NCBI RefSeq assembly: GCF_000737315.1 | Contig: NZ_JMCB01000010.1 | Location: 124,001-188,000, forward strand | DNA: 64,000 nt | Direction of reading: 5' to 3' | Source of the DNA: Hyalangium minutum | GTDB lineage: Bacteria; Myxococcota; Myxococcia; Myxococcales; Myxococcaceae | In this document: positions 1 to 64,000 of the stretch, in pieces | Layout of the letters: every line of letters begins with the position of its first letter | How positions within the stretch are numbered: position 1 is the first letter of the stretch | The notes under the pieces: model-generated | What the model was told of the DNA's origin: nothing | The model's database searches: none | What the model saw: the letters and a program-made list of their open reading frames with translations, nothing else | Made by a program: the position numbers and the translations under genes

Positions 1-1768
1 AGCCCGCGTAGAGGGACTGGAAGCCGTCATACCGATCCGTGAGGAAGGTGCGCTCCTCGGCCAGGAACGAGGGGCCCAGGTTCTCCGCCGAGAACATCTC
101 CTCGGCCGGCAGCGACAGGAGCGCGGGGTCCTCCCCGACGAACAGGAAGGCGAAGCGCCGCGCGTCGAAGCGCCGTTGAGACAGCTGTGCCGAGGCGCCC
201 GTGGTGAACTCCACGCGCCCCACCGGCACGCGCAGCGAGACGCTGGCGCCTCCGCTCGTGTCGCTGAGGGTGGAGAAGAACCGCTCACCGCTGTTGGCCG
301 CCTGGCGGAAGCGCCGCACACCGTCATCCTCCAGGTACAGCAGGTCGCGCGTGTCGGGCTCCTCGGCGTGGGTCACGGACACGTTCCCCTGCCACCGCAA
401 CACCGCGCCCTCCGTGCCGAAGCGGTGCGTGCCTCGGAGCTGGTTGAAGCTGAGCATGCGCTGGGCGAACTTCAGGCGCGTGGCGTCGAAGTTGGCCCCA
501 TCCGTGTCGGAGAAGCCGCTGAGGTATTGCGCCGAGTCCTCCGTGGACCGGCTGAAGAGCGCCAGGAGGCTCACGTCATTCAGCGCGTCCCACTGGTAGC
601 CCGCGTTGAGGAGCGCTCCCAGGTTCGTGTTCGTCGCCCCGAACTCCGAGCGGTAGAGGTCCTTGGGAATCAGCTCCTGCTCGTCAATGCGGAAGGTCTG
701 CACGTCAGCGTTCGTCGCCGCCGCGCTCCGAGAGAACGTCGCGCTGGCCAGATAGCCGAAGGCCCGCCCCCCACCCCACTGGTGGGTGTTGCCCACCGAG
801 ACGCTCAGGCCGCCGTTGGGCAGGCCGCCGGACCTGCGGCTGCTCCAGACGTTGGAGAAGCTCTCGCTCACCTCCTCGGCCTGGGAATCCCGCGTGGTGA
901 GCGCCCGGTCTTCGGGGACGCTCTCGGGCAGCCCGCGGCTGCCGTCGTCGATGCCCAGCCCGTCCAGGCTCCCGCCCTCATAGCTGCGGCGCGAGTGGAA
1001 GGTGGACTCACTGTTGACGCCCAGCGACAGCTTCACCTGCGCCTGGAAGGTGGCGGGATAGGAGTTGGTCTCGATGCCCAGCACGCCGCCCGCGAAGGCA
1101 CCGCCCAGCTCCGCCGAGTAGGTCTTCTGCACCGTGAGCGTGGACAGGAGCGCGTTGGGGAAGAGGTCCAGCGGCGCCTGATGGCCATCCGGATCCGTGC
1201 TCGGCAGGCTGACCCCGTTGACGACGGTGGCGGCGTAGCGCCCGCCCAGGCCCCGCAGGAAGACGTTGCGCCCCACCACCGTGGCCGACGTCACGCGCTT
1301 GACCGCGTCCCCGGCGTTCGAGTCCGGCGAGCGGGAGATCTGCTCGCTGCCGATCGAGTCCTGCACCGTGTTCGCCATCTTCCGCTGGAGCAGCAGCCCG
1401 CTCTCGCTCTGGGTGTCCACCGTCCCGATGACGACGACCTCTTCGACGAACGAGCCCTCCACCGGCTTGAGCGCGAGATCTCGCTGCAGGAAGCCGTCCG
1501 CCACCTTCACGCCCTTCACGTCCACGCCCTCGTACTGGTCGCACCAGAAGCGCACGTCATAGGTGCCAGGCGGCAGGGACAGCTCGTAGTTCCCCTCCAG
1601 ATCCGTCTCCACGAACGTGTTGCCGCCGGAGATCACCGAGACCGGGCACACCAGCAGCGGCTCGCCCGTCTTGGCATCCGTGAGCCGCCCTCGAAGCCCC
1701 GCCCCCGCCTGAGCGAAGGCGGTACCACTGACGGCGGCCAAAACCACTGCAAACGCGGAGCGACTCAT
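1..1768 (-). CDS. TonB-dependent receptor (carboxypeptidase-regulatory-like N-domain + plug), 5' part only; continues off the left edge
   Basis: Absent from the ORF track because it has no stop in the window. Manual minus-strand translation from ATG 1768 gives MSRSAFAVVLAAVSGTAFAQ (signal peptide), GRLTDAKTGEPL...TDLEGNYELSLPPGTY, EEVVVIG, DSIGSEQISRSPDSNAGDAVKRV, VFLRGLGGRY, LDLFP (plug motifs). Confidence 0.9.
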   Translation of the reverse strand, partial: MSRSAFAVVLAAVSGTAFAQAGAGLRGRLTDAKTGEPLLVCPVSVISGGNTFVETDLEGNYELSLPPGTYDVRFWCDQYEGVDVKGVKVADGFLQRDLALKPVEGSFVEEVVVIGTVDTQSESGLLLQRKMANTVQDSIGSEQISRSPDSNAGDAVKRVTSATVVGRNVFLRGLGGRYAATVVNGVSLPSTDPDGHQAPLDLFPNALLSTLTVQKTYSAELGGAFAGGVLGIETNSYPATFQAQVKLSLGVNSESTFHSRRSYEGGSLDGLGIDDGSRGLPESVPEDRALTTRDSQAEEVSESFSNVWSSRRSGGLPNGGLSVSVGNTHQWGGGRAFGYLASATFSRSAAATNADVQTFRIDEQELIPKDLYRSEFGATNTNLGALLNAGYQWDALNDVSLLALFSRSTEDSAQYLSGFSDTDGANFDATRLKFAQRMLSFNQLRGTHRFGTEGAVLRWQGNVSVTHAEEPDTRDLLYLEDDGVRRFRQAANSGERFFSTLSDTSGGASVSLRVPVGRVEFTTGASAQLSQRRFDARRFAFLFVGEDPALLSLPAEEMFSAENLGPSFLAEERTFLTDRYDGFQSLYAG

Positions 1769-1958
1769 GGGCCCTCGAGATTCCTTGGGGGAGAAATTCG
1801 GGGCACCTTCTACGCGCTCAATATTGCAACTCCGTCACTGCTCCTGGCCAAGTGCGTGAAGTGACGGTGACGAATCCCGGGAGGCCCTCCCCTCTGGCAC
1901 CCGAAGCTTTGTTCCGGGGATGCAACTTTTTCCGGGTTCAGGCGATAATTACCGCACC

Positions 1959-3323
1959 ATGAAGACCTCCCGGACTGATCCGCGCCCTGCCCCACTCCGC
2001 ACCGACGTCGCTCGCGAGGCTCCCCAGGCCACGCCTCGCAACGAGCTCAAGTCCCAGACCCCGGCGGCGCGCCGTCCGGCCGAGACAGCCTCCTTCTTCG
2101 ACACGAAGGCCCGCGCGCCCAGCACGGAGACCCTGGGTGGCGCCGCGATGGCGCTCCAGCCCTCGCGCGTGGCTCCGGGCAGCTACCCCAACGTCTCGGA
2201 CGTGAACGCCATCGCCAGCATGAAGGATCCGGTGGCGCGCAACCTGGCCATCACCCAGGGCTACCACGACATCTCCAACGCCATGGGAGACCTGCTGGGC
2301 AAAGAGAACGCCAACTGGGCCACCTTCGGCACGTGGGCCTCGAAGCAGGCGGGCGCCAGCATCCGCCAGGAGGACCTGCCCAAGTTCTTCATGGACGCCA
2401 TCAAGGGCTCCGGCGCCGTGGGCGAGAAGCTGTCCAAGATGGACGATGTGCTGCGCAAGCTCGGCCTGCCCGCACTGCCCCTGGGTGACATCGCCGCGGG
2501 CGCCCAGGACGCGCTCAACAAGGTCAGCAGCGCCATCGCGGAGGGCAACCAGTTCGTCTTCCGGGAGATTGGCTCGGAGATGGCGCGCTTCGTCGACACC
2601 TTCAAGGACGCCCCGCACTACGACCAGGCCCAGGTGAACAAGTTCCTGGACAGCATCCCCTCCGACAAACCCCTCCTCAAGGAGGCCTTCGCCGCCTACG
2701 CCAAGGCTCAGTTCGAGCAGGATCCGAACAAGAAGGCCGAGCTGATGCTCCTGGGCAACAACAAGATCGGCCTGCACGAGCAGACGCAGCTCACCCCCTA
2801 CATCGAGCGCGCGCTGAACGCTCCGGTGAAGGAGACCTTCAAGAAGATCCTCGACCAGACCATCGACGCGGGCATCAAGGCCCTGCCCTTCCCGCTGGAG
2901 CAGGGCGCCAAGCTGCTCAAGAAGACGGGCATCGTGGACGCGGCCGCGGACGCGCTCGTGGACACCCTGGCCGGCGCCTTCCGCCGCTTCTCGACCGAGC
3001 ACATGATGAAGCTGGCCGTCCCCGGTGGCGCGCTGAAGATCGGCAACGATCTGCCGCCCCCCGCCGGCTACGAGAAGGACCTCTTCCCGCCCAACCTGCG
3101 CTCCATCGAGAACCCCGAGCTGCGTGACGTGCTCGCCCAGCTGGATCGCTCCCCGGACAGCCTCAAGAACACCGGCGCCAAGGACTGGAGCAAGCTGGAT
3201 CAGCGGATGAACTACATCATCGACCTGTTCCGCTCGCGTCAGTCCGACCCGCACCTCTTCGATCCGCCCTTCGGCCGCGCGGGCCGCTACCCCGTGGCCA
3301 CCTCCCAGCCGCGCGTCAGCTAA
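1959..3323 (+). CDS. Hypothetical protein (helical, motif ANWATFGTWASKQAG)
   Basis: Long ORF with strong GC3 bias. ATG 1959 preferred over 1920. Disordered Pro/Ala/Thr-rich N-terminus. Confidence 0.8.
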   Translation: MKTSRTDPRPAPLRTDVAREAPQATPRNELKSQTPAARRPAETASFFDTKARAPSTETLGGAAMALQPSRVAPGSYPNVSDVNAIASMKDPVARNLAITQGYHDISNAMGDLLGKENANWATFGTWASKQAGASIRQEDLPKFFMDAIKGSGAVGEKLSKMDDVLRKLGLPALPLGDIAAGAQDALNKVSSAIAEGNQFVFREIGSEMARFVDTFKDAPHYDQAQVNKFLDSIPSDKPLLKEAFAAYAKAQFEQDPNKKAELMLLGNNKIGLHEQTQLTPYIERALNAPVKETFKKILDQTIDAGIKALPFPLEQGAKLLKKTGIVDAAADALVDTLAGAFRRFSTEHMMKLAVPGGALKIGNDLPPPAGYEKDLFPPNLRSIENPELRDVLAQLDRSPDSLKNTGAKDWSKLDQRMNYIIDLFRSRQSDPHLFDPPFGRAGRYPVATSQPRVS

Positions 3324-3392
3324 GTACCGGAATTCAAAGGGTTCGATTCCGCCCTTCCTTTGTTACACAGCATTTCAGGAAAGAAATCGAAA

Positions 3393-3421
3393 TTCACAAA
3401 GCCATGCTCATGGCTTATAAA
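3393..3421 (+). promoter_or_regulatory. Sigma70-like promoter with a palindrome in the spacer
   Basis: TTCACA (3393-3398), 17 bp, TATAAA (3416-3421). Spacer holds AAGCCATG-CT-CATGGCTT (3399-3416). Lies 74 bp upstream of the M35 ATG. Confidence 0.6.
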
Positions 3422-3494
3422 GCGCGTACCCCGAAGGCACGCGTCCTCGGGGTGGATCCGTGTCGTGTTTCCCCACGAAAGGAAGCAATCCCCC

Positions 3495-4577
3495 ATGAGC
3501 AACTCCCCTCGTTCCCTGCGCTGGCTGGTTGGTGGCCTCGTTGGTTTCTCGCTGCTGACCGGCTGTGGCGCGCCGGATGAGCAGGCTGGCAACACCGAGA
3601 TCACCGCTCCCGAGGCCGTCGCTGGCGAGCTCGCCGTGAGCATCTCCGCTGGTACCTCGGCCCTGCGCGCCTCGGACGCCGCGGCGGTGACGGTCACCCT
3701 GACCAACGTCTCGGGCCACTCGGTGCGCGTGCTCAAGCGCGACACGCCGGTGGACGGCATCAAGAACGATCTGTTCTCCGTGACGCGCGATGGCGCCGCG
3801 GTGGCGTACATCGGCCGTCACTACAAGTGGGCCGCCGCCCAGGCCGAGGACTTCCTCACCCTGGCCCCGGGCGAGAGCCTCACCCGCACGGTGGACCTGG
3901 CGAGCGCGTATGACCTGGCGGTGAGCGGCAACTACACCGTGGGCTACGCCGAGGCCATCCACGGCGGCGCCGCACAGTTCGCCTCCAACACGGTGACGGT
4001 CTCCATCGAGGGCCGCCCGTTCGTGCTGCCCCAGGAGTCCTCCGAGCGCGTCGTGTCGCCCTTCGCGCTGTCCACCACGGGCTGCACCAGCTCGCAGGCC
4101 TCGGGCGTCTCGTCGGGCTTCAGCGGCGCGAAGACGTACTCGTCCAACGCGCTGAGCTACCTGACCAACACCACGCCGAGCGGCACCGCGCGCTACACGA
4201 CTTGGTTCGGCGCCTACTCCAGCAGCGGCTGGAGCACCGCGAAGAGCCACTTCTCGTCCATCAACAGCGCCTTCAACAACCAGTCGGTCGTGGTGAGCTG
4301 CGCCTGCACGGACAGCGCCTACGCCTACGTGTACCCGACGCAGCCGTACAAGATCTACGTGTGCAACGCATTCTGGAGCGCGCCCACCACGGGCACGGAC
4401 TCCAAGGCCGGCACGCTGGTCCACGAGATGAGCCACTTCAACGCGGTGGCGGGCACGGATGACTGGGCCTACGGCCAGAGCGCAGCCAAGAGCCTGGCGA
4501 AGTCCAACCCGTCCAGGGCTCTGGACAACGCGGACAGCCACGAGTACTTCGCCGAGAACACCCCCGCGCAGAACTGA
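3495..4577 (+). CDS. M35 family (deuterolysin / peptidyl-Lys metalloendopeptidase-like) lipoprotein with propeptide
   Basis: Lipobox LLTGC; GTLVHEMSHF (HExxH), GTDDWAYG and NADSHEYFAEN aspzincin motifs. Confidence 0.93.
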   Translation: MSNSPRSLRWLVGGLVGFSLLTGCGAPDEQAGNTEITAPEAVAGELAVSISAGTSALRASDAAAVTVTLTNVSGHSVRVLKRDTPVDGIKNDLFSVTRDGAAVAYIGRHYKWAAAQAEDFLTLAPGESLTRTVDLASAYDLAVSGNYTVGYAEAIHGGAAQFASNTVTVSIEGRPFVLPQESSERVVSPFALSTTGCTSSQASGVSSGFSGAKTYSSNALSYLTNTTPSGTARYTTWFGAYSSSGWSTAKSHFSSINSAFNNQSVVVSCACTDSAYAYVYPTQPYKIYVCNAFWSAPTTGTDSKAGTLVHEMSHFNAVAGTDDWAYGQSAAKSLAKSNPSRALDNADSHEYFAENTPAQN

Positions 4578-4604
4578 TAAACGCGCGGTGAGCTGAAGTA
4601 CCCC

Positions 4605-4639
4605 GGACGGGAGCGGCGACGCTCCCGTCCTTCTTTTTT
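4605..4639 (+). terminator. Rho-independent terminator
   Basis: Perfect 11-bp stem GGACGGGAGCG/CGCTCCCGTCC, GCGA loop, then TTCTTTTTT. Confidence 0.85.
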
Positions 4640-4651
4640 GGAGACACCTGG

Positions 4652-5221
4652 ATGACTCGAAGAATCGTGGGTTGGATGGCCCTGCTCTGCCTGGCGGCCA
4701 GCGCTGGCGCATGCGCTTCACAGAAGGAAGGAACGACGGACATGCCTCCTCCCAGCAGCACTGAGGGCTCCACGTTGGCGGCGGCTCCCCTGAGCTGCGC
4801 GCTGAGCGTGGCGCCGCGGCTCAAAGTGGGCGAGCCGGTGAAGGTGACCTTCCGGCTCACCAACCCGACGGCGCAGCCGCTGTACGTGCTGAACTGGCGC
4901 ACACCGCTCGAGGGGCTGAAGAGCAGCTGCCTGGAGATCTCCCGCGCGGGCACGGAGATTCCCTACCAGGGGCCCATGTTCAAGCGCGGCAACCCGGGGG
5001 CGGAGGCCTACGTGGAGATTGCCCCGGGCGCCACGGTGGAGAACACCATCGAAGCCCAGCTGGCCTATGACTTCTCGCAGCCGGGAACCTACCGCATCGC
5101 GTTCCCGGGGCCGGTGCTGGACTCCACCTCGCAGAAGGCCGAGGTTCCCCGCCCCCTGGAACAGCACCGCGAGCGTGCGGTGCAGTGCCAGGCGGTGGAG
5201 ACGCAGATCGTCTCGCCCTGA
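4652..5221 (+). CDS. Lipoprotein homologous to the M35 propeptide, with no catalytic domain
   Basis: Lipobox-like SAGAC. VTFRLTNPTAQPLYVLNWRTPLEG and IAPGATVENTIEAQLAYDFSQPGTYRI align by eye with VTLTNVSGHSVRVLKRDTPVDG and LAPGESLTRTVDLASAYDLAVSGNYTV of the upstream peptidase. No HExxH. Confidence 0.8.
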   Translation: MTRRIVGWMALLCLAASAGACASQKEGTTDMPPPSSTEGSTLAAAPLSCALSVAPRLKVGEPVKVTFRLTNPTAQPLYVLNWRTPLEGLKSSCLEISRAGTEIPYQGPMFKRGNPGAEAYVEIAPGATVENTIEAQLAYDFSQPGTYRIAFPGPVLDSTSQKAEVPRPLEQHRERAVQCQAVETQIVSP

Positions 5222-7069
<1,848 letters not shown>

Positions 7070-7278
7070 GGCCTCTCCCGTCACTGAAGGGGCTCGCTGC
7101 CTGGCCATACGAAGTGGTCAGCGGCGCCCGTGAGACAGGAAAAGTCTTACGTCGATTGATTCTAGAGTCAACCCTAACTGACGCCTCGCGTCGTGCGGTA
7201 GTCACACGACCCCCGCCGGCGTGTCCGGAATCATGAGCGCGGGGGGAGGGATCCACCCCTCCCCTTTGGATCAGGGGA

Positions 7279-7953
7279 CTACTTCTTGACCTTCTTCGCG
7301 GCCGCCGCAGCCCCATTCCCATTCGCTGGGGGAGATAGCGGGGCGGGCGTGGCCGTGGCCGTCTTGGCGGACTTCTTGGCGGTGCTGGGAGCCTTCTTGG
7401 AGCCGGTCTCCTCGGCCTCGGAGCCCTCCGCCTGCCCGCCTGACTGCTGGTCGAGGATGCTCTCGCGCGGCACCTCGACGACGATGGGGGCCTGGCCGGC
7501 GCGCTGCCGGTTCTCGTCCTCCAACGAGTAGAAGAGCTGGATGACGGACTGGCCCTTCATCAGCAGCTCGCCGCGTTGGTTCTCCGCCCAGAGATCAATG
7601 TCGACGAAGTAGCGGCCGCCGGAGCCATGACGATCGCTCACCCGGCCCTTGCAGACCACGGTGTCGCCCGGCCACACCATCTTGATGAAGCGGACGTTGT
7701 AGCGGCGCAGCTGGCCGCCCCGGGCCCAGTCGCTGATGAGCTGCCCAAGCATGCCCATGATGAGCATGCCGGGGGCGTACACGGAGGGCATGCCCACGCT
7801 CTTGGCGTAGACCTCGTCCACGTGCACCGGGTTGTAGTCACCGCTGGCGCCCGCGTAGCGGGACAGCTGGACACGATCCACCGGAGCCTTGGCGAGCGCT
7901 GGCAGCTCGTCACCAACTCGGATGGCTTCGAAGTAGAGCTTGCGCGCGGGCAT
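7279..7953 (-). CDS. MaoC family (R)-specific hydratase/dehydratase, catalytic subunit, with Lys/Ala-rich tail
   Basis: YAGASGDYNPVHVD hydratase-2 motif. Confidence 0.9.
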   Translation of the reverse strand: MPARKLYFEAIRVGDELPALAKAPVDRVQLSRYAGASGDYNPVHVDEVYAKSVGMPSVYAPGMLIMGMLGQLISDWARGGQLRRYNVRFIKMVWPGDTVVCKGRVSDRHGSGGRYFVDIDLWAENQRGELLMKGQSVIQLFYSLEDENRQRAGQAPIVVEVPRESILDQQSGGQAEGSEAEETGSKKAPSTAKKSAKTATATPAPLSPPANGNGAAAAAKKVKK

Positions 7954-8402
7954 CAGGCGTTCTCCTTCGCGGCGCGGACGATCAGGGTGCGGCGGGCTCG
8001 GAAGACCAGGTTGCCTTCTTCATCCCGACCCTCGTCCTCGATAACGGCCACATCCATCCTCCCGGCGGGACCGCTGCGCTCCAGCACATCCGCCACCTTG
8101 GTGGCCACGTAGATGCGGTCCCCGGCGAAGATGGGGCGCTCATACTCGAAGCCCTGCTCGGCGTGCAGCAGGCTCTTGATGCCCACCCCGAGCAGTTCGC
8201 GCAGATCCGCCGCGGAATGGAACGACGCGGGGAAGGTGGGCGGCGCCACGATGGTGGGGTAGCCAGAAGCCCGGGCGTACTCCTCATCGTAATAGATGGG
8301 GTTGTAGTCCCCGATCGCCTCGGCGAAGCGACGGATTGAACCCTTCTCCACCTCATTGAGCGTCGGCGGCGAGGAGCGGCCGATCGCATTCTTGTCCAGC
8401 AT
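7953..8402 (-). CDS. MaoC-like N-terminal / FAS1-type hot-dog protein
   Basis: VEKGSIRRFAEAIGDYNPIY, APPTF, LLHAEQGFEYERPIFAGD. Overlaps the next gene by 1 bp. Confidence 0.9.
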   Translation of the reverse strand: MLDKNAIGRSSPPTLNEVEKGSIRRFAEAIGDYNPIYYDEEYARASGYPTIVAPPTFPASFHSAADLRELLGVGIKSLLHAEQGFEYERPIFAGDRIYVATKVADVLERSGPAGRMDVAVIEDEGRDEEGNLVFRARRTLIVRAAKENA

Positions 8403-8419
8403 TTCCCCTCCCTATGACT

Positions 8420-9421
8420 CTATCGACCGGCAGGAAGCTCGAGCACGGTCAGCAGTCCGGCCTCAGCGGCCGTTAAACGTGGCGCGGCATTCACCAGCGT
8501 ATTCGCGGTGGCCCGGTCACCGGCCACTCCCCCCGGGATCTCGACAACAAGTTTCGGGTCCGCGTCGATCTCGATGCGGTCCTTTGGATCTTCAGCACCC
8601 ACGGCGATGGTCAGCTCCAGGCGTACCCGCTCCTGCTCCTCCTCCAACCCCACCACCGACTGGAAGATGCCCGCCACCCGTCCTTTTCGCACCGGGAACG
8701 CGCCACCGGAGATGTCCTCCTCGGCGAAGACGGGAGCGACCTCTTCCTCATAGTCGTCGCAGTCCATGCCGAGCCCCAGCGCGCACAGCGCCGCGGACTC
8801 CACCAGTCCCACGTGCCCCAGCTGGTCCTTATCCACCAGCGCGAAGAACTCGTCCTCCGTCAGCCCCGCGCCCACCTTGCGCTGCAGGGCCTCACGGCGC
8901 GTGCGCGCATCCACCACCCGCGTCACCGTGACACGGCGAACGGGGCCACAGACCTGCCCCACGGTGGCCACCAGGCGATCCATGATGAAGCCCGGATTGA
9001 CGCCCGTGCCCAGCACCGCCACGCCCGCCTTCTGCGCGGCGCGCTCCAGCTTCGCGGCCAGCTCTGGGTGCTTGAGGAAGGGGAACGCGAGCTCCTCGCA
9101 GGTGGAGACCACGCCCACGCCGAGCTTCACCGCGTCGAGGATCTGATCCATCACCTGCGGCAGCCGGGAGCCCGTGGCATGCAGCAGCACCACGCCCTTG
9201 CGCCGGCCCAGCGCGCGCTCGAGCGAGTCCGCCACCTTGAGCTTGGACGTGGGCTGCCCCAACACCTCGGCCAATGGCTGCCCCACGAGCTGCGGGCTGG
9301 TGTCCACCGCGCCAATCAGCTCCACCTCGGGAGAGGCCAGCGCTGCACGCGCGATCTCTTGCCCGATGAACCCAAGCCCCATCACCACCACCGGGACCGG
9401 CCCTGCGGCGGCTCTAGCCAT
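8420..9421 (-). CDS. NAD(P)-dependent dehydrogenase, DapB-like / 2,4-diaminopentanoate dehydrogenase-like
   Basis: Rossmann GLGFIG, STCEEL, GTGVNPGF, GGVAGDRATA. Confidence 0.85.
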   Translation of the reverse strand: MARAAAGPVPVVVMGLGFIGQEIARAALASPEVELIGAVDTSPQLVGQPLAEVLGQPTSKLKVADSLERALGRRKGVVLLHATGSRLPQVMDQILDAVKLGVGVVSTCEELAFPFLKHPELAAKLERAAQKAGVAVLGTGVNPGFIMDRLVATVGQVCGPVRRVTVTRVVDARTRREALQRKVGAGLTEDEFFALVDKDQLGHVGLVESAALCALGLGMDCDDYEEEVAPVFAEEDISGGAFPVRKGRVAGIFQSVVGLEEEQERVRLELTIAVGAEDPKDRIEIDADPKLVVEIPGGVAGDRATANTLVNAAPRLTAAEAGLLTVLELPAGR

Positions 9422-9671
9422 TGGAGAACTCTCCAGAAATTCAAGGGGTTACACGCATTTACAGCACTGCCGCGCACCATAAACCACCCCCCACCAGACA
9501 GGCAAGCATGACTTGGGTGTCAAGGAGGTGTGGCGCTGGGTAATTTCCAGGAATTTCCTGCACTTGGGAACCTGGACTGAAGTCTGAGGTGGTGCAGGCC
9601 CCCCCTATATGGGGGGAACTGAAGGCGTGTATAACAGCTCTCCAAGCTTTGCCGTTGGAGACCTCAGACCC

Positions 9672-10766
9672 ATGGACCGCATCCTCGTGGTGGATGACGA
9701 CGTGCGCATCCTTGCCGCGCTCTCCCGAATCTTCCAGTCCGAGGGCTACGAGGTCGTCACCCACAACGATCCCTCTCTGGCCGCTCGCGAGGAAGGGTTT
9801 CAGGTGGTGCTGACGGACTTCATGATGCCGTACCTCAACGGCATCGAGTTGCTGGCCGCCCTGCGGGAGAAGAACCCGCGCGCGGTACGGCTCATGCTCA
9901 CGGCGGCGGCGGACTTCCGTACGGCCTCGGAGGCGGTGAACCGCGGCGAGGTGTTCCGGCTGCTGGGCAAGCCGTGGTCGCTGTCGGACCTGACGAGCAG
10001 CGTGCGGCAGGCCTTCGAGCACTACAGGCTGGTGGAGGCCAACGAGCGGCTGACGCGCGAGGTGGCCGAGAAGAACGCGGAGCTGCTGGCCATCAACCGG
10101 GACCTGGAGCGTCTGGTGGTGGAGCGGACCACGGGCCTGCTGGATGGGCTCATCAGCGCGCTGGACTACCGGGACACGGAGACGCAGTGGCACTCGCGGC
10201 GCGTGTCCCTGTATGCGCGGCGGCTGGCCGAGGAGATCGGCCTGCAGGGCGCGGCCCTGGACGTGATTGAGCAGGGCGCGTTGCTGCACGACATCGGGAA
10301 GATTGGCGTGAAGGACTCCATCCTGCTCAAGCCGGGGCCGTTGACCCCTGATGAGTGGGAGGAGATGCGGAAGCACCCGGAGTTCGGATACCGGATGCTG
10401 GCGAAGATGCCCTACCTGTACGACGCCTCCCTGATCGTCATGCAGCACCAGGAGCGCTGGGACGGCAAGGGCTACCCGAAGAAGCTGTCCGGCGAGTCCA
10501 TCGTGATTGGCGCGCGCATCTTCGCCATCGTGGACACGCTGGACGCCATCACCTCGGACCGGCCGTACCGCAAGGGCCGGGACCTCCAGGTGGCCCGGGA
10601 TGAGATTGCCCGGTGCTCGGGCACCCAGTTCGATCCGGCTCTGGCGCAGGCGTTCCTGCGCGTCCCGGAATCGGAGTGGCTGCGCATCCGCCACCAGGTG
10701 GAGGCCATGGAAGCCGAGGAGATGCAGCGCTTCGGCCACCTGCCCCACCCGCTCGCCGTGGCGTAG
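9672..10766 (+). CDS. Response regulator with HD-GYP phosphodiesterase (RpfG-like)
   Basis: REC domain (ILVVDDD, LTDFMMP, LGKPW) plus LHDIGKIG and HQERWDGKGYP, DAITSDRPYRK. Confidence 0.95.
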   Translation: MDRILVVDDDVRILAALSRIFQSEGYEVVTHNDPSLAAREEGFQVVLTDFMMPYLNGIELLAALREKNPRAVRLMLTAAADFRTASEAVNRGEVFRLLGKPWSLSDLTSSVRQAFEHYRLVEANERLTREVAEKNAELLAINRDLERLVVERTTGLLDGLISALDYRDTETQWHSRRVSLYARRLAEEIGLQGAALDVIEQGALLHDIGKIGVKDSILLKPGPLTPDEWEEMRKHPEFGYRMLAKMPYLYDASLIVMQHQERWDGKGYPKKLSGESIVIGARIFAIVDTLDAITSDRPYRKGRDLQVARDEIARCSGTQFDPALAQAFLRVPESEWLRIRHQVEAMEAEEMQRFGHLPHPLAVA

Positions 10767-10768
10767 GT

Positions 10769-11227
10769 ATGAGCTCGACACGCATCCTTCGCCGTGTGAA
10801 CGCTCCCCGTTCCCGCGTCTATCGTGCGCTGCTCGATGCGCGCGCGGTCCAGGCCTGGATGGTGCCCGACGGCATGACCAGCCACGTGCATGCGTTCGAC
10901 GCCCGCGAAGGCGGCACGTTCCGGATCTCGCTCACGTACGACGCGCCGACGGACACCGGCAAGACAACCGCGCAGACGGATACGCACCACGGCCGCTTCG
11001 TGAAGCTCGTGCCGGACGAGCAGGTGATCGAAGTGGTGGAGTTCGAGACCGAGAATCCCGCGATGCGCGGCGAGATGACGATCACCTTCACGCTCACCGA
11101 TGCGGACGGCGGCACTGAGCTCCTCGCCGTTCATGACGGGGTCCCGAGCGGAGTGCCTCCGTCTGACAACGAGCTCGGCTGGCAGATGTCCCTGGCGAAG
11201 CTCGCGGCGCTCGTCGAGGCGGGCTAG
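10769..11227 (+). CDS. SRPBCC / AHSA1-like protein
   Basis: RRVNAPRSRVYRALLD, DAREGGTFRI, GRFVKLVPDEQVI, GWQMSLAKL. ATG 2 bp after the upstream stop. Confidence 0.92.
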   Translation: MSSTRILRRVNAPRSRVYRALLDARAVQAWMVPDGMTSHVHAFDAREGGTFRISLTYDAPTDTGKTTAQTDTHHGRFVKLVPDEQVIEVVEFETENPAMRGEMTITFTLTDADGGTELLAVHDGVPSGVPPSDNELGWQMSLAKLAALVEAG

Positions 11228-13299
11228 GGCTCCGCCTGCACGTCGAGGATGACGTCCCCCTCCAGCAGCGCGTCCACCACGTCCATCCCCGCCGTCACCT
11301 CACCGAAGACCGTGTAGCGCCCGTCCAGGTGCGGCTGCGGCGTGTGCGTGAAGAAGAACTGGCTGCCTCCCGTGTCCTTGCCCGCGAGCGCCATGCCCAT
11401 CGTGCCGCGCAGGTATGGACGGTGCGTCAGCTCGCACCGGATGGAGTAGCCGGGCCCTCCCTCTCCATCCCCTCGGGGATCGCCGCCCTGCGCGACGAAG
11501 TCTGGCACCACCCGGTGGAAGGTCACATGGCGAAAGTACCCCTTGCGCGCCAGCGCATAGAGGTTGCCCGAGGTGAGCGGCGCCTGCTCCGTGTCCAGCG
11601 CCACGGTGATGTCGCCCTTCTTCGTGCGGAACGTGAGCTTCGCCCCCGTAGGCGCCACGGGCGGCCGAAATGTGTCGGCCGGCATTTCCACACGCGACGA
11701 GCGCACGGGCTGTCCCGTCAACTGGGTGAGGGACTCCGCCGCCACGCGCCGCACGTTGGAGTGAGGGTGGCCGAGCCACGTCCGCAGCAGCGGCTCCGCC
11801 TCCTTGCCTTCCAGTGCCACGAGCGCTCCCGCCACGGGCTCGGCCAGATCCGGTTCCTGCGGTACCCGGGCCGCCAAGGCGCGAACCTCCGGTAGCGCCT
11901 CGGTGGCCTTCATCGTGCCCGCCGTCGCTGCTGCCGCTCCCGCCACCACGGGATCATCGCCCGCGATGAGGGCTCGCACGGCCTCCAGTGCCTCGGGACC
12001 AGGCCGTGCAGCCACCCACTCCAGTGCGGACAGGCGCACCCGTGCGTCCGCGTGACGCAGCCAGTTCACCGCATCCTTCGCGCCGCCCTGCCCCGCTGGC
12101 GTCTGCCCCAGTGCCACCTCGCGCAGTCCCAGTGCCACCCGTCGCGGCTCTGGCACTCGGTCGCCTCCGCAGCGGAGCACCTCCGCGATGGCCCCCGCTT
12201 GGCGATCCATCGCCGCGGCCAGCCGGCAGTCCAGCCATGCCACGTCATCGAGTGCCACGGCCGAGGCCCCCCGAGGCGCCTCCCGGAGCGCGCGCCTCAG
12301 TTCCTCCAGCACCGAACGGCCAGAGGGCGAGAGCCCGGTCTGGGCCAGGGCCAGAATGGCGTGTCCCTCCGCCGAGGCCCCGGCCGCTACCGCCCCAGCC
12401 TGGCGCTTCAAGCCCCGCAGCGCTTCGAGCGTGGCGCACGGGCCCTCGCACTTGAGGGAGAGCTTCGCCAGCGAGCGCGCGGCCTCGGCCGCCACTCGGG
12501 GCACCGGATCCGCCAGCAGCTTCCCCAGCACGGGCGCATCGTCCTGCCCTCCTACCTCCGCGAAGCCCTTCGCACAGATCGCGCGGACCTCCGGAGAGGC
12601 ATCCGCGGCGCATTGGCGCAGAAGCTCGAGGGCCGCAGGGCGCTTCAGGTAGACGAGCAGGTAGGTGGCGCCATAGCGCGTCTCCTCCGCCTGCTCCGGC
12701 GCCAGCAGCGCCCCCACCCGCTCCAGCGGCACCTCCGCGAGCGAGGCGCCCCGGCGGCCAACCACGCCCAGCGCCAGTGCCGCTCGCCCCGCCACCCCCT
12801 CCCGCGAATCTCCGAGCCGCTCGATGAGCCGCTGCACCGCCCCCGGCGTGTTCACCTTGCTCAGCGACTCCAGGAGCGTGCGCCTCACGCCCGCGTCCGC
12901 CTCCGCCGCCTCGGCCGCTCGCAGTGCGTCCGTGAGCCGGGCCTTTACCTCTTCCGCCAGCGGCTCCCAGGAGAGCCCCAGCTGCCCTGCGGCGAAGGCG
13001 GCCTCCTCCCGCACCTGAGGCTCGGAGGCCGCGAGGCTGGCGAGGATGACCTCGAGCGTCGCGGGATCCTGGATCCGCGCCAGCGCACGCAAGGCCCGGA
13101 GCTGAACCCCCGTGCCCCGCTGCCCCTGGGCCCACGCGACGAGCTGCCCCTCGCCCAGCGAGCGGCGATCCTCCCAGGCCTGGATCTGCCCCAGCGCCTC
13201 GGCGTCAGCGGAGGGCGAGGCGGGCACATTCCGGACGCAGGCCGGAAGCGCGGTCAGGAGAAGCAGGCAGGCAAACACGCGGGAGGGCAGGCGGCGCAT
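11224..13299 (-). CDS. HEAT-repeat lipoprotein with C-terminal cyclophilin-type peptidyl-prolyl isomerase
   Basis: Lipobox-like LPAC; HEAT-like repeats; FHRVVPDFVAQGGDPRG, GMALAGKDTGGSQFF, HLDGRYTVFG. Confidence 0.92.
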   Translation of the reverse strand: MRRLPSRVFACLLLLTALPACVRNVPASPSADAEALGQIQAWEDRRSLGEGQLVAWAQGQRGTGVQLRALRALARIQDPATLEVILASLAASEPQVREEAAFAAGQLGLSWEPLAEEVKARLTDALRAAEAAEADAGVRRTLLESLSKVNTPGAVQRLIERLGDSREGVAGRAALALGVVGRRGASLAEVPLERVGALLAPEQAEETRYGATYLLVYLKRPAALELLRQCAADASPEVRAICAKGFAEVGGQDDAPVLGKLLADPVPRVAAEAARSLAKLSLKCEGPCATLEALRGLKRQAGAVAAGASAEGHAILALAQTGLSPSGRSVLEELRRALREAPRGASAVALDDVAWLDCRLAAAMDRQAGAIAEVLRCGGDRVPEPRRVALGLREVALGQTPAGQGGAKDAVNWLRHADARVRLSALEWVAARPGPEALEAVRALIAGDDPVVAGAAAATAGTMKATEALPEVRALAARVPQEPDLAEPVAGALVALEGKEAEPLLRTWLGHPHSNVRRVAAESLTQLTGQPVRSSRVEMPADTFRPPVAPTGAKLTFRTKKGDITVALDTEQAPLTSGNLYALARKGYFRHVTFHRVVPDFVAQGGDPRGDGEGGPGYSIRCELTHRPYLRGTMGMALAGKDTGGSQFFFTHTPQPHLDGRYTVFGEVTAGMDVVDALLEGDVILDVQAEP

Positions 13300-13355
13300 G
13301 CGGCCGGGCCTAGGCCAAATCCCCGCTAAAATCCAGGGGTTACAGCGGGTCCTGT

Positions 13356-13411
13356 TTGACTTGGCGTGCGCAACGCCAGACAATGCCGGGCCTCCGTCTC
13401 GTAGCAAGGAG
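13356..13411 (+). promoter_or_regulatory. Sigma70-like promoter and ribosome-binding site
   Basis: TTGACT (13356-13361), 17 bp, GACAAT (13379-13384); AAGGAG at 13406-13411. Confidence 0.6.
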
Positions 13412-13419
13412 CGCTGGCT

Positions 13420-14322
13420 CTGAAATGCCCCGGCTGTGGCACCCAGATCGCTGATGGCACGTCCATCTGCCCCAAGTGCGACTACATCATCGATTCGTCG
13501 TTCCTCTCCTCAGAGCCTCCTCCGAGCAACGGCGACGATGCCCCAACGGGACGTAACCCGGGTCCTCGGAAGACGGTCCCTCCCCAGACCAGTTCCGGCC
13601 GCGTCGTCACCAACACCAACGTTCGGCGCTCTGGCTCCACGGGCAAGACAGGTTCCCATGGCGCAGTGGGCGCCAAACCCGCAGGCAGCCGTTCCAACCT
13701 CCGCGCCGTGTCGAAGACGGGCTCCGCGCGCGCCGTGCCCGCGTCTCGCTCCGAGCCAGACCCCGACATGGAGCTGGATGATGCGGAGCCTCGCAAGCCG
13801 GTCCTGCCCCCCACGACTTCCTCTCGGGGCTACGCTGCGAACAACAACTCCGGAAAGATCGTCGCGCCCGAGGAGGTCATCGCCGGGACCCGCGAGTTCA
13901 TCGGCGAGCTGACGAAGTCCGACAAGATCGCCTTCGGTGGCGCGGCCCTCGTGGTCCTCTCCTGCTTCGTGCCGTGGAAGGAGACGGCCGTGGATGGCGA
14001 GGTGCTCGGGCTCATGAGCTCGGGCATCGGCGCCCTGCTCGGCGCCGCGCTCATCATCGGCGCCATGTTCGCCCGGGTGCGCCGCACCATGCCCAAGGTC
14101 GACCCCTCGGCGCTGTGGATGACGCAGCTCGGGGTGTCGTTCCTCTGCGTCCTCTATACCGTCGTCTTCATCAAGGGCGCCTTCGACTCCACCCAGGTCC
14201 CCTCGAACTTTGGCAACCAGATGACCTGGAACTCCTCCCCCAGCTTCGGGGTGTTCCTCGGGCTGATCGGAGCCATCGGAGCCCTGGTGGGCTCGGTGAT
14301 GGGGTTGCGGGAGCGCACGTAA
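13420..14322 (+). CDS. Zinc-ribbon membrane protein, apparently CTG-initiated
   Basis: The frame of track ORF 13666 stays open back to TAG 13402-13404 and encodes (L/M)KCPGCGTQIADGTSICPKCDY. No ATG/GTG/TTG lies between that stop and the CxxC. Four C-terminal hydrophobic helices. Confidence 0.8.
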   Translation: MKCPGCGTQIADGTSICPKCDYIIDSSFLSSEPPPSNGDDAPTGRNPGPRKTVPPQTSSGRVVTNTNVRRSGSTGKTGSHGAVGAKPAGSRSNLRAVSKTGSARAVPASRSEPDPDMELDDAEPRKPVLPPTTSSRGYAANNNSGKIVAPEEVIAGTREFIGELTKSDKIAFGGAALVVLSCFVPWKETAVDGEVLGLMSSGIGALLGAALIIGAMFARVRRTMPKVDPSALWMTQLGVSFLCVLYTVVFIKGAFDSTQVPSNFGNQMTWNSSPSFGVFLGLIGAIGALVGSVMGLRERT

Positions 14323-14367
14323 AAATCCGCCCTCTCGCGCGGCCGCCGGACTACCGTCTCCGCCGCG

Positions 14368-15303
14368 ATGCCCAGCGATACTCCCCTGTCCCGGCTCACC
14401 GCGGCGCTCAGCGCCACGGTGGTAGGCCAACCCCACGTCATCGCCGATCTGGTGACGGCCTTCCTCGCCCGCGGCCATGTGCTGCTGGAGGGCGTGCCCG
14501 GCGTGGCGAAGACGTTGATCGCCCGCAGCATGGCCTCCGCGCTCGGGCTGCAGTTCACCCGCGTCCAGTTCACCCCGGACCTGATGCCGACCGACATCCT
14601 CGGCACCAACGTCTTTCACCCCGCGGAGAACGCCTTCCGCCTGGTGCGAGGCCCGGTGTTCACCGAGGTGCTCGTCGCGGACGAGATCAACCGCACCCCT
14701 CCCAAGACGCAGGCGGCGCTGCTCGAGGCCATGGAGGAGCGCCAGGTCACCATCGACGGCATCACCCATCCGCTGCCGCCGCACTTCTTCGTGGTGGCCA
14801 CGCAGAACCCCCTGGAGCTGGAGGGCACCTACCCGCTCCCGGAGGCTCAGCTCGATCGCTTCCTGATGCGCGTGCGTGTGAGCTACCCGGATTCGGACGC
14901 GGAGGTGGCCATGCTGCGCGGCTTCCACCAGCGCGAGGGCAAGCCCGCCACGGTGGAGCGCGTGCTGGAGGTGCCCACGCTCATGGAGTTGCAGACCCGC
15001 GCGGCCCGCGTCACGTGCGATGAGTCCATCCTGGCCTACGTGGTGAAGCTCGCCCGGGAGACGCGGGCGCATCCTCGGGTGCGCCTGGGGGCTTCTCCGC
15101 GCTCGGCGCAGGCGGTGCTGGCTGCCGCGAAGGCCCGTGCGGCCCTGCAGGGCGCGGACTTCGTCACCCCGGACGAGGTGAAGGCCGTGGTGCCCAGCGT
15201 GCTCAATCACCGGCTCCTGCTCAAGGCCGAGGCCGAGGTGGAGGGCGTGACGACGGACGACGTGCTGCGGCAGACGCTCGAGCAGGTGAAGGTCCCCCGG
15301 TGA
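14368..15303 (+). CDS. MoxR family AAA+ ATPase
   Basis: GHVLLEGVPGVAKT, RVQFTPDLMPTD, ADEINRTPPKTQAALLEAMEE, ATQNPLE, LDRF. Confidence 0.96.
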   Translation: MPSDTPLSRLTAALSATVVGQPHVIADLVTAFLARGHVLLEGVPGVAKTLIARSMASALGLQFTRVQFTPDLMPTDILGTNVFHPAENAFRLVRGPVFTEVLVADEINRTPPKTQAALLEAMEERQVTIDGITHPLPPHFFVVATQNPLELEGTYPLPEAQLDRFLMRVRVSYPDSDAEVAMLRGFHQREGKPATVERVLEVPTLMELQTRAARVTCDESILAYVVKLARETRAHPRVRLGASPRSAQAVLAAAKARAALQGADFVTPDEVKAVVPSVLNHRLLLKAEAEVEGVTTDDVLRQTLEQVKVPR

Positions 15304-16625
15304 GCCTCGGCCGCCCCGTCCCCACCGGGTTGGCCGTGGCGCTGCTGGCGGCGGCGCTCGTGCCCTCGGCCCTGGCCGTCGCGAGCCCGTCGTTCGGGTG
15401 GCTGGCCCTGGCGCTCGATGTGGCCGTGGTGGTGTTGTGCGCGGTGGACTTCCTGCGCGCACCGCGAGCCTCGGACGTGGAGGTGCGCAGGACGGTGGAG
15501 CCCATTCTGCGCTCGGGCGTGGCCAATGCCGTCCACCTGGAGCTCACGTGCCGGCGCAGTGAACCGCTCCGTGGAGAGGTGCGGGACGAGGCTCCCTTGA
15601 ACGTCACGGTGGAGGGGCATCGGCAGCCCTTCGCCTTGGCCCCCGGACCTCGCCCGACGCGGCTGAGCTACACGGTGAACCCTCCCGCCCGAGGGGACGC
15701 GCGCTTCGGGGACATCCACCTGCGGCTGATGGGCCCGCTGGGGCTCTGCTCCCGGCAGGTCCGCATCCCCGCGGAGCACTCGGTGAAGGTGTACCCGGAT
15801 CTCACCGCGCTCACGCAGGAGGCGCTGGCGCTGACGCGCGCCTCGGATGCTCCCGCCGAGCGCGTGCAGCGGCGCGTGGGAGAGGGCCGCGAGTTCGAGT
15901 CCCTGCGCGAGTACCGCAACGGGGACGACTACCGCACCATCGACTGGAAGGCCTCCGCTCGCCGCGCCCGGACCATGGTGCGCGTGTACCAGCCCGAGCG
16001 GAACCAGCCGGTGCTGCTGCTGCTCGACTGTGGACGCCACATGGCGGGCAAGGTGGATGGCCGCCGCAAGCTGGACCATGCGGTGGACGCGGCGCTGCGG
16101 CTGGCCAAGGTCAGCCTGGACGCGGGAGATCTGGTGGGGGTGCTCGCCTTCGCCAGCGACGTGCGTGCCTACCTGCCTCCTCGCAAGGGCCGAGAGCACC
16201 TGCGCCTGCTCACGGAGACGCTCTACCGCGCCGAGGCCGCGCTCGAGGAGAGCGACTACGGCAAGGCCTACGACTTCGCCTTCGCGCGCAGCTCCCGGCG
16301 CTCGCTGGTGGTGCTCTTCACGGATCTGGTGGATCCGGACGCCTCGGGCACGCTGGTGGCCCGAACGCTCATGCTGCGCCCGCGCCACCTGCCCCTGGTG
16401 GCCTCGCTGCTGGACGAGGATCTCCAGGCCGCAGCCTCCGCAGTGCCCGACTCACCCCAGGGGGCTTACACGCGCCAGGCGGCTGCTCGCCTGGAGGACG
16501 AGTACCGGCGCACGGCGGTGACGTTGAGGGACTCGGGAGTGTTGGTGGTGCGAGCCCCCGCCCGAGGGTTCGGCGCGGCCGCCATCAACACCTACCTCCA
16601 CGTCAAGTCTCGCGGGCTGCTCTGA
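15300..16625 (+). CDS. DUF58 family protein
   Basis: EFESLREYRNGDDYRTIDWKASAR, LLLDCGRHM (MIDAS-like). 4-bp overlap with MoxR. Confidence 0.93.
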   Translation: MSLGRPVPTGLAVALLAAALVPSALAVASPSFGWLALALDVAVVVLCAVDFLRAPRASDVEVRRTVEPILRSGVANAVHLELTCRRSEPLRGEVRDEAPLNVTVEGHRQPFALAPGPRPTRLSYTVNPPARGDARFGDIHLRLMGPLGLCSRQVRIPAEHSVKVYPDLTALTQEALALTRASDAPAERVQRRVGEGREFESLREYRNGDDYRTIDWKASARRARTMVRVYQPERNQPVLLLLDCGRHMAGKVDGRRKLDHAVDAALRLAKVSLDAGDLVGVLAFASDVRAYLPPRKGREHLRLLTETLYRAEAALEESDYGKAYDFAFARSSRRSLVVLFTDLVDPDASGTLVARTLMLRPRHLPLVASLLDEDLQAAASAVPDSPQGAYTRQAAARLEDEYRRTAVTLRDSGVLVVRAPARGFGAAAINTYLHVKSRGLL

Positions 16626-16719
16626 AAAACCGCCTCGCTGGACACCTTGGTTGAATTTTGCGATGGATCCCTACGTATCAGGTAGGGCGCGATGAGCGCT
16701 TCCTATCAAGGTGGGTGAC

Positions 16720-17604
16720 ATGGGTCTTCGCAAACTCTTCAGGGCCAGACAGCGGGCGGCAGTGGTTCCCGCCAAGCAGGAGCGTCCTTTGAACCTCTGC
16801 CTGTTGTTTCCGCACCCACGCTGGATCATGGCTGCCGAACTCATCCACGTGCTGCGAGAGCTCCATCCCTCGTTGGCGCAGGTCGAGGTCGAGTGCCGGA
16901 CGGGTGACCTCGGGCACGGCATGGGCGTAGGGCAAACGGTGCGGGTGCAGTGGGAGCGGCACACCGTGCTGGTAGCGATGATCCAGACGCCCCTGACCGC
17001 TCAGACGCTGGAGTGGACCCTCAGTGTGTCCCTCCACGAGGAAGAGTTGCTGACGCAGGTGCGGGCTCATGCCGCGCACGCCACGCTCGCTTATCGGGGG
17101 CAGGAGACCGATCCGCTGGAGCAGTACCTGGCGCTGACGACGATCGCGATCGGACTGACGCGCCTGGGGGCGATCTTGATGATGAACATCGGCGCGCGGA
17201 CCTCCTGCCCGGCCCAGCCGCTGCTGCCGCGCCCCGGCGAGGACCTGATGCAGGTGCTGCGGACGCTGCCCGTGACGGTGCTCTTCGTGGGCTTCATCAA
17301 GATGGAGTTCCAGAACACCGAGGGCGTGTGGATGCGGACCTGCGGCGCGCCGCTGATGGACCTGCCGGATCTGGCGATGCTCGCCCGGAGCCATGACGAG
17401 AGCCGGACCGTCTTCTACATGTTCAACGACATCTTCATGGCGATGCGCAGTGCCAAGATCCGGTTCAAAGAGGGGGACATGGTGCAGTTGGAAGAACTGA
17501 ACTGGCGGTTCCGCAAGCCGCGCCCGCACGAGAAGTTCCTCGAGAGTCCTCGGATGATTGTCCTGGAGCCGGACACCGCTCCGGACCGGCTGCGGTTGCC
17601 GTAG
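16720..17604 (+). CDS. DUF4261-like protein
   Basis: C-terminal VWMRTCGAPLMDLPDL resembles the DUF4261 T.G...lPD motif (by eye). Confidence 0.6.
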   Translation: MGLRKLFRARQRAAVVPAKQERPLNLCLLFPHPRWIMAAELIHVLRELHPSLAQVEVECRTGDLGHGMGVGQTVRVQWERHTVLVAMIQTPLTAQTLEWTLSVSLHEEELLTQVRAHAAHATLAYRGQETDPLEQYLALTTIAIGLTRLGAILMMNIGARTSCPAQPLLPRPGEDLMQVLRTLPVTVLFVGFIKMEFQNTEGVWMRTCGAPLMDLPDLAMLARSHDESRTVFYMFNDIFMAMRSAKIRFKEGDMVQLEELNWRFRKPRPHEKFLESPRMIVLEPDTAPDRLRLP

Positions 17605-17776
17605 GTCTCCAGACTCCCCCAAACCTTCGGCGTGAACCGACGTCGCGCCCGCCGTCAAGTCTCTTGTGCGGGATCGCTGAACGTGCACGCATCCCCGCAT
17701 CGCTGGTAAAGAACCGTGCCAATCGCGCCAAGGCCGATTTTTCGGCCTCGGAGACGACCCCCTTTACACGGCGATC

Positions 17777-20626
17777 TTGCTCCCCAAAATGTCGCCCTCG
17801 TCACAACGCCCGCCATTGGAGGCGGCGCTTCCGCAATCGGATGGAGATCGGGTCTTGGGTGTGGAGGTCGCTAGGGGTCTGAGAGTCGAGGTCGAGGTGT
17901 CGGCGGCGGCGGCGACGGCGACGGCTGTAACAGCGGCGCGAGGCGAGGCTGCGGAGCCCGTACGTCCCCTCACGCCTTTCCACGAGCGGCTGCTCTCGGA
18001 GGAACTCACCCTCCGCAGCTCCGACTCGCACCAGCGCATGGCCAACGCCCTCTCCGAGGCGAAGGTCGACCTCAACCCCCATCAAGTGGAAGCCGCTTCC
18101 TTCGCGCTCGACTCGCTGTCGCGCGGCGGCTGCATGCTCGCGGACGAAGTGGGCCTCGGCAAAACCATCGAGGCCGGCCTCGCCATCGGCCAGCTCATCG
18201 CCGAGGGCAAGACGCGCATCCTCATCCTCGCCCCCGCCACCCTGCGCGCCCAGTGGAACAGCGAGCTCAAGGAGAAGTTTGATCTCGAGTCCGTGCTCGT
18301 GGACGGCCGCACCGTGCGCGCCACCGGCAACTGCTTCGATCAACCCTTCCCCGTCATCTGCTCGCACCCCTTCGCCGCCAACAAGGCCGCCCTGGTCTCG
18401 GAGATCCCCTGGGATCTCGTCGTCATCGACGAGGCCCACCGCCTCCGCAATGCCCACAAGGCGGGCCACAAGACCGGCCAGGCCCTGCGCGCCGCGCTCT
18501 CGGGCCGCCCCAAGCTGCTGCTCACCGCCACCCCGCTCCAGAACGATTTGATGGAGCTGTTCGGGCTGATGTCGCTGCTGGACGAGCAGATCCTCGGCCC
18601 CGAGCACGCCTTCCGCACCCGCTACCAGGTGGACCCCTCGTGCGGCGGCCTCAAGGAAGACGCCGTCGCCGAGCTCAAGGAGCGGCTCGCCCCCGTGGTG
18701 CAGCGCACCCTGCGCCGCCAGGTGCGCGAGTACGTCCGCTACACCAACCGCCGCAGCATCGTGGAGGACTTCGCGCCCTCGCCCGAGGAGCAGGACCTCT
18801 ACGAGAAGGTCAGCGAGTACCTGCGCCGCTCCGAGGCCGCCGCCATCGAGCCGGGCAAGAAGACCCTGCTCACGCTCTGCTACCGCAAGCTGCTGGCCTC
18901 CTCCACCTACGCCATCGCCCCCACCCTGCGGCGGCTCTCCGACAACCTGGAGAAGCGCCTCGAGGCCGCCAAGCTCGGCGCCCAGGCCATGGCCCTCTTC
19001 GAGCCCGAGGAGGCCAAGCAGTTCGCCGAGGAGGGCGAGGAGTGGTCGGATGATCCCGCCCGCCCCACCAGCGTCCGCACCCTCCAGAATGAAGTCTGGG
19101 AGCTCAAGCAGTACGCCGACCTCGCCGACTCCATCAAGGTGAACGCCAAGGGCGAGGCCCTCAAGCGCGCCCTGGACCGCACCTTCACCGTGATGCGCGC
19201 CCACCAGTGGCCCGAGAAGGCGCTCATCTTCACCGAGTCCAAGCGCACGCAGCAGTACCTCTTCAACCTGCTGTCCGCGAATGGCTACCAGGGGAAGATC
19301 TCCCTGCTGGCCGGGGACCTGGCCGCCACGCCCGAGGAGCGGCGCGCCCTCGTGGACGAGTTCCGCAACCGCTCGCAGATCCTCATCTGCACCGAGGCCG
19401 GCGCCGAGGGCCTCAACCTCCAGTTCTGCAACCTGGTGGTGAACTACGATCTGCCCTGGAACCCCCAGCGCGTGGAGCAGCGCATCGGCCGCTGCCACCG
19501 CTACGGCCAGCAGCGGGACGTGCTCGTCATCAACTTCCTCAACCGGCAGAACGCCGCCGACGCCCGCCTCTTCGAGCTGCTCGAGAAGAAGCTCAACCTC
19601 TTCGACGGCGTGTTCGGCGCCTCGGATGAGATTCTGGGCGCCCTGGAGAGCGGCGTGGACTTCGAGCGCCGCGTGCTCGACATCTACCAGTCCTGCCGCC
19701 ACCCGGACGAGATCAACGCCGCGTTCGACAAGCTCCGCTCCGACATGGAGCAGCGCATCAGCACGCGCATGACGGAGATGCGCTCGGTGGTGCTGGAGCG
19801 CTTCGACGGCGACGTGCGCCGCAAGCTGAAGCTGGCCGGCGAGCAGACCAAGGAGGTGCTCGCCAAGAGGCAGCAGGAGGCGCGCGCCCTCACCGGCTCG
19901 GTGCTCGGCAAGGGCGTCTCGGGGCGGCTCCAGGTGGCCAAGGCCGCCTACGCCGTGCGCGACCGCACCCACGATGCCATCAGCTACCTCCAGCTGGACG
20001 CAGCCGGGCTGCCCTCACGGCTCGCGCGCCTGGCTGGCAGCGAGGGCTGGTGGTTCGTCTACAAGTTCGAGCTGTCCGGCCTCAAGCCGGAGGAGAAGCT
20101 CGTCCACCTCGTGCTCGTGCGCGAGAAGGACGGTGGCTTCCGCGCCCTGCCCGTCCAGGATGGTGCGCACTTCGTGAAGCTGGCCGCCAAGGTGGAGAAG
20201 CGCCGCCAGCCCGAGGGCGTCTCCGTGTCGCTGCTCCAGGAGCAGGCCCTGCTCGCCGCCAAGGACGAGCTGATCCGCGCCGCCGAGCGCCGCAACGCCC
20301 GCGAGCTGGATCGCGCCCGTGAGCGCGCCGATCGCTACGCCGAGGACTGTCTCCTGGAGTCCCGCGAGGCCGTGGAGCACACGCGCGATCAGTGGATCGA
20401 CGCGCGCAAGGTGGTGGCCGCCACCGAGGATCCCGCCGAGCGCGTGAAGGCTCGCGCCACCGCGGATCGCCTCGAGCGCGAGTACCGCAAGAAGCTGGCC
20501 TCCCTCCGCAACGAGGAGGAGAAGCGCTACGCCGCCAAGGATCGGCAGATCTCCGACCTGGTGCAGAAATCGAAGGTCACCGAGAAGCGCTCGATGATCG
20601 CCTCCGCCTACTTCTGGCTGAGCTGA
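17777..20626 (+). CDS. SNF2/RapA-like SF2 helicase with coiled-coil C-terminus
   Basis: LADEVGLGKT, VIDEAH, LLLTATPLQN, AEGLNLQFCNLVVNYDLPWNPQRVEQRIGRCHRYGQ. True start may be the in-frame GTG 17897. Confidence 0.95.
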   Translation: MLPKMSPSSQRPPLEAALPQSDGDRVLGVEVARGLRVEVEVSAAAATATAVTAARGEAAEPVRPLTPFHERLLSEELTLRSSDSHQRMANALSEAKVDLNPHQVEAASFALDSLSRGGCMLADEVGLGKTIEAGLAIGQLIAEGKTRILILAPATLRAQWNSELKEKFDLESVLVDGRTVRATGNCFDQPFPVICSHPFAANKAALVSEIPWDLVVIDEAHRLRNAHKAGHKTGQALRAALSGRPKLLLTATPLQNDLMELFGLMSLLDEQILGPEHAFRTRYQVDPSCGGLKEDAVAELKERLAPVVQRTLRRQVREYVRYTNRRSIVEDFAPSPEEQDLYEKVSEYLRRSEAAAIEPGKKTLLTLCYRKLLASSTYAIAPTLRRLSDNLEKRLEAAKLGAQAMALFEPEEAKQFAEEGEEWSDDPARPTSVRTLQNEVWELKQYADLADSIKVNAKGEALKRALDRTFTVMRAHQWPEKALIFTESKRTQQYLFNLLSANGYQGKISLLAGDLAATPEERRALVDEFRNRSQILICTEAGAEGLNLQFCNLVVNYDLPWNPQRVEQRIGRCHRYGQQRDVLVINFLNRQNAADARLFELLEKKLNLFDGVFGASDEILGALESGVDFERRVLDIYQSCRHPDEINAAFDKLRSDMEQRISTRMTEMRSVVLERFDGDVRRKLKLAGEQTKEVLAKRQQEARALTGSVLGKGVSGRLQVAKAAYAVRDRTHDAISYLQLDAAGLPSRLARLAGSEGWWFVYKFELSGLKPEEKLVHLVLVREKDGGFRALPVQDGAHFVKLAAKVEKRRQPEGVSVSLLQEQALLAAKDELIRAAERRNARELDRARERADRYAEDCLLESREAVEHTRDQWIDARKVVAATEDPAERVKARATADRLEREYRKKLASLRNEEEKRYAAKDRQISDLVQKSKVTEKRSMIASAYFWLS

Positions 20627-20837
20627 GTCCCCTGCCGGCCCCGGCAGCCGGAACCGCGCTCACCTCGGTTCCGGCGGCTGGAGCCATGCGGGTTACCACC
20701 TCACGGCGGATTTCCAACCCTCACAGCATACCGAGCAGACTTTATCTTACATCAGCCCCTCCGGGTCTTGATGTGGCTCCTCCCAATACATTAGAGGTTT
20801 CTGTACGGAAATTTGACGCGACCCAAAGGAGCAGGCC

Positions 20838-21662
20838 ATGGCCCCCACCCGACACCCGGAAGCTGGAACGAGCGCCCGCAAGCCCCCGATGCCGCCCCGT
20901 CAATGGGAGGCTCTGCCCAAGGCGCCCGCTGCCACCTCGCAGCGTCAGGCGTATGTCCCGCTGCCGCCTCCGGTGCCGGGCCCCTGGGATGACTCGGGAG
21001 AGGGCGTCATCACCTCCTCGCTGCGCGCCCCGGAGGATCTGCCACTGCCGGGCGTGGCAGGGCTGACGGAGTTCGCGCAGCAGGGCGTGCTCATGGCCGA
21101 TCTCCTGCGCGAGACGTTCGCGCACCGGCGCTATGGTCCGGCCCGGTACCGGCTCCACATCGAGGAGCCTGCGGGCCCCAGCACCGGAGGAGGCCGCCAG
21201 GCCCGGCAGCCGCTCACGCTCGTGTCGCGCCGCGAGCCGGTGCCCGCGATCGTCTGCGGCTGGGTGGACGTGGCCCAGAAGGAGGCCCAGGTCCGCAGCT
21301 ACGGCATCGTGGCTCAGCGCTACGAGGACCGCCATGGCTACCCGCCCAAGCTCACCGAGGAGGAGTATGAGCGGTTCCTCGACAAGCTCATGGACACGTT
21401 GTTCGACGGAGGCTTCCAGATCCTCCACCTCGTCTCGGACGAGAACTCCAGCCGGGCCCTGCGGGGTGCGCGCTGGCTGATGCGCTCCTGCCGCCCGAGC
21501 CTGCGCGTGTCCTTGCTGGGGGTGGGGGCGTTCGCGCTCGGCCTGAACGCGGAGCGGCTGGTGCCCGGGATTCAGCAGATGCCCGGCTGGCTCGCGCAGG
21601 CGGGAAGTTGGCTCGTCCACCTTCCCACCTGGCTTCACTCCGTGGCGTACGGCTTCCGCTGA
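20838..21662 (+). CDS. Hypothetical protein with C-terminal hydrophobic segment
   Basis: AAAGGAG ribosome-binding site upstream; GC3-biased ORF; Pro-rich N-terminus. Confidence 0.75.
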   Translation: MAPTRHPEAGTSARKPPMPPRQWEALPKAPAATSQRQAYVPLPPPVPGPWDDSGEGVITSSLRAPEDLPLPGVAGLTEFAQQGVLMADLLRETFAHRRYGPARYRLHIEEPAGPSTGGGRQARQPLTLVSRREPVPAIVCGWVDVAQKEAQVRSYGIVAQRYEDRHGYPPKLTEEEYERFLDKLMDTLFDGGFQILHLVSDENSSRALRGARWLMRSCRPSLRVSLLGVGAFALGLNAERLVPGIQQMPGWLAQAGSWLVHLPTWLHSVAYGFR

Positions 21663-21668
21663 TCCCCT

Positions 21669-22187
21669 CTACTGACTCGGCGTCTGGCGGCTGGGGTCCT
21701 GCAGCGGCGGCGGCTGGATGGTGAAGCTGCCGGCGGACGGCTGCTGGAGATAGTTGTACACGCTCGACTGAGGGAGGACGTCACTCCCTCCCAAGGGCTG
21801 CTGCCCGAAGCTGCCCGGCTGCTGGAGGCTGTAGCTGCCCACCAACGGTTGCTGGAGGCTATAGCTCCCCGCCATCGGCTGCTGGAGGCTATAGCTGCCC
21901 ACCAACGGCTGCTGGAGGCTGTAGCTCCCTGCCATCGGCTGCTGAAGGCTGTAGCTCCCCGCCATCGGCTGCTGAAGGCTGTAGCTCCCCGCCATCGGCT
22001 GCTGCGAGGCGAAGGTGCTCGTGAGCGACTGCTGCGGACTGATTGTGCCCGGAAGCGGCTGCTGCGGGTTGTACGTGTTCGAGGGGAACTGCTGCTGTGT
22101 GTCAGTGTCGAGTTGCTGGGCACCGGCTGTCTGAGCCACTCCCCAGGCCGCCAGGGCGGCGACCGCTGCCAGAATTCCTCTTCGCAT
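21669..22187 (-). CDS. Secreted Gln/Ser/Tyr/Gly-rich tandem-repeat protein
   Basis: Signal peptide MRRGILAAVAALAAWGVAQTAGA; decapeptide QQP(M/L)(A/V)GSYSL repeats; GGAG ribosome-binding site upstream. Confidence 0.75.
   Translation of the reverse strand: MRRGILAAVAALAAWGVAQTAGAQQLDTDTQQQFPSNTYNPQQPLPGTISPQQSLTSTFASQQPMAGSYSLQQPMAGSYSLQQPMAGSYSLQQPLVGSYSLQQPMAGSYSLQQPLVGSYSLQQPGSFGQQPLGGSDVLPQSSVYNYLQQPSAGSFTIQPPPLQDPSRQTPSQ
21818..22004. repeat. Tandem 30-bp coding repeat, 6 copies plus a partial
   Basis: Units GCTGCTG(G/A)AGGCT(G/A)TAGCT(C/G)CC..CCA.CG are adjacent with no spacers. Confidence 0.95.
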
Positions 22188-22331
22188 GCTCTCTCCTCCG
22201 CGCAGTGTGGAGGCCGGCTGCTTAGCAGCCGCGCCCATCCACGGTGGCGCTCGCGTTCCCACTCAAAGGTGGGCGTGCAAAAGGCCCCGAGCAACAGGGC
22301 CTTCTGGCGGAGGCGAGACCGCTCGCTCTGA

Positions 22332-22718
22332 TTAGTAGAAGCGCAGCGAGGTGGCCCGGTTGTCGAACGACGCGGGCATATTCGCGCTCGTGGGCGCGGC
22401 GTGGGAGTCGCCCGTGCAGAGACGCCCGTCGAAGAAGATGGCTCCGCAGCCAGCCAGCCGGAACGACGAGGTGAGGTTGTCCGACTGCAAAGGCAAGGTG
22501 ATGCACTCCCCCACGGCCCCCGTCACCGGGAACGGAGCCAGCGAGGGCCCCGAGAAGTTGGCTCCGTCCAGCAGGTACGCGTAGCAGGTCGCCATCGCGG
22601 AGACCCGGCCGTCCTCGGCAACGGGAGCAATCTCCTCCGGCTCCGTCTCCGCCCCACCGCAAGCGGCCAGCGACAGCACCAGACAAGATCCCAGCAGCTT
22701 CAGGCTCAGCTTCTTCAT
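22332..22718 (-). CDS. Beta/gamma-crystallin-like (Protein S-like) lipoprotein
   Basis: Lipobox LAAC; Greek-key-like pairs YLLDGANFSG...DNLTSSFRL and FFDGRLCTG...FDNRATSLRFY. Confidence 0.7.
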   Translation of the reverse strand: MKKLSLKLLGSCLVLSLAACGGAETEPEEIAPVAEDGRVSAMATCYAYLLDGANFSGPSLAPFPVTGAVGECITLPLQSDNLTSSFRLAGCGAIFFDGRLCTGDSHAAPTSANMPASFDNRATSLRFY

Positions 22719-22871
22719 GGCGTTCCTCCCGAATGAGAGCCTTCCGCTGCGCTCAGCAGTCCAAGGCTCGAGGGCTCATGCCTCTCGTCGAGAGGAACGA
22801 GGCTTCGGGAGAATATTCCCAGCCCATTTCTTTTGGGAATTCCATTTTTTCAGGGAATTCAGGTGCGCCGT

Positions 22872-23222
22872 TCATCCGGCCTTCAGCCGGACCCACGTGG
22901 CGCCCCACCCTCCATCGGCCTCACTGGCGGACTGGAAGGACTCGACCTCGGGCAGCTTCGGGAGCAGCGCGTGGACAGTGCGGCGCAGCGCGCCCGTGCC
23001 CTTCCCGTGGATGATCCGCACGTCGAGGATGCCCCTCTGGCGGCAGGCCCACAGGTACTCGGTGACCAGATCCTTCACGTCGCGAGGGTGAAAAAGATGC
23101 AGGTCCAAATTGCCGTCGACTGGAACTTCGACCACCTCGTCTTCGAAGGGGGCTCCCTCCTCAGAGGGCACTTCCTCCGGAGGAGGCGGGGGCTGCGATG
23201 GCTCGGTCGGTCGGCGGCTCAT
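22872..23222 (-). CDS. Stand-alone Smr/MutS2 domain protein
   Basis: LDLHLFH, VRIIHGKGTGALR, GGWGATWVRL. Confidence 0.92.
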   Translation of the reverse strand: MSRRPTEPSQPPPPPEEVPSEEGAPFEDEVVEVPVDGNLDLHLFHPRDVKDLVTEYLWACRQRGILDVRIIHGKGTGALRRTVHALLPKLPEVESFQSASEADGGWGATWVRLKAG

Positions 23223-23451
23223 AGAAGCCCTCGGCTTCGCGGCGCTTGCGCTCGGCATCCAACCGGGCGCGCTCACGGGCCTCGCGGAACTGTTGCTTCA
23301 GCGAGGTCACCTCCGTCTTCAGGGCGGAGAAATGTTTTCCTACTTCCTTCGGAGTATTGCCTGCCTGAGAGGGACCGCCCGCCCGCCCGCTACCGGCGCC
23401 GCCGGCTGACGTCAGCTGGACCACGAGTGCCGCCATCATCAAAGGCTTCAT
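23161..23451 (-). CDS. Small hypothetical protein, possibly secreted
   Basis: AGGGAG ribosome-binding site before ATG 23451; hydrophobic N-terminus and coiled coil. Overlaps the Smr gene by about 60 bp, so uncertain. Confidence 0.45.
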   Translation of the reverse strand: MKPLMMAALVVQLTSAGGAGSGRAGGPSQAGNTPKEVGKHFSALKTEVTSLKQQFREARERARLDAERKRREAEGFYEPPTDRAIAAPASSGGSAL

Positions 23452-23501
23452 GCTCTCCCTCTTAGCAAGAGCCATGCACAACCTGCCACGTCTTCCAGGC
23501 G

Positions 23502-24566
23502 TCAAACCGGCGACCCACCTTGATCATGTGACGCATCGCGGCGCGCAGCCAGGACCCGGTCGATACTTTCCGCTAGTTTGAGTGCCGACAATGGGGCGCT
23601 GCCCTCGGCCTTGTTGTTGATGATCACGAAGGAAGGCAGGCCTTTGAGCGAAGCCGCCGCGCAGATTCCGGCCAGGGCCTCGCGGGTGACAGCGTCTTCG
23701 TCCGCCAGCCGGTTGAACGGGGCATAGCGGGCGTAGGCCTCCTCGTAGCCGAGGTGCGGCGGCAACATCCAACGTGCCACCAGGGCTGCGCAGTCGAGCG
23801 CCCGGGTGCGTAAGGCCTGATGCACCACTGGAGGCATCTGGCGCCACGCCGAGAGCACCGGGCACACGCCCAGTTCCGAGAGCACCTGGGCAAAGCCCTC
23901 GGTGAGCAGCTCCTCGTTGCGGACCTCCACGGCGTACAGCGGCCCGCGAGGCAGCGCGGCGAAGAAGGCATGGAGGCGCTCGACGAAGCGCGCCGGGCCT
24001 CCGAAGCCCCGCGTGTCCTGGGGAGGGAACTGGAACACGAGCGGCCCGGCCTTCTCTCCCAGTCCCTCCACGAAGGGCGCCACCACCATGTCCGCCGCGT
24101 AGCTGGCCTGGAGGAACCGATCATTGGGCTGCCCTCGGTGGACGCCGTAGCGCTCGTGCAGCGGGTAGCGGGCGAGCGTGCACACCTCGTGTGCCTTCAC
24201 GAGGAAGCGGAAGTCCGCGGGCACCTGCGCGGCGTACTCGGCGAAGGTGAAGGCGGAGATGGGGCTGTAGAAGGTCCGGTCGATTCCCACCGTGCGCAGC
24301 ACCGGGTGCCGCGAGTACGCCGCGAGCCCATCCCGCGCCAGTGTCGATGCCGCAGCCTCCCGGTCGTAGACGATGCCCGACCAGCCCGGGAAGGCCCACG
24401 AAGAGGTGCCCAGGTACACCCCGTGGGGCAGGTGCTCTCCCAGGGCGCGCACGAGGTCCGGCACGGGCGCGGGGCCCACCGGCTCCGCCTTGCGCGAGCG
24501 GCGCCCCGGTGTCTCGGACACGGCGCCGGTGAAGAGATCGAGCTGAGAGGGTCCTCGTTGGGACAT
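23502..24566 (-). CDS. DUF72 family protein
   Basis: YLGTSSWAFPGW, DRTFY, FRFLVKA, LVFQFPP, AVEVRN, VIINNKAEGSAP. Confidence 0.93.
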   Translation of the reverse strand: MSQRGPSQLDLFTGAVSETPGRRSRKAEPVGPAPVPDLVRALGEHLPHGVYLGTSSWAFPGWSGIVYDREAAASTLARDGLAAYSRHPVLRTVGIDRTFYSPISAFTFAEYAAQVPADFRFLVKAHEVCTLARYPLHERYGVHRGQPNDRFLQASYAADMVVAPFVEGLGEKAGPLVFQFPPQDTRGFGGPARFVERLHAFFAALPRGPLYAVEVRNEELLTEGFAQVLSELGVCPVLSAWRQMPPVVHQALRTRALDCAALVARWMLPPHLGYEEAYARYAPFNRLADEDAVTREALAGICAAASLKGLPSFVIINNKAEGSAPLSALKLAESIDRVLAARRDASHDQGGSPV

Positions 24567-24749
24567 GAGCGGCTCCTACGGAAGGCTGGGCACCTGGCCA
24601 CCGGAGACAGCCCGGCAGCCCGTGAAGGCGCGAGATAACGCCTGCACGGATAGAATGCACCAGGTAGGGTTCGCTTTGCCCAACTCCTGACGTAGGCCGC
24701 CTGGGCACGGGGCAGCCGAGTTCCCTTGCCTTTGGAGTGCGCCGGGGGG

Positions 24750-25673
24750 TTACACCTTGAGGCGGATGGCGCCGGGCAGCACCGTCATCTTCGCGGGCAG
24801 CCGGCCCGGAACCTCTCCATCCACCTCGATGAGGACCTCGCGGCCGTCCGCGCTCTCCGCCTCGAAGGAGTGGCACTGCAGCCGCTTCGTGCCCTTCCAC
24901 GTCACGTGCTCGCCGCTGTAGACGCCCTTGGACTTGAAGAGGAACGTGCTCAGCGTGTAGCCGGACCAGATCGTCACATCGAAGAGCCCATCGTACGTGA
25001 GCGCATCCGGCGCCACGTTCATGCCACTGCCGAAGTAGCGGCCGTTGGCCACCGCCACCACGTTGACGGGGAGCACCATCTCGTCCCCACCGTTCGCCTT
25101 GAGCTTCACCGTGGGCGGATCGAACCGGAACATGCCCTTCACCGTGCCCCACACGAAGGCCGTGTTGCCGCCCAGTGACTTGCTGCTCTTGTTCACCTCG
25201 TTGGCCACGAACGCGCTCACCCCCAGCGAGGCGATGTTCGCGTAGTAGCGCCGGTCCTGCTTGCCCTCGTGGTTGATGAACTCCACGAGCCCCACGTCAA
25301 AGGGCTCCGTCTTCTCCGTGCGCAGCCGCGTCAGCGCCGCGTCCAGTTCCAGGTCCCACCCGAACGCCCGGCGGAAGTCGCCACCCGTGCCACGAGGGAT
25401 GACGCCCAGCGCCGCGTTCGGGTTGAGGGCCTTGCCTTCGTGGAAGAAGCCGTTGACCACCTCGTTGATGGTCCCGTCCCCGCCCACCGCGACGACGCAC
25501 TCGTAGCCATCCTGGAGCGCCCTGCGGGCGATGCGTGCCGCATCCATCGCCCCCGAGGTGAACTCATGCCCGAACTCGCCCAGGGCCCGGCTCACCTTGG
25601 CGGACAGTTCCGCCCAGCGCTTGCCGGTGGCACCGCCAGCGCTGCGCGGGTTGACCACGAGGAACGTCTTCAT
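24750..25673 (-). CDS. Diacylglycerol/lipid kinase (YegS/DagK-like)
   Basis: VVNPRSAGG, AVGGDGTINEVVNG, IPRGTGGDF, ANGRYFGSGM, VDGE. Confidence 0.95.
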   Translation of the reverse strand: MKTFLVVNPRSAGGATGKRWAELSAKVSRALGEFGHEFTSGAMDAARIARRALQDGYECVVAVGGDGTINEVVNGFFHEGKALNPNAALGVIPRGTGGDFRRAFGWDLELDAALTRLRTEKTEPFDVGLVEFINHEGKQDRRYYANIASLGVSAFVANEVNKSSKSLGGNTAFVWGTVKGMFRFDPPTVKLKANGGDEMVLPVNVVAVANGRYFGSGMNVAPDALTYDGLFDVTIWSGYTLSTFLFKSKGVYSGEHVTWKGTKRLQCHSFEAESADGREVLIEVDGEVPGRLPAKMTVLPGAIRLKV

Positions 25674-26932
25674 GCTGCCCCTCTCCTCCTGCCTGACTGA
25701 TGAGGGCCGGTACCATACTCCGAATCAACCGGGACACTGAGCAGGACCGCGAAGAGGCAGAGCTCGGCGGGACGCGCGAGGGGAAAGTCCACGAGCGCTC
25801 GGGCGGCCAGGGCTACCAGGGCGGCCAGAGCAGCTCGACCTCTCGCGTCCGGAGCCTGACGCGCCGCGCGCAGGGCTGCCAGCAGCAGCAGGAGCCTCGG
25901 TGCAGTGCCCACGAGCCCCAGCTCCAGGAGCCACTCGAGGTAGTCGAGGTGCGCGTGATCCTGCAGCGCGGCAAAGCGCTCCTTCTCCGAGGAGTCCTCT
26001 CGCGCCGACCAGTACTCCGCCTCCCACAGGGGCCAGAGCACCTCGAAGCTCCCCGGCCCGTGACCGAACACGGGCGCGTCCAGCACATGCGGAGCGGCGA
26101 CGCCCCAGAGATAGCGCCGACCCGCGAGCGCGGCGCTGGGCGAGCGTCCCGAGGCGGAGAGCAGCAAGAGCGCCCCTGCGGCCACCGCCGCCAGCATGAA
26201 GCCCCACCGCCGTCCCCTCCTCCCCTGTTCCAGCCCAACCTTCGGAGTGGGCGCACGGCTCCACAGCAGGCTCAGAGCCGCGGCTCCCAGTGCGAGCAAC
26301 GAGCCCCAGGAGCGAGTCGAGGCCAGCGCGCAGAGCTGAAGCACGGCGGCGGCAATCCACCCTCTGCGGACCATCGTCCGCTCTGCGGAGACAGCCTCGC
26401 CCACGGTGACACAGAGGCTCGCGCCCAGGTATGCGGCCACGAAGTCCGGGTTGCCGAGCGTGCCGTAGATGCGCATCCGCTCGCCGGGATGCGCCCCGGC
26501 CCACCCCATCCATAGAAAGGGATCCGCCCCAAGCGCCTGGAGCCCCGCCACCAGCGCGAGCCCCGTCCCCGCTCCCGCGATGGCGCGGAATACCGGAGCC
26601 CATGGAGGCGGCGCCTGGAGCAGTGCCAGGACCACCAGCCCCGCTGCGGCCTCCAGCCACATCCCTCCGGGAACCGCCGCGGGCCCCAGCAACGCGGAGA
26701 GCGCGAGCGTGCCGAGCCACAGCCCGGCCAACACCCTCGGAGCGAGCGCCGCGGGCCCAGCGGCCGGCATCCAGACGCTCTGGAGCAGCAGCACGACGGA
26801 GCCCGCCAGCAGCAGGCCCGTCTTCACGCCGGAGAACGGAGCCTCGCCTCCGGGCGCGACCGCGAACGTCACCGCGACAATGAGCGCGGGGACGAGCCAT
26901 CGGGAGAGGCGCTCCCCTACCGCTCCACGCAT
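25670..26932 (-). CDS. O-antigen ligase / Wzy_C family membrane protein (possible O-oligosaccharyltransferase)
   Basis: Multiple TM helices; RIYGTLGNPDF, STRSWG, PVFGHGPGSF, HAHLDYLEWLLELGLVG. Confidence 0.88.
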   Translation of the reverse strand: MRGAVGERLSRWLVPALIVAVTFAVAPGGEAPFSGVKTGLLLAGSVVLLLQSVWMPAAGPAALAPRVLAGLWLGTLALSALLGPAAVPGGMWLEAAAGLVVLALLQAPPPWAPVFRAIAGAGTGLALVAGLQALGADPFLWMGWAGAHPGERMRIYGTLGNPDFVAAYLGASLCVTVGEAVSAERTMVRRGWIAAAVLQLCALASTRSWGSLLALGAAALSLLWSRAPTPKVGLEQGRRGRRWGFMLAAVAAGALLLLSASGRSPSAALAGRRYLWGVAAPHVLDAPVFGHGPGSFEVLWPLWEAEYWSAREDSSEKERFAALQDHAHLDYLEWLLELGLVGTAPRLLLLLAALRAARQAPDARGRAALAALVALAARALVDFPLARPAELCLFAVLLSVPVDSEYGTGPHQSGRRRGAA

Positions 26933-26974
26933 GAAGCGCCTCTCTCCCGAAACGGAGCCCCGAGGGGCTCGCGG

Positions 26975-28054
26975 CTACTTCGTGGCCGTGACCGTGCCGG
27001 TGACGTTCACCTCACCCGGCGCGCCACAGTTGGTGCCCCGGCCCGTCACCTTGCCCTCGTTCACCGCCAGTTGCAGAGCCTGGCAGCCCACGGCGGAGGC
27101 GATCGCCTTCTTCTCACCCGCCTGCGACTGGGTCTGCACGCGCTGCGAGAGCGCCGTCATCTCCGCCGTGTACTTCTGGATGCAGCCACCCATCTGGGCC
27201 GGCGGGAGCTTCATGCACTCGGCCTGCATCTTCGCCTGGATGGCCGCTGCGGCCTGCTGGTTGTCCTGGCTCTTGAACGCCTTGCCGGACTCGTTCATCG
27301 CCTGATCCGAGGCGGCCTGCTCCTCCGCCGTCCGCTGCACGGTCACCTGGTAGCCGTCGAACGTCCGCTCCACCTTCACTTCGCGGGAGCCCAGGGACTT
27401 GCCGCCCTTGTCGAACCAATCGGAGGTTCCAGAGATGAGGTCCGTGTCCGGCTTGGCCGCCGTCTTCATGCGCGCCTTCCAGCCGTTGGCGAGCGACAGC
27501 TCCCAGTTGTAGTTGCCAATCACCCGGAACGCGACCCGCCGCGCGGACGCCAGGCTCACCGGGGAGATGATGCGCAGATCACACGGCCCCGCCGGAGCCG
27601 CGGTCGTCACCTTCACCCGCACCTCGGCGTTGCTCTCGGTGATCTTCTCCGAGATCACCTCCACGCCTTGGCACTCCACGGTGGACAGAGAGCCGGGCAG
27701 GAAGCGGCCCGTGGCGGAGAGGGTTGCCTCGGTGCCCACGGCGACGAAGCCCGCCGCGCCGCCCGGAGAGCCCCCCGGAGCGCTGCCGCCCGCGGCCCCC
27801 CCACCCTTGCCCTTCGACTTGGGCGGCTCATCCGGCGAGCCGCCGCCGCCAGCGGTCACCAACGCGATCTCGGGCGTGGGGTACTTGGCGAAGAGAGCCT
27901 TGCGGTCCAGCTTCTGCGCTTGGCGCTCCTTCTGGGCCTTGTCCTGGAACGACTTCAGGCGGCTCTGCTGATCACTGGAAGCCGAACGCACTTCGGCGGC
28001 GCCGAGCAGCCCCACCAGGGCCAGCGCGGCAGCGAGAAAACGAGAGCGGTTCAT
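26975..28054 (-). CDS. Secreted hypothetical protein
   Basis: Signal peptide MNRSRFLAAALALVGLLGAAEVRS; several Cys pairs. Confidence 0.8.
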   Translation of the reverse strand: MNRSRFLAAALALVGLLGAAEVRSASSDQQSRLKSFQDKAQKERQAQKLDRKALFAKYPTPEIALVTAGGGGSPDEPPKSKGKGGGAAGGSAPGGSPGGAAGFVAVGTEATLSATGRFLPGSLSTVECQGVEVISEKITESNAEVRVKVTTAAPAGPCDLRIISPVSLASARRVAFRVIGNYNWELSLANGWKARMKTAAKPDTDLISGTSDWFDKGGKSLGSREVKVERTFDGYQVTVQRTAEEQAASDQAMNESGKAFKSQDNQQAAAAIQAKMQAECMKLPPAQMGGCIQKYTAEMTALSQRVQTQSQAGEKKAIASAVGCQALQLAVNEGKVTGRGTNCGAPGEVNVTGTVTATK

Positions 28055-28148
28055 GGAGAGAGAGACTCCTCGAGGCAGGGAGGGGCCCCTGCCGGCCTGG
28101 AGCCCCAGGCGCCCCGGCCCTTAGGCCATGGGCGCCCCGGCCATCCTG

Positions 28149-28346
28149 TCACGGGATGGCCAGGTTGAGCATGAAATAGATACCCGCCAGGTAGCGGTCC
28201 AGCGCGTTCATCAGCGAGGGCAGGATGATGATGATGCCCACCCCGCCGCCCATCGCCAGGGCGAACATGACGGCCGAGTACTCGACCATGGCCTGGCCGC
28301 GCAGCTTGCGGGCCGGCCGAGCCACCACCGGAAGCTTAGTGCTCAT
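28149..28346 (-). CDS. Flp/Tad-type pilin
   Basis: Class III signal RKLRG/QAMVEY (E at +5, Y at +6) followed by a hydrophobic helix; about 65 aa. Confidence 0.8.
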   Translation of the reverse strand: MSTKLPVVARPARKLRGQAMVEYSAVMFALAMGGGVGIIIILPSLMNALDRYLAGIYFMLNLAIP

Positions 28347-28752
28347 CCCCATGACCCTCCCCGCCGCCGTTCTTCGCCGCGGCGTCCTTGGCCGCCTGAT
28401 ACCCCGCCGGCGGCTTGATGCGCTCCATCATGTACTGCTTGTCCACGCGGCCCTTCTCCTTGCAACTGCCGTAGCAGGCGTCCACCACTTGCTTGGCGTT
28501 GTTGGAGCACATCTGCTGGGCCTGCTTGTTGGAGCCCGCGGACTTCTTGCACGGGTCCACCATCACCTTCTCGATGACCTTGCACTGGTCGGCGCACGTC
28601 TTCGGCCGGTCGGCCTCCGTGAGCGGCGACTCGGGGATGTTGGGCATCTGCTTCTGCTGCTTCTCGGTCAGCGGCTTCTTCGGGCCCGTTTGGGCCAGGG
28701 CGCCGCCAGAGGCCAGCAGCACGCTCAGGGCGATGATTCGAAGGGCGTTCAA
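28336..28752 (-). CDS. Secreted Cys-rich hypothetical protein
   Basis: TTG start after AGAGGAG; signal peptide; CADQC...DPC...MC...ACYGSC. Confidence 0.75.
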   Translation of the reverse strand: MNALRIIALSVLLASGGALAQTGPKKPLTEKQQKQMPNIPESPLTEADRPKTCADQCKVIEKVMVDPCKKSAGSNKQAQQMCSNNAKQVVDACYGSCKEKGRVDKQYMMERIKPPAGYQAAKDAAAKNGGGEGHGDEH

Positions 28753-28763
28753 AGGTGTCTCCT

Positions 28764-29693
28764 CTACTGGAGCCAGACAAGGCTCACGGCGACGGTATTG
28801 GGCTCGGTGTGGGACTTGGCGGTCAGCGTCAGCAGTCCCCCATTCTTCTCATAAGTCTCAGAGTCCTGCTGGGCGCTGCCTCCCATGGGGGCGTAGCCGT
28901 GCTGGGGCAGCTGCTTGCGGTAGAACTCGCGCACGCTCTCGGGCGAGGCGTCCTTCACCAAGAAGAAGGCCGTGCGCGAGGTAGCGCCCGGCTCCATCTG
29001 CTGGATGGAGGAGGCGGCCTGCGCGTTGGCCGGCACCGGCAGCCCATCCGGCAGTTGCGGCTTCTGGATGAGGATGTTCTCCGGGTTGCCCACCGAGGCC
29101 AGGATGACGGTGCCGGTGCGGTTGGGCACCAGCGTCACCGTCTTCAGGTTCTTGCTGCTGGTGGGCCGGAAGCTCAGGTAGCGAACCCCAGGCGAGTGCG
29201 GCACGTTGCCCACCAGCGGCCGGAAGCCCATCCGCTCGAACGTCTCGAAGTACGCCTTCTCCACCACCGCGGGAGCGTCGTCGACGATCAGCGTGGCGAT
29301 GTTCATCTTCGCCCCGTTGATGATCGTCTGCTCGCCCATGGGCTCGGGACGCAGCCCTCGATAGACGCTGAACGAGAACGGATCCGGATCTGGAGGCTCG
29401 GGCTGCTCCTCCTGGGCCGCGGCGAACTGCTTGGCCACGTGCGCCTTCCACTCCTCGTCGGACATCTGCGACGCCGTCCCCGGCTGGGGAGCGGCGCAGG
29501 TGCCACCACCTCCGGGCGCGCCACAGGCGGAGCACGATCCGCCCTCCGCGGCCGGAGGCTGCGAGGAGGCCGCGGCCGCCGGAGCCGCCGAGGCCTTGGA
29601 CACAGAAGCCGCCGGGGCGCTAGCCGCCCCACCGGCGAATGACGGGGCAGCCACCAGCAGGGCGGCAGCCAGGGTGAAGGACTTCAGAAGCAA
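28764..29693 (-). CDS. Secreted hypothetical protein
   Basis: Likely start is TTG 29693 (GGAG upstream), giving LLLKSFTLAAALLVAAPSFA signal peptide. The upstream part of track ORF 28764..30407 overlaps the TadE-like gene and is treated as spurious. Confidence 0.75.
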   Translation of the reverse strand: MLLKSFTLAAALLVAAPSFAGGAASAPAASVSKASAAPAAAASSQPPAAEGGSCSACGAPGGGGTCAAPQPGTASQMSDEEWKAHVAKQFAAAQEEQPEPPDPDPFSFSVYRGLRPEPMGEQTIINGAKMNIATLIVDDAPAVVEKAYFETFERMGFRPLVGNVPHSPGVRYLSFRPTSSKNLKTVTLVPNRTGTVILASVGNPENILIQKPQLPDGLPVPANAQAASSIQQMEPGATSRTAFFLVKDASPESVREFYRKQLPQHGYAPMGGSAQQDSETYEKNGGLLTLTAKSHTEPNTVAVSLVWLQ

Positions 29694-31009
29694 TCGGGAT
29701 TCTCCGGGTTGCGGCAGCCCATGTAGTAAAGCCCACGGGCGTTGGCCATGCTCTGGTAGGTGTTGTTGGCGCCCGAGTACGGCGTGGACTGGAACTTGTC
29801 GCTGCCGAAGAAGCCGGGCTTGGTCTGCGAACGCGAGTTGGCGCCGCTGCTGTTGGGATCGTAGCGCGCCGTCACGTGCACGCCCATGATGTTGGGCAGC
29901 ATTCCGCCGCTCATCGTCCCCGCCGGCATGTTCTGCACCAGCATGATCTTGTTGCTGTTGGCGCGGGACATGAGGTTGCTGGCCGCGGCCGTCAGCTGGC
30001 CGTAGGTGGCCGCCGCCGTGCCATTCATCGTGTAGATGTACTGCACGCGGCGGAAGAACGGGTTGGCCTCGGGGCTGCCCCCGCTCACAGGCAGCGGGAT
30101 GCCCGCCGTCGGCGCGCGCAGATCCGCATTGCTCAGGTTGGCGCTGTCGTAGTTGCTCGGGGTGTAGTTGTCCGCGTTCTTGGCGCCGTTGCGCAGCGCC
30201 CAGGTGTTGAAGCTGATGCCCGCCGTCTCGTACGCGACAATGTTGTCCGTGGTGACGCTCGCGCCGTCGTCCTGCCACTCGTGCGCGCCCTTGCCGGTGT
30301 TGTTCTTGCGGTGCTTCAACTGCTTGTCCGCCATCTTCACCTTGGAGAACTCCTGCAGGAAGGTCTCCGGGATGATGTAGTTGTAGATGAAGCCGGTGGC
30401 CTCGCACTTCACCTCGGCGCCCGCGGTGTAGCCGGAGCTGCCAAAGCCCTGGAAGTTCGGATCCGGGTTCCAGCCCGTGTCACTGCTCAGCGCGCACTCG
30501 AACTGGGTGTCCGGGCCGTTCTCGAAGCGGAACGAGTAGTGAGCGCCGAAGCCCGTGTGGTGCTTCTGGTGGCCCTGGATCGACGGGGCCTGCGAGCCAT
30601 CACCGTTGCCCGTCAAGTACGACTGCTGCCCGTACTCGCTGCTCTGGTTGTTCTCCGCGCCGTCATCGAAGGCGGAGGTGTGGTCCGCATACGCCACGCG
30701 CACGGCCTTCGCGGAGGCCTGCACCTCGTTGTCATTGTTCTCTTGGTGGCTCTTGGGCGCGCCCGGGCCCATGCCGCCAAAGCCGGGGGGCTCGGAGTTG
30801 CGCTGCGAGAAGTCCCAGACCCCCGACACCACGGTCTCCTGCAGGTCCAGCTTCAGGTAGGCCGCGTCCATCAGGAAGATGGCGTACAGGAACAGGGGGA
30901 TGAGGACGATGTTGAGGAGGACGAACTCCACCATGGCGCCGCCGCGCGTGCGCCGGGCCGCCTTCCTACGGGCAACAATCGTGTGTGCGGTAAGCATGGA
31001 GATCCTCAC
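29684..31009 (-). CDS. TadE-like minor pilin, extended
   Basis: RTRG/GAMVEFVLLNIVLIPLFLY prepilin-like motif followed by a large exported domain. Confidence 0.8.
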   Translation of the reverse strand: MRISMLTAHTIVARRKAARRTRGGAMVEFVLLNIVLIPLFLYAIFLMDAAYLKLDLQETVVSGVWDFSQRNSEPPGFGGMGPGAPKSHQENNDNEVQASAKAVRVAYADHTSAFDDGAENNQSSEYGQQSYLTGNGDGSQAPSIQGHQKHHTGFGAHYSFRFENGPDTQFECALSSDTGWNPDPNFQGFGSSGYTAGAEVKCEATGFIYNYIIPETFLQEFSKVKMADKQLKHRKNNTGKGAHEWQDDGASVTTDNIVAYETAGISFNTWALRNGAKNADNYTPSNYDSANLSNADLRAPTAGIPLPVSGGSPEANPFFRRVQYIYTMNGTAAATYGQLTAAASNLMSRANSNKIMLVQNMPAGTMSGGMLPNIMGVHVTARYDPNSSGANSRSQTKPGFFGSDKFQSTPYSGANNTYQSMANARGLYYMGCRNPENPDCF

Positions 31010-32622
31010 TCGACGTTGACGGCGCTCTTGTTGACGCCCATGGCACCGCCGACCACCTGGCCCGCGTTGCTGTCCACCGCCATCACCATGCCAATCTCCT
31101 GGGTGGTGATGGGCTGGAGCTTGGCGCGCCAGAAGGGGTTGAACATGTTGGGGTAGTCCGACCAGTCACCGATGCGGTGGTAGTAGACCATGGCCTTGGA
31201 GAAGGCCTTCGAACGGTTGTTGTTGGACAGCGTCAGCTTGGCCTCCTGAGGACCCACGTTCGTCACCTTCACGGTGCCCGACTGATCCTTGGCCACCTCC
31301 CACGGGCCGCGCTGGCCATACTCGTTGACGCGCGCGTCCGTGCTGGCCCCCGCGTACACGGCCGGCTGGTTGAAGGGGAACGAGCCGCTCGGGGCGAACT
31401 CCTGGAAGCGAGAGAAGTCCAGGTTCTGCCCGTGGTTGGAGCCGCTGTGCGGGTTGTTGAAGATGTCACCCAGGAAGCCGCCGGAGTGCGTGTTGCCCGA
31501 CTGCCCCGAGGAGAGGTTGCCCGGGGAGATGGGGCCCAGCATGGGCAGCGTCGAGGTGCTGGCGCCGTGCTTCCACTGGCCGGCCAGGTTGCCCCAGTCG
31601 AACGAGGAGATCACCGCGCCCGCCTGGTTGGCTCCCACGTCTCCCGTGAAGGCCATGCCGAAGGCGCCGGCGGCGGCGCCCGTGCGGCCACCGGCCAGGA
31701 AGCTCACGTCCGGCGTCTGGGTGATGGTCCAGGTGCCCGTGGGCCCCATCCAGATGGTGGAGGACTTCACGCGCTGGCTCAGCTGCGGGAAGAGCATGGG
31801 GGTGATGGGCGCGCCCATGGGTCCAGAGCGGTTCCACGCGAAGTCCTGACGGGAGGCGTTCACCACCTCCGTCATGATCTGCTTCTTCTGGTTCGTGTTG
31901 CTGTTGAAGGCCCGGTTCCACTGCTGGAGGTTGGCGGCGCTGAGCATCGTGTCGTCCTGCGTCACGGTGTCCGCCTTCTGCATGTTGCTCTTCTTCAGGT
32001 CGCCGAAGGTGCCCGAGGTCAGCAGGGCCACCACCGCCGTGCGAGCCGCCGTCTGCGAGATCCGCATCTGGTTGATGTGGTTGTTCAGCGCGTTGGTGGC
32101 GTTGGAGGCCGGGCCGTCCAGCTGGGACAGCTTCCCGGCCATGTCACCGGAGATCCAGTCGATGGTGAGGCCCAGCGCGTTCATCTCCGCCTCGAACGCG
32201 TCGATGCAGTGGTTGAAGCAGCAGGGCGCGCACCCGAACGGCGTGCAGCAGCACATGCACAGGTTGTACTCCTGCCCGGCGATGGCGCTCATGATGGTGG
32301 CGCCGCCCAGCTTCAGGTCCGCCAGCATGGCGGCCTCGGACATGTACGCGTGCACGTTGGCCATGCCCACGTAGGCCGAGGCGATGGCGCGGTTGGTGTA
32401 CGCCAGGTAGTTGAGCGTGCGGGCCTCCGCCACGGCCATGGAGAAGGCCTTCGAGTCCGCGTAGTTCTGCAGCTTGATGCGCTGCTGAACCGCGATCGTC
32501 ACGTTGAAGGTGATGAAGACGATGAGCGCCAGCACCAGCAGCGACACGGCGCCCAGGATGATCATCTGCCCGCGGGACTGTCCGCGGCGGGCAGCTCGTC
32601 GGTAGAGGGTGTTGAGTGTCAT
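31006..32622 (-). CDS. TadG-like (Tad domain) pilus tip protein
   Basis: QSRG/QMIILGAVSLLVLAL, RIKLQNYADSKAFSMA, LNYLAYTNRA. ATG 32622. Confidence 0.82.
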   Translation of the reverse strand: MTLNTLYRRAARRGQSRGQMIILGAVSLLVLALIVFITFNVTIAVQQRIKLQNYADSKAFSMAVAEARTLNYLAYTNRAIASAYVGMANVHAYMSEAAMLADLKLGGATIMSAIAGQEYNLCMCCCTPFGCAPCCFNHCIDAFEAEMNALGLTIDWISGDMAGKLSQLDGPASNATNALNNHINQMRISQTAARTAVVALLTSGTFGDLKKSNMQKADTVTQDDTMLSAANLQQWNRAFNSNTNQKKQIMTEVVNASRQDFAWNRSGPMGAPITPMLFPQLSQRVKSSTIWMGPTGTWTITQTPDVSFLAGGRTGAAAGAFGMAFTGDVGANQAGAVISSFDWGNLAGQWKHGASTSTLPMLGPISPGNLSSGQSGNTHSGGFLGDIFNNPHSGSNHGQNLDFSRFQEFAPSGSFPFNQPAVYAGASTDARVNEYGQRGPWEVAKDQSGTVKVTNVGPQEAKLTLSNNNRSKAFSKAMVYYHRIGDWSDYPNMFNPFWRAKLQPITTQEIGMVMAVDSNAGQVVGGAMGVNKSAVNVE

Positions 32623-32662
32623 AAGTCGGAACCTCGAAGGAATTCGTCGGGGAGCGGCAGGG

Positions 32663-33517
32663 CTAGCCGTTCCGGTTGCCGTAGCTGACGCAGCGGTTCT
32701 GGGCGGGAAGGGCGAACCTGCGCTTGAAGAAGTTGCTCTGCATGCGCATGGCGTAGCTGACGTTGATCGGCAGCACGTACGCGCCCGCGGCCTCCGCCGC
32801 ATAAACCTGGCCCACCTGGCCCGCACCGGACCTCGGCGTGCCGTTCTTGTTGGGCATCATCAGCACCGAAGGCACGTTGGTGCCCAGGTACGACTTCACG
32901 ATCACCCAGTTCGCGAAGGGAATGGGCATCCGGTACATCAGCTGCACCTGCACCACCAGGCGCGTGCGCTTGAAGCGCCGCAAGCTGTCGCCGCCCGAGG
33001 TGAAGTCTTCGGGCGAGGCCTGGTTGCGCGGATCGTCGAAGTCCACCTCGTTGTCGTTGCCCCTGCCGCCGCGCGACGTGATGCCCGCGTTGCCAATGGA
33101 GTGCGAGCCACCGCCGGCCAGGTCATCCCTCAGCGGCGAGCAGATCACCGCCTTCACCAGCTTGCCACCGCCCGGAATGATGTTGGCGATCGTGTTGTGC
33201 TGCATGAACTTGGAGACCACCTCCGTCGCGGAGCTGGTCGGCATGATGACTTCCTGGCTGTTCACCAGCACCGGCAGCAAGTGGAGGATGGCCGCCGCCT
33301 CGATGGCATCCGGGTCCGCGTTGTTCATCGCGCCCACGCGCGCGGCGCGGTACGCTGCGTACTTGGCCATCACCCGCGCCTGAGAGATGAGCCCCAGCTG
33401 CAAGATGCCCAGGATGAAGAAGACGAACAGCGGCATCACCAGCGCCGCTTCGACGGCGACCTGACCGGACTCTCGGGAGGTAGAGCGCATAAGTCTGCGA
33501 AGGGAGAAAGCCACCAT
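32663..33517 (-). CDS. TadE/TadG family minor pilin
   Basis: RESG/QVAVEAALVMPLFVFFILGILQLG, YAAYRAARVG. Confidence 0.9.
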   Translation of the reverse strand: MVAFSLRRLMRSTSRESGQVAVEAALVMPLFVFFILGILQLGLISQARVMAKYAAYRAARVGAMNNADPDAIEAAAILHLLPVLVNSQEVIMPTSSATEVVSKFMQHNTIANIIPGGGKLVKAVICSPLRDDLAGGGSHSIGNAGITSRGGRGNDNEVDFDDPRNQASPEDFTSGGDSLRRFKRTRLVVQVQLMYRMPIPFANWVIVKSYLGTNVPSVLMMPNKNGTPRSGAGQVGQVYAAEAAGAYVLPINVSYAMRMQSNFFKRRFALPAQNRCVSYGNRNG

Positions 33518-33680
33518 GTTGGAAGACTGACGGTTGCAGGCCCCTCGAACTATCGGTCAACTTGCCGCTTTCTAGAGGACACTTTCTCTCTCGGAAAACG
33601 AGAGTCTACCGGGGCTTGGGAAAACCCCTAAAGGGGGGTGTGATCAAGCCGCACGCCCAGGGGGCAGGCTCCCAGGTAGG

Positions 33681-34565
33681 ATGCAGGAGGAGACCCAAGA
33701 CGTGCCCATGCAACAGAACCGATGGAGCCTGTGGCGGAGGAGCTGCCTGCTACTGGCGCTGATGCCCACCCTGGCCTGGAGCCAGGGAGCCCCTCCCCCC
33801 GAAGCCGCCCCCGCCCAGGACAAGAAGCCGGAGCTGCCGGCCCGCGTGGCCTACTTGCAGGGTCTGCAGAAGCTCGTGAACGGACAGGGCGGGTCCGTCC
33901 AGGGCGTCTACACCCTGGCCATGGCCGCCGCGAAGGAGCAGCTCGAGGCCGTCATCGCCTGGGACGAGGCGCTGGCGAACGGAAAGATTCCGAAGAAAAG
34001 GTTCGAGCGGCAGCTGCTGGGCTTCCATGTGGGCACGCAGGACGCGCTCATGGTCATCCCGGACTCGCGCTTCTTCGTGGAGCTGGCCAAGCAGCGCGGC
34101 AACGAGGTGGATCGCCGCTTCTTCGCGCTGCTCGACGAGACGTTCCGGGGTGGGATGGCGCGCACCTACGTGGATCCCATCACGGATGCGCACGCGTGCT
34201 ACCACCTGGGCAGCCGGGAGTTCATCTCGCTGTACCGGGGCTGGACGCAGTTCAAGCCGAGCGCCCCCGCCGCATATAAGGAGACGGTGAACGAGGAACT
34301 CCAGGGGCTGGAGCAGGCCATGCTGGCGGCCACCTGCGTCTGCGGGACGCCAGAGGTCGTGGATGCAGGCTTCGAGGCCTTCCTGAAGGCGTTCCCCAAG
34401 TCCCCCATCGCCCCCCAGGTGCGCGAACGCCTCCAGAAGCTCCACACGAAGAGCAGCGACATGCTCTTCCGGTGTGGGAAGGAGATGGATGTGGGACAGC
34501 CCCTGCCCTACGGCGTGCCAACGCCTCCCCCCTTCCCCACGGAGCCGGACGCGCCCAAGAAGTAG
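33681..34565 (+). CDS. Secreted hypothetical protein
   Basis: Signal-peptide-like N-terminus; ATCVCG and FLKAFPKSPIA motifs. Start may be 33702 or 33708. Confidence 0.75.
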   Translation: MQEETQDVPMQQNRWSLWRRSCLLLALMPTLAWSQGAPPPEAAPAQDKKPELPARVAYLQGLQKLVNGQGGSVQGVYTLAMAAAKEQLEAVIAWDEALANGKIPKKRFERQLLGFHVGTQDALMVIPDSRFFVELAKQRGNEVDRRFFALLDETFRGGMARTYVDPITDAHACYHLGSREFISLYRGWTQFKPSAPAAYKETVNEELQGLEQAMLAATCVCGTPEVVDAGFEAFLKAFPKSPIAPQVRERLQKLHTKSSDMLFRCGKEMDVGQPLPYGVPTPPPFPTEPDAPKK

Positions 34566-34581
34566 GCCCGCGAGGCGCGGC

Positions 34582-35469
34582 TCAGATGCGCAGCTCGCCC
34601 TCGATGACGGTGACGGCGGCGCCGCCGATGCGCACCCGCTCCAGCGCCCCCGAGCGCCCCTTCACCTCGAGCTCCACGCGGCCCGGCTTGCCGATGGCGT
34701 CCCCTTGCTCGGCACGCACGTGCGACGTGCCGCCCGCTTCTGGCAGCTTGAGCACCCCGTGGTTCACCAGGTAGGCGGCCAGCGGCCCGTGGGCCGAGCC
34801 CGTCACCGGATCCTCGATGATGCCGAACCCCGGCACGAAGTAGCGCGCGTGCGTCACGCTGCTGGCGTCCTTCGTCTCGCGGGTGAAGGCGAACACGCCG
34901 CGGATGCCGTGCGGCTCCATCGCCGCCACCAGCGCATCGATCTTCGGCGCCAGCGCCCACACGTCCGAGCGCCGCTGCAGCGGCACGAAGAGCTTGTGGC
35001 CATTGGCCAGCACCGGCAGCGAGCGGTCCACCATCTCCGCCGTCCCGCCCAGCAGCGGCATGACGGCCTCCACGGCCAGCGGGCTCTCGCGCCAGGGGTA
35101 CTGCGGGGTGACCACCCACACGCGGCTGTGGCGCGCGTCCATGGGCTCGAGCTCCACCTCATATGTCCCCGCGGCGCACTCCAGCCGGAAGTTCCCCACG
35201 CGCGGAAGCACGCCCCGCTCGCTCAGCAGGTGGAACGAGGCCACGGTGGCGTGGCCGCAGAAGTCGATCTCGGAGGTGGGGGTGAAGTAGCGCAGGCTCA
35301 CCACGGTGTCCCCCTTGCGCGAGAGGACGAACGCCGTCTCCGAGGCCGCCACCGCCGCGGCGATCCGCTGCATGACCCCCGTGTCCAGGCCCGACCCGTC
35401 CAGCACCACGCCCGCACGGTTGCCGGCTCCAGGGATCCGAGTGAAGGCGTCGACGATCGAGACCTGCAT
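34582..35469 (-). CDS. PhzF family isomerase/epimerase
   Basis: VDAFT..PGAGNRAGV, SETAF, RYFTPTSEIDFCGHAT, EDPVTGSA, EQG. Confidence 0.95.
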   Translation of the reverse strand: MQVSIVDAFTRIPGAGNRAGVVLDGSGLDTGVMQRIAAAVAASETAFVLSRKGDTVVSLRYFTPTSEIDFCGHATVASFHLLSERGVLPRVGNFRLECAAGTYEVELEPMDARHSRVWVVTPQYPWRESPLAVEAVMPLLGGTAEMVDRSLPVLANGHKLFVPLQRRSDVWALAPKIDALVAAMEPHGIRGVFAFTRETKDASSVTHARYFVPGFGIIEDPVTGSAHGPLAAYLVNHGVLKLPEAGGTSHVRAEQGDAIGKPGRVELEVKGRSGALERVRIGGAAVTVIEGELRI

Positions 35470-35507
35470 GACGTGCTCCTTGCCTGGGTGGGCCTTGGGC
35501 CACCCGA

Positions 35508-35586
35508 ATTGTCTCCACACAATCAGGAGATTGAATTGAGACAATAAATGCATTGCGCGCAATCCTGCGTCAATTGTATTCATTGT
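35508..35586. promoter_or_regulatory. Probable MocR-type operator repeats in the divergent intergenic region
   Basis: ATTGT-CTCCAC-ACAAT (35508-35523), ATTGAGACAAT (35535-35545), ATTGT at 35573 and 35582. Confidence 0.5.
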
Positions 35587-35590
35587 CACC

Positions 35591-37000
35591 ATGACAAGTT
35601 GGGTGCCGGAACTTCAGGGACGCGAGGGGCCGCTGTACCGGGCCATCGCGGATGCGCTGGCGGCGGACATCGAGGCGGGGCGGCTGACCCCGGGTGCCCG
35701 GCTGCCCACGCACCGAGAGCTGGCCGAGACGGTGGGCGTGACGGTGGGCACGGTCACGCGCGCCTACGCCGAGGCCGAGCGACGAGGGCTCATCGGTGGC
35801 GAGGTGGGCCGAGGCACCTACGTGCGGCACCTGGCGACGCCTCGTCCCCTGCCCTCTTCGGCGGCTCCGGAGCCCGTGGTCGGCGAGGACACGCAGATCG
35901 AGCTGGGGCTCAACTGGCCTGCGACACCGGAGGGAGATCCCGCGACCGAGGCTCTGCGCCGGACGTTGGAGGCGCTCCAGCGGTCACCGGAGCTGTCGGA
36001 GCTGCTGGCGTACCAGCCGCACGCGGGGCTGCACTTCCACCGGGAGGCAGGCGCGGAGTGGATCTCTCGCTTTGGGCTCTCGGTGCCGGCGGATCAGGTG
36101 GTGGTGTGCTCGGGCGGGCAGCACGCGATGGAGGTGGTGCTCAAGGCGCACACGCGGCCGGGCGACACGGTGCTGACCGAGGCCCTCACCTACCCGGGCC
36201 TCAAGACCCTGGCGAGCCAGCATCACCTGCGGCTGCAGGGCGTCACGATGGATGCACAAGGGCTCGTGCCCGAGGCGCTCGAGGCAGCCTGCCGGGGCGG
36301 TGCGAAGCTCCTCTATTGCGTGCCGAACCTGCAGAACCCCACGGGCGCGGTCATGTCCCCCGAGCGGCGCGAGCGCATCGCAGCCATCATCCGAGCGCAG
36401 GGGCTCACGCTGCTGGAGGACGATGTCCACGGGCTGCTGCTGGAGGATCGCCCCCCACCGCTGAGCGCGCTCGTGCCGGAGTCGAGCTACTTCATCGCGG
36501 GCATCTCCAAGCTGCTGGCCCCGGGGCTGCGGCTGGGCTACCTCGCGGCGCCGCGCCGGGGCATGGAGCGCCTGGCCGAGAGCGCGGCGCTGGCCGCTCG
36601 GATGACGCCACCGCTTACAGCGGAGATCTGCGCGCGGTGGATCCGGGAAGGCACGGCGGATGAAATCGTGAAGCGCCGCCGCCAGGAGGCCCAGGCACGG
36701 CTGGCGCTGACGCGCGAGGTGCTCGGCGAGGCTGCTGTACGGAGCGCGCAAGGCCCCACCTATCACCTGTGGATGGAGCTGCCGGCCCACTGGAGGAGCG
36801 AGGCCTTCAGCGCCCAGGCCCGGCGGAACGGCGTGTCCGTCACCGCGTCCGAGGTGTTCGCGGTGAGCCCCGCTGTGGCCCCCGGGGCGGTGCGCGTTTG
36901 CCTCGGAGCGCCTCGCACCCAGGCCCTGCTGCGCAAGGGGCTCCAGCGTCTGCGAGACACCCTCACCCGCGGACCCGCCCCGCTCGCCACCATCGTGTGA
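35591..37000 (+). CDS. GntR/MocR family PLP-dependent transcriptional regulator
   Basis: wHTH (LTPGARLPTHRELA, VTRAYAEAERRGLI) plus class I aminotransferase domain (PNLQNPTG, EDDVH, SKLLAPGLRLG). Confidence 0.96.
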   Translation: MTSWVPELQGREGPLYRAIADALAADIEAGRLTPGARLPTHRELAETVGVTVGTVTRAYAEAERRGLIGGEVGRGTYVRHLATPRPLPSSAAPEPVVGEDTQIELGLNWPATPEGDPATEALRRTLEALQRSPELSELLAYQPHAGLHFHREAGAEWISRFGLSVPADQVVVCSGGQHAMEVVLKAHTRPGDTVLTEALTYPGLKTLASQHHLRLQGVTMDAQGLVPEALEAACRGGAKLLYCVPNLQNPTGAVMSPERRERIAAIIRAQGLTLLEDDVHGLLLEDRPPPLSALVPESSYFIAGISKLLAPGLRLGYLAAPRRGMERLAESAALAARMTPPLTAEICARWIREGTADEIVKRRRQEAQARLALTREVLGEAAVRSAQGPTYHLWMELPAHWRSEAFSAQARRNGVSVTASEVFAVSPAVAPGAVRVCLGAPRTQALLRKGLQRLRDTLTRGPAPLATIV

Positions 37001-37034
37001 CCGGCGTGCCGGCGGCCCTGAAGAGGACTCAGGA

Positions 37035-37097
37035 GCACCTGTTCGGAAATGTCGGGGGTTTTGAGCGCTAAAAGTCCCGACATTTCCGAACAGGTGC
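37035..37097. repeat. REP-like long palindrome between convergent genes
   Basis: Perfect 22-bp arms GCACCTGTTCGGAAATGTCGGG / CCCGACATTTCCGAACAGGTGC around an inner TTTT-G-AGCGCT-AAAA core. Confidence 0.9.
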
Positions 37098-37124
37098 CCG
37101 CCTCAGCACCTACGGCCCGAGCGG

Positions 37125-37904
37125 CTAGGCCGGGCTGTCGCCCACGCGGCGCAGGCCCTCGGCGAAGCGCTGCACCAGCGACGTGTACTGCATCACGATC
37201 TCGTCGAAGCGGGCGCGGCGTTCGCCCAGATCCGGAACGTGCTTGCCCTCGATCCCTTGGAGGCTCATGTGCAGTGAGTGGCGGAGCTTCATGAACACGT
37301 CCGCCACGTTGGCGTCGGTGACGACCTCTTTGTGCGTCACCTCGCGCGAGGAGACGATCGTGCGCCGCACGTCGCGCAGCTCCGTGCCCACGACGGCCCA
37401 CGAGCCCACGCCATGCACCTCGACGAGGCGCCCATCCACGAGCAGGTAATAGGCCTTGCTCATGTGGATGCCAGTGTCGCCGTCCTGGGCATCGGTGAAG
37501 GCACCCAGGAAGTTGGTGGCGCCGTCCAGGTGGAAGGCGGGGACGTCGAGCCAATCGGCCTGGCGGTGGCGCGCGGGCAGCGTGCCGCACAGCTTCTCGA
37601 GCTCCTCCAGGTTCTCACTGGGCTCGGAGAAGGCAGCACGAATCGGCTTCGCCACGAGCTTGACCTCGGGGAGCACGATGTCGCAGGCCTCTTCCAGGAT
37701 GGCGGCCTCGGCCTGCAGCCGGCCCTCGAACTTGTCGAGCAGCACGCTGGTGGGGTCGAACGCCCCAGGGTCATAGCCCTCGCTGAGAACACCCGCCTCT
37801 TTCAGCAGGCTCTCGAGCGCGGTGGCGGTCTGCTCGGCGCGCTGCGCGAGGACGTCGCGCTCGGCTTCCAACTCCTCGGGAGTCTTCGGATTGTCGCTGG
37901 ACAC
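37125..37904 (-). CDS. Hypothetical protein
   Basis: GC3-biased ORF; acidic coiled-coil N-terminus. GTG 37904 preferred. Confidence 0.75.
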   Translation of the reverse strand: MSSDNPKTPEELEAERDVLAQRAEQTATALESLLKEAGVLSEGYDPGAFDPTSVLLDKFEGRLQAEAAILEEACDIVLPEVKLVAKPIRAAFSEPSENLEELEKLCGTLPARHRQADWLDVPAFHLDGATNFLGAFTDAQDGDTGIHMSKAYYLLVDGRLVEVHGVGSWAVVGTELRDVRRTIVSSREVTHKEVVTDANVADVFMKLRHSLHMSLQGIEGKHVPDLGERRARFDEIVMQYTSLVQRFAEGLRRVGDSPA

Positions 37905-38012
37905 GGGCGCGCAGCCTAGCCCGAGCACCGCGCCCGATGCGACACCCTCGCTCACGCCGGGCTGTTTCCTGCCCGGCGCAAACCCTCGGTGCGGGCCGTC
38001 ACCCGCCCTGGG

Positions 38013-39839
<1,827 letters not shown>

Positions 39840-39903
39840 GACACCGCCTGCGCTGTGGAGTGTTTCAGAGAGAAGGGGCGGCACCATATGGAGCGCGGAA
39901 ACG

Positions 39904-40980
39904 ATGCGTCAAGGAATCCGGAAGGTGGGCCGTCGGCTCCTGACCGGCAGCGTCTGTCTCCTGCTGGCGTTGGCCGCCCGGCCCGCCCAGGCGCTCACCC
40001 TCAGCACCGAACTGGGCGCCAGCAAGGACTACCGGGCGCTGACGCTGCTGGGCGACGTGGAGCTGCGCGAGAACACGACGTTTCTCACCTTCGGCTACAG
40101 CGGCGTGCGCCCCGGGCCGGACACCGCCCTCACTCACCAGCTCTCCCTCGGCTTCGACCACGCCCTCTCCGACCACTGGATGCTGTCCGGCTCCGTCGTC
40201 GCCGGGCTGCCCAAGAACACCTTCACCCCGCTGGCCCGGGAGTTTCCTCGGCTCGGGCTGCCATCGCTGGGCGCGCGGACGTCCTACAACAGCCAAGGGC
40301 TCGCCCTCTCGGTGGGTTATGACTCCGCGGGGCTCTCGGACGTGGAGTACGGGCTGGACGCGGGGCTGAACCTCACCCGCTATCCCCTGCGACGGGCGCT
40401 CATCACCAAGGAAACGGGCCAGGAGGCTCGAACCGTCTTCCACCAAGAGGAGAAGCTGGGCGTGTTCCGGCCCTCGCTGGGGGGGCGGCTGCTGCTGGGG
40501 AGCTGGGAGCTGGGCCTGCGCGGCGGCCTCTACCTTTATAGTGACGATCCCCTGAGCACCGGCCAGTTCTCCGAGGAGGAGCAGCAGGCGCTGGCCGCCC
40601 GCTATGCCCAGGTGGGCGAGGATCGCCAGCTCCAGCGCCTCTTCGCCGAGAAGCTCTACCGGGACATCGGCACGGCCGTGGCGGGCCGGCTGTCGGACGC
40701 GAACTTCTCGGCGGGCCTGCCCAGCGCCCCGGCGCGCTTCGACGTGAGGCCCTCGGTCACCTACCGCTTCAACGCCACCGTCCGGGGGCAGCTCTCCTAC
40801 GCCTTCACCCAGTACGTGCCGGGCCAGGGCATGAGCCACCTGCTGGCCACCCGGTGGACCGTCCGCCTGGGCGAGCCTGTCCGGCTGTGGGCCTCCGTCG
40901 CCCTGCAGGCAGACATGCCCGAGGAGGCAGGCACCGTCTCCACCGGGCTTGCCACTTTGGGCGCCGAGTACACCTTCTGA
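39904..40980 (+). CDS. Outer-membrane beta-barrel-like hypothetical protein
   Basis: Signal peptide, alternating amphipathic strands, C-terminal GAEYTF. Confidence 0.75.
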   Translation: MRQGIRKVGRRLLTGSVCLLLALAARPAQALTLSTELGASKDYRALTLLGDVELRENTTFLTFGYSGVRPGPDTALTHQLSLGFDHALSDHWMLSGSVVAGLPKNTFTPLAREFPRLGLPSLGARTSYNSQGLALSVGYDSAGLSDVEYGLDAGLNLTRYPLRRALITKETGQEARTVFHQEEKLGVFRPSLGGRLLLGSWELGLRGGLYLYSDDPLSTGQFSEEEQQALAARYAQVGEDRQLQRLFAEKLYRDIGTAVAGRLSDANFSAGLPSAPARFDVRPSVTYRFNATVRGQLSYAFTQYVPGQGMSHLLATRWTVRLGEPVRLWASVALQADMPEEAGTVSTGLATLGAEYTF

Positions 40981-41011
40981 ATGCCCGGGCGGCCGTAGTA
41001 AAACCCCGGCC

Positions 41012-42283
41012 ATGCATCGATCAGCCATCGCCGCCGCGCTCCTCCTCCTGACCGCGTGCGAGCCCGTGCCGCAGGATCCAGTGAGGGTCCGCGCGCTCGT
41101 GCTCTCCGGAAACGGGAGCTACGTGACTCAGGAAGTCACCCTCAACACCATCACCGACATCATCCACATGGAGGGGAGTGTCGCGAAGCTGATCGGCGGG
41201 GCCCGCATCGTCCTGGACTCCGCGGATCCGGAGCTGCAGGTGCCCACGCTGACGGAGGAGGGCTTCGCCAACGCGCTGATCAAGTCCGATGGCCGGCCCG
41301 TCACCGCCAACTGGATCGAGCAGGACGGGGTGCTGTGGCCGGCGGACTTCCACACCTGGAACCTGGCCACCACCTATTACAACTTCGAGAAGGCCCGCGA
41401 GTACTTCAACACCGTGGGCAACATCCCCCAGGCGGACTTCGGCAAGGATCCCGCCACCGTCTACTACTTCGCGGACTTCACCCTGAAGGACTCCAACCCG
41501 GAGCCCATCAAGGACAACGCGCTGTGGTTCGCTCCCACGCAGTCCTTCATGGTGGTGCCCTTCGACGAGCTGCAGAAGGCGCCGCTGGCCATCAACTCCG
41601 GCGTCATGGCGCATGAGTACTCGCACATGATCTTCAACCTGAAGGTGTACGGCTCGCGCCGGCTGCCTCCGCCCATCACCGAGTGGGGCGCGGTGGGCAC
41701 CAGCCCGGGCGCCAACCTCATCAAGGCGCTGGACGAGGGCCTCGCGGACTACCACGGCTACGGCGTCACCTGTAAGAGCGCCACCGGCTGCGATCCGCGC
41801 TTCCTGCGCACCTCGTTCGAGGACAAGCTGAGCAACGATCGCGATCTGTCCAAGTCGGACCGGTGCATGGACCTCGGCCTGCGCAACTCGCTGCAGAACT
41901 CGGGCCTCGGCACGTTCTCGGGCCAGGGGCTGGAGTACAAGCTGGGCTCCATCCTCGCCAGCGCGCTCTACCAGGCCGGCGAGAGCACCGGGCAGCGCGA
42001 GGTGCTCATGCGCGCCATCGTCTCCGCCTACTCGGACGAGACGGCCAACAACCCTGGCCTCAAGCAGCTCATCAGCCTCGTCGGGAGCAACCAGACCGAC
42101 TTCAACCTCACCTCCGTGTCCGCGGTGTTCATCAAGCACGTCACGGACGTGCCGCTGAAGACGGCGCTGTGCAACGAGCTGATCGATCACCTGCAGGTCC
42201 CCGCCGCCGATCTGGTGGGCCCGGGCCTGCCCTGCCCCGCCGCGGCGCAGGGCGGCAACACCTGCACCCGGATCAATCCATGA
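41012..42283 (+). CDS. Lipoprotein with gluzincin-like metallopeptidase motifs
   Basis: Lipobox LTAC; VMAHEYSHMIF (HExxH) and a downstream LDEGLADY. Confidence 0.8.
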   Translation: MHRSAIAAALLLLTACEPVPQDPVRVRALVLSGNGSYVTQEVTLNTITDIIHMEGSVAKLIGGARIVLDSADPELQVPTLTEEGFANALIKSDGRPVTANWIEQDGVLWPADFHTWNLATTYYNFEKAREYFNTVGNIPQADFGKDPATVYYFADFTLKDSNPEPIKDNALWFAPTQSFMVVPFDELQKAPLAINSGVMAHEYSHMIFNLKVYGSRRLPPPITEWGAVGTSPGANLIKALDEGLADYHGYGVTCKSATGCDPRFLRTSFEDKLSNDRDLSKSDRCMDLGLRNSLQNSGLGTFSGQGLEYKLGSILASALYQAGESTGQREVLMRAIVSAYSDETANNPGLKQLISLVGSNQTDFNLTSVSAVFIKHVTDVPLKTALCNELIDHLQVPAADLVGPGLPCPAAAQGGNTCTRINP

Positions 42284-43041
42284 GGACCTCTTCCTTGCAC
42301 GCACGCCTTCTGGCCCTGATCCTCGGGGCGCTCGTCTTCGCCCCACCCGCCCTCGCTCAGGACGAGGACGACGCTCCCCTGGCCTACCCGGATGATGATG
42401 AGACGGAGGACGCTCCCCGGAAGCTCCCCCGCCGCAGCAACGATCCCACCGCGGACTACGGCCGCATGGCTGACGAGCGCGAGGCGGAGGAAGACTTCGA
42501 GCGCATGGCCGGCGACGACGATCCGAACAAGGGCTTCGCCGGAGAGCTCATCCTCGGCTCGATGCTGCTGGAGAGCTCGCGCGGCCGGTTCGCGGACCCT
42601 GCGTTCGGGCTCGGCCTGCGCTTCACCTGGGAGTACGGCCGCATCCTCAACAACGAGCCGCTGCGCGACACGCTCTGGGCGGACGTGCGGTGGATGATGG
42701 CGGGCGCGAGCGACGGCACCACGCTCATCAACGGCAGCTCGCGCAACCACTACTTCTCCATCGCGCCCGCGTACGAGTTCGTCTTCGGCGCCGAGAAGTA
42801 CTACGGCGTCTTCGGGCAGGTGGGCGGCGGCTTCGCCTTCCAGACCACCTCGCTCACCATCGGCGAGGAGCAGACGGCGGTGAAGGGCATCAAGCCCCTG
42901 CTCCAGTACGGCGTGGGCTTCCGCGGCCGGCCTCGGCTCTCGGAGAAGATGGCCCTGTCCTTCCGCGTGGAGCTGATGCGCTTCCGCCGCGGTTATATGG
43001 ACGACACCTTCGTCGGCGGCAGCATCGGCACGGCCTTCTGA
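42280..43041 (+). CDS. Outer-membrane beta-barrel protein
   Basis: ATGA overlap with the upstream stop; signal peptide, acidic linker, beta strands, terminal GSIGTAF. Confidence 0.8.
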   Translation: MRTSSLHARLLALILGALVFAPPALAQDEDDAPLAYPDDDETEDAPRKLPRRSNDPTADYGRMADEREAEEDFERMAGDDDPNKGFAGELILGSMLLESSRGRFADPAFGLGLRFTWEYGRILNNEPLRDTLWADVRWMMAGASDGTTLINGSSRNHYFSIAPAYEFVFGAEKYYGVFGQVGGGFAFQTTSLTIGEEQTAVKGIKPLLQYGVGFRGRPRLSEKMALSFRVELMRFRRGYMDDTFVGGSIGTAF

Positions 43042-43164
43042 GCGGCCGCGCCCCTCTCGGAGAATGGAAGCGAGACGGAAGTTTTTTCCCTCTCGGGTCA
43101 CCGGGGCTGCTTCCCCGCCTCCTCACTCCCCTCGGGATTGCTGAACCTTGGCGTCCCCAGCCAT

Positions 43165-43180
43165 TGGCACGCGCCGTGCT
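43165..43180 (+). promoter_or_regulatory. Sigma54 (-24/-12) promoter
   Basis: TGGCACGCGCCGTGCT: GG-N10-GC with a perfect TGGCACG -24 box, 70 bp upstream of the YHS ATG. Confidence 0.6.
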
Positions 43181-43249
43181 TAAGCTTGAGCCCGGGTGAG
43201 GGCATCGCGCTTGGCAGTACGGCCGACGCCGCACGGTGGGAGGCGAGTG

Positions 43250-43483
43250 ATGAACGCTGAACAGAGTCAGAGTCATAGGCGTCACCTGGATCCAGTCTGT
43301 GGGCGGCAGCTGGAGGAGCCCGAGGGCCAGCCGTCCACGGAGTACAAGAAGCGCCGGTACTTCTTCTGTTCGGAGCGGTGCCGCAGCGCCTTCGAGAAGC
43401 AAGCCGAGCGCTTCCGGCTGAATGAGCTGGCGCGGGCCGGCGCGCTGCTGACCCCTGGCCGTGTTCGCTGGGGCATCTCCTGA
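43250..43483 (+). CDS. YHS/TRASH metal-binding domain protein
   Basis: DPVCG...YKKRRYFFCSERCRSAFEK. Confidence 0.88.
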   Translation: MNAEQSQSHRRHLDPVCGRQLEEPEGQPSTEYKKRRYFFCSERCRSAFEKQAERFRLNELARAGALLTPGRVRWGIS

Positions 43484-43624
43484 GCAGGCGGAGTGGGCCT
43501 CTCTTGGGCCCTTCCTTTCACCCGTGCCGGGGAGGAGCCAGCCCTACCACCGGGTGAATCGTCGTCGCGAGCATCTGTTATCGAGCCTGATGATGGGCGA
43601 TGCTGCCGTGGCAAGGAGCCCCTC

Positions 43625-44452
43625 ATGGCCCCCCTCGTGAAGGTGCTGTGCACGGCGTTGGTGATCTCGAGCTTCATCAAGCTCTCGGCGCTGGGCCTCG
43701 GATGGGTTGCAGCGCGCACGCGGCTGGCGGAGCGGTGGCGGGTGTACCGGCGGTCGCTGGCGCCGGGGCAGCTCCGCAGCGAGGCCAAGGCGGCGATCTC
43801 GGTGGTGCTCTGCGACGCGCTGCTGGTGGGGCTGTTCCGGTACTACGCGGGCCCGAGGATGGTGCCCTTCAGCGTGCCGGTGGCGCTGCTGTCGTACGCG
43901 TGGATCTTCGTGAGCTTCGAGGTGTGGTTCTACGTGTCGCACCGGCTGCTGCACACGAAGGCGCTGTACCGGTTCCACGCGCAGCACCACGTGGCGCAGG
44001 TGACGGAACCGCTGACGTCGCTGTCCTTCTCGCTGGTAGAGCGCCTGGTGCTGATGGGCGGTGGGATGGGGCTGGCGCTGCTGGCCATCGAGGTGATGCC
44101 CATCACGAAAGCAGGCCTCATGGCGTACATCCTCACCAACTACCTGCTGAACGTGGTGGGGCACAGCAACACAGAGTGGCTGCCCAAGCGCTTCGTGTCG
44201 TCGTGGCTGGGACGGCTAGTCTTCACGCCCACGTTCCACGCCCTGCACCATGCGCGCTACCAGGGGCACTACGGGCTCTTCACGGTGGTGCTGGACCGGT
44301 GGTTCGGCACGGCGTTCCAGGACTACCCGCAGGTGCACGCCCGAGCGCGCGAGGGCGTGGGGCTGACGCGCATCGGCGAGCGGCTCGCGGAGGCCCCAGC
44401 TCCGGAGGCCCTCGCCTCCCCGGCTCACGAGGACGTAAGCAAGGCGGCCTGA
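43625..44452 (+). CDS. Sterol desaturase / fatty acid hydroxylase family protein
   Basis: His boxes SHRLLH, FHAQHH, GHSN, FHALHH; YGLFTVVLDRWFGT. Confidence 0.93.
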   Translation: MAPLVKVLCTALVISSFIKLSALGLGWVAARTRLAERWRVYRRSLAPGQLRSEAKAAISVVLCDALLVGLFRYYAGPRMVPFSVPVALLSYAWIFVSFEVWFYVSHRLLHTKALYRFHAQHHVAQVTEPLTSLSFSLVERLVLMGGGMGLALLAIEVMPITKAGLMAYILTNYLLNVVGHSNTEWLPKRFVSSWLGRLVFTPTFHALHHARYQGHYGLFTVVLDRWFGTAFQDYPQVHARAREGVGLTRIGERLAEAPAPEALASPAHEDVSKAA

Positions 44453-44528
44453 CCCGGCGGCTGGCGCGGATGGGACTTTGCCGGTTCTGCGTCCGGGGAT
44501 AGACAGGGCGCCCTCCCTGGAGAGTCCT

Positions 44529-45479
<951 letters not shown>

Positions 45480-45515
45480 ACCGTCAGGACGCTACAGCGC
45501 GCCCCTGACAGGCTG

Positions 45516-45601
45516 AGCCCACATGGGCTTTCATGGTATTCATGATATTCATGAAAGGGATTGAAGCGGAGGCTCCCCAGGGCCCCCGCCCCACCCTGGG
45601 G
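45516..45601. promoter_or_regulatory. Cluster of palindromes and 9-bp tandem repeats upstream of the NLR-like gene
   Basis: AGCCCA-CA-TGGGCT (45516-45529); TTCATGGTA / TTCATGATA / TTCATGAAA (45530-45556); CCCCAGGG...CCCTGGGG (45575-45601). Confidence 0.5.
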
Positions 45602-45611
45602 GATGATCCGC

Positions 45612-48600
45612 ATGAGCGAGTCCCACGTGGATGTGCTGATCGTCACGGCGCTCAAGGAAGAGCTCGACGCAGTCCTGGAGCTCAGGTTCGACGGCCGGGG
45701 GCGCGACGGCTGGACGAGCGCGCGTGACCCGCATGGCTTCCCCTATTCCTGGCGCACCCTCCCCAACCAGCAGGGAGAGAACCTCCACGTGGCGGCGGCG
45801 TGGTCCGGCGACATGGGAGAGACGGCGGCGGCGGCCCGCTCCATCGCGCTCATCCAGCAGCTGAACCCCGCGTGCATCGCCATGAGCGGCATCTGCGCGG
45901 GCCGCCGCGGCAAGGTGTCCCTGGGGGACGTCATCGTGGCTGACCGGATCTTCAGCTACGACCACGGCAAGCTCGTCGCTGCGCACGAGGGCCACGGAGC
46001 GGACCTCTTCCACGACATCACCACCTACAACCTGGACCCGGCCTGGAGGATGGACGCGGCGTTCTTCGCGGAGGAGTTCACCCAGGCCCCGGGGCTCGAG
46101 AAGACGCGTCCTCTCTCCCTGGAGGCCCAACAGCGGTGGTTCCTCCGGGCGCTGGAGACCCATGAGCGCGGAGCCGCCCCCGCCCCCAACGAGCACCCCG
46201 ACTGGCGAAGCCAGTGCCCGGACCTTGCCTCCTGCATTCGCGCGCTGCGGAAGTCCGGACTCATTGATCCGACGCCCGGCAAGCTCCAGCTGACGGAGAA
46301 AGGCCGGGGGCTGGCCGCCGAGGAGCGACTGATCGATCCCGACGGAAAGAGGACCGACGGGCCCTTCCGCGTCCACGTGGCGCCCATCGCCACGGGCAAG
46401 ACCGTCCAGGAGGATCCGGAGCTGTTCGAGCGGCTGAGCCGGCACGTGCGCAAGGTGCTGGGCGCGGAGATGGAGGCCACGGCCATGGGATTCGTGGCCG
46501 AGCAGCTCGGCCGGCGCCTGCTCATCGCCAAGGCGGTCTCGGACTACGCCGACCACGACAAGGACGATGCCTTCCGCGACTTCGCCTGCCACGCGTCGGC
46601 TTCGTTCCTGCTGGCGTTCCTGCGCAAGCACCAGCGGCCGCACCCGTCCGCTTCGGCCTCGGGCTCCAGCGTCAAGGAGAGCCGTCCACCCGCGCTCCGG
46701 AGGGCCCGCGAGGACAGGCGCCAGGACGAGTTCCTGGCGCGAGTCGAGCAGGTCTGCGCCCTCCGCCATGCTCCCGGGACGCAGATCAAGCGCAAGCTCT
46801 TCGACGAGGCACCGGCTCCCTTCAACGAGCTGCTCGAAGTGACGATGTCTGAGGGAGGCGTCATCCAGAGCCTCCCCGTGGCCGCGCTCGAGCAACCCCT
46901 GACGGCCGAGCTGCTGACGGCCTTCCTGGACAGCATCCACGCCGAGTACCGGAAGCGGGAGCCCACGGTCATCTCGACGCTCGTCCACTCGGGCCCGTCA
47001 GCCCCCGAGGCGCTGTTGCGCCAGGCCCGCGCGCAGCAGGTGCGGCTGATCAGCTTCAGCGAGTACCAGGGGCTCTACGACTTCTCCAGCTACCTGCAGT
47101 GGCAGACCACCCGGCTGGAGAACGATCCCATCTATCCGCCCTCGCTCTACGTGGAGCAACAGGGCCAGGTGAGCATCGGGGGAGGAGCGCCCGAGCGCAC
47201 GCAGGACGTGCTCCAGAAGCTGCTCGAAGTCCTCAACTCGCCCCACACGCGCTTCGCGCTCATCCTGGGAGACTTCGGCGCGGGGAAGACGTTCCTGCTC
47301 CACGAGCTGGCCCGGCGGATGGCTCCCGAGAAGGCCCTGGTGCCCGTGCTCATCGAGATGCGCTCGCTCCAGAAGCACGTCTCGCTCAAGCAGCTCATCG
47401 CGCAGCACTTCGCCGCGGCGGATCTCGGGCGGCTGGAGCCCGACAAGTTCCTCTACCTGCTCCGCTCGGGGCGGATCGCGCTCCTGTTCGACGGCTTCGA
47501 CGAGCTCGCGCTCCGCGTGACGTACGACCAGGTGATGGAGCACTTCAACACCATCATCGAGGCCGTCCAGGGAGACGCCAAGGTCGTCATCACGAGCCGC
47601 ACGCAGCACTTCCTGACGGACCAGCAGGTCAAGCGCCAGTTGGGAGAGCGCGCCGCCCTGCTCCCGGGCTACCGGCTCATCGAGCTGGAGCGCTTCAGCG
47701 AGCAGCAGGTCTGGCGCTTCCTGAAGCAGAAGCTGGGGAACCCCGCCGCCGCGGACGAGCGGATGAAGCTCCTCAAGGGCATCGATGATCTCCTCAGCCT
47801 GGCGGAGAACCCCCGCATGCTGAGCTTCATCGCGGAGCTGGAGGAGAGCACGCTCCGTGAGGCCCTCGCCAAGTCGGGCAAGCTCACCAAGGCGCACATC
47901 TACAAGGTCCTCATCCAGCGGTGGATCGACGGAGAGGTCCGCCGGATCCATCCTTCGGGAGCGCTCAAGGGACTGGATCAGCGGCAGATCTTCCGGGGCG
48001 CCACCGAGCTGGCGCTGCTGCTGTGGGAGCGGACAGACCGGTTCGTGGACATGCGCGAGCTGCCGGCGGCGATCCTCGAGGCCGTCAACGCCTACGGCCA
48101 GCACAAGCTCGATCGCGAGGTCATCCGCCACCAACTGGGCTCGGGCTCGCTCATGGTGCGAGACGCGGAGGGACGCTTCTCGTTCATCCACCAGTCCATC
48201 ATGGAGTGGTTCGTCGCCGCGGAGGCCGCGCAGGAGATCCACCACAGCAAGGCCCCCACCGTCCTGGGGCGGAGGGAGATGAGCGAGCTGATGGCGGAGT
48301 TCTTCGTCACCCTCTCGCAGCCCGAGCTGGCGCGGCGCTGGGCCGAGGCCAAGGCGGCCTCCGCGGAGAGTGACATCCTCCGGGGGAACGCGCTGAAGGT
48401 GCTGCGCCAGTTCTCCAAGCTTCAGCTGGAGCCGCGCGCGAGCACCGGGGCCACGCCCTCGCGCAACCTGGAGCGCAGCGATCTGCACGGCCAGGATCTC
48501 TCCGGGGAGGATCTGCGCCGGGCCAACTTGAGCCGAGCCAACCTCTCGGGGGCCACGCTGGTGAACGCCAATCTGGTCGAGGCCCGCCTGGGCCAGGCCA

Positions 48601-50768
48601 ACCTCAAGCGGGCCAACCTGGGGCAGGCGGTCCTGCGCGGCGCGGACCTCGCGGGCGCCGATCTGACGGGGGCGCGCCTGCTCGGGGCCGATCTGCGCGG
48701 CGCCCGGCTGCAGGGGGCGAGCCTGCACGGCGCCAAGCTCGTGGGCGCCCGGCTGGACTCCCTGGAGGACCTCCGGCTGTTCGGGGCGGCGCTGCCCGTC
48801 CCCAAGAACATCACCCCGACCCTGGGGCTCGCCTCACCGCTCCGGGCCGTCGTCTTCAGCCCAGCCGGCGAGTACCTGGCGACAGCCCATGCCGACGGCA
48901 CAGTCCGCCTGTGGGATGCCGAGACGGGCCACTGCCAGCGCGTCTTCGAGGGCCACCTGGACGCCAGCTCCGGGCTCGCCTTCAGCCGGGATGGACGGCT
49001 GCTGGCCTCCGGCACCGATGCGGGGGCCGTCATCCTCTGGAGTGTGGAGCAGCTCCGTCCTCTCCACACCCTGTTGGGCCACAAGCAGGGCGTCACCGGA
49101 GTGGCCTTCAGTCCGGACAGCCTGCTGTTGGCGTCGAGCTCTCTGGACGGCACCCTCATCCTCTGGAGCGTGGAGGAGGGGCGCTCCGTGCGCCCCCTCG
49201 AGGGCCACAAGGGCGCCGTGCTGAGCGTGGCCTTCAGCCCGGACGGCAAGACGGTGGCCTCGGGCTCCGACGACCGGACCCTCACCCTCTGGCACGCGCA
49301 CCAGGGCCGGCCCCTGCACACGCTGTCCGGGCACTGGGGCTCCATCCTCTCCCTGGCCTTCAGCCCGGACGGCCGGCTGCTCGCCTCGGGCTCGGAGGAC
49401 AAGACCGTCATCCTCTGGAACGTGGAAGACGCCAAGCCGCTGCGCATGCTCGAGGGACACGCGGAGGCCATCCGGAGCGTGACCTTCAGCCCGGACGGCA
49501 GGACGCTGGCCTCGGGCTCGGAGGACAAGAGCACCATCCTCTGGAGCATCAAGCAGGCCATGGCGCTGACTTCGCTCAAGTCGCACACAGGCCCTGTCTG
49601 GAGCGTGGCCTTCAGCCCGGATGGAAAGACGCTGGCCTCGGGCTCCGACGACAAGACCGTCATCCTCTGGAGCGTGGAGCACGCCAAGCCACTGCGTGCC
49701 CTGCAGGACCATTCGAGCGCCGTACGCAGCGTGGCCTTCAGCGCGGACGGGAGGATCCACGCCCAGGGTTTCGAGGACGGCACCCTCATTCTCTGGAGCG
49801 TGCCGCAGGCGCGGCTGCTGCGCCTGCTCCAGGGCCACACCGAGTCCATCTCGAGCATCGCCATCAGCCCGGACGGCAAGACGCTGGCCTCCGCGACCCA
49901 GGGAGGACGCATCCTCTTATGGAGCGTGGAGCACGCCCGGCCCCTCAGCACGCTCCAGGGACACCGGGAGGCCGTGCTCAGCATGGCCTTCAGCCCGGAT
50001 GGCAAGACGCTGGTCTCCGGCTCCAAGGACCAGACGCTGAGCTTCTGGAACGTGAGCGTGGGCACGCAGCTTCGCAGCCGCCAGCTGCACCGCGGCAGCG
50101 TCACCACGGTGGCCTTCAGCCCGGATGGCAAGACGCTGGCCTCGGGCTCGGATGACCGGAACATCCTGCTGTGGAGCGCGGAGCAGGGCACCTACCAGCG
50201 CACCCTCCGGGGACACTCGGGCCCGGTGCGCAGCATCACGTTCAGCCCGGACGGCACCACCCTGGCCTCGGGCTCGGATGAGGAGCCCCTGCTGCTGTGG
50301 AGCACGGATCAGGGACGCATCCTCCGCACCTTCTCAGGTACCTCCGGCTTCACCCTCAGCGTGGCGTTCAGTCCGGATGGCAAGGCGCTGGCCTCGGGCT
50401 CGGACAGCGGGGCGCTGGTGCTGTGGAGCGTGGAGAAGGGCAGCCGCCTGCGCACCTTCCCGGGAAACCGCGGCAGCGTCCTCCACGTGGCGTTCGGCCC
50501 GGAGGGTGCCTGGCTGTCCTCGGCCTCCGATGACGGGACGGCGCGCTACTGGGAGAGCGCCACGGGGCGGCCACTGGCCACGTTCCTGGGGCACCTGGAT
50601 GGGTGCGTCGCGTTCCGGCCGGATGGGCACTTCAAGAGCGGAGGCGATGTCACAGGCATCTTCTGGCACGCCGTGAGCCTGTGCCGCTTCGAGCCCGGCG
50701 AGCTGGATCCCTACCTGCCGACGCCGCTGCGGCTGACGGACAAGGATCCGCTCTTCACCAAAGCCTGA
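45612..50768 (+). CDS. NLR-like protein: PNP/MTA-nucleosidase + inactive-REase-like segment + NACHT NTPase + pentapeptide repeats + WD40 repeats
   Basis: GICAG...LGDVIV, EMEATA and KAVSDYAD (PNP_UDP fold); GDFGAGKT and LLFDGFDE (Walker A/B); A(N/D)LxG pentapeptides; 14 repeats of GH...VAFSPDG..LASGS.D.T..LW. Confidence 0.93.
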   Translation: MSESHVDVLIVTALKEELDAVLELRFDGRGRDGWTSARDPHGFPYSWRTLPNQQGENLHVAAAWSGDMGETAAAARSIALIQQLNPACIAMSGICAGRRGKVSLGDVIVADRIFSYDHGKLVAAHEGHGADLFHDITTYNLDPAWRMDAAFFAEEFTQAPGLEKTRPLSLEAQQRWFLRALETHERGAAPAPNEHPDWRSQCPDLASCIRALRKSGLIDPTPGKLQLTEKGRGLAAEERLIDPDGKRTDGPFRVHVAPIATGKTVQEDPELFERLSRHVRKVLGAEMEATAMGFVAEQLGRRLLIAKAVSDYADHDKDDAFRDFACHASASFLLAFLRKHQRPHPSASASGSSVKESRPPALRRAREDRRQDEFLARVEQVCALRHAPGTQIKRKLFDEAPAPFNELLEVTMSEGGVIQSLPVAALEQPLTAELLTAFLDSIHAEYRKREPTVISTLVHSGPSAPEALLRQARAQQVRLISFSEYQGLYDFSSYLQWQTTRLENDPIYPPSLYVEQQGQVSIGGGAPERTQDVLQKLLEVLNSPHTRFALILGDFGAGKTFLLHELARRMAPEKALVPVLIEMRSLQKHVSLKQLIAQHFAAADLGRLEPDKFLYLLRSGRIALLFDGFDELALRVTYDQVMEHFNTIIEAVQGDAKVVITSRTQHFLTDQQVKRQLGERAALLPGYRLIELERFSEQQVWRFLKQKLGNPAAADERMKLLKGIDDLLSLAENPRMLSFIAELEESTLREALAKSGKLTKAHIYKVLIQRWIDGEVRRIHPSGALKGLDQRQIFRGATELALLLWERTDRFVDMRELPAAILEAVNAYGQHKLDREVIRHQLGSGSLMVRDAEGRFSFIHQSIMEWFVAAEAAQEIHHSKAPTVLGRREMSELMAEFFVTLSQPELARRWAEAKAASAESDILRGNALKVLRQFSKLQLEPRASTGATPSRNLERSDLHGQDLSGEDLRRANLSRANLSGATLVNANLVEARLGQANLKRANLGQAVLRGADLAGADLTGARLLGADLRGARLQGASLHGAKLVGARLDSLEDLRLFGAALPVPKNITPTLGLASPLRAVVFSPAGEYLATAHADGTVRLWDAETGHCQRVFEGHLDASSGLAFSRDGRLLASGTDAGAVILWSVEQLRPLHTLLGHKQGVTGVAFSPDSLLLASSSLDGTLILWSVEEGRSVRPLEGHKGAVLSVAFSPDGKTVASGSDDRTLTLWHAHQGRPLHTLSGHWGSILSLAFSPDGRLLASGSEDKTVILWNVEDAKPLRMLEGHAEAIRSVTFSPDGRTLASGSEDKSTILWSIKQAMALTSLKSHTGPVWSVAFSPDGKTLASGSDDKTVILWSVEHAKPLRALQDHSSAVRSVAFSADGRIHAQGFEDGTLILWSVPQARLLRLLQGHTESISSIAISPDGKTLASATQGGRILLWSVEHARPLSTLQGHREAVLSMAFSPDGKTLVSGSKDQTLSFWNVSVGTQLRSRQLHRGSVTTVAFSPDGKTLASGSDDRNILLWSAEQGTYQRTLRGHSGPVRSITFSPDGTTLASGSDEEPLLLWSTDQGRILRTFSGTSGFTLSVAFSPDGKALASGSDSGALVLWSVEKGSRLRTFPGNRGSVLHVAFGPEGAWLSSASDDGTARYWESATGRPLATFLGHLDGCVAFRPDGHFKSGGDVTGIFWHAVSLCRFEPGELDPYLPTPLRLTDKDPLFTKA
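48840..50560 (+). repeat. WD40 tandem repeat array, about 126-nt period, 14 units
   Basis: Recurrent nucleotide blocks such as TTCAGCCCGGA(C/T)GG and GCCTCGGGCTC at 42-codon spacing. Confidence 0.9.
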
Positions 50769-50804
50769 GCGCCCAGCAGCGCGACGGCAGGGGCCCGCGA
50801 GGGC

Positions 50805-52517
50805 TCAGGCCGCGACGCGCAGATCCTTGAGCCGCAGGGACACGCGGCGCTGGCCGCGGAAGGTGTCCACGCCCACCTGGAAGGCGAGATCCACCGGGCC
50901 CTCCACGAGCGACAGCCGGTCCGCCATGCCGAAGCCGATGGCATCCACCTCTGGGGCATCCAAGAGGGCCAGCTTGAGGTGGGCCGAGCCATAGCCCGTC
51001 TTCGGGGTGAGGACGCGAGGCCGAGCCACCTGGTGCTTCAGCACGAGCACGGGCTCGGGATTGCCCTGTCCGAAGGGCCCGAGCTTCTGCAGGGCCTCCA
51101 CGGCGCTCTCGTCCAGCTCGTTCGGAGTGACGACCGCATCCACCTTGCAGCGAGGGATGAGGTCCTCGGGTGTGAGGCGCTGCATGGCGATGCGCTCGAA
51201 GGCCTCGCGGAAGGCGGGCAGCCGGTCCGCCTCGATGGTGAGACCCGCGGCGTACTTGTGGCCGCCGAAGCGGGTGAGCATGTCCGAGCAGCCGCTGATC
51301 GCATCGTACAGGTGGAAGGCTTCGATGCTGCGAGCGGAGCCCTTCCCCACCCCGTCATTGACGCCGACCATGATGGTGGGACGGTGGAAACGCTCGACGA
51401 CGCGCGAGGCGACGATGCCGATGACACCGGGGTGCCAGCCCTCGGCGTAGAGGACGAAGCCCCGCGAGTCCTTCCGCGTCTCGGCCTGCTTCAGCGCCTC
51501 GGTGAGGATGGTGCTCTCGATGCCCTGGCGCTCGGCGTTGGCGCGATCGAGCACCTGGGCCAGGCGCCGTGCCTCTTCGAGCGATTCGGCGGTGAGCATC
51601 TGCAGGCCGAGGGACGCGTCATGCAAGCGGCCCGCGGCGTTGATGCGAGGCCCGAGGCGGAAGCCGACCTGACCCGCCGTGACAGGCGCATCGGGCTCCA
51701 TCCCCGCTGCTTCCTTGAGCGCCCGGACACCGGGGCGGCGAGCGGCGGTGAGCTCCTGGAGGCCATGGGCCACGAGGATGCGGTTGACGCCGGTGAGGGG
51801 GACCACGTCCGCGACGGTGGCCAGGGCGGCCAGGTCCATGAGGGCGCGGAGGTTGGGCTCCTTGCGGGTGGCAAAGAAGCCATCGTCCCGGAGCCGCTTG
51901 CGCAGGCCCATGCAGAGGTTGAAGGCGACGCCGGCGGCACAGAGCGTCTTCGTGGGGTACTCGCAGCCGGGCTGGTGCGGGTTGAGCACCGCGACAGCGG
52001 GGGGCAACGTGGCGGGTACCGTGTGGTGGTCCACAATCACCACATCCATGCCGAGATCCCGGGCGCGGGAGATCTCGACGTTGGCCGAGATGCCACAGTC
52101 CAGGGTGACCAGGACGCGCGTGCCCTCGGCTGCCAGCTTCTCCACCGCCTGAACGTTCAGGCCATAGCCCTCGCCCAACCGGTGAGGGATGTATGTGCCA
52201 GGCTGGGCACCCAACTCGCGAAGGAAGATGCTGAGCAGGGAGGTGGAGCAGACGCCGTCGACGTCGTAGTCGCCGTAGAGGGTGATCTTCTCGTGGGTGC
52301 GGAGGGCCCGGGTGATGCGCTCGACAGCGGCGCCCATGCCCTTCATTCGGAAGGGATCCGGCAGGTCCGCGAGTTTGTCAGAGAGGAAGGCGGAGGCAGC
52401 TTCAGGAGTGCGGAAGCCGCGGTGTGTGAGGATGCGAGCAGGCAGCGGATGCAGGCCGAGCTCACCGGCCAGCGCCTTCGCCTGCTGATCAACCGTCTCG
52501 GGTAACACCCACCGCAC
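50805..52517 (-). CDS. recJ: Single-stranded-DNA-specific exonuclease RecJ
   Basis: YGDYDVDG, YIPHR..EGYG, TLDCG, IVDHH, ATVADVVPL, GPRINAAGRL, GSARS, FGGHKYAAG, PFGQGNPEP. Confidence 0.97.
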   Translation of the reverse strand: MRWVLPETVDQQAKALAGELGLHPLPARILTHRGFRTPEAASAFLSDKLADLPDPFRMKGMGAAVERITRALRTHEKITLYGDYDVDGVCSTSLLSIFLRELGAQPGTYIPHRLGEGYGLNVQAVEKLAAEGTRVLVTLDCGISANVEISRARDLGMDVVIVDHHTVPATLPPAVAVLNPHQPGCEYPTKTLCAAGVAFNLCMGLRKRLRDDGFFATRKEPNLRALMDLAALATVADVVPLTGVNRILVAHGLQELTAARRPGVRALKEAAGMEPDAPVTAGQVGFRLGPRINAAGRLHDASLGLQMLTAESLEEARRLAQVLDRANAERQGIESTILTEALKQAETRKDSRGFVLYAEGWHPGVIGIVASRVVERFHRPTIMVGVNDGVGKGSARSIEAFHLYDAISGCSDMLTRFGGHKYAAGLTIEADRLPAFREAFERIAMQRLTPEDLIPRCKVDAVVTPNELDESAVEALQKLGPFGQGNPEPVLVLKHQVARPRVLTPKTGYGSAHLKLALLDAPEVDAIGFGMADRLSLVEGPVDLAFQVGVDTFRGQRRVSLRLKDLRVAA

Positions 52518-52529
52518 CGCGAGGCTCCT

Positions 52530-52556
52530 TCCCGGGTTGGGAGCTACAACCCGGGA
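52530..52556. repeat. 10-bp inverted repeat just upstream of recJ
   Basis: TCCCGGGTTG-GGAGCTA-CAACCCGGGA. Confidence 0.7.
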
Positions 52557-52634
52557 TCAACATCGATGAACAGGCATGACATTACCCCAATGGTCTGACC
52601 AAGGAAGCCCGACCCGAGGGATGACCTTTCCCCT

Positions 52635-52650
52635 CCTGAACATGCGTTCA
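52635..52650. promoter_or_regulatory. Myxococcus-type LexA (SOS) box
   Basis: CTGAAC-ATGC-GTTCAG palindrome. Matches the M. xanthus consensus CTRHAMRYBYGTTCAGS, as recalled, at all but one position. Lies in the recJ/OMP divergent region. Confidence 0.65.
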
Positions 52651-52742
52651 GACGAGCGCTCGCCTGGCCCCTTGGGTGGGGACGCCGCCGAGTGCACGCG
52701 TGCGCAGCTTGAGTGCACACGAGGTGACTCAAGGAGGCAGGA

Positions 52743-53327
52743 ATGATTCGGAGCGGACTGCGGGCGATGGCGCTGGTGGTGGGACTGGGGGTTGCGGGAA
52801 CGGCGCTGGCGCAGGACGAAGGGCCGAAGGGCAAGGTGAAGGTGTTCCTGAAGGGCGGCGTGAGCGACTACACGGGCGACGTGGGCGACGGCATCGACAC
52901 GGGCCCGGCGTGGGGTCTCACGGTGAACGTGCAGCCGCTGCGGCTGCTCGGGTTCGAGCTGGGCTACGAGGGCTCGAGGAACACCGTGTCGAACGATCTG
53001 CTGCCGGACGCGACGCTGACGCGCAACGGAGCGACGGGGCTGGTGAAGATCGCGCCGCCGTTCATCGACGTGGTGAAGCCGTTCGTGGCGGCGGGCTTGG
53101 GGGCCTCGTACATCTCGGCGAAGGGGGGGGCGGGGCTGTACGACTCGGACCTGGTGGAGGAGGTGCCGGTGGCGGCGGGCATCGAGTTCAACACGGGCAA
53201 CCTGACGACGGGCGTGCGCGCGACGTACCGGTGGCTGGTGGACGAGAGCTTCGCGGAGAACACCGAGCCGGGCAATCCGCAGGGAGGCCTCTTCGACGCC
53301 GCGCTCACGATCGGCGGCCGCTTCTAG
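52743..53327 (+). CDS. Outer-membrane beta-barrel (OmpA-like transmembrane) protein
   Basis: Signal peptide; LGFELGYEG, PFVAAGLG; terminal GGRF. Confidence 0.88.
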   Translation: MIRSGLRAMALVVGLGVAGTALAQDEGPKGKVKVFLKGGVSDYTGDVGDGIDTGPAWGLTVNVQPLRLLGFELGYEGSRNTVSNDLLPDATLTRNGATGLVKIAPPFIDVVKPFVAAGLGASYISAKGGAGLYDSDLVEEVPVAAGIEFNTGNLTTGVRATYRWLVDESFAENTEPGNPQGGLFDAALTIGGRF

Positions 53328-53370
53328 CGGCAGCGTGTGGCGGGGGGATGAGCCAGGCCCCCTGCTCCGC

Positions 53371-54363
53371 TTAGCCTCCCGTTACGTATCGTTGGCGAAG
53401 AGCTTCGGCGCGCTTCGCCAACTTGTCCCGTAAAGACTGGGGACGCAGGATCTCTGCTTCTTCACCAAAGCTCAGCACCCAAGCCTCCACCTCAGGGCAC
53501 ACGCACACGTCGAGGTGGATGTGAACCTCACCACCCAAGACCACCGCTCGCTGTGAGCGATGCCAGCGATGACTCTTCACATGCGCGGCCCAGCGCGCAT
53601 GCAGCTTCAGTTCCACATGCTCGACGGGCTGGTCTTCCATCATGAAGATGCCGAAGCTCCGAGCAAAGACCTGTTCAGGATCGTACTCCGCTTTGGTGGG
53701 GTACTTGAAGGGGCGCCCTTCTGCCTCGGCGCTGCGAATGCGCGAGAAACGGAACGAACGGAGTTCCCCGGTACGCTCACGTCCAAGCAGGTAGAGCTGG
53801 TGGTTGTAGACGGCGAGTGACAGCGGCTCCACGCGTCTTGAGCGGACCACGCTAGCGAAATCCTCGTAATCGATACGAACCGGATACTGCTCCAGAAGTG
53901 CAGCGATGAGTTCATCGAGCTGAGCGCCCTTCTCGGGCAGAGAGATCTCTCCTCCCTGAGACAGGAAAACGAACTTCCGCTCGACCTCGCTGAAATCGCC
54001 ACGCCGACGTGACTGCCGGAGGAGATGGTCGCGCGCATCACTGAAGGCTTTCTGATAGGGCGTCCCTTCGAACAAGGGCCCCAGACTCGCCCCGAAGCTC
54101 GCCCCGATGAGCACTGCGAGCGATGGCGGATCGGAGATTGCCGCAGCATCAAACCGGAAAACCCGGCGACGCCCCTCCTTCACCACCTTCACTCCTGGCA
54201 GACGTGCGATGGCCTTGAGCTGACGATCCGCCGAAACCGGTTGGATGCCGAGCGCTGCGGCAGCGCTGTTCCGATCATGGGACTTCCCGGCCATCAAGTC
54301 GGCGATGAGTTGCACCGTCCGATGGAGTTGGGTGAAGCGCCGCTTCTCCAAGTCGCTGCTCAT
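53371..54363 (-). CDS. WYL domain transcriptional regulator (HTH-WYL-WCX)
   Basis: N-terminal HTH; VRIDY...RRVEPLSL...LYLLG...RSFRFSRI; AWVLSFGEEAEILRPQSLR. GAGGA ribosome-binding site before ATG 54363. Confidence 0.93.
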   Translation of the reverse strand: MSSDLEKRRFTQLHRTVQLIADLMAGKSHDRNSAAAALGIQPVSADRQLKAIARLPGVKVVKEGRRRVFRFDAAAISDPPSLAVLIGASFGASLGPLFEGTPYQKAFSDARDHLLRQSRRRGDFSEVERKFVFLSQGGEISLPEKGAQLDELIAALLEQYPVRIDYEDFASVVRSRRVEPLSLAVYNHQLYLLGRERTGELRSFRFSRIRSAEAEGRPFKYPTKAEYDPEQVFARSFGIFMMEDQPVEHVELKLHARWAAHVKSHRWHRSQRAVVLGGEVHIHLDVCVCPEVEAWVLSFGEEAEILRPQSLRDKLAKRAEALRQRYVTGG

Positions 54364-54482
54364 GATCCTCAAATCCTCTGATGATCCTTAAAGGATCGCA
54401 ATCTATCCGGTGACTTGCTTGCCCCCCAGCGCCGGTTACCTGTGAGACCACGCGTCAGCCTCTCTTTGGGCCTACGCGTCAG

Positions 54483-54896
54483 GTGCCCACGAACCTCATG
54501 GGTGGACCCTTGAGCAAACACCCCTGTGAGGACTGTGGAGAACACATGATCGACTACAATCCCGTACGCGTCCCCTGGCAGGAAGCCATGGACTCCTTGA
54601 AGCCAGCGCTTGACGGTTACCGAAGCCACTGGGACCGGGTCTACATCGGCGTGACGACCAGTCCCGAGGCTCGGTGGGCGCAGCACGCGGGCAACGGTTG
54701 GAACAAGATGCGGGTGCTCTACGAGGCGTTCAATCCATCCATCGCCAAGGAGCTCGAGCAGGATCTGATCGACTACGCCCGGCGGTGCAACTTCCGCGTG
54801 GCCATCGAGAACATCAACCCGGGCGGGGAAGGCATCCAGAGCCACTCACGGACTCACTGCCTCTACGTGCTGGTAGGCAACAAGCAGCAGGCCTGA
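54483..54896 (+). CDS. Small GIY-YIG nuclease-like protein with N-terminal CxxC
   Basis: RVYIGVT...ARWAQH, AKELEQDLI, NINPGG match GIY-YIG Y/R/E/N positions; HPCEDCGEH. Start is GTG 54483 or ATG 54498. Confidence 0.72.
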   Translation: MPTNLMGGPLSKHPCEDCGEHMIDYNPVRVPWQEAMDSLKPALDGYRSHWDRVYIGVTTSPEARWAQHAGNGWNKMRVLYEAFNPSIAKELEQDLIDYARRCNFRVAIENINPGGEGIQSHSRTHCLYVLVGNKQQA

Positions 54897-54905
54897 GGTG
54901 AAGCG

Positions 54906-55418
54906 ATGCGTTACCACTCTTCAGGTCCTGACTTTCTGATTGTCCCCTTTGATTACGTGTCGCACTACAACGCCGTCCAGCGCTTGGTCCGCCCTTGGGA
55001 GGTGGAACACCTCATCCAGCGGAATGCACCTCCCTCGCTGGCTCGGTACAGCCTCCCCGTCGCTGATCAGGTGGCCCAGTGGCTCCGTACCAAGTTCGCC
55101 AACCGCCAACTCTCGTATGCCTCGGACCCGAGCGGCCTGGACTGTTGGTATGCGCCCGCCACGACGCTCCGGCGGCGCGCGGGGGACTGCGAGGACCTCA
55201 CGCTGCTCACAGTCTCGATTCTCCTGGCGGCAGGCGTCTCCGCTCGGGTGGCCATTGGAACACTCCCGGGTGGTGGGCACGCGTGGGTCGAGGGGGCGGA
55301 TGAGCAGAGCGGCTTCCTCATCGAGGCCACCTCGGGCGAAATCCATCGGTACCGCCCCTCCGATTACAACTTGAGCTGGCACATCGATCCCCATCCAGCC
55401 CTGTTGCGTGTTGCATGA
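54906..55418 (+). CDS. Transglutaminase-like (BTLCP/C93-type) cysteine hydrolase, no signal peptide
   Basis: SYASD...WYAPATTL...GDCEDL, GHAWVE, LIEAT; GAGG ribosome-binding site; 9 bp after the GIY-YIG stop. Confidence 0.85.
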   Translation: MRYHSSGPDFLIVPFDYVSHYNAVQRLVRPWEVEHLIQRNAPPSLARYSLPVADQVAQWLRTKFANRQLSYASDPSGLDCWYAPATTLRRRAGDCEDLTLLTVSILLAAGVSARVAIGTLPGGGHAWVEGADEQSGFLIEATSGEIHRYRPSDYNLSWHIDPHPALLRVA

Positions 55419-55431
55419 GAGGGCCCCACCT

Positions 55432-56445
55432 CTATTCACGAGGTGGGGCTCGGACCCCGGCGTCGCGGGGACCTCGGGCCTCTGCACCACTCGTGCACAC
55501 GTCCGGTGGATAGCCCTCGACCCGGCAATACTCGTCCCGGAAGCCGCAGTACTTCTCCATGCCCTGGGCGCAGACCTCGCCCCAGCGCTTGGCCATCAGC
55601 TTCATGTCCTGGTTCATCTCCGCCTTCTCGCGCTGCTGCGGTGTCAGCCCCTGCCATTGCACCTCGCTGAGCGCCTCGAGTGACCGGGCTCGCTCCCGTA
55701 GCCGCACCGCCGCCTGCTCCTCTCCAAAGCCCTCGGCGATGTCCGCAGCGAGCACGCAGTACCGCGAGGGGATCCCCTCGCCCATCACGAGCCTCTCGCA
55801 AATGCGCTCCAAGCACGGCCGGAGCGCCGCGTAGAACCCCAGCTCGGAGCTCGGACTCCAGGGCCGTTCGGCCCAGGGGACTGCGATCTCGGGACACACG
55901 AGGCGGTAGTTGTTGGTCACCGCCATCATCTGATCCTTCATCCCCGCGAACGCGCTCTCGCACAGCGGATGGGGTTGGCTCCTCGGGGAAGTTCCCCCGT
56001 CGGGCCCACCGAGCTGCTCGCACATCCGGCTCATGCACTCCACGCTCGCCAGCGACAGCACGATCTGCCGGGGCTGGCCTCCGTCACCCCAGGTGAGCGC
56101 GGCAAGCTTGGGACAGTTGCGCGAGATCTCGGTCCGCATCTGCTCTCGGAGCGTGTCTTCGAGCATCGACGGCAAGGGGCTCTGTCCTGCCGCGGCACCT
56201 GGGGCTGGCCTGTTCGTGTAGTACACCACCAGGCGGATGCCCAACGTGACCACGATGGCTCCCAAGGACAGGATCACCACCAGCCACGCGAACCACGGGA
56301 AGCGCTCCTTCCGAGGGGCCCGTGGAGGCTTCTTCCCTCCAGACCGCGGCTTTTTCCGGGCGGCGAGCACCACGGGCACCACCACCCCGAGGGTCCACAG
56401 CCACGAGGAGTCATCCGTCGAGAACATCCTGAAACTGTACGTCAT
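55432..56445 (-). CDS. Hypothetical membrane-anchored Cys-rich protein
   Basis: Start at ATG 56445 or 56427; TM helix FAWLVVILSLGAIVVTLGI; duplicated CPKLAAL / CPEIAVP ... C.R.CE.L modules. Confidence 0.65.
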   Translation of the reverse strand: MTYSFRMFSTDDSSWLWTLGVVVPVVLAARKKPRSGGKKPPRAPRKERFPWFAWLVVILSLGAIVVTLGIRLVVYYTNRPAPGAAAGQSPLPSMLEDTLREQMRTEISRNCPKLAALTWGDGGQPRQIVLSLASVECMSRMCEQLGGPDGGTSPRSQPHPLCESAFAGMKDQMMAVTNNYRLVCPEIAVPWAERPWSPSSELGFYAALRPCLERICERLVMGEGIPSRYCVLAADIAEGFGEEQAAVRLRERARSLEALSEVQWQGLTPQQREKAEMNQDMKLMAKRWGEVCAQGMEKYCGFRDEYCRVEGYPPDVCTSGAEARGPRDAGVRAPPRE

Positions 56446-56475
56446 CCGAAGTGGGCTCGGAGTTCTCTCGAAGCC

Positions 56476-56742
56476 ACCTGACAGAGCGGCATGACGCCAG
56501 CCTACTCGTTGGGTAGGCTGCGCACGGGCGGATCTGGCCGCCCCATCACGCCGAGTTACGCGATGACGGACACCCCCTCCCCCGCCTCTCTCATGCCTGG
56601 GGCTCTCGTCGGCCCCTGGCGAATCAAGGGCTATGCCGGCCGTGGCTCCTATGGCCTGGTCTTCCGGGCCCGGCTCGCCGCACAGCCCGACTCGCCTCCA
56701 GCGGCGTTGAAGATGGCCGTCTTCCCGGAGACCCGCGCTTCC
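56476..56742 (+). repeat. Direct repeat copy 1 (copy 2 at 57750-58017)
   Basis: About 267 bp; by eye 7 substitutions and a 1-nt deletion relative to copy 2. Confidence 0.95.
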
Positions 56743-56780
56743 ATCAAGAGGCCACCTTCCTTCAGGATCTTGAAGTGGAC
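56563..56780 (+). pseudogene. Truncated, frameshifted Ser/Thr kinase 5' fragment
   Basis: MTDTPSPASLMPGALVGPWRIKGYAGRGSYGLVFRA...ALKM, then a 1-nt deletion (CTTCCC-GGAG vs CTTCCCAGGAG). The rest of the catalytic domain is absent. Confidence 0.85.
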
Positions 56781-56900
56781 CCGGGGCGGTAGCCAATGGA
56801 GTTGCACCCAAACGCATGTCGTCAAATGGCTGGGGAGTGATGCGCTAGAGGCTCCTGCCGTCATGGAAGAAAATGCCCCTTGCCTCTCGATGGATGCACC

Positions 56901-57587
56901 ATGAGAACGCTTCTGCCAGTTCTGACCGGTCTTCTCCTTGTCACGTGTGTCAGGAGTCCGGTTCCTCGCCCGCTCCCCCCGTATGCTCCATCCATTAAAT
57001 TCCCGCATGCGTTGAGGTCCCCCGGGCTGCTGCTCGGTCAATCCGAGCAGCGGGTGCGAATGGATGGCGCGATCGTCCAGGCCATGATGATTGCCGCCAA
57101 GGACTTCATCCCGTCACCCTCCGAGCAGTTCCCCTGCTGGACGAAGCCGGAGCACTTTCTTTTCGACGTCATTCGCAAAGGGGACATCATCTTCGTTTCG
57201 ATCTCCCCAGATTACTTTGCTCAAGGGTGTGAGCGATACACCGCGCCGTTGGACTGGGGGGCCAAGTACGCCATCAGCACCGATGGCCGCATCCTCACGC
57301 AGGAAGATGGCTCCGATGATGGGCCCGAATGGGAATCTCCACCCTCATCCCCGGATGCTGGCACGGATGACCACGCAGCCCATCGCCGAGTATACAATCT
57401 CAGCGATCTCGACCGCATGGACTCGGCACCCGTGGAGGACCCGCCGTTTTTTACGCGTCCAGAGTGGCAGGCCCAGCACCCCTGGCCTCCGTCGCGCAAG
57501 CCTCGCACACCCGCGTTGCCCGATGGAGGAACGCCCGATGGAGGCGTTCACTCGGATGGCGGCTCCCCAGCAGTTCCTCCCCGATAA
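56901..57587 (+). CDS. Hypothetical lipoprotein
   Basis: MRTLLPVLTGLLLVTC lipobox-like; Pro/Asp/Gly-rich tail. Confidence 0.75.
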   Translation: MRTLLPVLTGLLLVTCVRSPVPRPLPPYAPSIKFPHALRSPGLLLGQSEQRVRMDGAIVQAMMIAAKDFIPSPSEQFPCWTKPEHFLFDVIRKGDIIFVSISPDYFAQGCERYTAPLDWGAKYAISTDGRILTQEDGSDDGPEWESPPSSPDAGTDDHAAHRRVYNLSDLDRMDSAPVEDPPFFTRPEWQAQHPWPPSRKPRTPALPDGGTPDGGVHSDGGSPAVPPR

Positions 57588-57749
57588 CAGGGCCGGCACT
57601 GTCGTCCCCCTCGCCTAGGTAGCGGCTGCTCCGGGGTGAACGCCTCGTCGGGTTCAAGGCCCATTGAGGACAGAAGACCGAGGCCGGAAGTCGCTGGGCA
57701 CCCAGCGGGTTCCTGCCTCAATGTTCTTTCATATTGCGTGCTCCCTCAT

Positions 57750-58017
57750 ACCTGACAGAGCGGCATGACGCCAGCCTACTCGTTGGGTAGGCTGCGCGAG
57801 GGCGGATCTGGCCGCCCCATCACGCCGAGTTACGCGATGACGGACACCCCCTCCCCCGCCTCTCTCATGCCTGGGGCTCTCGTCGGCCCCTGGCGCATCG
57901 AGGGCTATGCCGGCCGTGGCTCCTATGGCCTGGTCTTCCGGGCCCGGCTCGCCGCACAGCCCGACTCGCCTCCAGTGGCGCTGAAGGTGGCCGTCTTCCC
58001 AGGAGACCCGCGCTTCC
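57750..58017 (+). repeat. Direct repeat copy 2 (5' UTR and start of the intact kinase)
   Basis: See copy 1. Both copies include the palindrome CAGCCTAC-TCGTTGG-GTAGGCTG. Confidence 0.95.
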
Positions 58018-59306
58018 GTCGCGAAGCCACCTTGTTGGAGAAACTCCAGCATTCGTCGGTGCCTCGGCTCCTGGACCAGGGGGAGTGGCATGCTTCGGCC
58101 GACGCCGTTCACCCGTACATCGCCATGCAGTGGATTCACGGCCTGCCGCTATACGAGTGGGCACGCCACCATCCGGTCTCTCCGCGTCAGGCACTCCTGG
58201 TCGTGGCCCAGATAGCCGATGCCCTGGCGCTGTTGCACCAGATGGAAGGCCTGCACCGTGACCTCAAAGGCGACAACATCCTGGTTGACGCTCAAGGCCG
58301 AGCGGTGCTCATCGACTTCGGATCGGGCACTTGGAAAGGGGCGCCGCCTCTGACGCAGAGCCTGATGCCCCCCAACACGCCAGAGTACCGCAGTCCTCAG
58401 GCGCTGCGCTTCCACTGGAAGCACTGGGACACCCTCGAGGCTCGCTACGAGCCGACAGCGGCCGACGACCTGTATGCGCTGGGCGTCACCGCCTACAAAT
58501 TGGTGACGCGCGTCTATCCGCCTCCGGGAACGAGTCCGGAGGACATCAAGCAGCGGCTGCAGACACCGCCTCCCCGGCGTCTGCCCGCGCAGGCGCTCAA
58601 CAGCCGCGTGGGGCCGGAGTTCTCCGCACTCATCGAGCGCATGTTGGCGGAAGTTCCCCAGCAACGTGCTTCCTCACGAGAAGTAGCAGAGGAAGGGATG
58701 ACCACCGCCCGGCAGCTGGGCTCCAGCGCCAACGCTCCGCTCTTCACCGTGGACCGGCCCACTGCTGCAGTTCCCTGCGTGCTCGCTCCCGTTGTGCCAG
58801 CAACCCACTTGGAGCGGCCCACCGCTGCCGCTCCGCCGGCTGCTCCTGCCCGAGCACATATCGAATCCCCAGAGTTCCCTGTGGGCTTGCGCTCCGCGTT
58901 GGCCCCAATCTTGGTGCTCCTCACAGCGCTCAGCGTCGTATGGGTGAGCCATGCTGATCGCCCTGCGTGGCTCACGCCCCTGGAGGAACAGTCAGATGGA
59001 GGGGTTGCTCCGGACGGGGGAACACGCGGACTGGGAGAGGACGCGCTGGCCTCTCGGGTGGATGCCCAGCAAGCCCCTCTGGTCGCCAGGGTCATCTCCG
59101 AAAATCTGCTCAAACAGCCGCTGCCTGGGCAACGCAAGCCTCCTTGCCGCGGTGAAGACGTGGAAGTGATTCATGGGGCCTGCTGGATACTCCGGAAGGG
59201 AGTTCGCCCTCCCTGCGGCGATGATGGGTATCTGTGGCAAGGCGCGTGCTACGTCCCCTTGCTCGGCAACGCGCGAACGCCGACCACCGACAAGCCACAG
59301 CAGTAG
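57837..59306 (+). CDS. Hanks-type Ser/Thr protein kinase with TM helix and Cys-rich extracellular tail
   Basis: GRGSYGLV, VALKV, HRDLKGDNILV, DFG, DDLYALGV; C-terminal PLPGQRKPPC...CW...PPC...W.G.CYVP. Confidence 0.93.
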   Translation: MTDTPSPASLMPGALVGPWRIEGYAGRGSYGLVFRARLAAQPDSPPVALKVAVFPGDPRFRREATLLEKLQHSSVPRLLDQGEWHASADAVHPYIAMQWIHGLPLYEWARHHPVSPRQALLVVAQIADALALLHQMEGLHRDLKGDNILVDAQGRAVLIDFGSGTWKGAPPLTQSLMPPNTPEYRSPQALRFHWKHWDTLEARYEPTAADDLYALGVTAYKLVTRVYPPPGTSPEDIKQRLQTPPPRRLPAQALNSRVGPEFSALIERMLAEVPQQRASSREVAEEGMTTARQLGSSANAPLFTVDRPTAAVPCVLAPVVPATHLERPTAAAPPAAPARAHIESPEFPVGLRSALAPILVLLTALSVVWVSHADRPAWLTPLEEQSDGGVAPDGGTRGLGEDALASRVDAQQAPLVARVISENLLKQPLPGQRKPPCRGEDVEVIHGACWILRKGVRPPCGDDGYLWQGACYVPLLGNARTPTTDKPQQ

Positions 59307-59403
59307 CGCTCGATCATTGGCGCATGTGGGCCCTGGCAGGCAGTCCCTGTCCTCCCGCGGAACGAAGCGTGAGGGTAGGCGAGGCGACGTGCGCTCTGAC
59401 TGA

Positions 59404-60324
59404 CTATTGGCAGAGCCTGCGCATCCAGCGGCGCAACGGTTCTTTGTCGAGAGAGAACCAGCCGGTGCGCTCCTCTAAGAAGAAGGGCTCGAGCAGCAGC
59501 GCCAACTCGCGATATTGGGCCGGGTAGAACTTCTTCTCAGTGTCGATGGTCTCAGGCCACTCGGTGAGGGTGATCAGCAGGCGATCGCCGTCGAGGGGCT
59601 GGAAGGAGACATCCGGGAAGGGGAGCTTCTGGTGCAGGGCCTCGGGGCCACCGAGCTGGCCGAGCAGGGGCTGGCCCAGGAAGGTAAGCCAGTAGGCGCC
59701 TCGGGCACGGGTGCCGATGACCCGGCTCGTGTCTTCGAGGTGGTAGAGATCCAGGCCCAGGTAGCGAGAGAGGAGTGGGAGGAGCTCCCAGCGGGCGGCG
59801 TACCACATGCCATGGGGAGAGATGACGGCGAGGCTGGCGTAGCCGAAGCTGAAGGGCAGCTCGCGTGCGAGTTCCAGGACCAGGGTGCGCAGATGGCCTG
59901 GGCCGCGCTCCATGAGGTACTCGGTGGGAAAGGTAAAAGACACCCCACTGGTCCAACTCTCGTCGTGAGAGAAGTTCGGATCATCGAGCTGCCGGCCCCG
60001 GTACTCGAAGTGGTAACCGCCCACTTCGCTCGCATCCTCCTCGAGATCGACATAGCAGGCGGCAGCCCCCTTGCGCTCAAGGATTTGCCAGCGGATGTGC
60101 GCCCAGCCCTTGTCATCGAGCGGGAGGGTGTCGCCATCGTCCGAGCCGTACCAAGCCAGCGACTGTGGGGGGGTGGCACGGCGGTAAGCCTGCAGGGCCC
60201 GCCACACGGCGGGGGCCACCTCGTGGTGTGAGCTGCGCATGAAGAAGCAGAGAACGACGCCATCGCGGGCCACCGACCTGCCGTACTTGCTCCGCAGGCG
60301 GATGACGGGAATGCTCTCCCTCAT
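59404..60324 (-). CDS. DUF3396 (TsiV-like) immunity protein
   Basis: LCFFM, SFTFPTEYL, LPFSFGYASL, RGAYWLTFLGQPLLGQLGG, W.RR pattern. ATGA overlap with the upstream gene. Confidence 0.8.
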   Translation of the reverse strand: MRESIPVIRLRSKYGRSVARDGVVLCFFMRSSHHEVAPAVWRALQAYRRATPPQSLAWYGSDDGDTLPLDDKGWAHIRWQILERKGAAACYVDLEEDASEVGGYHFEYRGRQLDDPNFSHDESWTSGVSFTFPTEYLMERGPGHLRTLVLELARELPFSFGYASLAVISPHGMWYAARWELLPLLSRYLGLDLYHLEDTSRVIGTRARGAYWLTFLGQPLLGQLGGPEALHQKLPFPDVSFQPLDGDRLLITLTEWPETIDTEKKFYPAQYRELALLLEPFFLEERTGWFSLDKEPLRRWMRRLCQ

Positions 60325-61145
60325 CGAGCCATGCCCCCTTGTGGCGAAATAATCCAGGCTTCCCCCCCAAGCGCCTCCTTGTAGATTTCACCCTGGGTGC
60401 GGCCGAAATAGGCGCTGTCCTCTCGATAACGCGTCCATCGCGGCTCATTGGTCTCAGGACAGGGAAACTTGAAGTCCAGGGTGAGTACGGACCGCAGCAA
60501 GCTGCTGCGGTCGACATGAAGGACGATGTCAGGCTCGATGGTGCGCCACAGTTCACGGGTGCAGCCTTGAGCGATCAGGCGCGCCACCTCTTGCTTGCTG
60601 ACGGGCTCGAGGAACTTCGCGTTGGGGTAGTAGCGGTAGCGCTGCTGGATGCTGAAGGGGGCAGGCCAGAGCTGCTCAAGCACCTGCTGAGCGCATTGGA
60701 AGGCAACGGTATGTTTCAGCTCTCCCAGGTACATGGCGCGGGAGATGGGGACGGCGCAGCCGTCGGCGAACACCTCCTCGCCGCACTCTTGGCGGGTGGG
60801 GGAGCGGTTGCCGAAGAACTGGGAGTTGACCTGGCGCTCGGCCAGCCTGGCGCACTCGACGAGCTGTTCCTCGAGCTCACCTACTGCGTTGTCGTTCTCA
60901 AGCAAGGCAAGCAGTGCGGGGACAGACCGGCCGAGGATGGAGGCTACGGCCGCAGTGGTGGTGGGGGCTGCGGAGCTCCCCCCCGCGATGACGGCGGAGG
61001 CATGGGTCATCTTTGCGGCCGTCTCCGAGTCGAGGCGCAAGTCCCTGCGCGAGGAGCGTTGGGGGGTGGCACAGGCTGCGAGGACAGCACAGGCCATCCA
61101 CAGGTGTACGAGCGTCCAGCGCACGGTTCGGCGGGAGCGGAGCAT
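60321..61145 (-). CDS. Lipoprotein with PD-(D/E)xK (VRR-NUC/TseV-like) nuclease motif; putative toxin
   Basis: Lipobox VLAAC; IEPDIVLH...LDFKFPC; Q...Y..ALG tail; coupled to the DUF3396-like gene. Confidence 0.75.
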   Translation of the reverse strand: MLRSRRTVRWTLVHLWMACAVLAACATPQRSSRRDLRLDSETAAKMTHASAVIAGGSSAAPTTTAAVASILGRSVPALLALLENDNAVGELEEQLVECARLAERQVNSQFFGNRSPTRQECGEEVFADGCAVPISRAMYLGELKHTVAFQCAQQVLEQLWPAPFSIQQRYRYYPNAKFLEPVSKQEVARLIAQGCTRELWRTIEPDIVLHVDRSSLLRSVLTLDFKFPCPETNEPRWTRYREDSAYFGRTQGEIYKEALGGEAWIISPQGGMAR

Positions 61146-61323
61146 GGATGGGAGGAATCAAAGGGGACCCTGGCGCTCACGTCAACCGCTCGCCCACGCG
61201 TGGACAAGGCCGAAGCCACAAGAGGCGAGCCCACCACCCACCTGCCGGTGACCCCGAGGGGGACTCCCCGCTGGAGGTTGCTCAGGATGAGATCCACACC
61301 CGAGACGCCATCCGGAGTTTTTA

Positions 61324-63783
61324 TTACCTGCGCTTTTTCCGGCGGATTTTCCCCTCGTGCGGACTTTCGGGGGGCGCCTCGGGAAGGCTCGGAAGGTCCA
61401 GTTCTGGAAGACTGGAGATGTCATCCAAGGGAAGGCTGAGCTGGTACTGCTCCCCTTCGAGCTCCAGCTCCGCGTAAGCTGTGATGGAACCGAACGAGGC
61501 ACTCACGAAGAAGTCCGCGATCGCCCGTCCATGGGTTGAGCGCACGGTCTTCTGAATTTCGGGAGTCAGCAGGAAGCGCACGGACTGGGGGAGCGGCGCT
61601 CTCTTCGCGTCGTGGGATTGAAGGACGAGCCGGATGCCTCTCTTCTCGGTCGCACCCAGCCTCCACCCCACCAGTTCCCACGGCCGCCCCCGTGTCCGAT
61701 CCCGATGCTCACGCGGCATCCGGGCAATCAGGTTGGGATGGAGCACTCGCTTGTAGAGCGGCGTGCGAAGCACATACGCGTCGGGCTTCGTCCGGCAAAT
61801 GAGTCCCTGCCCCATGAGAAGCGGTGCATACTCGTGGCTGAGAGCCAACGAGTATCCCTTGCCGAGTTCCTGCAGAACCTCTGTCACCACAGGGGCTTGC
61901 TCACTGAGCCACTGACGAACCCTGGCCATCTCCGGATCGAAGATCCGAAACCACGCTTCACTCTCGAAGCGCATGAGATCCTCCAGGGACCACTCCTGCT
62001 GGCGTGCGCCCTGGAGCGCCATCTCCGCCAGGTGGAGACTTCCTCCCGTCCAGAGGAGGAACTCCTGCACTCCCTCCTCCGAGAGCCGCACTCCGTACAT
62101 CCTGCGGAGAGACAGCACCTCTTGCTCATCCAGGTCCCCAAGCCTCACTTCATCCGCATGGGGAGAGCGAGGCGTATCTGGCCGACATGCAAGTAAGAGA
62201 CGGGCCCCACTGTTTGTGAGGTCTTCCTGCAGGGAAAGAATCGTCATGGGGTTCAGCGCAAGCGTAAGAGGGGGCTGCTCGCCCGGCATCCTCCAAGCAT
62301 GAAGCCGATGAAAGTTGCAGATACCCACAACGACCATCGTCTCGGGCAGCCTGCTCCTCCCCTCCTGCTCCACCCGTTTGATACGGGACGCGAAGAACTT
62401 CAGAAAGTCATGCGGATCCAGTTCCTGGGGGAGCCGTGAGGGAACATCGAACAGGAAGAACTGCATGGGCACATTGTGTCGCTCCCCGTGCAGCCCAACG
62501 CTCCTCAAGAGCGTGGCACTGGCCTGGCCGTGGTAGCCCACCACATGAAGGATGGGCACGTTCGCACTGATGAGGCGGTCGAGAATGACTCGAGCCTCCT
62601 TCCGCTCGATGGAGAGCGGAGGAAGCGAGAGTTCCAAGGGTTGTATCGCATCAAGAAGCAGGTGCTGGTGATCCCTTCCCTCCACTGCGCCGCGAGCCAG
62701 GAGAATCTCCCAGGTCTTCTCGAACTTCTCGAAGCTCCGCCGGGCCATTCTCCGCAAGAGAGTTCTCGGAAAGTCCCCCTCTGTCTCGCGCCAAGCCTGC
62801 GTCACGAGCTGATCAATGACCTGAGCGCCGAAGTGCTGGCGCAGTTCCCAGAAAACCGCTCCCCAGACCTCCCCAAGTTCCGGAATCGTCGAGTCCCGCC
62901 GCTGAGCGAACCTCAACCGGTTGTCTAGGTGCCGGAACGGTGTCGGGTAGCCAGGAAGCTCGGCCTCTTTGACGCCAAAACGCGGGTCATTCTTGTAACT
63001 GCACACCAGATAGTCCGCGAGACCGGACTCCACAGCGGCAAGCGTCTCGGTGGTCCCCAGCGACTCGGGCATCAGGACATGATGCGCGTACTGGCGCAGC
63101 AGGGTGTCCTCCAAGAGGAGGCTGCCGTACATCAGCGGAGGCCCAAGCTCACGACGGTCGAACCAGGTGATCTCTGGACTGTCGAACCAGAAGACCCCTG
63201 GATTGTCGGTGGAGCCATGAACCAGGAGCGGTGCAATCCCGCCCTCCAAGATTCCATTCCGGACGAGGTACTTTTGGAAGTCCGCCACGACCTTCCGGAT
63301 CCGCTTGCGCAGGTCCTGCGAGATGGTGTCCTCGAAGATCAGACCGGCGTCTGGGACCTCTGAAGGCTCGTCCGGCGCCTGAGTCCTGATCGGAATCTGC
63401 AGGGTGGGCAGTTCGACAGGGGCGGGCTTGGCTGCGATCTCGATGTCTCGCAGCACCACCGTGTGGACCGTCATCCCATGACGGTTCACGAAGTGGAGGG
63501 TGATCGTTCCTTTCTGGAGCGGATCCTTCGCCGTGAGCAGGAAGGCCGCCGGGCCGTAGCTGCCTCCAAAGCGGTGCAGCACGATGCTCTGGTCCCCCAG
63601 AGGCTCATGCGTAAAGAGCGAGGTATTGATGAGACAGGTGAGCGCCAGTTCCTCCTGTCCGTAGGGCCACCTCTCCGGTGGGTGCCGGTGCTGCAGGTCC
63701 ACCGTGAGGTAGTGACGCTCCCCGGGCCGGGCCGTCCGCGGGTAGGAGACCACCGGCTCGATGGAGATGGGCTCGCTAGCCAT
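61324..63783 (-). CDS. Multidomain protein: beta-rich N-domain + degenerate M4/M36-like peptidase + degenerate AAA/STAND + pYEATS-like domain
   Basis: RQYAHHVL / ESGLADY / GEVWGAVFWELR; GYHGQASAT, LGDLDEQEV...WTGGSLHL; SVRFLLTPEI...SFGSITAYAE. Confidence 0.8.
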   Translation of the reverse strand: MASEPISIEPVVSYPRTARPGERHYLTVDLQHRHPPERWPYGQEELALTCLINTSLFTHEPLGDQSIVLHRFGGSYGPAAFLLTAKDPLQKGTITLHFVNRHGMTVHTVVLRDIEIAAKPAPVELPTLQIPIRTQAPDEPSEVPDAGLIFEDTISQDLRKRIRKVVADFQKYLVRNGILEGGIAPLLVHGSTDNPGVFWFDSPEITWFDRRELGPPLMYGSLLLEDTLLRQYAHHVLMPESLGTTETLAAVESGLADYLVCSYKNDPRFGVKEAELPGYPTPFRHLDNRLRFAQRRDSTIPELGEVWGAVFWELRQHFGAQVIDQLVTQAWRETEGDFPRTLLRRMARRSFEKFEKTWEILLARGAVEGRDHQHLLLDAIQPLELSLPPLSIERKEARVILDRLISANVPILHVVGYHGQASATLLRSVGLHGERHNVPMQFFLFDVPSRLPQELDPHDFLKFFASRIKRVEQEGRSRLPETMVVVGICNFHRLHAWRMPGEQPPLTLALNPMTILSLQEDLTNSGARLLLACRPDTPRSPHADEVRLGDLDEQEVLSLRRMYGVRLSEEGVQEFLLWTGGSLHLAEMALQGARQQEWSLEDLMRFESEAWFRIFDPEMARVRQWLSEQAPVVTEVLQELGKGYSLALSHEYAPLLMGQGLICRTKPDAYVLRTPLYKRVLHPNLIARMPREHRDRTRGRPWELVGWRLGATEKRGIRLVLQSHDAKRAPLPQSVRFLLTPEIQKTVRSTHGRAIADFFVSASFGSITAYAELELEGEQYQLSLPLDDISSLPELDLPSLPEAPPESPHEGKIRRKKRR

Positions 63784-64000
63784 TCGAGCCTCCCGCAGGC
63801 TCCAGCTTCAGGTAGGCCTCCGGCGTCCCATAGAAGACGTACATGAACTTGTACACGTAGGCTCGCCGAGACGCATTGTCACTCGCGTCCAGCTTCTCGA
63901 AGGCCTCCTTGCGCACCTGGCGCAGCAGTTCTGGAATGCAGACCCCGTCCTTCCCCTTGGCCGCCTCCAGAATGCGCGCGCCGATGGCGGCCGCGATGCT
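63776..64000 (-). CDS. C-terminal end of a probable CHAT (caspase-like) domain protein, 5'-truncated by the window edge
   Basis: Absent from the track. Manual translation SIAAAIGARILEAAKGKDGVCIPELLRQVRKEAFEKLDASDNASRRAYVYKFMYVFYGTPEAYLKLEPAGGSNG* resembles the CHAT C-terminal (R....Y.lYG.P) signature. 8-bp overlap with the next ATG. Confidence 0.6.
   Translation of the reverse strand, partial: SIAAAIGARILEAAKGKDGVCIPELLRQVRKEAFEKLDASDNASRRAYVYKFMYVFYGTPEAYLKLEPAGGSNG

Follow-up and report, generated by a model that had tools for sequence, protein, structure and literature searches.

Phage protection is provided by bacterial NACHT proteins (bNACHTs), among whose domains are PNPase, REase, pentapeptide and beta-propeller modules (Kibby et al., bioRxiv 10.1101/2022.07.19.500537), and defence-associated STAND proteins include members with WD40 sensors (PMC13581612). 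PNP domains of the Cap17 clade are ATP nucleosidases that are required for defence, and they form the N-terminal domains of NLR-like/Avs proteins in bacteria and of NLRs in fungi (Rousset et al., bioRxiv 10.1101/2023.01.24.525353). The same study identified the PNP domain of the fungal H. variabilis NLRN as an ATP nucleosidase that is toxic in E. coli. The first-pass annotation of the locus described here had treated PNP domains as established ATP-degrading immune effectors, NLR-like proteins included, and Rousset et al. agree.

We analysed a window of 64,000 nucleotides that contains one long NLR-like gene (Table 1). It shares with the bNACHTs (Kibby et al., 2023) and the PNP-armed NLR-like STANDs (Rousset et al., 2023) a common logic, in which a single gene encodes an N-terminal effector, a NACHT module and a C-terminal repeat sensor. 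The list of bNACHT-fused domains in Kibby et al. includes PNPase, REase-fold, pentapeptide and beta-propeller. Because PNP effectors on bacterial NLR-like proteins have been published, and their PNP clade is one of ATP nucleosidases, the gene belongs to an already described kind; its architecture and its parts are already represented in the literature and in Pfam. The exact five-part order is not among the members of the bNACHT/NLR-like STANDs tested in the literature, and our search returned no experimental paper on the five-part family.

Table 1. Positions of the gene, its parts and its neighbours in the window.
Feature	Position	Strand	Details
PALP enzyme gene	44478-45479		immediate neighbour of the NLR-like gene
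Upstream region	45480-45611	+	132 bp; spacer between PALP and NLR-like gene
NLR-like gene	45612-50768	+	1718 codons + stop, ~5.2 kb, uninterrupted ORF
PNP/MTA-nucleosidase-fold module	45612-46631	+	aa 1-340; Pfam PNP_UDP_1 E=2.7e-16
Helical insert within PNP fold	46038-46361	+	aa ~143-250; gap relative to MTAN
NA-iREase3 domain (NACHT-associated inactive restriction-endonuclease fold)	46722-47084	+	aa 371-491; Pfam PF22739 E=2e-35
NACHT NTPase module	47256-48416	+	Pfam NACHT core 47256-47729, then helical/winged-helix parts to aa 935
Walker A GDFGAGKT	47268-47291	+	invariant in 22 homologues
Walker B LLFDGFDE	47481-47504	+	invariant in 22 homologues
Sensor-1 ITSRT	47586-47603	+	invariant in 22 homologues
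Pentapeptide-repeat beta-helix	48462-48761	+	aa 951-1050, about 20 pentapeptides; PF00805 E=2.5e-32
14 WD40 repeats	48801-50564	+	predicted sensor; Pfam WD40 E=1e-142, 14 stretches
Degenerate 15th blade and conserved C-terminal tail	50565-50765	+	tail contains ...FWHAVSLCRFEPGELDPYLPTPL...
RecJ gene	50805-52517	minus	immediate neighbour of the NLR-like gene

A five-part NLR-like protein

The open frame spans 45561-50768 (+). We take the ATG at 45612 as the supported start because three homologues (P0021, P0029 and P0017) match the protein residue 1 to residue 1. The five-part order proposed in the first-pass annotation (PNP, inactive REase-like segment, NACHT, pentapeptide repeats, WD40 repeats) held in full, all parts being matched in Pfam searches within a single ORF. 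Grouped by role, the protein displays the tripartite layout of the class, with PNP at residues 1-340, NACHT at 549-935, and pentapeptide plus 14 WD40 repeats at 951-1651. At its center, the NACHT module (Pfam NACHT E=3.9e-10, 40.3 bits vs. a cut-off of 26.7) retains the signatures of NACHT-clade STANDs, that is Walker A (with its lysine K559), Walker B and the sensor-1 arginine. The middle segment had been predicted as an inactive REase-like domain at about 46720-47090, which the Pfam boundaries reproduce. Its family assignment changed, from the suggested NA-iREase1 to NA-iREase3 (PF22739), which is matched over its full length (model positions 1-118 of 118) and lies N-terminal to NACHT. The D...(D/E)xK catalytic motif of REases is not conserved in this domain across 22 homologues, in which the invariant columns are hydrophobic.

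The C-terminal half is repetitive. Tandem Repeats Finder (TRF) detects periods of 15, 30 and 45 nt in the pentapeptide region, and a 126-nt period in 10.7 copies in the WD40 region. Parsing of the repeats yielded 14 good WD40 repeats (residues 1064-1651; mean pairwise identity 40%) and a degenerate 15th; the count of 14, already given in the first-pass annotation, is thus the same from the Pfam stretches and from this separate parsing. Fourteen repeats would be enough for two seven-bladed propellers. The C-terminal tail is about 50% identical among homologues, above the propellers.

Compared with the enterobacterial bNACHTs that have been assayed, the myxobacterial five-part family is much larger (1.4-1.8 kaa), and its NACHT region differs in lacking a PADLOC defence-model match: no Avs or bNACHT model matched this region, which gave weak P-loop matches only. 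Membership in Avs1-5 (AVAST) was rejected, as no Avs/AVAST model appeared among the PADLOC matches at E<=0.1 and the sensor is built of WD40 rather than TPR repeats. Fungal PNP_UDP-NACHT-WD40/TPR NLRs (NWD/HNWD-type) resemble the protein in outer architecture, with PNP, NACHT and a repeat sensor. They differ in that NA-iREase3 and pentapeptide modules are not reported in them, and in that some of the fungal WD40 NLRs carry near-identical internal repeats, whereas the repeats here are ~40% identical.

We consider it probable, with a fair margin for error, that the gene is a one-gene system of a Hyalangium-like myxobacterium, encoding an NLR-type immune sensor (NACHT STAND NTPase) armed with a PNP effector whose predicted cleavage of ATP/dATP leads to abortive infection. 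We infer the binding of a trigger, oligomerisation, the substrate and the anti-phage, abortive-infection phenotype. In the proposed mechanism, the two WD40 propellers at the C-terminus, probably with help from the pentapeptide beta-helix, would keep the protein as an autoinhibited monomer. Binding of a ligand to the propeller, most probably a phage protein, would allow the ATP-bound NACHT module to oligomerise, which would bring the N-terminal PNP modules together via the non-catalytic NA-iREase3 adaptor. The clustered nucleosidases would then switch on and, like Cap17 and DtcC, cut ATP/dATP at the N-glycosidic bond, and the drained nucleotide pool would leave the infected cell arrested or killed. 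The activating step sets this scheme apart from Cap17 (CBASS) and DtcC (Detocs), in which a cyclic oligonucleotide or phosphotransfer takes the place of the proposed NACHT oligomerisation.

Locus, gain and recurrence of the gene

The first-pass annotation had described a solitary insertion between housekeeping genes. In line with this, the flanking PALP and RecJ genes adjoin each other, 12-55 bp apart, in four relatives (Hyalangium versicolor and three Hyalangium MAGs), and none of the 80 related RecJ loci (80/80) contains any piece of the NLR-like gene. Synteny shows the gene to be a lineage-specific gain, peculiar to the strain; absence from all 80 loci also makes its accessory status clear and excludes a universally conserved housekeeping gene. 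Myxococcus xanthus DK1622 has no copy at its RecJ locus. The description of the flanks needs a qualification, because PALP and a fatty-acid hydroxylase gene themselves lie inside a variable interval, and synteny is lost from 2.6 kb downstream, in a stretch with a candidate defence pair. The pair (PDC-M20) is found, along with a WYL regulator, 2.6-10 kb away from the gene. In relatives, the RecJ-unkB interval holds ordinary accessory genes (LysR, hydrolase, MFS transporter, kinase), and the immediate neighbourhood is no classical defence island. When we compared the two junctions, no repeat of >=9 nt, direct or inverted, was common to both, and mobile-element signatures were absent; the whole window is free of tRNA and Rfam elements. 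The gene's GC (0.69-0.72) and its GC3 equal those of the genome, so that composition was uninformative about a foreign origin.

The spacer between PALP and RecJ measures only ~12 bp in H. versicolor, vs. the 132-bp upstream region found here, and this region arrived together with the gene. It contains three tandem TTCATGRWA units (45530-45556), within which TTCATGA-TAT-TCATGAA forms a perfect inverted repeat (45539-45555), a possible operator. The TTCATGRWA motif is absent 5' of the homologues L081-L083, and a scan 5' of the gene identified neither a sigma-70-like promoter nor an intrinsic terminator.

The five-part architecture recurs, full length and at 42-65% identity, in >20 homologues from Sorangium, Hyalangium and metagenomes. 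Its neighbours are unrelated every time, with four genomic contexts that have no neighbour in common, and this argues that the five-part gene works as a one-gene system. Searches for plasmid-borne full-length relatives found separate modules only. Between homologues, the C-terminal half of the PNP module (63-67%) and the NACHT nucleotide-binding domain (62-63%) are the most conserved parts, and WD40 is the least conserved large domain (33-40%). A variable sensor joined to conserved enzymatic cores is consistent with a diversifying receptor.

What such a receptor recognises need not be viral. Myxobacteria are multicellular and contain many STAND proteins, whose roles are possibly not antiviral. 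The same machine could thus answer a non-viral cue (such as kin/non-kin determinants, incoming toxins or effectors, or developmental signals) and bring about growth arrest or regulated cell death as part of myxobacterial social life, comparable to the fungal allorecognition PNP_UDP-NACHT-WD40 and HET-type NLRs. Several observations fit this picture: the host is a myxobacterium, as judged from a RecJ that is 92-93% identical to Hyalangium RecJ; the family is concentrated in large-genome Myxococcota, in Sorangium and Hyalangium; no recognised defence island surrounds the gene; in the literature, the corresponding fungal architecture is tied to allorecognition; and presence or absence from strain to strain also suits polymorphic recognition loci. 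Yet the WD40 repeats, at ~40% internal identity, lack the very high internal conservation of fungal allorecognition NLRs, no polymorphic partner locus is evident, and the bacterial NACHT and PNP systems that have been tested experimentally are all anti-phage (Rousset et al.; Kibby et al.). We therefore regard a social cue as unlikely, although it retains some plausibility, and favour an anti-phage sensor.

The PNP module and its insert

The anti-phage reading places the chemistry of defence in the N-terminal PNP module. Its Pfam PNP_UDP_1 match falls in two separated stretches. The predicted catalytic residues E17, E288 and D311 are invariant across 31 aligned modules and are the equivalents of E12, E174 and D197 of MTAN. 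D311 also corresponds to the catalytic aspartates D472 of Cap17 and D353 of DtcC, which have the same PNP_UDP_1 fold. An AF2 model of the module (pLDDT 89.9, pTM 0.88) retrieved MTAN in Foldseek (E~1e-15, TM about 0.8 on the target); E. coli MtnN and futalosine hydrolase, with which the catalytic triad is common, are the best structural match. Nevertheless, MtnN is only 14-17% identical to the module, and it is a housekeeping enzyme that stands alone, is about 230 residues long and has neither the insert nor fusion partners. Searching the PDB by profile for a solved immune PNP or for the insert retrieved housekeeping MTAN and DeoD enzymes only.

Profile scores, the sole basis of this comparison, place the module closer to defence-system PNPs than to housekeeping MTAN: the PADLOC profiles PDC-M60C (1.9e-39) and CBASS 'Effector PN-superfamily' (506 positions; 8.2e-26) match it, whereas the NCBIfam MTAN equivalog reaches 59 bits vs. 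a cut-off of 169, and futalosine hydrolase 38 bits vs. 125. Elsewhere, the ~340-residue module is fused to Ser/Thr kinases, AAA_15/21 ATPases, NB-ARC-TPR, TIR, trypsin, vWA, Roc-COR-LRR, ankyrin and EAD1, a shuffling typical of conflict-system effectors.

The fold is interrupted, as the first-pass annotation had suggested when it placed an insertion of ~90 residues in the PNP domain: residues 120-256 align to MTAN 107-147, which adds about 95 residues net. The module is longer than the Cap17-type profile as well, by about 70 residues in profile positions, and the additional residues relative to MTAN form a helical subdomain. Modeled alone, the insert remains helical, with good confidence (AF2, pLDDT 85). 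A profile of the insert retrieved 589 protein clusters, in which its position within the protein is nearly always identical. Foldseek with the insert returned the N-terminal winged helices of DtxR, MarR, MntR and DnrK consistently (best E=0.06), and nothing at E<=0.001, which makes the winged-helix assignment tentative; the insert is possibly a winged helix of weak resemblance. The closest homologue lacks residues 175-246, the core of the insert, and keeps the remainder of the module, which suggests that the insert is accessory. Neither the insert nor the linker nor the C-terminal tail has a family in Pfam or PADLOC.

Judged by profile positions, the ~95-residue insert lies outside the Cap17-type profile, and substrate specificity may therefore differ from that of Cap17. 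Instead of ATP, the effector could use NAD+ or a different nucleotide, a signal of nucleoside type, or adenine in a nucleic acid, with the winged-helix-like insert binding nucleic acid or a ligand. The conserved position of the insert, its DNA-binding winged helices as best structural neighbours and an earlier computational prediction of NAD+/nucleotide-derivative chemistry for NACHT-fused PNPases (Kibby et al., discussion, bioRxiv 10.1101/2022.07.19.500537) all point in this direction. Against it, the MTAN-type residues for catalysis on adenine and ribose are all kept, Foldseek supports a winged helix weakly, the closest homologue dispenses with the insert core, and the immune PNPs assayed so far (bacterial, fungal and sponge) all prefer ATP (Rousset et al., bioRxiv 10.1101/2023.01.24.525353). 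On balance, we find a different substrate improbable. Going further, the insert might define a functionally distinct immune PNP subfamily, serving in nucleic-acid or ligand binding or as an oligomerisation switch, in which the target is not free ATP (e.g. adenine removal from nucleic acid or from a nucleotide-derived signal) and the NLR maybe answers non-viral social cues of myxobacteria; this extended proposal we consider more doubtful still.

The idea of a decaying or non-functional gene of acquired origin, or of a housekeeping MTA/SAH nucleosidase joined to scaffold domains, is effectively refuted: housekeeping MtnN has the PNP_UDP_1 fold too, and the best solved-structure matches are MTANs, but the MTAN score falls far under its cut-off, the module is fused within a protein of 1718 residues, the ORF is unbroken over 5.2 kb with a GC3 of 0.92 (usual for real genes of the host genome), the catalytic and NTPase motifs are all invariant, the full-length architecture is kept in the homologues, and none of the close relatives has the gene.

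Meaning for bacterial and fungal NLRs

Taken as a PNP-armed immune sensor, the gene alone neither overturns nor opens a major question. It adds a well-delimited, apparently recently gained PNP-armed bacterial NLR from a myxobacterium; mildly new are the PNP insert, conserved across its protein clusters, and the variable genomic hotspot. Because it consists of one gene with its own upstream region, and isogenic-like relatives without the gene exist, it is a clean experimental candidate. It could help to ask what the WD40-propeller sensors of prokaryotic STANDs recognise, whether NACHT oligomerisation activates an ATP nucleosidase, and which purpose the widespread helical insert serves in this PNP clade. 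The bacterial ancestry of fungal NLRs of the PNP_UDP-NACHT-WD40 type is a further subject to which the gene is relevant.

Domain architecture and the nucleosidase module

The NLR gene, a bacterial NLR-like gene, occupies a single plus-strand open reading frame (45561-50768) with a GC3 of 0.92, in a window of 67.5% G+C whose real genes have GC3 above 0.8. Two ATG codons, at 45603 and 45612, both follow a G-rich stretch. In alignments with three homologous proteins (P0021, P0029 and P0017) the first residues coincide when the protein is begun at 45612, which supports the start chosen in the first-pass annotation (1718 amino acids). Pfam scans of the entire protein and of its sub-segments likewise matched the five-part domain order proposed there, with the middle segment at nearly the predicted coordinates (about 46720-47090), and the 14 predicted WD40 repeats were recovered both as Pfam stretches and, on repeat parsing, as 14 regular 42-residue units (amino acids 1064-1651) followed by a degenerate fifteenth and a 67-residue tail. 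Tandem Repeats Finder gave periods of 126 nt for the WD40 region and 15/30/45 nt for the pentapeptides. One suggestion had to be replaced: for the middle segment the matching family is NA-iREase3, not NA-iREase1. The expected inactivity of the segment was borne out, as across 22 homologues its conserved positions are mainly hydrophobic and the D...(D/E)xK signature is absent, in agreement with the description of the family as catalytically inactive. In the NACHT domain, Walker A (GDFGAGKT), Walker B (LLFDGFDE) and sensor-1 (ITSRT) are invariant in 22 homologues.

Features of the NLR gene and its surroundings (positions in the window)
Feature	Position	Strand	Match or remark
AspRS	38013-39908	minus	
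Two conserved unknown ORFs, 393 and 444 aa	39799-42283	+	no Pfam match
Fatty-acid hydroxylase	43493-44452		
PALP, PLP-dependent enzyme	44478-45479		
NLR gene	45612-50768	+	
PNP_UDP_1 (NLR protein)			two separated stretches, Pfam E=2.7e-16
NA-iREase3, PF22739 (NLR protein)	46722-47084		Pfam E=2e-35, model positions 1-118 of 118
NACHT (NLR protein)			Pfam 40.3 bits, cut-off 26.7
Pentapeptide (NLR protein)			Pfam E=2.5e-32
WD40 (NLR protein)			14 stretches, Pfam E=1e-142
RecJ	50805-52517	minus	
Outer-membrane beta-barrel protein	52743-53327		
WYL-WCX regulator	53371-54372	minus	lower-GC patch (0.60)
Ser/Thr protein kinase, 513 aa	57765-59306	+	PADLOC mad6, PD-T4-6 kinase models, down to 2.6e-42
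PDC-M20 M20B	59404-60324	minus	PADLOC 3.5e-126; Pfam TsiV 'Type VI immunity for VRR-NUC' 6e-55
PDC-M20 M20A	60321-61145	minus	PADLOC 5e-101
819-aa ORF	61324-63783	minus	weak AAA_35 match; just upstream of PDC-M20 pair

Against solved MTA/SAH nucleosidases (MTAN), the PNP module aligns in two blocks, query 68-120 with MTAN 55-107 and query 256-338 with MTAN 147-232. The three MTAN catalytic residues correspond to E17, E288 (in AEMEA) and D311 (in AVSDYAD); these are invariant in 31 aligned homologous modules, and across 88 modules each is conserved in 95% or more. D311 is equivalent to the catalytic Asp of the immune effectors Cap17 (D472, CBASS) and DtcC (D353, Detocs), where the D472A and D353A mutations abolish defence (Rousset et al., bioRxiv 10.1101/2023.01.24.525353). 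A confident AlphaFold2 model of amino acids 1-365, built on the alignment of homologous modules (pLDDT 89.9, pTM 0.88), matched MTAN and futalosine hydrolase in Foldseek (E~1e-15, target TM ~0.8). The PADLOC profiles PDC-M60C (1.9e-39) and CBASS 'Effector PN-superfamily' (506 positions; 8.2e-26) both match the module, the length and domain position of the latter fitting the 505-residue Cap17 with its PNP at residues 239-505; NCBIfam MTAN scores 59 bits, with a cut-off of 169. By these scores the module resembles defence-system profiles much better than housekeeping models, and together with the conserved residues they lead us to predict that the module is an immune-type PNP with nucleosidase activity.

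Across ten full-length homologues, conservation is 63-67% in the C-terminal half of the PNP, 62-63% in the NACHT nucleotide-binding domain, 36-40% in iREase3, about 40% in the PNP insert and 33-40% in the two WD40 propellers. This distribution would fit a diversifying receptor on a conserved engine and weapon, and is supportive only, given imperfect alignment of the repeats. The C-terminal tail past the last WD40 blade (50565-50765, ...FWHAVSLCRFEPGELDPYLPTPL...) matched no Pfam family and is about 50% conserved, against 33-40% for the propellers.

A helical insert and the spread of the module

The interruption of the PNP domain, put at about 90 residues on first reading, amounts to some 95 extra residues between the two MTAN-aligned blocks of the structure-based alignment. 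Residues ~143-250 form helices in the model of amino acids 1-365, with a short hairpin after them, and the insert modelled alone (pLDDT 85) adopts the same secondary structure. Foldseek returned no match for it at E<=0.001; the weak matches (best E=0.06, probability up to 0.97) are nearly all winged-helix domains (DtxR, IdeR, MntR, MarR-family proteins and the N-terminal domain of DnrK-type methyltransferases), and we tentatively describe the insert as winged-helix-like.

The insert is common to many PNP modules and not peculiar to the NLR gene. Each of ~95 recovered modules aligns over ~340 residues, insert included, and an insert-only profile run against 1.84 billion representatives found 589 clusters (50% identity); E<=1e-10 was reached by 424 clusters, and in nearly all cases the match lay at residues ~130-260 of the protein. 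The closest homologue, P0002 (1631 aa, 65% identity), carries a clean in-frame 72-residue deletion (amino acids 175-246, nt 46134-46349) that removes exactly the core of the insert and leaves conserved flanks, which suggests a separable accessory subdomain; P0002 would be a natural variant lacking the insert, unless the gap is an artefact in the assembly of its single 5.3-kb contig.

Several Sorangium strains encode five-part homologues (~51% identity over the N-terminal 940 residues), a partial Hyalangium protein is 61% identical, and metagenomes contain others; a further ten representatives, 1680-1823 aa long, can be aligned end to end at 42-48% identity. Elsewhere the insert-bearing module is fused to protein kinases, AAA_15/21 ATPases, NB-ARC-TPR, TIR, trypsin, vWA, Roc-COR-LRR, ankyrin repeats and the EAD1 domain, fusions that we read as classic conflict-system effector shuffling.

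Gain of the gene at a variable locus

A RecJ scan of species-representative genomes gave 80 loci, the best in Hyalangium versicolor and Hyalangium MAGs (92-93% identity), which places the window in a Hyalangium-like member of the Myxococcota. PALP and RecJ converge in H. versicolor and three of the MAGs, with a gap of only 12-55 bp, and in the window the gap is 5.3 kb (45480-50804); no piece of the NLR gene was found in the 80 loci at E<=1e-5. Because the two flanking genes abut in four relatives and the 80 loci hold no such piece, we infer a lineage-specific gain of this single gene with its own 132 bp of upstream sequence. At the insertion there is neither a target-site duplication nor a terminal inverted repeat, and neither a tRNA nor an unusual base composition was found. 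The interval from RecJ to unkB, a conserved unknown gene, spans 8.5 kb in the window (42284-50804), against 0.8-7.9 kb among 42 relatives, where about 1.2 kb is the commonest length. In relatives (loci L002-L079) it contains LysR, alpha/beta hydrolase, MFS, kinase plus DUF2381, or TPR genes; it is a variable hotspot of unrelated accessory genes. PALP is common to only four relatives and the fatty-acid hydroxylase to only one, so that the left neighbours are themselves accessory. The earlier description of a gene inserted singly between housekeeping genes thus stands as to the lone insertion between PALP and RecJ, and needs qualifying as to the nature of PALP and the hydroxylase. No neighbouring gene recurs between any two of four loci, the window and those of three homologues (one on a Sorangium chromosome, two on metagenomic contigs), which argues that the NLR protein acts without a dedicated partner, as a probable one-gene system.

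Further left, the unknown ORF pair is kept beside AspRS in Myxococcus, Corallococcus, Archangium and Hyalangium (45-78% identity). Just upstream of the NLR start, three tandem TTCATGRWA units (45530-45556) enclose a perfect inverted repeat, TTCATGA-TAT-TCATGAA (45539-45555); AT-rich in a genome of 68% GC, the site resembles an operator, and the motif is absent upstream of three homologues.

No counterpart to the last 10.7 kb of the window (53300-64000), on the far side of the outer-membrane protein gene, lies beside OMP-RecJ in any of 80 related genomes, and this stretch is for that reason a second variable region. The kinase matches there may reflect generic kinase similarity only. The M20A/M20B pair, a PADLOC candidate defence system, may be a defence module or, since M20B also matches TsiV, a toxin/immunity module. 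Near the Sorangium homologue (locus L081), 1.1 kb downstream, there is likewise a WYL-WCX regulator (13471-14433), possibly by coincidence. Because the right-hand 10.7 kb lacks a counterpart and carries the WYL-WCX regulator and PDC-M20, we regard the region as plastic rather than as a textbook defence island.

Proposed mechanism and novelty

The literature bears out two premises of the first-pass annotation, that PNP domains are established ATP-degrading immune effectors and NACHT proteins established anti-phage sensors. The PNP domains of Cap17 and DtcC convert ATP/dATP to adenine and sugar triphosphate, a cleavage necessary for their abortive-infection defence; their clade is N-terminal in bacterial NLR-like/Avs proteins and in fungal and coral NLRs, and a PNP domain taken from a fungal NLR shows this activity as well (Rousset et al., bioRxiv 10.1101/2023.01.24.525353). 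Bacterial NACHT proteins are anti-phage, with fused domains that include PNPase, REase, pentapeptide and beta-propeller (Kibby et al., bioRxiv 10.1101/2022.07.19.500537), and a 2026 survey notes that WD40 propellers serve as the sensors in STANDs associated with defence (PMC13581612). The NLR protein has its catalytic Asp in common with Cap17/DtcC and the same kinds of fused domain as the NACHT proteins.

On the basis of these findings, and by analogy at each step, the most likely mechanism is that binding of a ligand, most probably a phage protein, by the propellers would relieve autoinhibition, that the NACHT module would then oligomerise, and that PNP modules gathered via the iREase3 adaptor would deplete ATP/dATP. 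It is unlikely that the ligand is instead a non-viral trigger tied to myxobacterial social life, and somewhat less likely again that the enzyme, through its insert, acts on a substrate other than ATP/dATP. A housekeeping or decayed gene is effectively excluded.

A PNP-NACHT-WD40 protein in a myxobacterium would not surprise specialists. Modestly new are the recent gain of a single gene at a defined hotspot, for which the evidence is clean, P0002 as a putative natural insert-deletion variant, and the insert as a widespread conserved subdomain, possibly a winged helix, that appears to be absent from characterised immune PNPs.

What the first reader, a model, noticed from the sequence alone, without database searches (positions are those of the whole stretch)
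53371..55418. Candidate new defence module: WYL regulator divergent from GIY-YIG nuclease + cytoplasmic transglutaminase-like enzyme
WYL regulators (BrxR, CapW, DriD, PafBC) are established nucleic-acid-sensing switches that often head defence operons. Here one faces a tightly spaced two-gene operon: a minimal CxxC-GIY-YIG protein and a signal-less Cys-His transglutaminase/protease. Both look compositionally foreign. I do not recognise this trio as a named system. The hypothesis is that ssDNA or damage sensing induces a nuclease plus a protein-modifying enzyme acting as effector pair or toxin-antitoxin.
Basis: partly seen in the sequence, partly recalled or inferred. Interest (0 to 1): 0.8.

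Follow-up and report, generated by a model that had tools for sequence, protein, structure and literature searches.

The report
WYL-controlled mini nuclease with swappable cargo
A DNA-damage/phage-sensing type of regulator (WYL) sits back-to-back with a tiny, unusual GIY-YIG-type nuclease gene in a foreign-looking island of a myxobacterial genome; this pair recurs in relatives, but the third gene (a LapG-like cysteine protease) is only one of several interchangeable passengers, so it is a plausible but untested new defence-type module, not a fixed three-gene system.

Summary
The three genes exist and the domain calls are mostly right. They are a wHTH-WYL-WCX regulator (53371-54363, -), a 116-aa divergent GIY-YIG-superfamily protein (54546-54896, +) and a signal-less transglutaminase-fold, LapG-like Cys-His protease (54906-55418, +).

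The conserved unit is WYL plus the mini GIY-YIG gene, not the trio.
- All five WYL orthologue contexts examined at 70% identity or more face a GIY homologue across an intergenic region with an invariant palindrome, GATCCTTNAAGGATC.
- The gene after GIY varies: the protease, an HSDR_N-like protein, DUF2188 (PADLOC candidate PDC-S16 family), DUF6968, or nothing.
- The protease family also occurs without WYL or GIY. GIY homologues also occur alone as low-GC islets, once inside a prophage.
- WYL relatives at 53-58% identity head Bil-like ubiquitin-like operons, one next to IetAS.
- Residues that contact ssDNA in DriD are largely conserved.

Best reading: a horizontally acquired, ssDNA-responsive WYL switch controls a minimal nuclease with modular co-cargo in a conflict island. 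A defence role rests on association only. It is a new variant of the known WYL-regulated defence-cargo theme. The toxin-antitoxin or obligate effector-pair idea is not supported. Interest is moderate.

The parts
53371..54363 (-). wHTH-WYL-WCX transcription regulator, 330 aa from the ATG at 54363 (the mechanical ORF starts at TTG 54372)
   Evidence: Pfam WYL 9e-13 and WCX 2.4e-12. PADLOC WYL 2.5e-28. Best solved relatives are DriD, PafBC and other WYL proteins, E about 5e-8. There are 78 homologue clusters. dN/dS is 0.11-0.13.
54383..54397 (.). Perfect 7-1-7 palindrome GATCCTTAAAGGATC, the likely WYL operator. It lies 19 nt upstream of the WYL start codon.
   Evidence: It occurs once in the 64-kb window, against 0.15 expected even with 2 mismatches allowed. 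It is present once, at the same relative position, in L003-L006 and L019, and absent from the other 97 loci. L020 carries a one-mismatch variant. It is invariant although dS is 0.6-1.2 in the flanking genes.
54359..54392 (.). Direct repeat CTCATGATCCTCAAA / CTGATGATCCTTAAA. It supplies an extra GATCCT half-site that overlaps the WYL start codon.
   Evidence: The columns are conserved in all six aligned loci.
54434..54454 (+). Conserved non-coding block GGTTACCTGTGAGACCACGCG, a candidate promoter or activator-dependent element for the GIY operon. In the window only, it is followed by a 24-nt tandem duplication (54440-54458 / 54464-54482).
   Evidence: Alignment of six orthologous intergenic regions and the repeat found. 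No sigma-70 consensus was found, so the function is inferred.
54546..54896 (+). Minimal (116 aa) divergent GIY-YIG-superfamily protein, a putative nuclease. The Shine-Dalgarno GGAG lies at 54537-54540.
   Evidence: Nine close clusters and 329 representatives by profile search. Of 105 family members, 39 hit Pfam GIY-YIG, 24 T5orf172 and 22 MUG113. The segment Y33-I-G-x-T...R43...H47 aligns to I-TevI Y17/R27/H31. E71 and N89 are at least 90% conserved. The AlphaFold model has pLDDT 88.9. It matches giant-virus 'GIY-YIG domain' models at E 1e-6 and TM 0.69, but no solved structure.
54906..55418 (+). Cytoplasmic transglutaminase-fold cysteine protease of the LapG/BTLCP type, 170 aa. It is a variable cargo gene.
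   Evidence: Pfam Transglut_core 2e-10. The family profile hits the LapG structures 4fgo (2e-8) and 4u65 (1e-5) across the Y-x2-D...D-x-W...GDCED region. Invariant residues are Y71, D74, D79, W81, C95, H125, D132 and E140.

Best explanation
This is a horizontally acquired, locally regulated stress- or phage-inducible operon at the left edge of a conflict island.

Proposed mechanism:
- A homodimeric wHTH-WYL-WCX protein binds the conserved palindrome GATCCTTAAAGGATC, plus an adjacent half-site over its own start codon. From there it controls both its own gene and the divergent operon.
- By analogy with CapW, DriD and PafBC, single-stranded DNA made during DNA damage or phage replication binds the pocket between the WYL and WCX domains and switches the regulator. 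This either releases repression (CapW/BrxR mode) or turns on activation (DriD mode). The sequence does not say which.
- The induced core product is a 116-aa GIY-YIG-superfamily nuclease with no DNA-recognition domain. It probably acts as an oligomer that nicks or cleaves DNA with little sequence specificity.
- In this genome it is co-transcribed with a cytoplasmic LapG-like cysteine protease, a second and independent effector occupying a swappable cargo slot.

Shown here: the gene structures, the domains, the WYL-GIY synteny, the footprinted operator, variability of the third gene, purifying selection, and the island context.

Inferred: the ssDNA signal, the direction of regulation, nuclease activity, and any anti-phage role.
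For: Domains.

WYL-GIY pairing:
- All five WYL orthologue contexts examined at 70% identity or more show it: the window, L003/4/5, L006, L019 and L020. GIY identity falls as low as 45%.
- The operator is footprinted.

ssDNA-contact residues of DriD (PMC10853764) mapped through the alignment:
- Conserved: Y168/Y166, R178/R176, Y192/Y191, R204/R202, R207/R205.
- Conservatively replaced: W206/F204, Y240/F240.
- Changed: S172/A170, R189/H188.

Sister WYL clades head recognised defence-type cargo:
- A Bil-like Ubl/E2-E1/JAB operon in L018 and L021 (BilD 3e-18, BilC 2e-13). L018 is also adjacent to IetA/IetS (IetS 3e-222).
- DUF2188, which equals PDC-S16 (2e-34), in L022.

Island context:
- Window: PDC-M20A/B (5e-101 / 3.5e-126) and a NACHT-WD40 protein with a PNP-like effector.
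- L001: Septu PtuA/PtuB (6e-169 / 1e-90), an AHH toxin with Imm11.
- L019: a TIR-TPR protein.

Other: low GC3 and dN/dS of 0.11-0.28.
Against: - There is no functional data of any kind.
- The GIY protein is below Pfam's threshold on its own and matches no solved GIY-YIG structure. The canonical N-terminal GIY strand is predicted as a helix.
- Neither GIY nor the protease matches a PADLOC model significantly. The best is PDC-S14 at E 0.004.
- GIY homologues survive without the WYL gene. In L001 only a 46-aa WCX remnant is left, and L012-L017 have none at all. Regulation is therefore dispensable and the nuclease is not acutely toxic.
- Myxobacterial genomes are crowded with kinases, STAND proteins and toxin/immunity genes. 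PDC families are only candidates. 'Defence island' context is therefore weak evidence.
- The best solved relatives of the WYL protein are DNA-damage activators (DriD, PafBC), which fits a repair role equally well.
Confidence: 0.45

Rival explanations
1. It is a DNA-damage-response module, not immunity. A DriD/PafBC-like WYL activator senses ssDNA from damage and induces a small GIY-YIG repair or processing nuclease (like Cho, UvrC-N, YhbQ or Slx1), plus a protease that remodels a damage-response protein.
For: - The top solved relatives of the WYL protein are DriD and PafBC, and the ssDNA-contact residues are conserved (PMC10853764).
- SiwR and DriD control adjacent or local damage genes (PMC10693628, PMC9186387).
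- recJ lies 1 kb away. DriD-like motifs were reported upstream of recJ in Caulobacter (PMC9186387).
Against: - Distribution is patchy and the family is tiny: 9 close clusters.
- GC3 is low and foreign, and the pair sits in different chromosomal slots in different genera.
- One GIY homologue lies between the terminase and portal genes of a prophage.
- Sister WYL clades head Bil-like and PDC-S16 cargo.
- The palindrome occurs only once in 64 kb, so no regulon is visible.
Confidence: 0.2
2. The mini GIY-YIG gene is a selfish, homing-endonuclease-like mobile gene that inserts as a single-gene islet. In one lineage it landed next to, or captured, a WYL regulator. The protease and the other third genes are unrelated passengers at an insertion hot spot.
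For: - GIY homologues occur as solitary low-GC3 islets (0.63-0.74 against 0.85-0.95 in the flanks) in unrelated contexts.
- One lies between the terminase and portal genes, with a duplicated terminase 3' end.
- There is a weak PHROG hit to 'homing endonuclease with GIY-YIG motif', E 0.002.
- The genes downstream vary.
Against: - The protein has no DNA-binding or recognition domain, which free-standing GIY-YIG homing enzymes need.
- WYL-GIY linkage and the operator are maintained while GIY diverges to 45% identity, which argues for co-selection.
- There is no match in 50,697 phage genomes or 72,556 plasmids.
Confidence: 0.15
3. This is the first reader's version: the nuclease and the transglutaminase-like enzyme form an obligate effector pair or a toxin-antitoxin couple under WYL control.
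For: The two genes are 9 nt apart and probably co-transcribed. The same pair recurs in L003/4/5 and probably on two further short contigs, judged from matching contig lengths for P0002/P0012 and P0006/P0011.
Against: - GIY relatives at 74-77% identity carry a different third gene: DUF2188 in L006 and a decayed HSDR_N-like gene in L002. More distant ones carry DUF6968 (L001) or an intact HSDR_N-like gene (L019), and L020 has none.
- The protease family occurs with other partners in L007-L010. In 80 viral loci there is no GIY within 5 kb.
- GIY stands alone in L012-L017.
Confidence: 0.07
4. The three genes are chance neighbours with no functional link.
For: Low-GC island genes are often mosaics, and the third gene is clearly exchangeable.
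Against: The divergent WYL-GIY arrangement and its operator are conserved in six distinct loci (two of them, L003 and L006, with extra or cut copies) across dS greater than 1.
Confidence: 0.05

Closest known systems
CapW / BrxR-type wHTH-WYL-WCX repressors of defence systems (CBASS, BREX and defence islands; PMC11662680, PMC9122601)
   Same: The three-domain architecture. The position next to, and divergent from, the cargo it presumably controls. A palindromic operator close to its own start. Sister clades sit next to Bil-like, IetAS and PDC-S16 genes. The ssDNA-binding residues are conserved.
   Different: The cargo is a mini GIY-YIG protein with or without a LapG-like protease, which is not a recognised system. 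Repressor behaviour was not tested. BrxR itself was not among the sequence hits at E<=1.
DriD (Caulobacter) and PafBC (mycobacteria), ssDNA-activated WYL transcription activators of the DNA-damage response
   Same: They are the best sequence matches among solved structures (E 5e-8 to 2e-7). Five of nine ssDNA-contact residues of DriD are identical and two are conservative.
   Different: Those proteins run chromosomal regulons such as didA and recA. Here only one operator is seen in 64 kb, and the gene sits on a foreign island with patchy distribution.
GIY-YIG nucleases (I-TevI/Seg homing enzymes, UvrC/Cho, Slx1, UPF0213/YhbQ, R.Eco29kI)
   Same: The YIG strand and the Arg and His helix motif align to I-TevI and Slx1. 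Glu and Asn are conserved downstream. Pfam GIY-YIG clan hits are found across the family.
   Different: It is only 116 aa with no accessory DNA-binding domain. An N-terminal strand and a long helix replace the canonical GIY hairpin. An invariant Tyr lies in a C-terminal strand. There is no significant Foldseek match to any solved GIY-YIG structure. The nearest structural neighbours are giant-virus predicted proteins.
LapG / BTLCP (peptidase C93) transglutaminase-like cysteine proteases
   Same: The core Cys-His residues and the preceding Y-x2-D...D-x-W...GDCED region align to the LapG structures.
   Different: There is no signal peptide, whereas LapG is periplasmic. No LapD or LapA partners are present. 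The NCBIfam LapG score is 19.6 against a cut-off of 320. The N-terminal 60 residues are family-specific.
PADLOC candidate families PDC-S14 and PDC-S16 (DUF2188)
   Same: DUF2188 fills the same slot: third gene in L006, first gene in L022. The L022 copy matched PDC-S16, but the L006 copy was not scanned against PADLOC. GIY has a faint hit to PDC-S14 (E 0.004).
   Different: The PDC-S14 hit is not significant and covers only 70 of about 300 profile positions. The PDC families are themselves unvalidated candidates.

Membership tests
wHTH-WYL-WCX regulators (BrxR/CapW/DriD family) | WYL domain followed by a WCX domain | tested here: met
   Pfam WYL 48.5 bits (cut-off 21.8) and WCX 47.4 bits (cut-off 23.9).
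wHTH-WYL-WCX regulators (BrxR/CapW/DriD family) | N-terminal winged HTH DNA-binding domain | tested here: inconclusive
   No Pfam HTH hit. The phmmer alignment to full-length DriD does run from residue 12, through the wHTH region.
wHTH-WYL-WCX regulators (BrxR/CapW/DriD family) | Ligand (ssDNA) pocket residues in the WYL domain | tested here: met
   Five of nine DriD contact residues are identical, two are conservative and two are changed (alignment; residues from PMC10853764). Binding itself was not tested.
wHTH-WYL-WCX regulators (BrxR/CapW/DriD family) | Palindromic operator near its own promoter, with control of the adjacent cargo | tested here: inconclusive
   A conserved 15-bp palindrome was found and footprinted. 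Binding and regulation cannot be tested here.
GIY-YIG nuclease superfamily | Significant match to a GIY-YIG clan profile | tested here: inconclusive
   This protein scores 22.0-22.4 bits against a cut-off of 22.6. Of 105 family members, 39 match GIY-YIG (best 5e-8), 24 T5orf172 and 22 MUG113.
GIY-YIG nuclease superfamily | Catalytic residues: Tyr of the YIG motif, Arg, His or Tyr, metal-binding Glu, and Asn | tested here: met
   Y33, R43 and H47 align to I-TevI Y17, R27 and H31. R43, E71 and N89 are at least 90% conserved in 105 sequences. The equivalence of E71 and N89 is inferred from spacing, not from an alignment.
GIY-YIG nuclease superfamily | N-terminal GIY strand pairing with the YIG strand (canonical beta-hairpin) | tested here: not met
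   The models place a long helix (residues 11-28) before the YIG strand. G24-Y25-R26 is invariant but not predicted as a strand. A C-terminal strand with invariant Y107 may substitute, which is speculation.
GIY-YIG nuclease superfamily | Fold similarity to known GIY-YIG structures | tested here: inconclusive
   No PDB hit below E 0.2 with two confident models. BFVD hits to 'GIY-YIG domain-containing' giant-virus models reach E 1e-6 and 0.015.
LapG/BTLCP (peptidase C93) and Transglut_core | Cys-His(-Asp) catalytic core in the transglutaminase fold | tested here: met
   Transglut_core 41.2 bits (cut-off 23). C95 and H125 are invariant, as are the acidic residues D132 and E140. The profile hits LapG structures at 2e-8.
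LapG/BTLCP (peptidase C93) and Transglut_core | Periplasmic location and LapD/LapA partners (true LapG) | tested here: not met
   No signal sequence. NCBIfam LapG scores 19.6 against 320, and Peptidase_C93 14.5 against 27. No such neighbours are present.
Named anti-phage systems (PADLOC 2.0) | Effector proteins match a system model | tested here: not met
   GIY matches only PDC-S14 at E 0.004 and 0.017, and the protease matches nothing.
Type II toxin-antitoxin pair (GIY + protease) | Obligate co-occurrence of the two genes | tested here: not met
   GIY without the protease: L001, L002, L006, L012-L017, L019 and L020. Protease without GIY: L007-L010 and 80 viral loci.

The most novel reading that the evidence does not exclude
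WYL plus the minimal, non-canonical GIY-YIG protein is an undescribed ssDNA-triggered anti-phage or anti-MGE module of Myxococcota. Its downstream slot recruits interchangeable second effectors: a LapG-like protease, a PD-(D/E)xK HSDR_N-like protein, DUF2188/PDC-S16, or DUF6968. The mini GIY-YIG protein would represent a structurally distinct branch of the superfamily, possibly permuted, that is shared with giant viruses.
Probability: 0.3. Interest if true: 0.65.

Novelty: new variant of a known kind. Interest (0 to 1): 0.45.

Why it matters
- If the pair is a defence module, it adds a very small, WYL-gated nuclease to the list of inducible immune effectors.
- It would also give a natural example of a regulator and core effector with a hot-swappable second effector. 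That bears on how defence islands are assembled.
- The 116-aa protein is a compact GIY-YIG variant with no solved structural relative. It has cousins in giant viruses and protist-like sequences, so a structure and an activity assay would extend what is known of that fold.
- The locus offers a simple test of whether this WYL clade works as a CapW-type repressor or a DriD-type activator.
- It is not a fixed three-gene system, and nothing here shows a phage phenotype.

Tried and rejected
- **CxxC zinc-like motif.** Rejected. It lies upstream of the conserved start, and an in-frame stop precedes the ATG in L003 and L002.
- **Canonical GIY-YIG fold by Foldseek against the PDB.** Two models gave no hit below E 0.2. 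Only BFVD gave GIY-YIG-annotated hits.
- **Wider synteny scan with alignments A2 and A3.** The scan run with A1 found only six genome loci.
- **Viral contigs.** The single-protein scans found no WYL or protease relative. GIY was found once, in a 57-kb prophage-like UViG.
- **Metagenome scan with WYL.** Only one locus was returned.
- **Isolated phages and plasmids.** There were no tblastn matches for GIY (phages and plasmids), the protease (phages) or WYL (plasmids).
- **P0014 context look-up.** Nothing on record.
- **Promoters, terminators and RNAs.** The sigma-70 scan found 0 promoter sites, and the 1 terminator-like site (inside the WYL gene) is no more than the shuffles give. No Rfam family or tRNA lies near the locus.
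- **Two eye-spotted GIY-like small ORFs.** These are the L010 136-aa ORF upstream of a protease homologue and the L022 90-aa ORF after DUF2188. Neither could be verified: 0.8 and 10 bits to the family profile, and no PDB hit for the L022 ORF.
- **Literature.** No paper was found describing a WYL and small GIY-YIG pair.
Full report
**1. What is at the coordinates**

Three real genes occupy 53371-55418.

(a) The regulator lies on the minus strand. The mechanical ORF is 53371-54372, starting at TTG, but the likely start is the ATG at 54363 (MSSDLEK...). It carries Pfam WYL (9e-13) and WCX (2.4e-12) domains and matches PADLOC's WYL model at 2.5e-28. Among solved structures its best sequence matches are Caulobacter DriD (9pfq, 8tp8, 7u02), mycobacterial PafBC (7p5x) and another WYL protein (9cu3), all at E about 5e-8 to 3e-7. 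The DriD alignment spans residues 12-318.

(b) The small gene lies on the plus strand. The mechanical ORF 54483-54896 (137 aa) gives a sub-threshold Pfam GIY-YIG hit of 22.0 bits against a cut-off of 22.6.

(c) Nine nucleotides downstream, 54906-55418 encodes a 170-aa protein with Transglut_core (2.2e-10) and CEP76-peptidase (4e-9) hits. Its N-terminus has no hydrophobic stretch.

All three genes are under purifying selection, with dN/dS of 0.11-0.28 against metagenomic orthologues.

**2. Corrections to the observation**

- All nine homologues begin M-I-D/E..., which corresponds to the ATG at 54546.
- That ATG is preceded by GGAG at 54537-54540.
- In L003 and L002 the stop-to-stop frame opens only 9 nt before the ATG.
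- The upstream region is conserved as DNA, not as codons.

The protein is therefore 116 aa.

The 'compositionally foreign' remark is right but too narrow. GC3 is 0.88-0.94 for every gene left of 53.35 kb, including recJ and an OMP beta-barrel gene. It is 0.66-0.85 from the WYL gene to the end of the window. The trio therefore sits at the left edge of an island more than 10 kb long.

**3. What the small protein is**

Its close family is tiny, with nine 90%-identity clusters, all myxobacterial or metagenomic. A profile search of 1.84 billion representatives finds 329 relatives at E<=1e-3. Most are stand-alone proteins of 110-120 aa. A few are tandem duplications, and some are C-terminal domains of long, low-complexity, eukaryote-like proteins.

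Of 105 members scanned one by one, 39 hit Pfam GIY-YIG (best 5e-8), 24 T5orf172 and 22 MUG113, all families of the GIY-YIG clan.

Conserved residues support a nuclease active site.
- The segment V-Y33-I-G-V-T...R43-W...H47 aligns residue for residue with I-TevI Y17, G19, R27 and H31, and with Slx1.
- G35, T37, P40, R43, E71, L74, N89, G93, G94 and Y107 are at least 90% conserved across the 105 sequences.
- E71 and N89 lie where the metal-binding Glu and the structural Asn of GIY-YIG enzymes would be expected. That equivalence is my inference from spacing.

The fold is less clear.
- Two confident AlphaFold models (pLDDT 84.6 and 88.9) agree on a beta-alpha-beta-alpha-beta-alpha-beta topology. 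A long helix (residues 11-28) sits where the canonical GIY strand should be.
- Neither model matches any solved structure (best E 0.2-0.4).
- Against predicted viral structures, the better model hits 'GIY-YIG domain-containing' proteins of Yasminevirus (E 1e-6, TM 0.69) and CroV (E 0.015), and a Klosneuvirus protein (E 3e-5).

My conclusion is that this is a divergent, minimal branch of the GIY-YIG superfamily. The catalytic half-motif is intact, the N-terminal half is non-canonical, and there is no DNA-recognition domain.

**4. What the third protein is**

The family has 17 clusters. Invariant residues are C95 (in GDCED), H125 (in GHAW), D132, E140, and an upstream set of Y71, D74, D79, W81 and P84. 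A family profile matches the LapG structures 4fgo (2e-8) and 4u65 (1e-5) across exactly that upstream region and the catalytic Cys.

It is therefore a cytoplasmic LapG/BTLCP-like cysteine protease, not a cross-linking transglutaminase. It is not LapG itself, because NCBIfam LapG scores 19.6 against a cut-off of 320.

**5. Does the trio recur?**

The pair does. The trio recurs only partly.

| Locus | WYL identity | GIY identity | Gene after GIY |
|---|---|---|---|
| L003/L004/L005 | 86-89% | 72% | protease (76%; 70% on the cut copy in L005) |
| L006 | 76% | 74% | DUF2188 |
| L019, Archangium violaceum | 75% | 51% | 351-aa protein, weak HSDR_N (PD-(D/E)xK) hit |
| L020 | 70% | 45% | no small third gene |
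| L002 | only the WYL start at the contig edge | 77% | decayed copy of the 351-aa gene |
| L001/L011, another A. violaceum | reduced to a 46-aa WCX remnant | 61% | DUF6968 |

Two more protease-containing trios are likely, judged from matching contig lengths: P0002 with P0012, and P0006 with P0011.

The two cargo genes also occur apart from each other.
- The protease family occurs without WYL or GIY in Archangium gephyra (L007) and in L008/L009, where a conserved 240-267-aa protein precedes it and an HTH_3/Peptidase_M78 pair lies nearby. It also occurs in an integrase/PrimPol/ParB element (L010).
- 108 TGase-core relatives lie on viral contigs. None of the 80 fetched has a GIY-family gene within 5 kb.
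- GIY homologues at 50-60% identity occur without any WYL gene in Myxococcus, Cystobacter, Corallococcus, Archangium minus and a Myxococcota MAG. They are always low-GC3 islets (0.63-0.74 against 0.85-0.95 in the flanks). In one case the gene lies between the terminase and portal genes of a 57-kb prophage-like UViG.

The conserved unit is therefore WYL plus GIY. The slot after GIY is a cargo position that turns over even among GIY proteins 74-79% identical.

**6. The regulatory region**

Between the two start codons (182 nt) lies a perfect palindrome, GATCCTTAAAGGATC, at 54383-54397. An additional GATCCT half-site overlaps the WYL start codon.
- The palindrome occurs once in the 64-kb window, against 0.15 expected even with two mismatches allowed.
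- It occurs once, at the same place, in each of L003-L006 and L019, and in none of the other 97 loci held.
- L020 has a one-mismatch version.
- It is invariant although synonymous divergence in the flanking genes is 0.6-1.2.

A second conserved block, GGTTACCTGTGAGACCACGCG (54434-54454), lies on the GIY side. It may be a promoter element. No sigma-70 consensus is present.

This layout matches BrxR and CapW, which bind inverted repeats near their own start (PMC9122601). It is also compatible with a DriD-type activator site about 50-60 nt upstream of a start site in the second block.

**7. What the WYL clade does elsewhere**

The 53-58% identical relatives (L018, and L021 from a Hyalangium MAG) are divergent from an operon of DUF2604 (a ubiquitin-like protein), Metal_CEHH/Y4jH, and a Prok-E2_C-ThiF fusion, with a JAB gene present in L021. 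The PADLOC similarities are to BilD (3e-18) and BilC (2e-13). In L018 the other flank is a full IetA/IetS system (IetS 2.8e-222).

A 45% identical relative (L022) is divergent from DUF2188, which matches PADLOC PDC-S16 over its full length (2.4e-34). DUF2188 also follows GIY in L006 and lies two genes after the protease in L007.

Conflict genes also surround the GIY loci.
- L001: Septu PtuA/PtuB (5.6e-169 / 1.2e-90), Uma2 (PDC-S03), and an AHH toxin with Imm11.
- L019: a TIR-TPR protein.
- The window: PDC-M20A/B (5e-101 / 3.5e-126; B is Pfam TsiV), an AAA_35-like 819-aa protein, and upstream a 1735-aa protein combining a PNP-like effector, NACHT and WD40 repeats.

This is guilt by association. 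The PDC families are unvalidated, and myxobacterial genomes are dense in such genes.

**8. The signal**

The residues of DriD that contact ssDNA are listed in PMC10853764. I mapped them through the alignment, in which chain 9pfq is numbered DriD +4.

| DriD residue | Window WYL residue |
|---|---|
| Y168 | Y166 |
| R178 | R176 |
| Y192 | Y191 |
| R204 | R202 |
| R207 | R205 |
| W206 | F204 |
| Y240 | F240 |
| S172 | A170 |
| R189 | H188 |

Five residues are identical, two are aromatic replacements and two are changed. CapW, DriD, PafBC and SiwR all bind ssDNA (PMC11662680, PMC9186387, PMC11804915, PMC10693628). ssDNA is therefore the most likely ligand, but this is an inference.

**9. Mechanism and rivals**

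My preferred model (confidence 0.45) is as follows. The WYL dimer sits on the palindrome. ssDNA from damage or phage replication flips it. The mini nuclease is then expressed, along with whatever cargo follows it, here a LapG-like protease. The direction of control, repressor or activator, is undecided.

The A. violaceum strain that lost its WYL gene and the palindrome but kept an intact GIY gene (L001) shows that GIY is not acutely toxic when deregulated, or else that it is silent without an activator.

The rivals are:
- a DNA-damage repair module (0.2);
- a selfish, homing-endonuclease-like gene with a captured regulator (0.15);
- chance neighbours (0.05), refuted by the conserved arrangement.

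**10. Novelty and score**

No PADLOC 2.0 model, Pfam architecture or paper found here describes a WYL and mini-GIY-YIG pair. The regulatory logic is the known theme of a WYL regulator heading defence cargo. What is new is the cargo, its modular downstream slot, and the structurally unusual GIY-YIG branch. I rate it a new variant of a known kind with interest 0.45. It is a clean and testable locus, but it is not the fixed three-gene system proposed, and there is no functional evidence.

Noticed in passing
window 56476-56758 and 57750-58033: A 285-bp direct repeat at 97% identity. It is a duplicated 5' end of the Ser/Thr kinase gene (57765-59306). The two copies flank a very low-GC 235-aa ORF (56880-57587) with no family hits, which looks like an insertion that carried or regenerated the target gene's 5' end.
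   Followed up: partly
window 59404-60324 (-) and 60321-61145 (-): An overlapping gene pair that matches PADLOC candidate system PDC-M20B (3.5e-126) and PDC-M20A (5e-101). The B protein is also Pfam TsiV, a type VI immunity protein for VRR-NUC (6e-55). The 'defence candidate' may therefore really be a toxin/immunity pair.
   Followed up: partly
window 45561-50768 (+): A 1735-aa STAND-like protein. It has an N-terminal nucleoside-phosphorylase-like effector (PADLOC PN-superfamily effector 4e-26, PDC-M60C 1e-39). A pentapeptide-like repeat stretch (seen in the translation only) and about 14 WD40 repeats follow; I take the middle part for a NACHT/NTPase module from the sequence, with no significant family hit (PADLOC mad8 only at 7e-4). 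It resembles an NLR-like immune sensor.
   Followed up: partly
window 54440-54458 and 54464-54482: A 24-nt tandem duplication (CTGTGAGACCACGCGTCAG / CTTTGGGCCTACGCGTCAG) of part of the conserved promoter-like block. It is present only in the window, not in the five orthologous loci.
   Followed up: partly
L012/L017 2184-2753 and 4283-4504: In a Myxococcus sp. prophage (57-kb IMG/VR UViG) the 3' end of the terminase large-subunit gene is duplicated. The copies lie around an insertion that carries a DUF11/TSP_3 protein and the GIY homologue, just ahead of the portal gene.
   Followed up: partly
L022 6344-6616 (-): The 90-aa ORF after DUF2188 (PDC-S16), divergent from a 45% identical WYL gene, shows a GIY-x10-YIG...R-like motif by eye (WYVYRGV...EVYFGVSQDPERR). 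It scores only 10 bits against the family profile and has no PDB hit. If real, WYL + GIY-like + DUF2188 would recur at greater distance.
   Followed up: partly
L018 291-3148 (-) and 4940-8247 (-); L021 4779-7867: WYL relatives at 53-58% identity head DUF2604 (Ubl) + Metal_CEHH/Y4jH + Prok-E2_C-ThiF (+ JAB) operons with BilC/BilD similarity. In L018 a complete IetA/IetS system lies on the other side.
   Followed up: yes
L001 4600-6635 and 9774-9920: Archangium violaceum Cb vi76 carries a Septu system (PtuA 6e-169, PtuB 1e-90) 3.4 kb from the GIY gene. Its WYL gene is reduced to a 46-aa WCX remnant and the operator is deleted, yet GIY remains intact.
   Followed up: partly
proteins P0119, P0138, P0155, P0157, P0172; BFVD hits: The mini GIY-YIG domain also forms the C-terminus of long, low-complexity, eukaryote-like proteins from metagenomes. 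Its nearest structural neighbours are giant-virus proteins (Yasminevirus, Klosneuvirus, CroV). This suggests a branch shared between Myxococcota and protist or giant-virus gene pools.
   Followed up: no
L007 7128-7931 and L008 7204-7926: Where the LapG-like protease lacks GIY, a conserved Pro-rich protein of 240-267 aa with no family hit precedes it (47% identity between the two genomes). A DUF2381 + Ser/Thr kinase cluster lies upstream in both. This may be an alternative partner.
   Followed up: partly

Follow-up and report, generated by a model that had tools for sequence, protein, structure and literature searches.

What does a CHAT protease act on when the gene that follows its own encodes what looks like a chain of dead enzymes? 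The question arises at the end of the window, as we call the whole 64,000-nucleotide stretch of the Hyalangium minutum genome analysed here. Frame reading bore out the layout proposed in the initial annotation. A minus-strand ORF at 61324..63783 (stop codon included) encodes an 819-aa protein, which has an exact match on contig JMCB01000010.1 of GCA_000737315.1. Upstream of it, the last 74 codons and TAG stop of a 533-aa CHAT gene fill 63776..64000 (minus strand), where that frame leaves the window. This TAG and the ATG that starts the 819-aa gene fall within an 8-bp overlap (ATGGCTAG; 63776..63783, minus strand). The identical overlap is found at loci L002, L004, L006, L008, L009 and L012, and in the genome survey described below the CHAT gene and its downstream neighbor overlap by 4 nt in 39/79 loci and by 8 nt in 15/79. 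The 8-bp overlap suggests that translation of the two genes is probably coupled. They belong to a five-gene operon, of which the window contains only the 3' end, one complete gene and part of another. In order, the operon encodes a membrane protein, a ChlI/BchI-like AAA+ ATPase, a ChlD/BchD-like protein, the CHAT protein and the 819-aa protein (genes 1 to 5).

The 74-residue fragment of gene 4 in the window carries no catalytic residue and matches the family HMM of the CHAT domain with E 5.5e-32; the remainder, His/Cys dyad included, lies past the window end. Reading the full gene on the parent contig (8407-10008 of locus L001) revealed a putative dyad made up of His383 in an ASHG motif and Cys423 in a NAC motif. 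Both motifs are invariant in an alignment of seven CHAT homologues, and across the 80 surveyed loci the aligned His is present in 68/74 and the Cys in 68/71. A family profile of gene 4 retrieves full-length PF12770 proteins (E 1e-77 to 1e-87), and the Pfam-recognised CHAT of locus L014 aligns to gene 4 residues 237-529 (E 1e-23). A direct Pfam CHAT match was found neither for the L001 protein nor for its nearest cluster representative (P0014); two of seven family members match CHAT (best E 1.4e-4) and three match Peptidase_C14. The AF2 model of the CHAT region is poor (pLDDT 44), and the Foldseek matches of the protein cover its N-terminal beta-sandwich only. The CHAT call made in the initial annotation is solid once the full 533-aa gene is read: gene 4 encodes a CHAT protease with a predicted His/Cys dyad.

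The 819-aa protein begins with an all-beta domain (the N-domain; aa 1-118, 63430..63783, minus strand), delimited by conservation and a family profile, which is by far its best-conserved part in the homologue alignment. The family is large, its motifs WPYxxEE and HRFGGxYG are near-invariant (E44, G73 and Y76 at 100%, R71 at 99%), and 112/115 matches begin within 20 residues of the N-terminus. Of 198 N-domain loci in species representatives, the 80 best were surveyed with an HMM. CHAT lies immediately upstream of the N-domain gene at 79/80 loci, the AAA+ and ChlD-like genes lie upstream of CHAT wherever the flank allows, and CHAT plus N-domain protein never occur without the ATPase pair where flanks are available. 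The genes for ATPase, ChlD-like protein, CHAT and N-domain protein are obligately linked as a cassette; since the survey took the 80 best of 198 loci, divergent N-domains without the cassette are possible. The membrane protein gene is an extra member in the myxobacterial subtype, and its 734-aa product has a signal peptide, a beta-rich outer part, a TM segment, a long helical cytoplasmic part and a C-terminal hydrophobic segment. The cassette occurs in about 200 species of cyanobacteria, Chloroflexota, actinomycetes, myxobacteria and others, mostly filamentous or social, a bias toward multicellular bacteria that is a qualitative judgement from the taxa. Its distribution is patchy and its flanks differ at every locus; locus L013 is flanked by AbiE, SIR2-STAND and TIR-FGS genes.

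What follows the N-domain (the payload) changes from locus to locus: 89% of locus pairs have unrelated payloads, among them one pair whose CHAT proteins are 96% identical. The repertoire includes nSTAND1, NACHT, NB-ARC, TPR, FGE-sulfatase, Metallophos, caspase, CHAT, EAD1, TIR, Endonuclease_NS, S51, M43 and sigma70_r2. Mean identity across loci is 45% for the N-domain vs 33% for CHAT, and the N-domain correlates with the core genes (Spearman 0.62-0.82); judged from these alignments, it co-evolves with them and is always N-terminal. Only one of the 80 loci carries the pseudo-enzyme body with an inactive STAND, and among about 1.8 billion cluster representatives four do; the payload in the window is a rare variant made of a dead STAND and an atypical zincin-like module. 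The coupling to CHAT stands as first described, but the constant partner is the ~118-aa N-domain, which had been left uninterpreted, and not the "dead enzyme" body.

Our preferred reading, to which we give a probability of about 55%, is a conflict-type cassette in which an ATP-driven switch leads CHAT to cleave or activate an N-domain-tagged payload. The AAA+/vWA pair would be an ATP-dependent switch, as the Mg-chelatase I/D motor and MoxR-vWA ternary systems suggest by analogy, and would capture or remodel the N-domain or the protease, possibly through binding of the invariant acidic pair of the N-domain to the vWA metal site. CHAT would then cut the N-domain protein within or beside this handle, releasing or activating the payload. 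The disordered Pro-rich linker that follows the N-domain (aa 119-147; 63343..63429, minus strand; from AF2 pLDDT and alignment) is a candidate cleavage or tether region. Its residues 121-144 have pLDDT 32-34, it is poorly conserved and variable in length and sequence, and it contains no conserved cleavage-site motif, the invariant motifs lying only within the folded N-domain. The disordered linker and the start/stop overlaps fit stoichiometric co-production of a protease and its substrate. The membrane protein of myxobacterial cassettes would probably supply an envelope-derived trigger. In M. stipitatus, the N-domain is fused to a sigma-like factor, which recalls pro-sigma factors; B. subtilis pro-sigmaE/K are activated on removal of an N-terminal pro-sequence. 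The payload in the window would be non-enzymatic or non-canonical, consisting of the zincin-like module, the dead STAND, a beta-sandwich and a basic tail. The dead STAND may serve oligomerisation or nucleic-acid binding, and the payload would probably bind a nucleic acid or membrane target and assemble there, without catalysis. The biological role would most likely be conflict or programmed-death signalling; the domain repertoire is that of conflict systems (PMC7159879, PMC8195603).

The initial annotation had also placed the locus in an undescribed conflict setting of multicellular bacteria, and that part agrees with the taxa, the payload repertoire and our literature and PADLOC searches. PADLOC, Pfam and the searchable literature gave no description of the cassette, and there was no PADLOC match at it. 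The wider claim, an unnamed phylum-spanning immune or death system in which a motor and CHAT deploy any payload via a universal handle, falls a little short of even odds in our estimation; the REYxHH zincin-like module (see below) would then be a second new conflict-system domain. The N-domain and this module together cover hundreds of cluster representatives and have no Pfam, NCBIfam or PADLOC model.

In Craspase (TPR-CHAT/Csx30) and in bacterial gasdermin-protease pairs, a protease cleaves the product of a neighboring gene. Here as there, a clan-CD protease gene lies beside that of a presumed effector-precursor substrate, and an upstream sensor or switch would gate activation. Unlike in those pairs, the gate would be an AAA+/vWA pair and not a CRISPR effector or NLR-like sensor, and the presumed substrate is an N-terminal handle common to hundreds of unrelated payloads.

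We rate the cassette as a previously undescribed variant of the MoxR-vWA ternary conflict systems, whose types are VMAP, iSTAND, FtsH, beta-propeller, iSTAND2 and TERNS3 (Kaur, Burroughs, Iyer & Aravind 2020/2021; PMC7159879, PMC8195603). In both, the constant core is a MoxR/chelatase-clade AAA+ adjoining a vWA protein, a caspase-superfamily peptidase is a signalling component, and hypervariable effectors are coupled via a small N-terminal domain that is not catalytic. TIR, STAND, TPR, FGS, calcineurin-like, nuclease and peptidase effectors are common to both, both are concentrated in filamentous or social bacteria, and some members of each have an inactive STAND. Unlike the ternary systems, the cassette has a ChlI/ChlD-type pair (degenerate AAA N-terminal to vWA) that is not CoxD/CoxE-derived, and it has neither vWA-L nor effectors fused to vWA. 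Its third component is a stand-alone CHAT and none of the six types above (Pfam models of VMAP or other third components gave no match to cassette proteins), its effectors follow a new all-beta N-domain in a protein of their own, and the inactive STAND occurs as a rare payload instead of the constant sensor. If the proposed logic holds, the AAA+/vWA conflict systems of multicellular bacteria gain a fourth-component-type architecture: a modular, protease-gated delivery analogous to the prodomain-controlled effectors of eukaryotic immunity, with a testable rule in which one cognate caspase-like protease serves a single conserved handle and the payloads are interchangeable. It would put a chelatase-type motor to use outside tetrapyrrole metabolism, and would give access to ATP-switch gating of bacterial caspase-like proteases and to latency control of NLR-like, TIR and nuclease effectors.

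Sensor-like STAND, TPR and FGS payloads suit a recruitment model as well as the release model. In apoptosome-like recruitment, which we consider unlikely, the N-domain would be an adaptor (like CARD or EAD) and the payload a sensor that oligomerises. The clustered N-domains would recruit and activate CHAT, the true effector, which would cleave cellular targets, and the AAA+/vWA pair would set the threshold or reset the system. The N-domain does occupy the effector/adaptor position of many STANDs (nSTAND1, NACHT and NB-ARC with TPR or FGE-sulfatase sensors), and the payload in the window carries an oligomerisation-type STAND module. Moreover, the N-domain shows a suggestive relationship to the beta-domain at the N-terminus of CHAT in one subtype, the myxobacterial (hhalign probability 65%, E 6e-5), which would suit homotypic pairing, the EAD principle (PMC8195603). 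However, the N-terminal region of CHAT is a PNP_UDP_1 domain in L013 and is short in L014, so a homotypic partner is not general; a sensing oligomer is not needed by the many payloads that are plain effectors or regulators (Endonuclease_NS, TIR, S51, M43, sigma-like); and the STAND in the window is predicted to be unable to bind or hydrolyse NTP normally. Like EAD1-12, bDLDs and Trypco1/2, the N-domain is small, non-enzymatic and N-terminal on diverse effector/NTPase proteins, and like Trypco with trypsin it is tightly tied to one peptidase type. Unlike EADs, most of which are helical and Death-like, it is all-beta; its conservation far exceeds that of typical EADs, and it lacks a clear second homotypic copy. 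No Pfam EAD model detects it, and by hhalign the C-terminal beta-sandwich of the 819-aa protein is unrelated to it.

It is rather improbable that CHAT and the 819-aa protein are the self-contained pair first proposed, with the pseudo-enzymes as decoy, sensor or cleavable scaffold. The CHAT identity and the tight coupling are real, and a sensor role has been proposed for the iSTAND modules of MoxR-vWA and BREX systems (PMC7159879, PMC12839542), but the neighborhood survey shows a four-gene core, plus the membrane protein in myxobacteria, and the pseudo-enzyme body is not the defining partner because it is rare and freely replaced by active enzymes. The inactivity of the STAND module (aa 388-692; 61708..62622, minus strand; from Foldseek and Pfam AAA_35) did hold up. 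The module has a P-loop core, a helical domain and a winged helix, its top Foldseek matches are PAB2304 (2qen), Avs3 (8dgc), NRC3 (9ria), CED-4 (2a5y) and Apaf-1 (1z6t), and AAA_35 matches 6/6 homologues (best E 3e-13), with nSTAND_NTPase5 also among the nearest models. Walker A, G416-YHGQASA-T424 (GYHGQASAT), lacks the Lys, as it does in 7/7 full-length homologues. Walker B, V484-VVGICNF491, has no acidic residue; the Asp is missing from the window protein, P0002, P0003 and P0004, whereas P0005, P0006 and P0007 have it. These motifs predict a catalytically dead STAND in every homologue. The iSTAND of MoxR-vWA systems and BrxB/BrxF of BREX, for which a non-catalytic sensing or assembly role in defence is proposed (PMC12839542), likewise combine a STAND fold with eroded Walker A and B motifs. 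Unlike BrxB-type iSTANDs, the STAND in the window retains the helical and winged-helix domains; it is in payload position, with AAA_35 and nSTAND_NTPase5 as nearest sequence models.

A housekeeping role, in which a chelatase- or CoxD/E-like chaperone set and a maturation protease mature a cofactor-bearing or envelope protein, is very improbable. MoxR-vWA pairs have numerous maturation roles (PMC7159879), the myxobacterial subtype has a membrane partner, and genes 2 and 3 are nearest to Mg/Co-chelatase I and D subunits. Gene 2 matches TIGR02030 (274 bits), AAA_5 and AAA_lid_2 with intact Walker motifs, and gene 3 matches TIGR02031 (E 4e-30, residues 61-625). As in Mg-chelatase D, gene 3 encodes a degenerate AAA domain, a Pro-rich acidic linker and a C-terminal integrin-I/vWA domain with which the protein ends, and as in the chelatase motor the ATPase keeps Walker A and B (P-loop in 66/68 and Walker B in 68/68 aligned loci). 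Full-length identity across phyla is 51-55% for the ATPase and 37-40% for the ChlD-like protein. The bit scores, however, lie far under the chelatase equivalog cut-offs (274 against 467 and 105 against 500), the MIDAS of the vWA domain follows the canonical form only in part (D-x-T), and no chelatase H subunit is found at any examined locus, nor tetrapyrrole or pigment genes nearby. We therefore rejected true Mg/Co-chelatase I/D orthologues, and the "Magnesium chelatase" and "AAA-like domain" annotations of cassette genes mislead. The constant link to CHAT and the N-domain protein is a further difference from Mg-chelatase. Extreme payload turnover at a constant core, immunity or death payload types (TIR, NLR-like STAND, nucleases, caspases), patchy distribution and differing flanks also speak against housekeeping.

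That the odd motifs of the 819-aa gene are neutral erosion of a pseudogene-like remnant is largely refuted. In its favor, E231->Q, which P0049 and P0078 share, is a minority variant of the zincin-like motif, and more distant homologues still have the Walker B Asp lost here. Against it, the 2.46-kb reading frame is unbroken, all four domains are kept in orthologues at 39-85% identity, the N-domain hardly varies, the AF2 model has high confidence (mean pLDDT 81) and the motif states are family-wide.

The zincin-like module (aa 148-378; 62650..63342, minus strand; from family profile, motifs and AF2 model) represents an independent large unnamed family (profile positions ~150-371) with the signature REYxHH … ESGLADYxxCS … GExWGGxFWELR. 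The RQYAH and ESGLADY residues noted at the outset are present, as R230-Q-Y-A-H-H235 and E252-S-G-L-A-D-Y258, and sit on consecutive helices after a small sheet in the AF2 model. HExxH occupies the motif site in 0/48 family members, REYxHH is found wherever the motif is readable, and HEYAH appears only in homologues P0002 and P0006. The second family motif, [IV]ESGLADY, has Ser at the canonical Glu position and the Glu shifted by one, so that the module has neither the HExxH nor the in-register third-ligand Glu (ExxxD / EGxAxY) of gluzincins. The alignments point to REYxHH…ESGLADY as a conserved family signature and not decay. His->Arg runs through this large family and is not particular to the system. 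On the M4/M36 likeness proposed earlier, the signals are weak: hhalign gives a probability of 20% to the intact HEYSH/DEGLADY protein that is indeed present at 40949..42283, M36 matches relative P0013 at E 0.056, and BLASTP shows no similarity. The module has no Pfam or PDB-sequence match.

The C-terminal domain (aa 698-790; 61414..61692, minus strand), of no named family, is a generic seven-stranded beta-sandwich in the AF2 model (pLDDT about 90). The pYEATS identity suggested for it was dropped as unsupported, six of six homologues giving no Pfam match at E<=10. It is followed by a disordered basic tail (aa 798-819; 61327..61392, minus strand; pLDDT below 50) that terminates in the run KIRRKKRR. 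A K/R-rich tail is found in every orthologue, with 7-12 K+R among the last 30 residues.

The 819-aa protein is the last product of a cassette in which a ChlI-like AAA+ gene, a ChlD-like vWA gene, a CHAT protease gene, and a gene for a conserved N-domain followed by a payload are obligately linked. The ATPase and protease motifs are intact, and the N-domain is a constant handle to which swappable payloads are joined. The window holds the end of this cassette: the 819-codon ORF (61324..63783, minus strand) and the last 74 codons plus TAG of the CHAT gene (64000..63776, minus strand), whose frame leaves the window at its end. The TAG of the CHAT gene and the ATG of the 819-aa gene overlap by 8 bp (ATGGCTAG), and both this overlap and the residues quoted in the initial annotation (R230-QYAH-H235, E252-SGLADY258, G416-YHGQASA-T424, and V484-VVGICNF491) are found in the sequence. 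The identical protein sequence is found on contig JMCB01000010.1 (assembly GCA_000737315.1), and its closest named homologues come from Hyalangium gracile. Searches of Pfam, NCBIfam, and PADLOC returned no match for the 74-aa CHAT fragment and nothing beyond a sub-threshold AAA_35 match for the 819-aa protein. A promoter/terminator scan 3′ of the 819-aa gene detected neither.

On the parent contig, four co-directional, mostly overlapping genes lie upstream of the 819-aa gene (locus L001). Gene 1 encodes a 734-aa protein without family that has hydrophobic segments at residues 7-25, 262-280, and 666-694. Gene 2 encodes a 330-aa AAA+ ATPase with intact Walker A and B motifs that matches AAA_5, AAA_lid_2, and, best of all, BchI/ChlI (TIGR02030); at 274 bits this last match falls below the 467-bit cut-off, and a true Mg-chelatase was rejected for genes 2 and 3. 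Residues 61-625 of the 641-aa gene 3 product match BchD/ChlD (E 4e-30); this protein combines a degenerate AAA domain and a Pro-rich linker with a vWA domain at its C-terminus. Gene 4 (533 aa) is the CHAT gene whose tail is the in-window fragment. In PADLOC, genes 1-4 and the genes of a second cassette (L014) gave generic AAA noise only.

The proposal that the upstream gene encodes a CHAT protease was confirmed on the full gene. The gene 4 protein has no direct match in Pfam. Throughout its family, ASHG (His383) and NAC (Cys423) are invariant, and Pfam recognizes CHAT in 2 of 7 members and, weakly, Peptidase_C14 in 3 of 7. The family profile finds full-length relatives carrying PF12770 (E 1e-77 to 1e-87), and the Pfam-recognized CHAT protein of an unrelated cassette (L014) aligns to gene 4 residues 237-529 (E 1e-23). 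An HMM built from this CHAT domain also recognizes the in-window 74-aa fragment (E 5.5e-32). A PDB sequence search with the CHAT-family profile gave nothing significant, and the AF2 model of the gene 4 protein was of too low quality (pLDDT 44) to establish its fold, the fold search returning generic Ig-like matches.

When full-length homologues are aligned, the first ~118 residues of the 819-aa protein (the N-domain) are by far the most conserved stretch. The initial homology search also gave partial matches that resemble the protein in this domain alone; they are Roc-COR-TIR-TIR (P0008), NACHT-like (P0009), NB-ARC (P0010), cyanophycinase-like (P0011), and helical (P0012) proteins. The best 150 matches of an exhaustive search were mostly N-domain proteins of 100-1400 aa, and in 112 of 115 cases the domain begins no more than 20 residues into the protein. 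Two motifs are near-invariant, WPYxxEE (E44 100%, E45 96%) and HRFGGxYG (R71 99%, G73 and Y76 100%). Among 57 N-domain proteins, which bear nSTAND1, NACHT, NB-ARC, AAA_16, TPR, FGE-sulfatase, Metallophos, Peptidase_C14, CHAT, or EAD1, the N-domain itself is covered by no Pfam model. A PDB sequence search with the N-domain profile (A6) gave nothing significant; its best match, at a non-significant E of 0.79, was residues 175-223 of BchI (1g8p_A). This BchI segment reads VERDG…F.LVG…G.L…L.DRFGL, and gene 2 has the same segment. The resemblance is probably due to chance, though curious given the partnership with gene 2.

Homologues of the 819-aa protein lie in an identical five-gene arrangement with different flanks, and around homologues of the CHAT gene the first four genes are constant while the fifth differs. 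The fifth gene encodes Roc-COR-TIR-TIR in L008, Metallophos and Endonuclease_NS domains in L011, Metallophos, caspase, and M43 domains in L012, and a 378-aa protein in L009, each beginning with the N-domain. In the L009 protein (L009:11574-12710; Myxococcus stipitatus DSM 14675, CP004025), the N-domain is fused to a helical region that weakly matches sigma-70 region 2 (E 2e-4), and the protein could be a protease-released pro-sigma-like factor. Two further loci, picked via N-domain proteins independently of CHAT and on contigs that look cyanobacterial, read AAA+ / 646 aa / PNP_UDP_1+CHAT-like / N-domain-NB-ARC (L013) and Trypco1 / AAA+ / 635 aa / CHAT / N-domain-S51 (L014). Over their full length, the ATPases and ~640-aa proteins of these two loci are orthologous to the products of genes 2 and 3 (53-55% and 37-39% identity, respectively). 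In L013 (metagenome contig Ga0672992_0001519), the CHAT domain is fused behind the PNP_UDP_1 (nucleoside phosphorylase-like) domain, and the surrounding AbiEi/AbiEii, SIR2-STAND, and PNP-SEFIR-TIR-FGE genes form a defense-island-like context.

The N-domain alignment was used to scan 185,579 species, each represented by a single genome, and 198 loci were confirmed, in cyanobacteria, Chloroflexota (Ktedonobacteria, Caldilineae, and Herpetosiphon), Streptomyces and other actinomycetes, myxobacteria, Beggiatoa-like bacteria, Acidobacteriota, and a few others. Gene content was scored for the best 80 of the 198 loci with HMMs from L001-type genes. In 79 of these 80, the gene directly preceding the N-domain gene is CHAT, the exception being a 1.3-kb contig, and the ChlD-like and AAA+ genes are found upstream in every case where the flank is long enough. 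The CHAT dyad is kept in the aligned sequences (His 68/74, Cys 68/71), as are the P-loop (66/68) and the Walker B DE (68/68) of the ATPases. The end of the CHAT gene overlaps the start of the N-domain gene by 4 nt in 39 of the 79 loci and by 8 nt in 15. Only 2 of the 80 have the membrane protein of gene 1, and the lengths of complete N-domain proteins span 198 to 1,668 aa. The initial annotation had read the window pair as a two-gene system of CHAT and pseudo-enzyme domains. The coupling to CHAT held, but just 1 of the 80 loci carries the zincin-like/STAND/beta-sandwich payload, and the AAA+ and ChlD-like genes are linked as well.

Every part is complete in 58 loci, among which pairwise identity averages 56% for the AAA+ protein, 42% for the ChlD-like protein, 33% for CHAT, and 45% for the N-domain. 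The N-domain varies in step with the core genes (Spearman 0.62-0.82), just as these do with one another. Payload pairs without detectable similarity make up 89%. Even where CHAT is >55% identical, payloads are unrelated in 49 of 130 pairs, among them a pair with CHAT 96% and the N-domain 88% identical.

Among described systems, the MoxR-vWA ternary conflict systems come closest, and the cassette clearly has themes in common with them. It differs from them in three defining features: the type of AAA+/vWA pair, which third component is constant, and the mode of effector attachment. Assignment to the VMAP or iSTAND ternary types was rejected. Searches of PADLOC 2.0 gave no trace of the cassette, and neither the N-domain nor the zincin-like module was found to be covered by a Pfam or NCBIfam model. 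No description of the cassette turned up in the searchable literature, only an incidental “Chelatase-AAA+VWA” neighbor label in one supplementary table.

In Mg-chelatase, the I/D motor acts on the H subunit. By analogy, the ChlI/ChlD-like pair is most likely an ATP-driven switch that would engage the N-domain or the protease, whereupon CHAT would cleave the N-domain protein and the payload would be freed or activated. The disordered linker predicted behind the handle and the start/stop overlaps fit cleavage, as does the sigma-like payload, which by analogy recalls pro-sigma factors, an established precedent. A switch-type action has also been proposed for MoxR-vWA pairs (PMC7159879). We speculate that the invariant acidic pair of the N-domain might coordinate the vWA metal, whose site (MIDAS) is only partly canonical. 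The main alternative is an apoptosome-like arrangement in which the N-domain recruits CHAT to oligomerized payloads. STAND payloads are indeed numerous, and hhalign pairs the N-domain with the N-terminal beta-domain of the CHAT protein at a probability of 65%, but payloads that are not sensors exist and the CHAT N-terminal region is variable.

The AF2 model of the 819-aa protein, a confident one (mean pLDDT 81), has four folded modules and two disordered stretches: the all-beta N-domain (aa 8-116), a disordered linker (aa 121-144), an alpha/beta and helical zincin-like module (aa 148-378) with its motifs on consecutive helices (225-237 and 246-264), a STAND module (aa 396-690) with a P-loop core and helical and winged-helix domains, a beta-sandwich (aa 702-786), and a basic, disordered C-terminal tail. 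In whole-model Foldseek searches the STAND domain dominates in PDB and BFVD alike, and against PDB the central part groups with the STAND NTPases PAB2304, Avs3, NRC3, CED-4, and Apaf-1. AAA_35 is found in 6 of 6 full-length homologues (best E 3e-13). An inactive STAND domain, as the initial annotation had it, is well supported because the Walker A lysine is missing in 7 of 7 full-length homologues and the Walker B aspartate is kept only in the more distant ones. A degenerate pYEATS tail, also suggested there, was rejected, having no Pfam match even at E<=10; hhalign related the C-terminal sandwich neither to the N-domain nor to the CHAT N-terminal domain. Judged by its motifs, the payload of this locus is without canonical catalytic sites, and the basic character of its tail is kept among orthologues, which together suggest that it acts by binding and assembly on nucleic acid or membrane. 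Inactive STANDs have been proposed to serve as sensors or receptors (PMC8195603, PMC12839542), which agrees with such a mode of action. One payload variant (P0005; L006:4367-8014) carries an additional HerA/FtsK-like ATPase at its C-terminus, the P-loop of which looks intact. In another (P0006), which keeps an intact HEYAH, three WD40 repeats are inserted behind the zincin-like module and ahead of the STAND module.

The exhaustive profile search that gave the N-domain matches, with 1,418 cluster representatives in all at E<=1e-3, also shows that residues ~150-371 are a widespread module in their own right, often behind a TM or coiled-coil N-terminus or joined to TIR, KAP NTPase, or RES. Across 48 members, the motif R-E-[YF]-x-H-H … [IV]-E-S-G-L-A-D-Y-x-x-C-S appears wherever readable (first half in 30, second half in 45). 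HExxH occurs at the REYxHH site in 0 of the 48; HEYAH is found only in P0006 and the homologous protein P0002. Since the family-wide motif shows them, the His-to-Arg change and the one-residue Glu shift are conserved signatures, and only the E-to-Q of RQYAH is a minority state. The substituted zinc motif had been noted correctly and does not reflect neutral decay; a pseudogene reading was rejected, the odd states being mostly conserved.

The link to zincins is weak: one relative matches M36 at E 0.056, and the module has no match in Pfam or among PDB sequences. Homology is plausible, and we call residues 148-378 a putative non-canonical zincin-like module. An in-window 444-aa putative lipoprotein (40949-42283, plus strand) has an intact gluzincin-type motif pair, HEYSH … DEGLADY, and is an unclassified putative metallopeptidase because it has no Pfam match or PDB-sequence relative. 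With hhalign, REYxHH pairs with HEYSH and ESGLADY with DEGLADY at a probability of only 20%, and BLASTP finds no similarity to the 819-aa protein, so the two are comparable at the motif level only. Overall, the initial interpretation is supported for CHAT and the inactive STAND but not for the pYEATS tail or the two-gene scope.

A MoxR/AAA_5-like ATPase ORF (14323-15300, plus strand) weakly matches the cassette ATPase HMM (E 2e-7); with neither CHAT nor N-domain nearby, it apparently belongs to a separate, unrelated system. Directly downstream of the 819-aa gene (59404-61145, minus strand) lie a family-less ORF and a gene for a 306-aa TsiV-family (PF11876) protein, overlapping by 4 nt. The family-less ORF comprises 274 aa from the ATG at 61145, or 229 aa as called on the parent contig. 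The two may be an effector/immunity-like pair and are probably a separate module because they are missing from other cassettes. Finally, a 251-nt direct repeat (56476-56726 and 57750-58000; 97% identical, 1,274 nt apart) is the duplicated 5′ end of a Ser/Thr kinase gene at 57765-59306. Its upstream copy is probably a truncated duplicate, since it heads just a 137-codon ORF (56491-56904).
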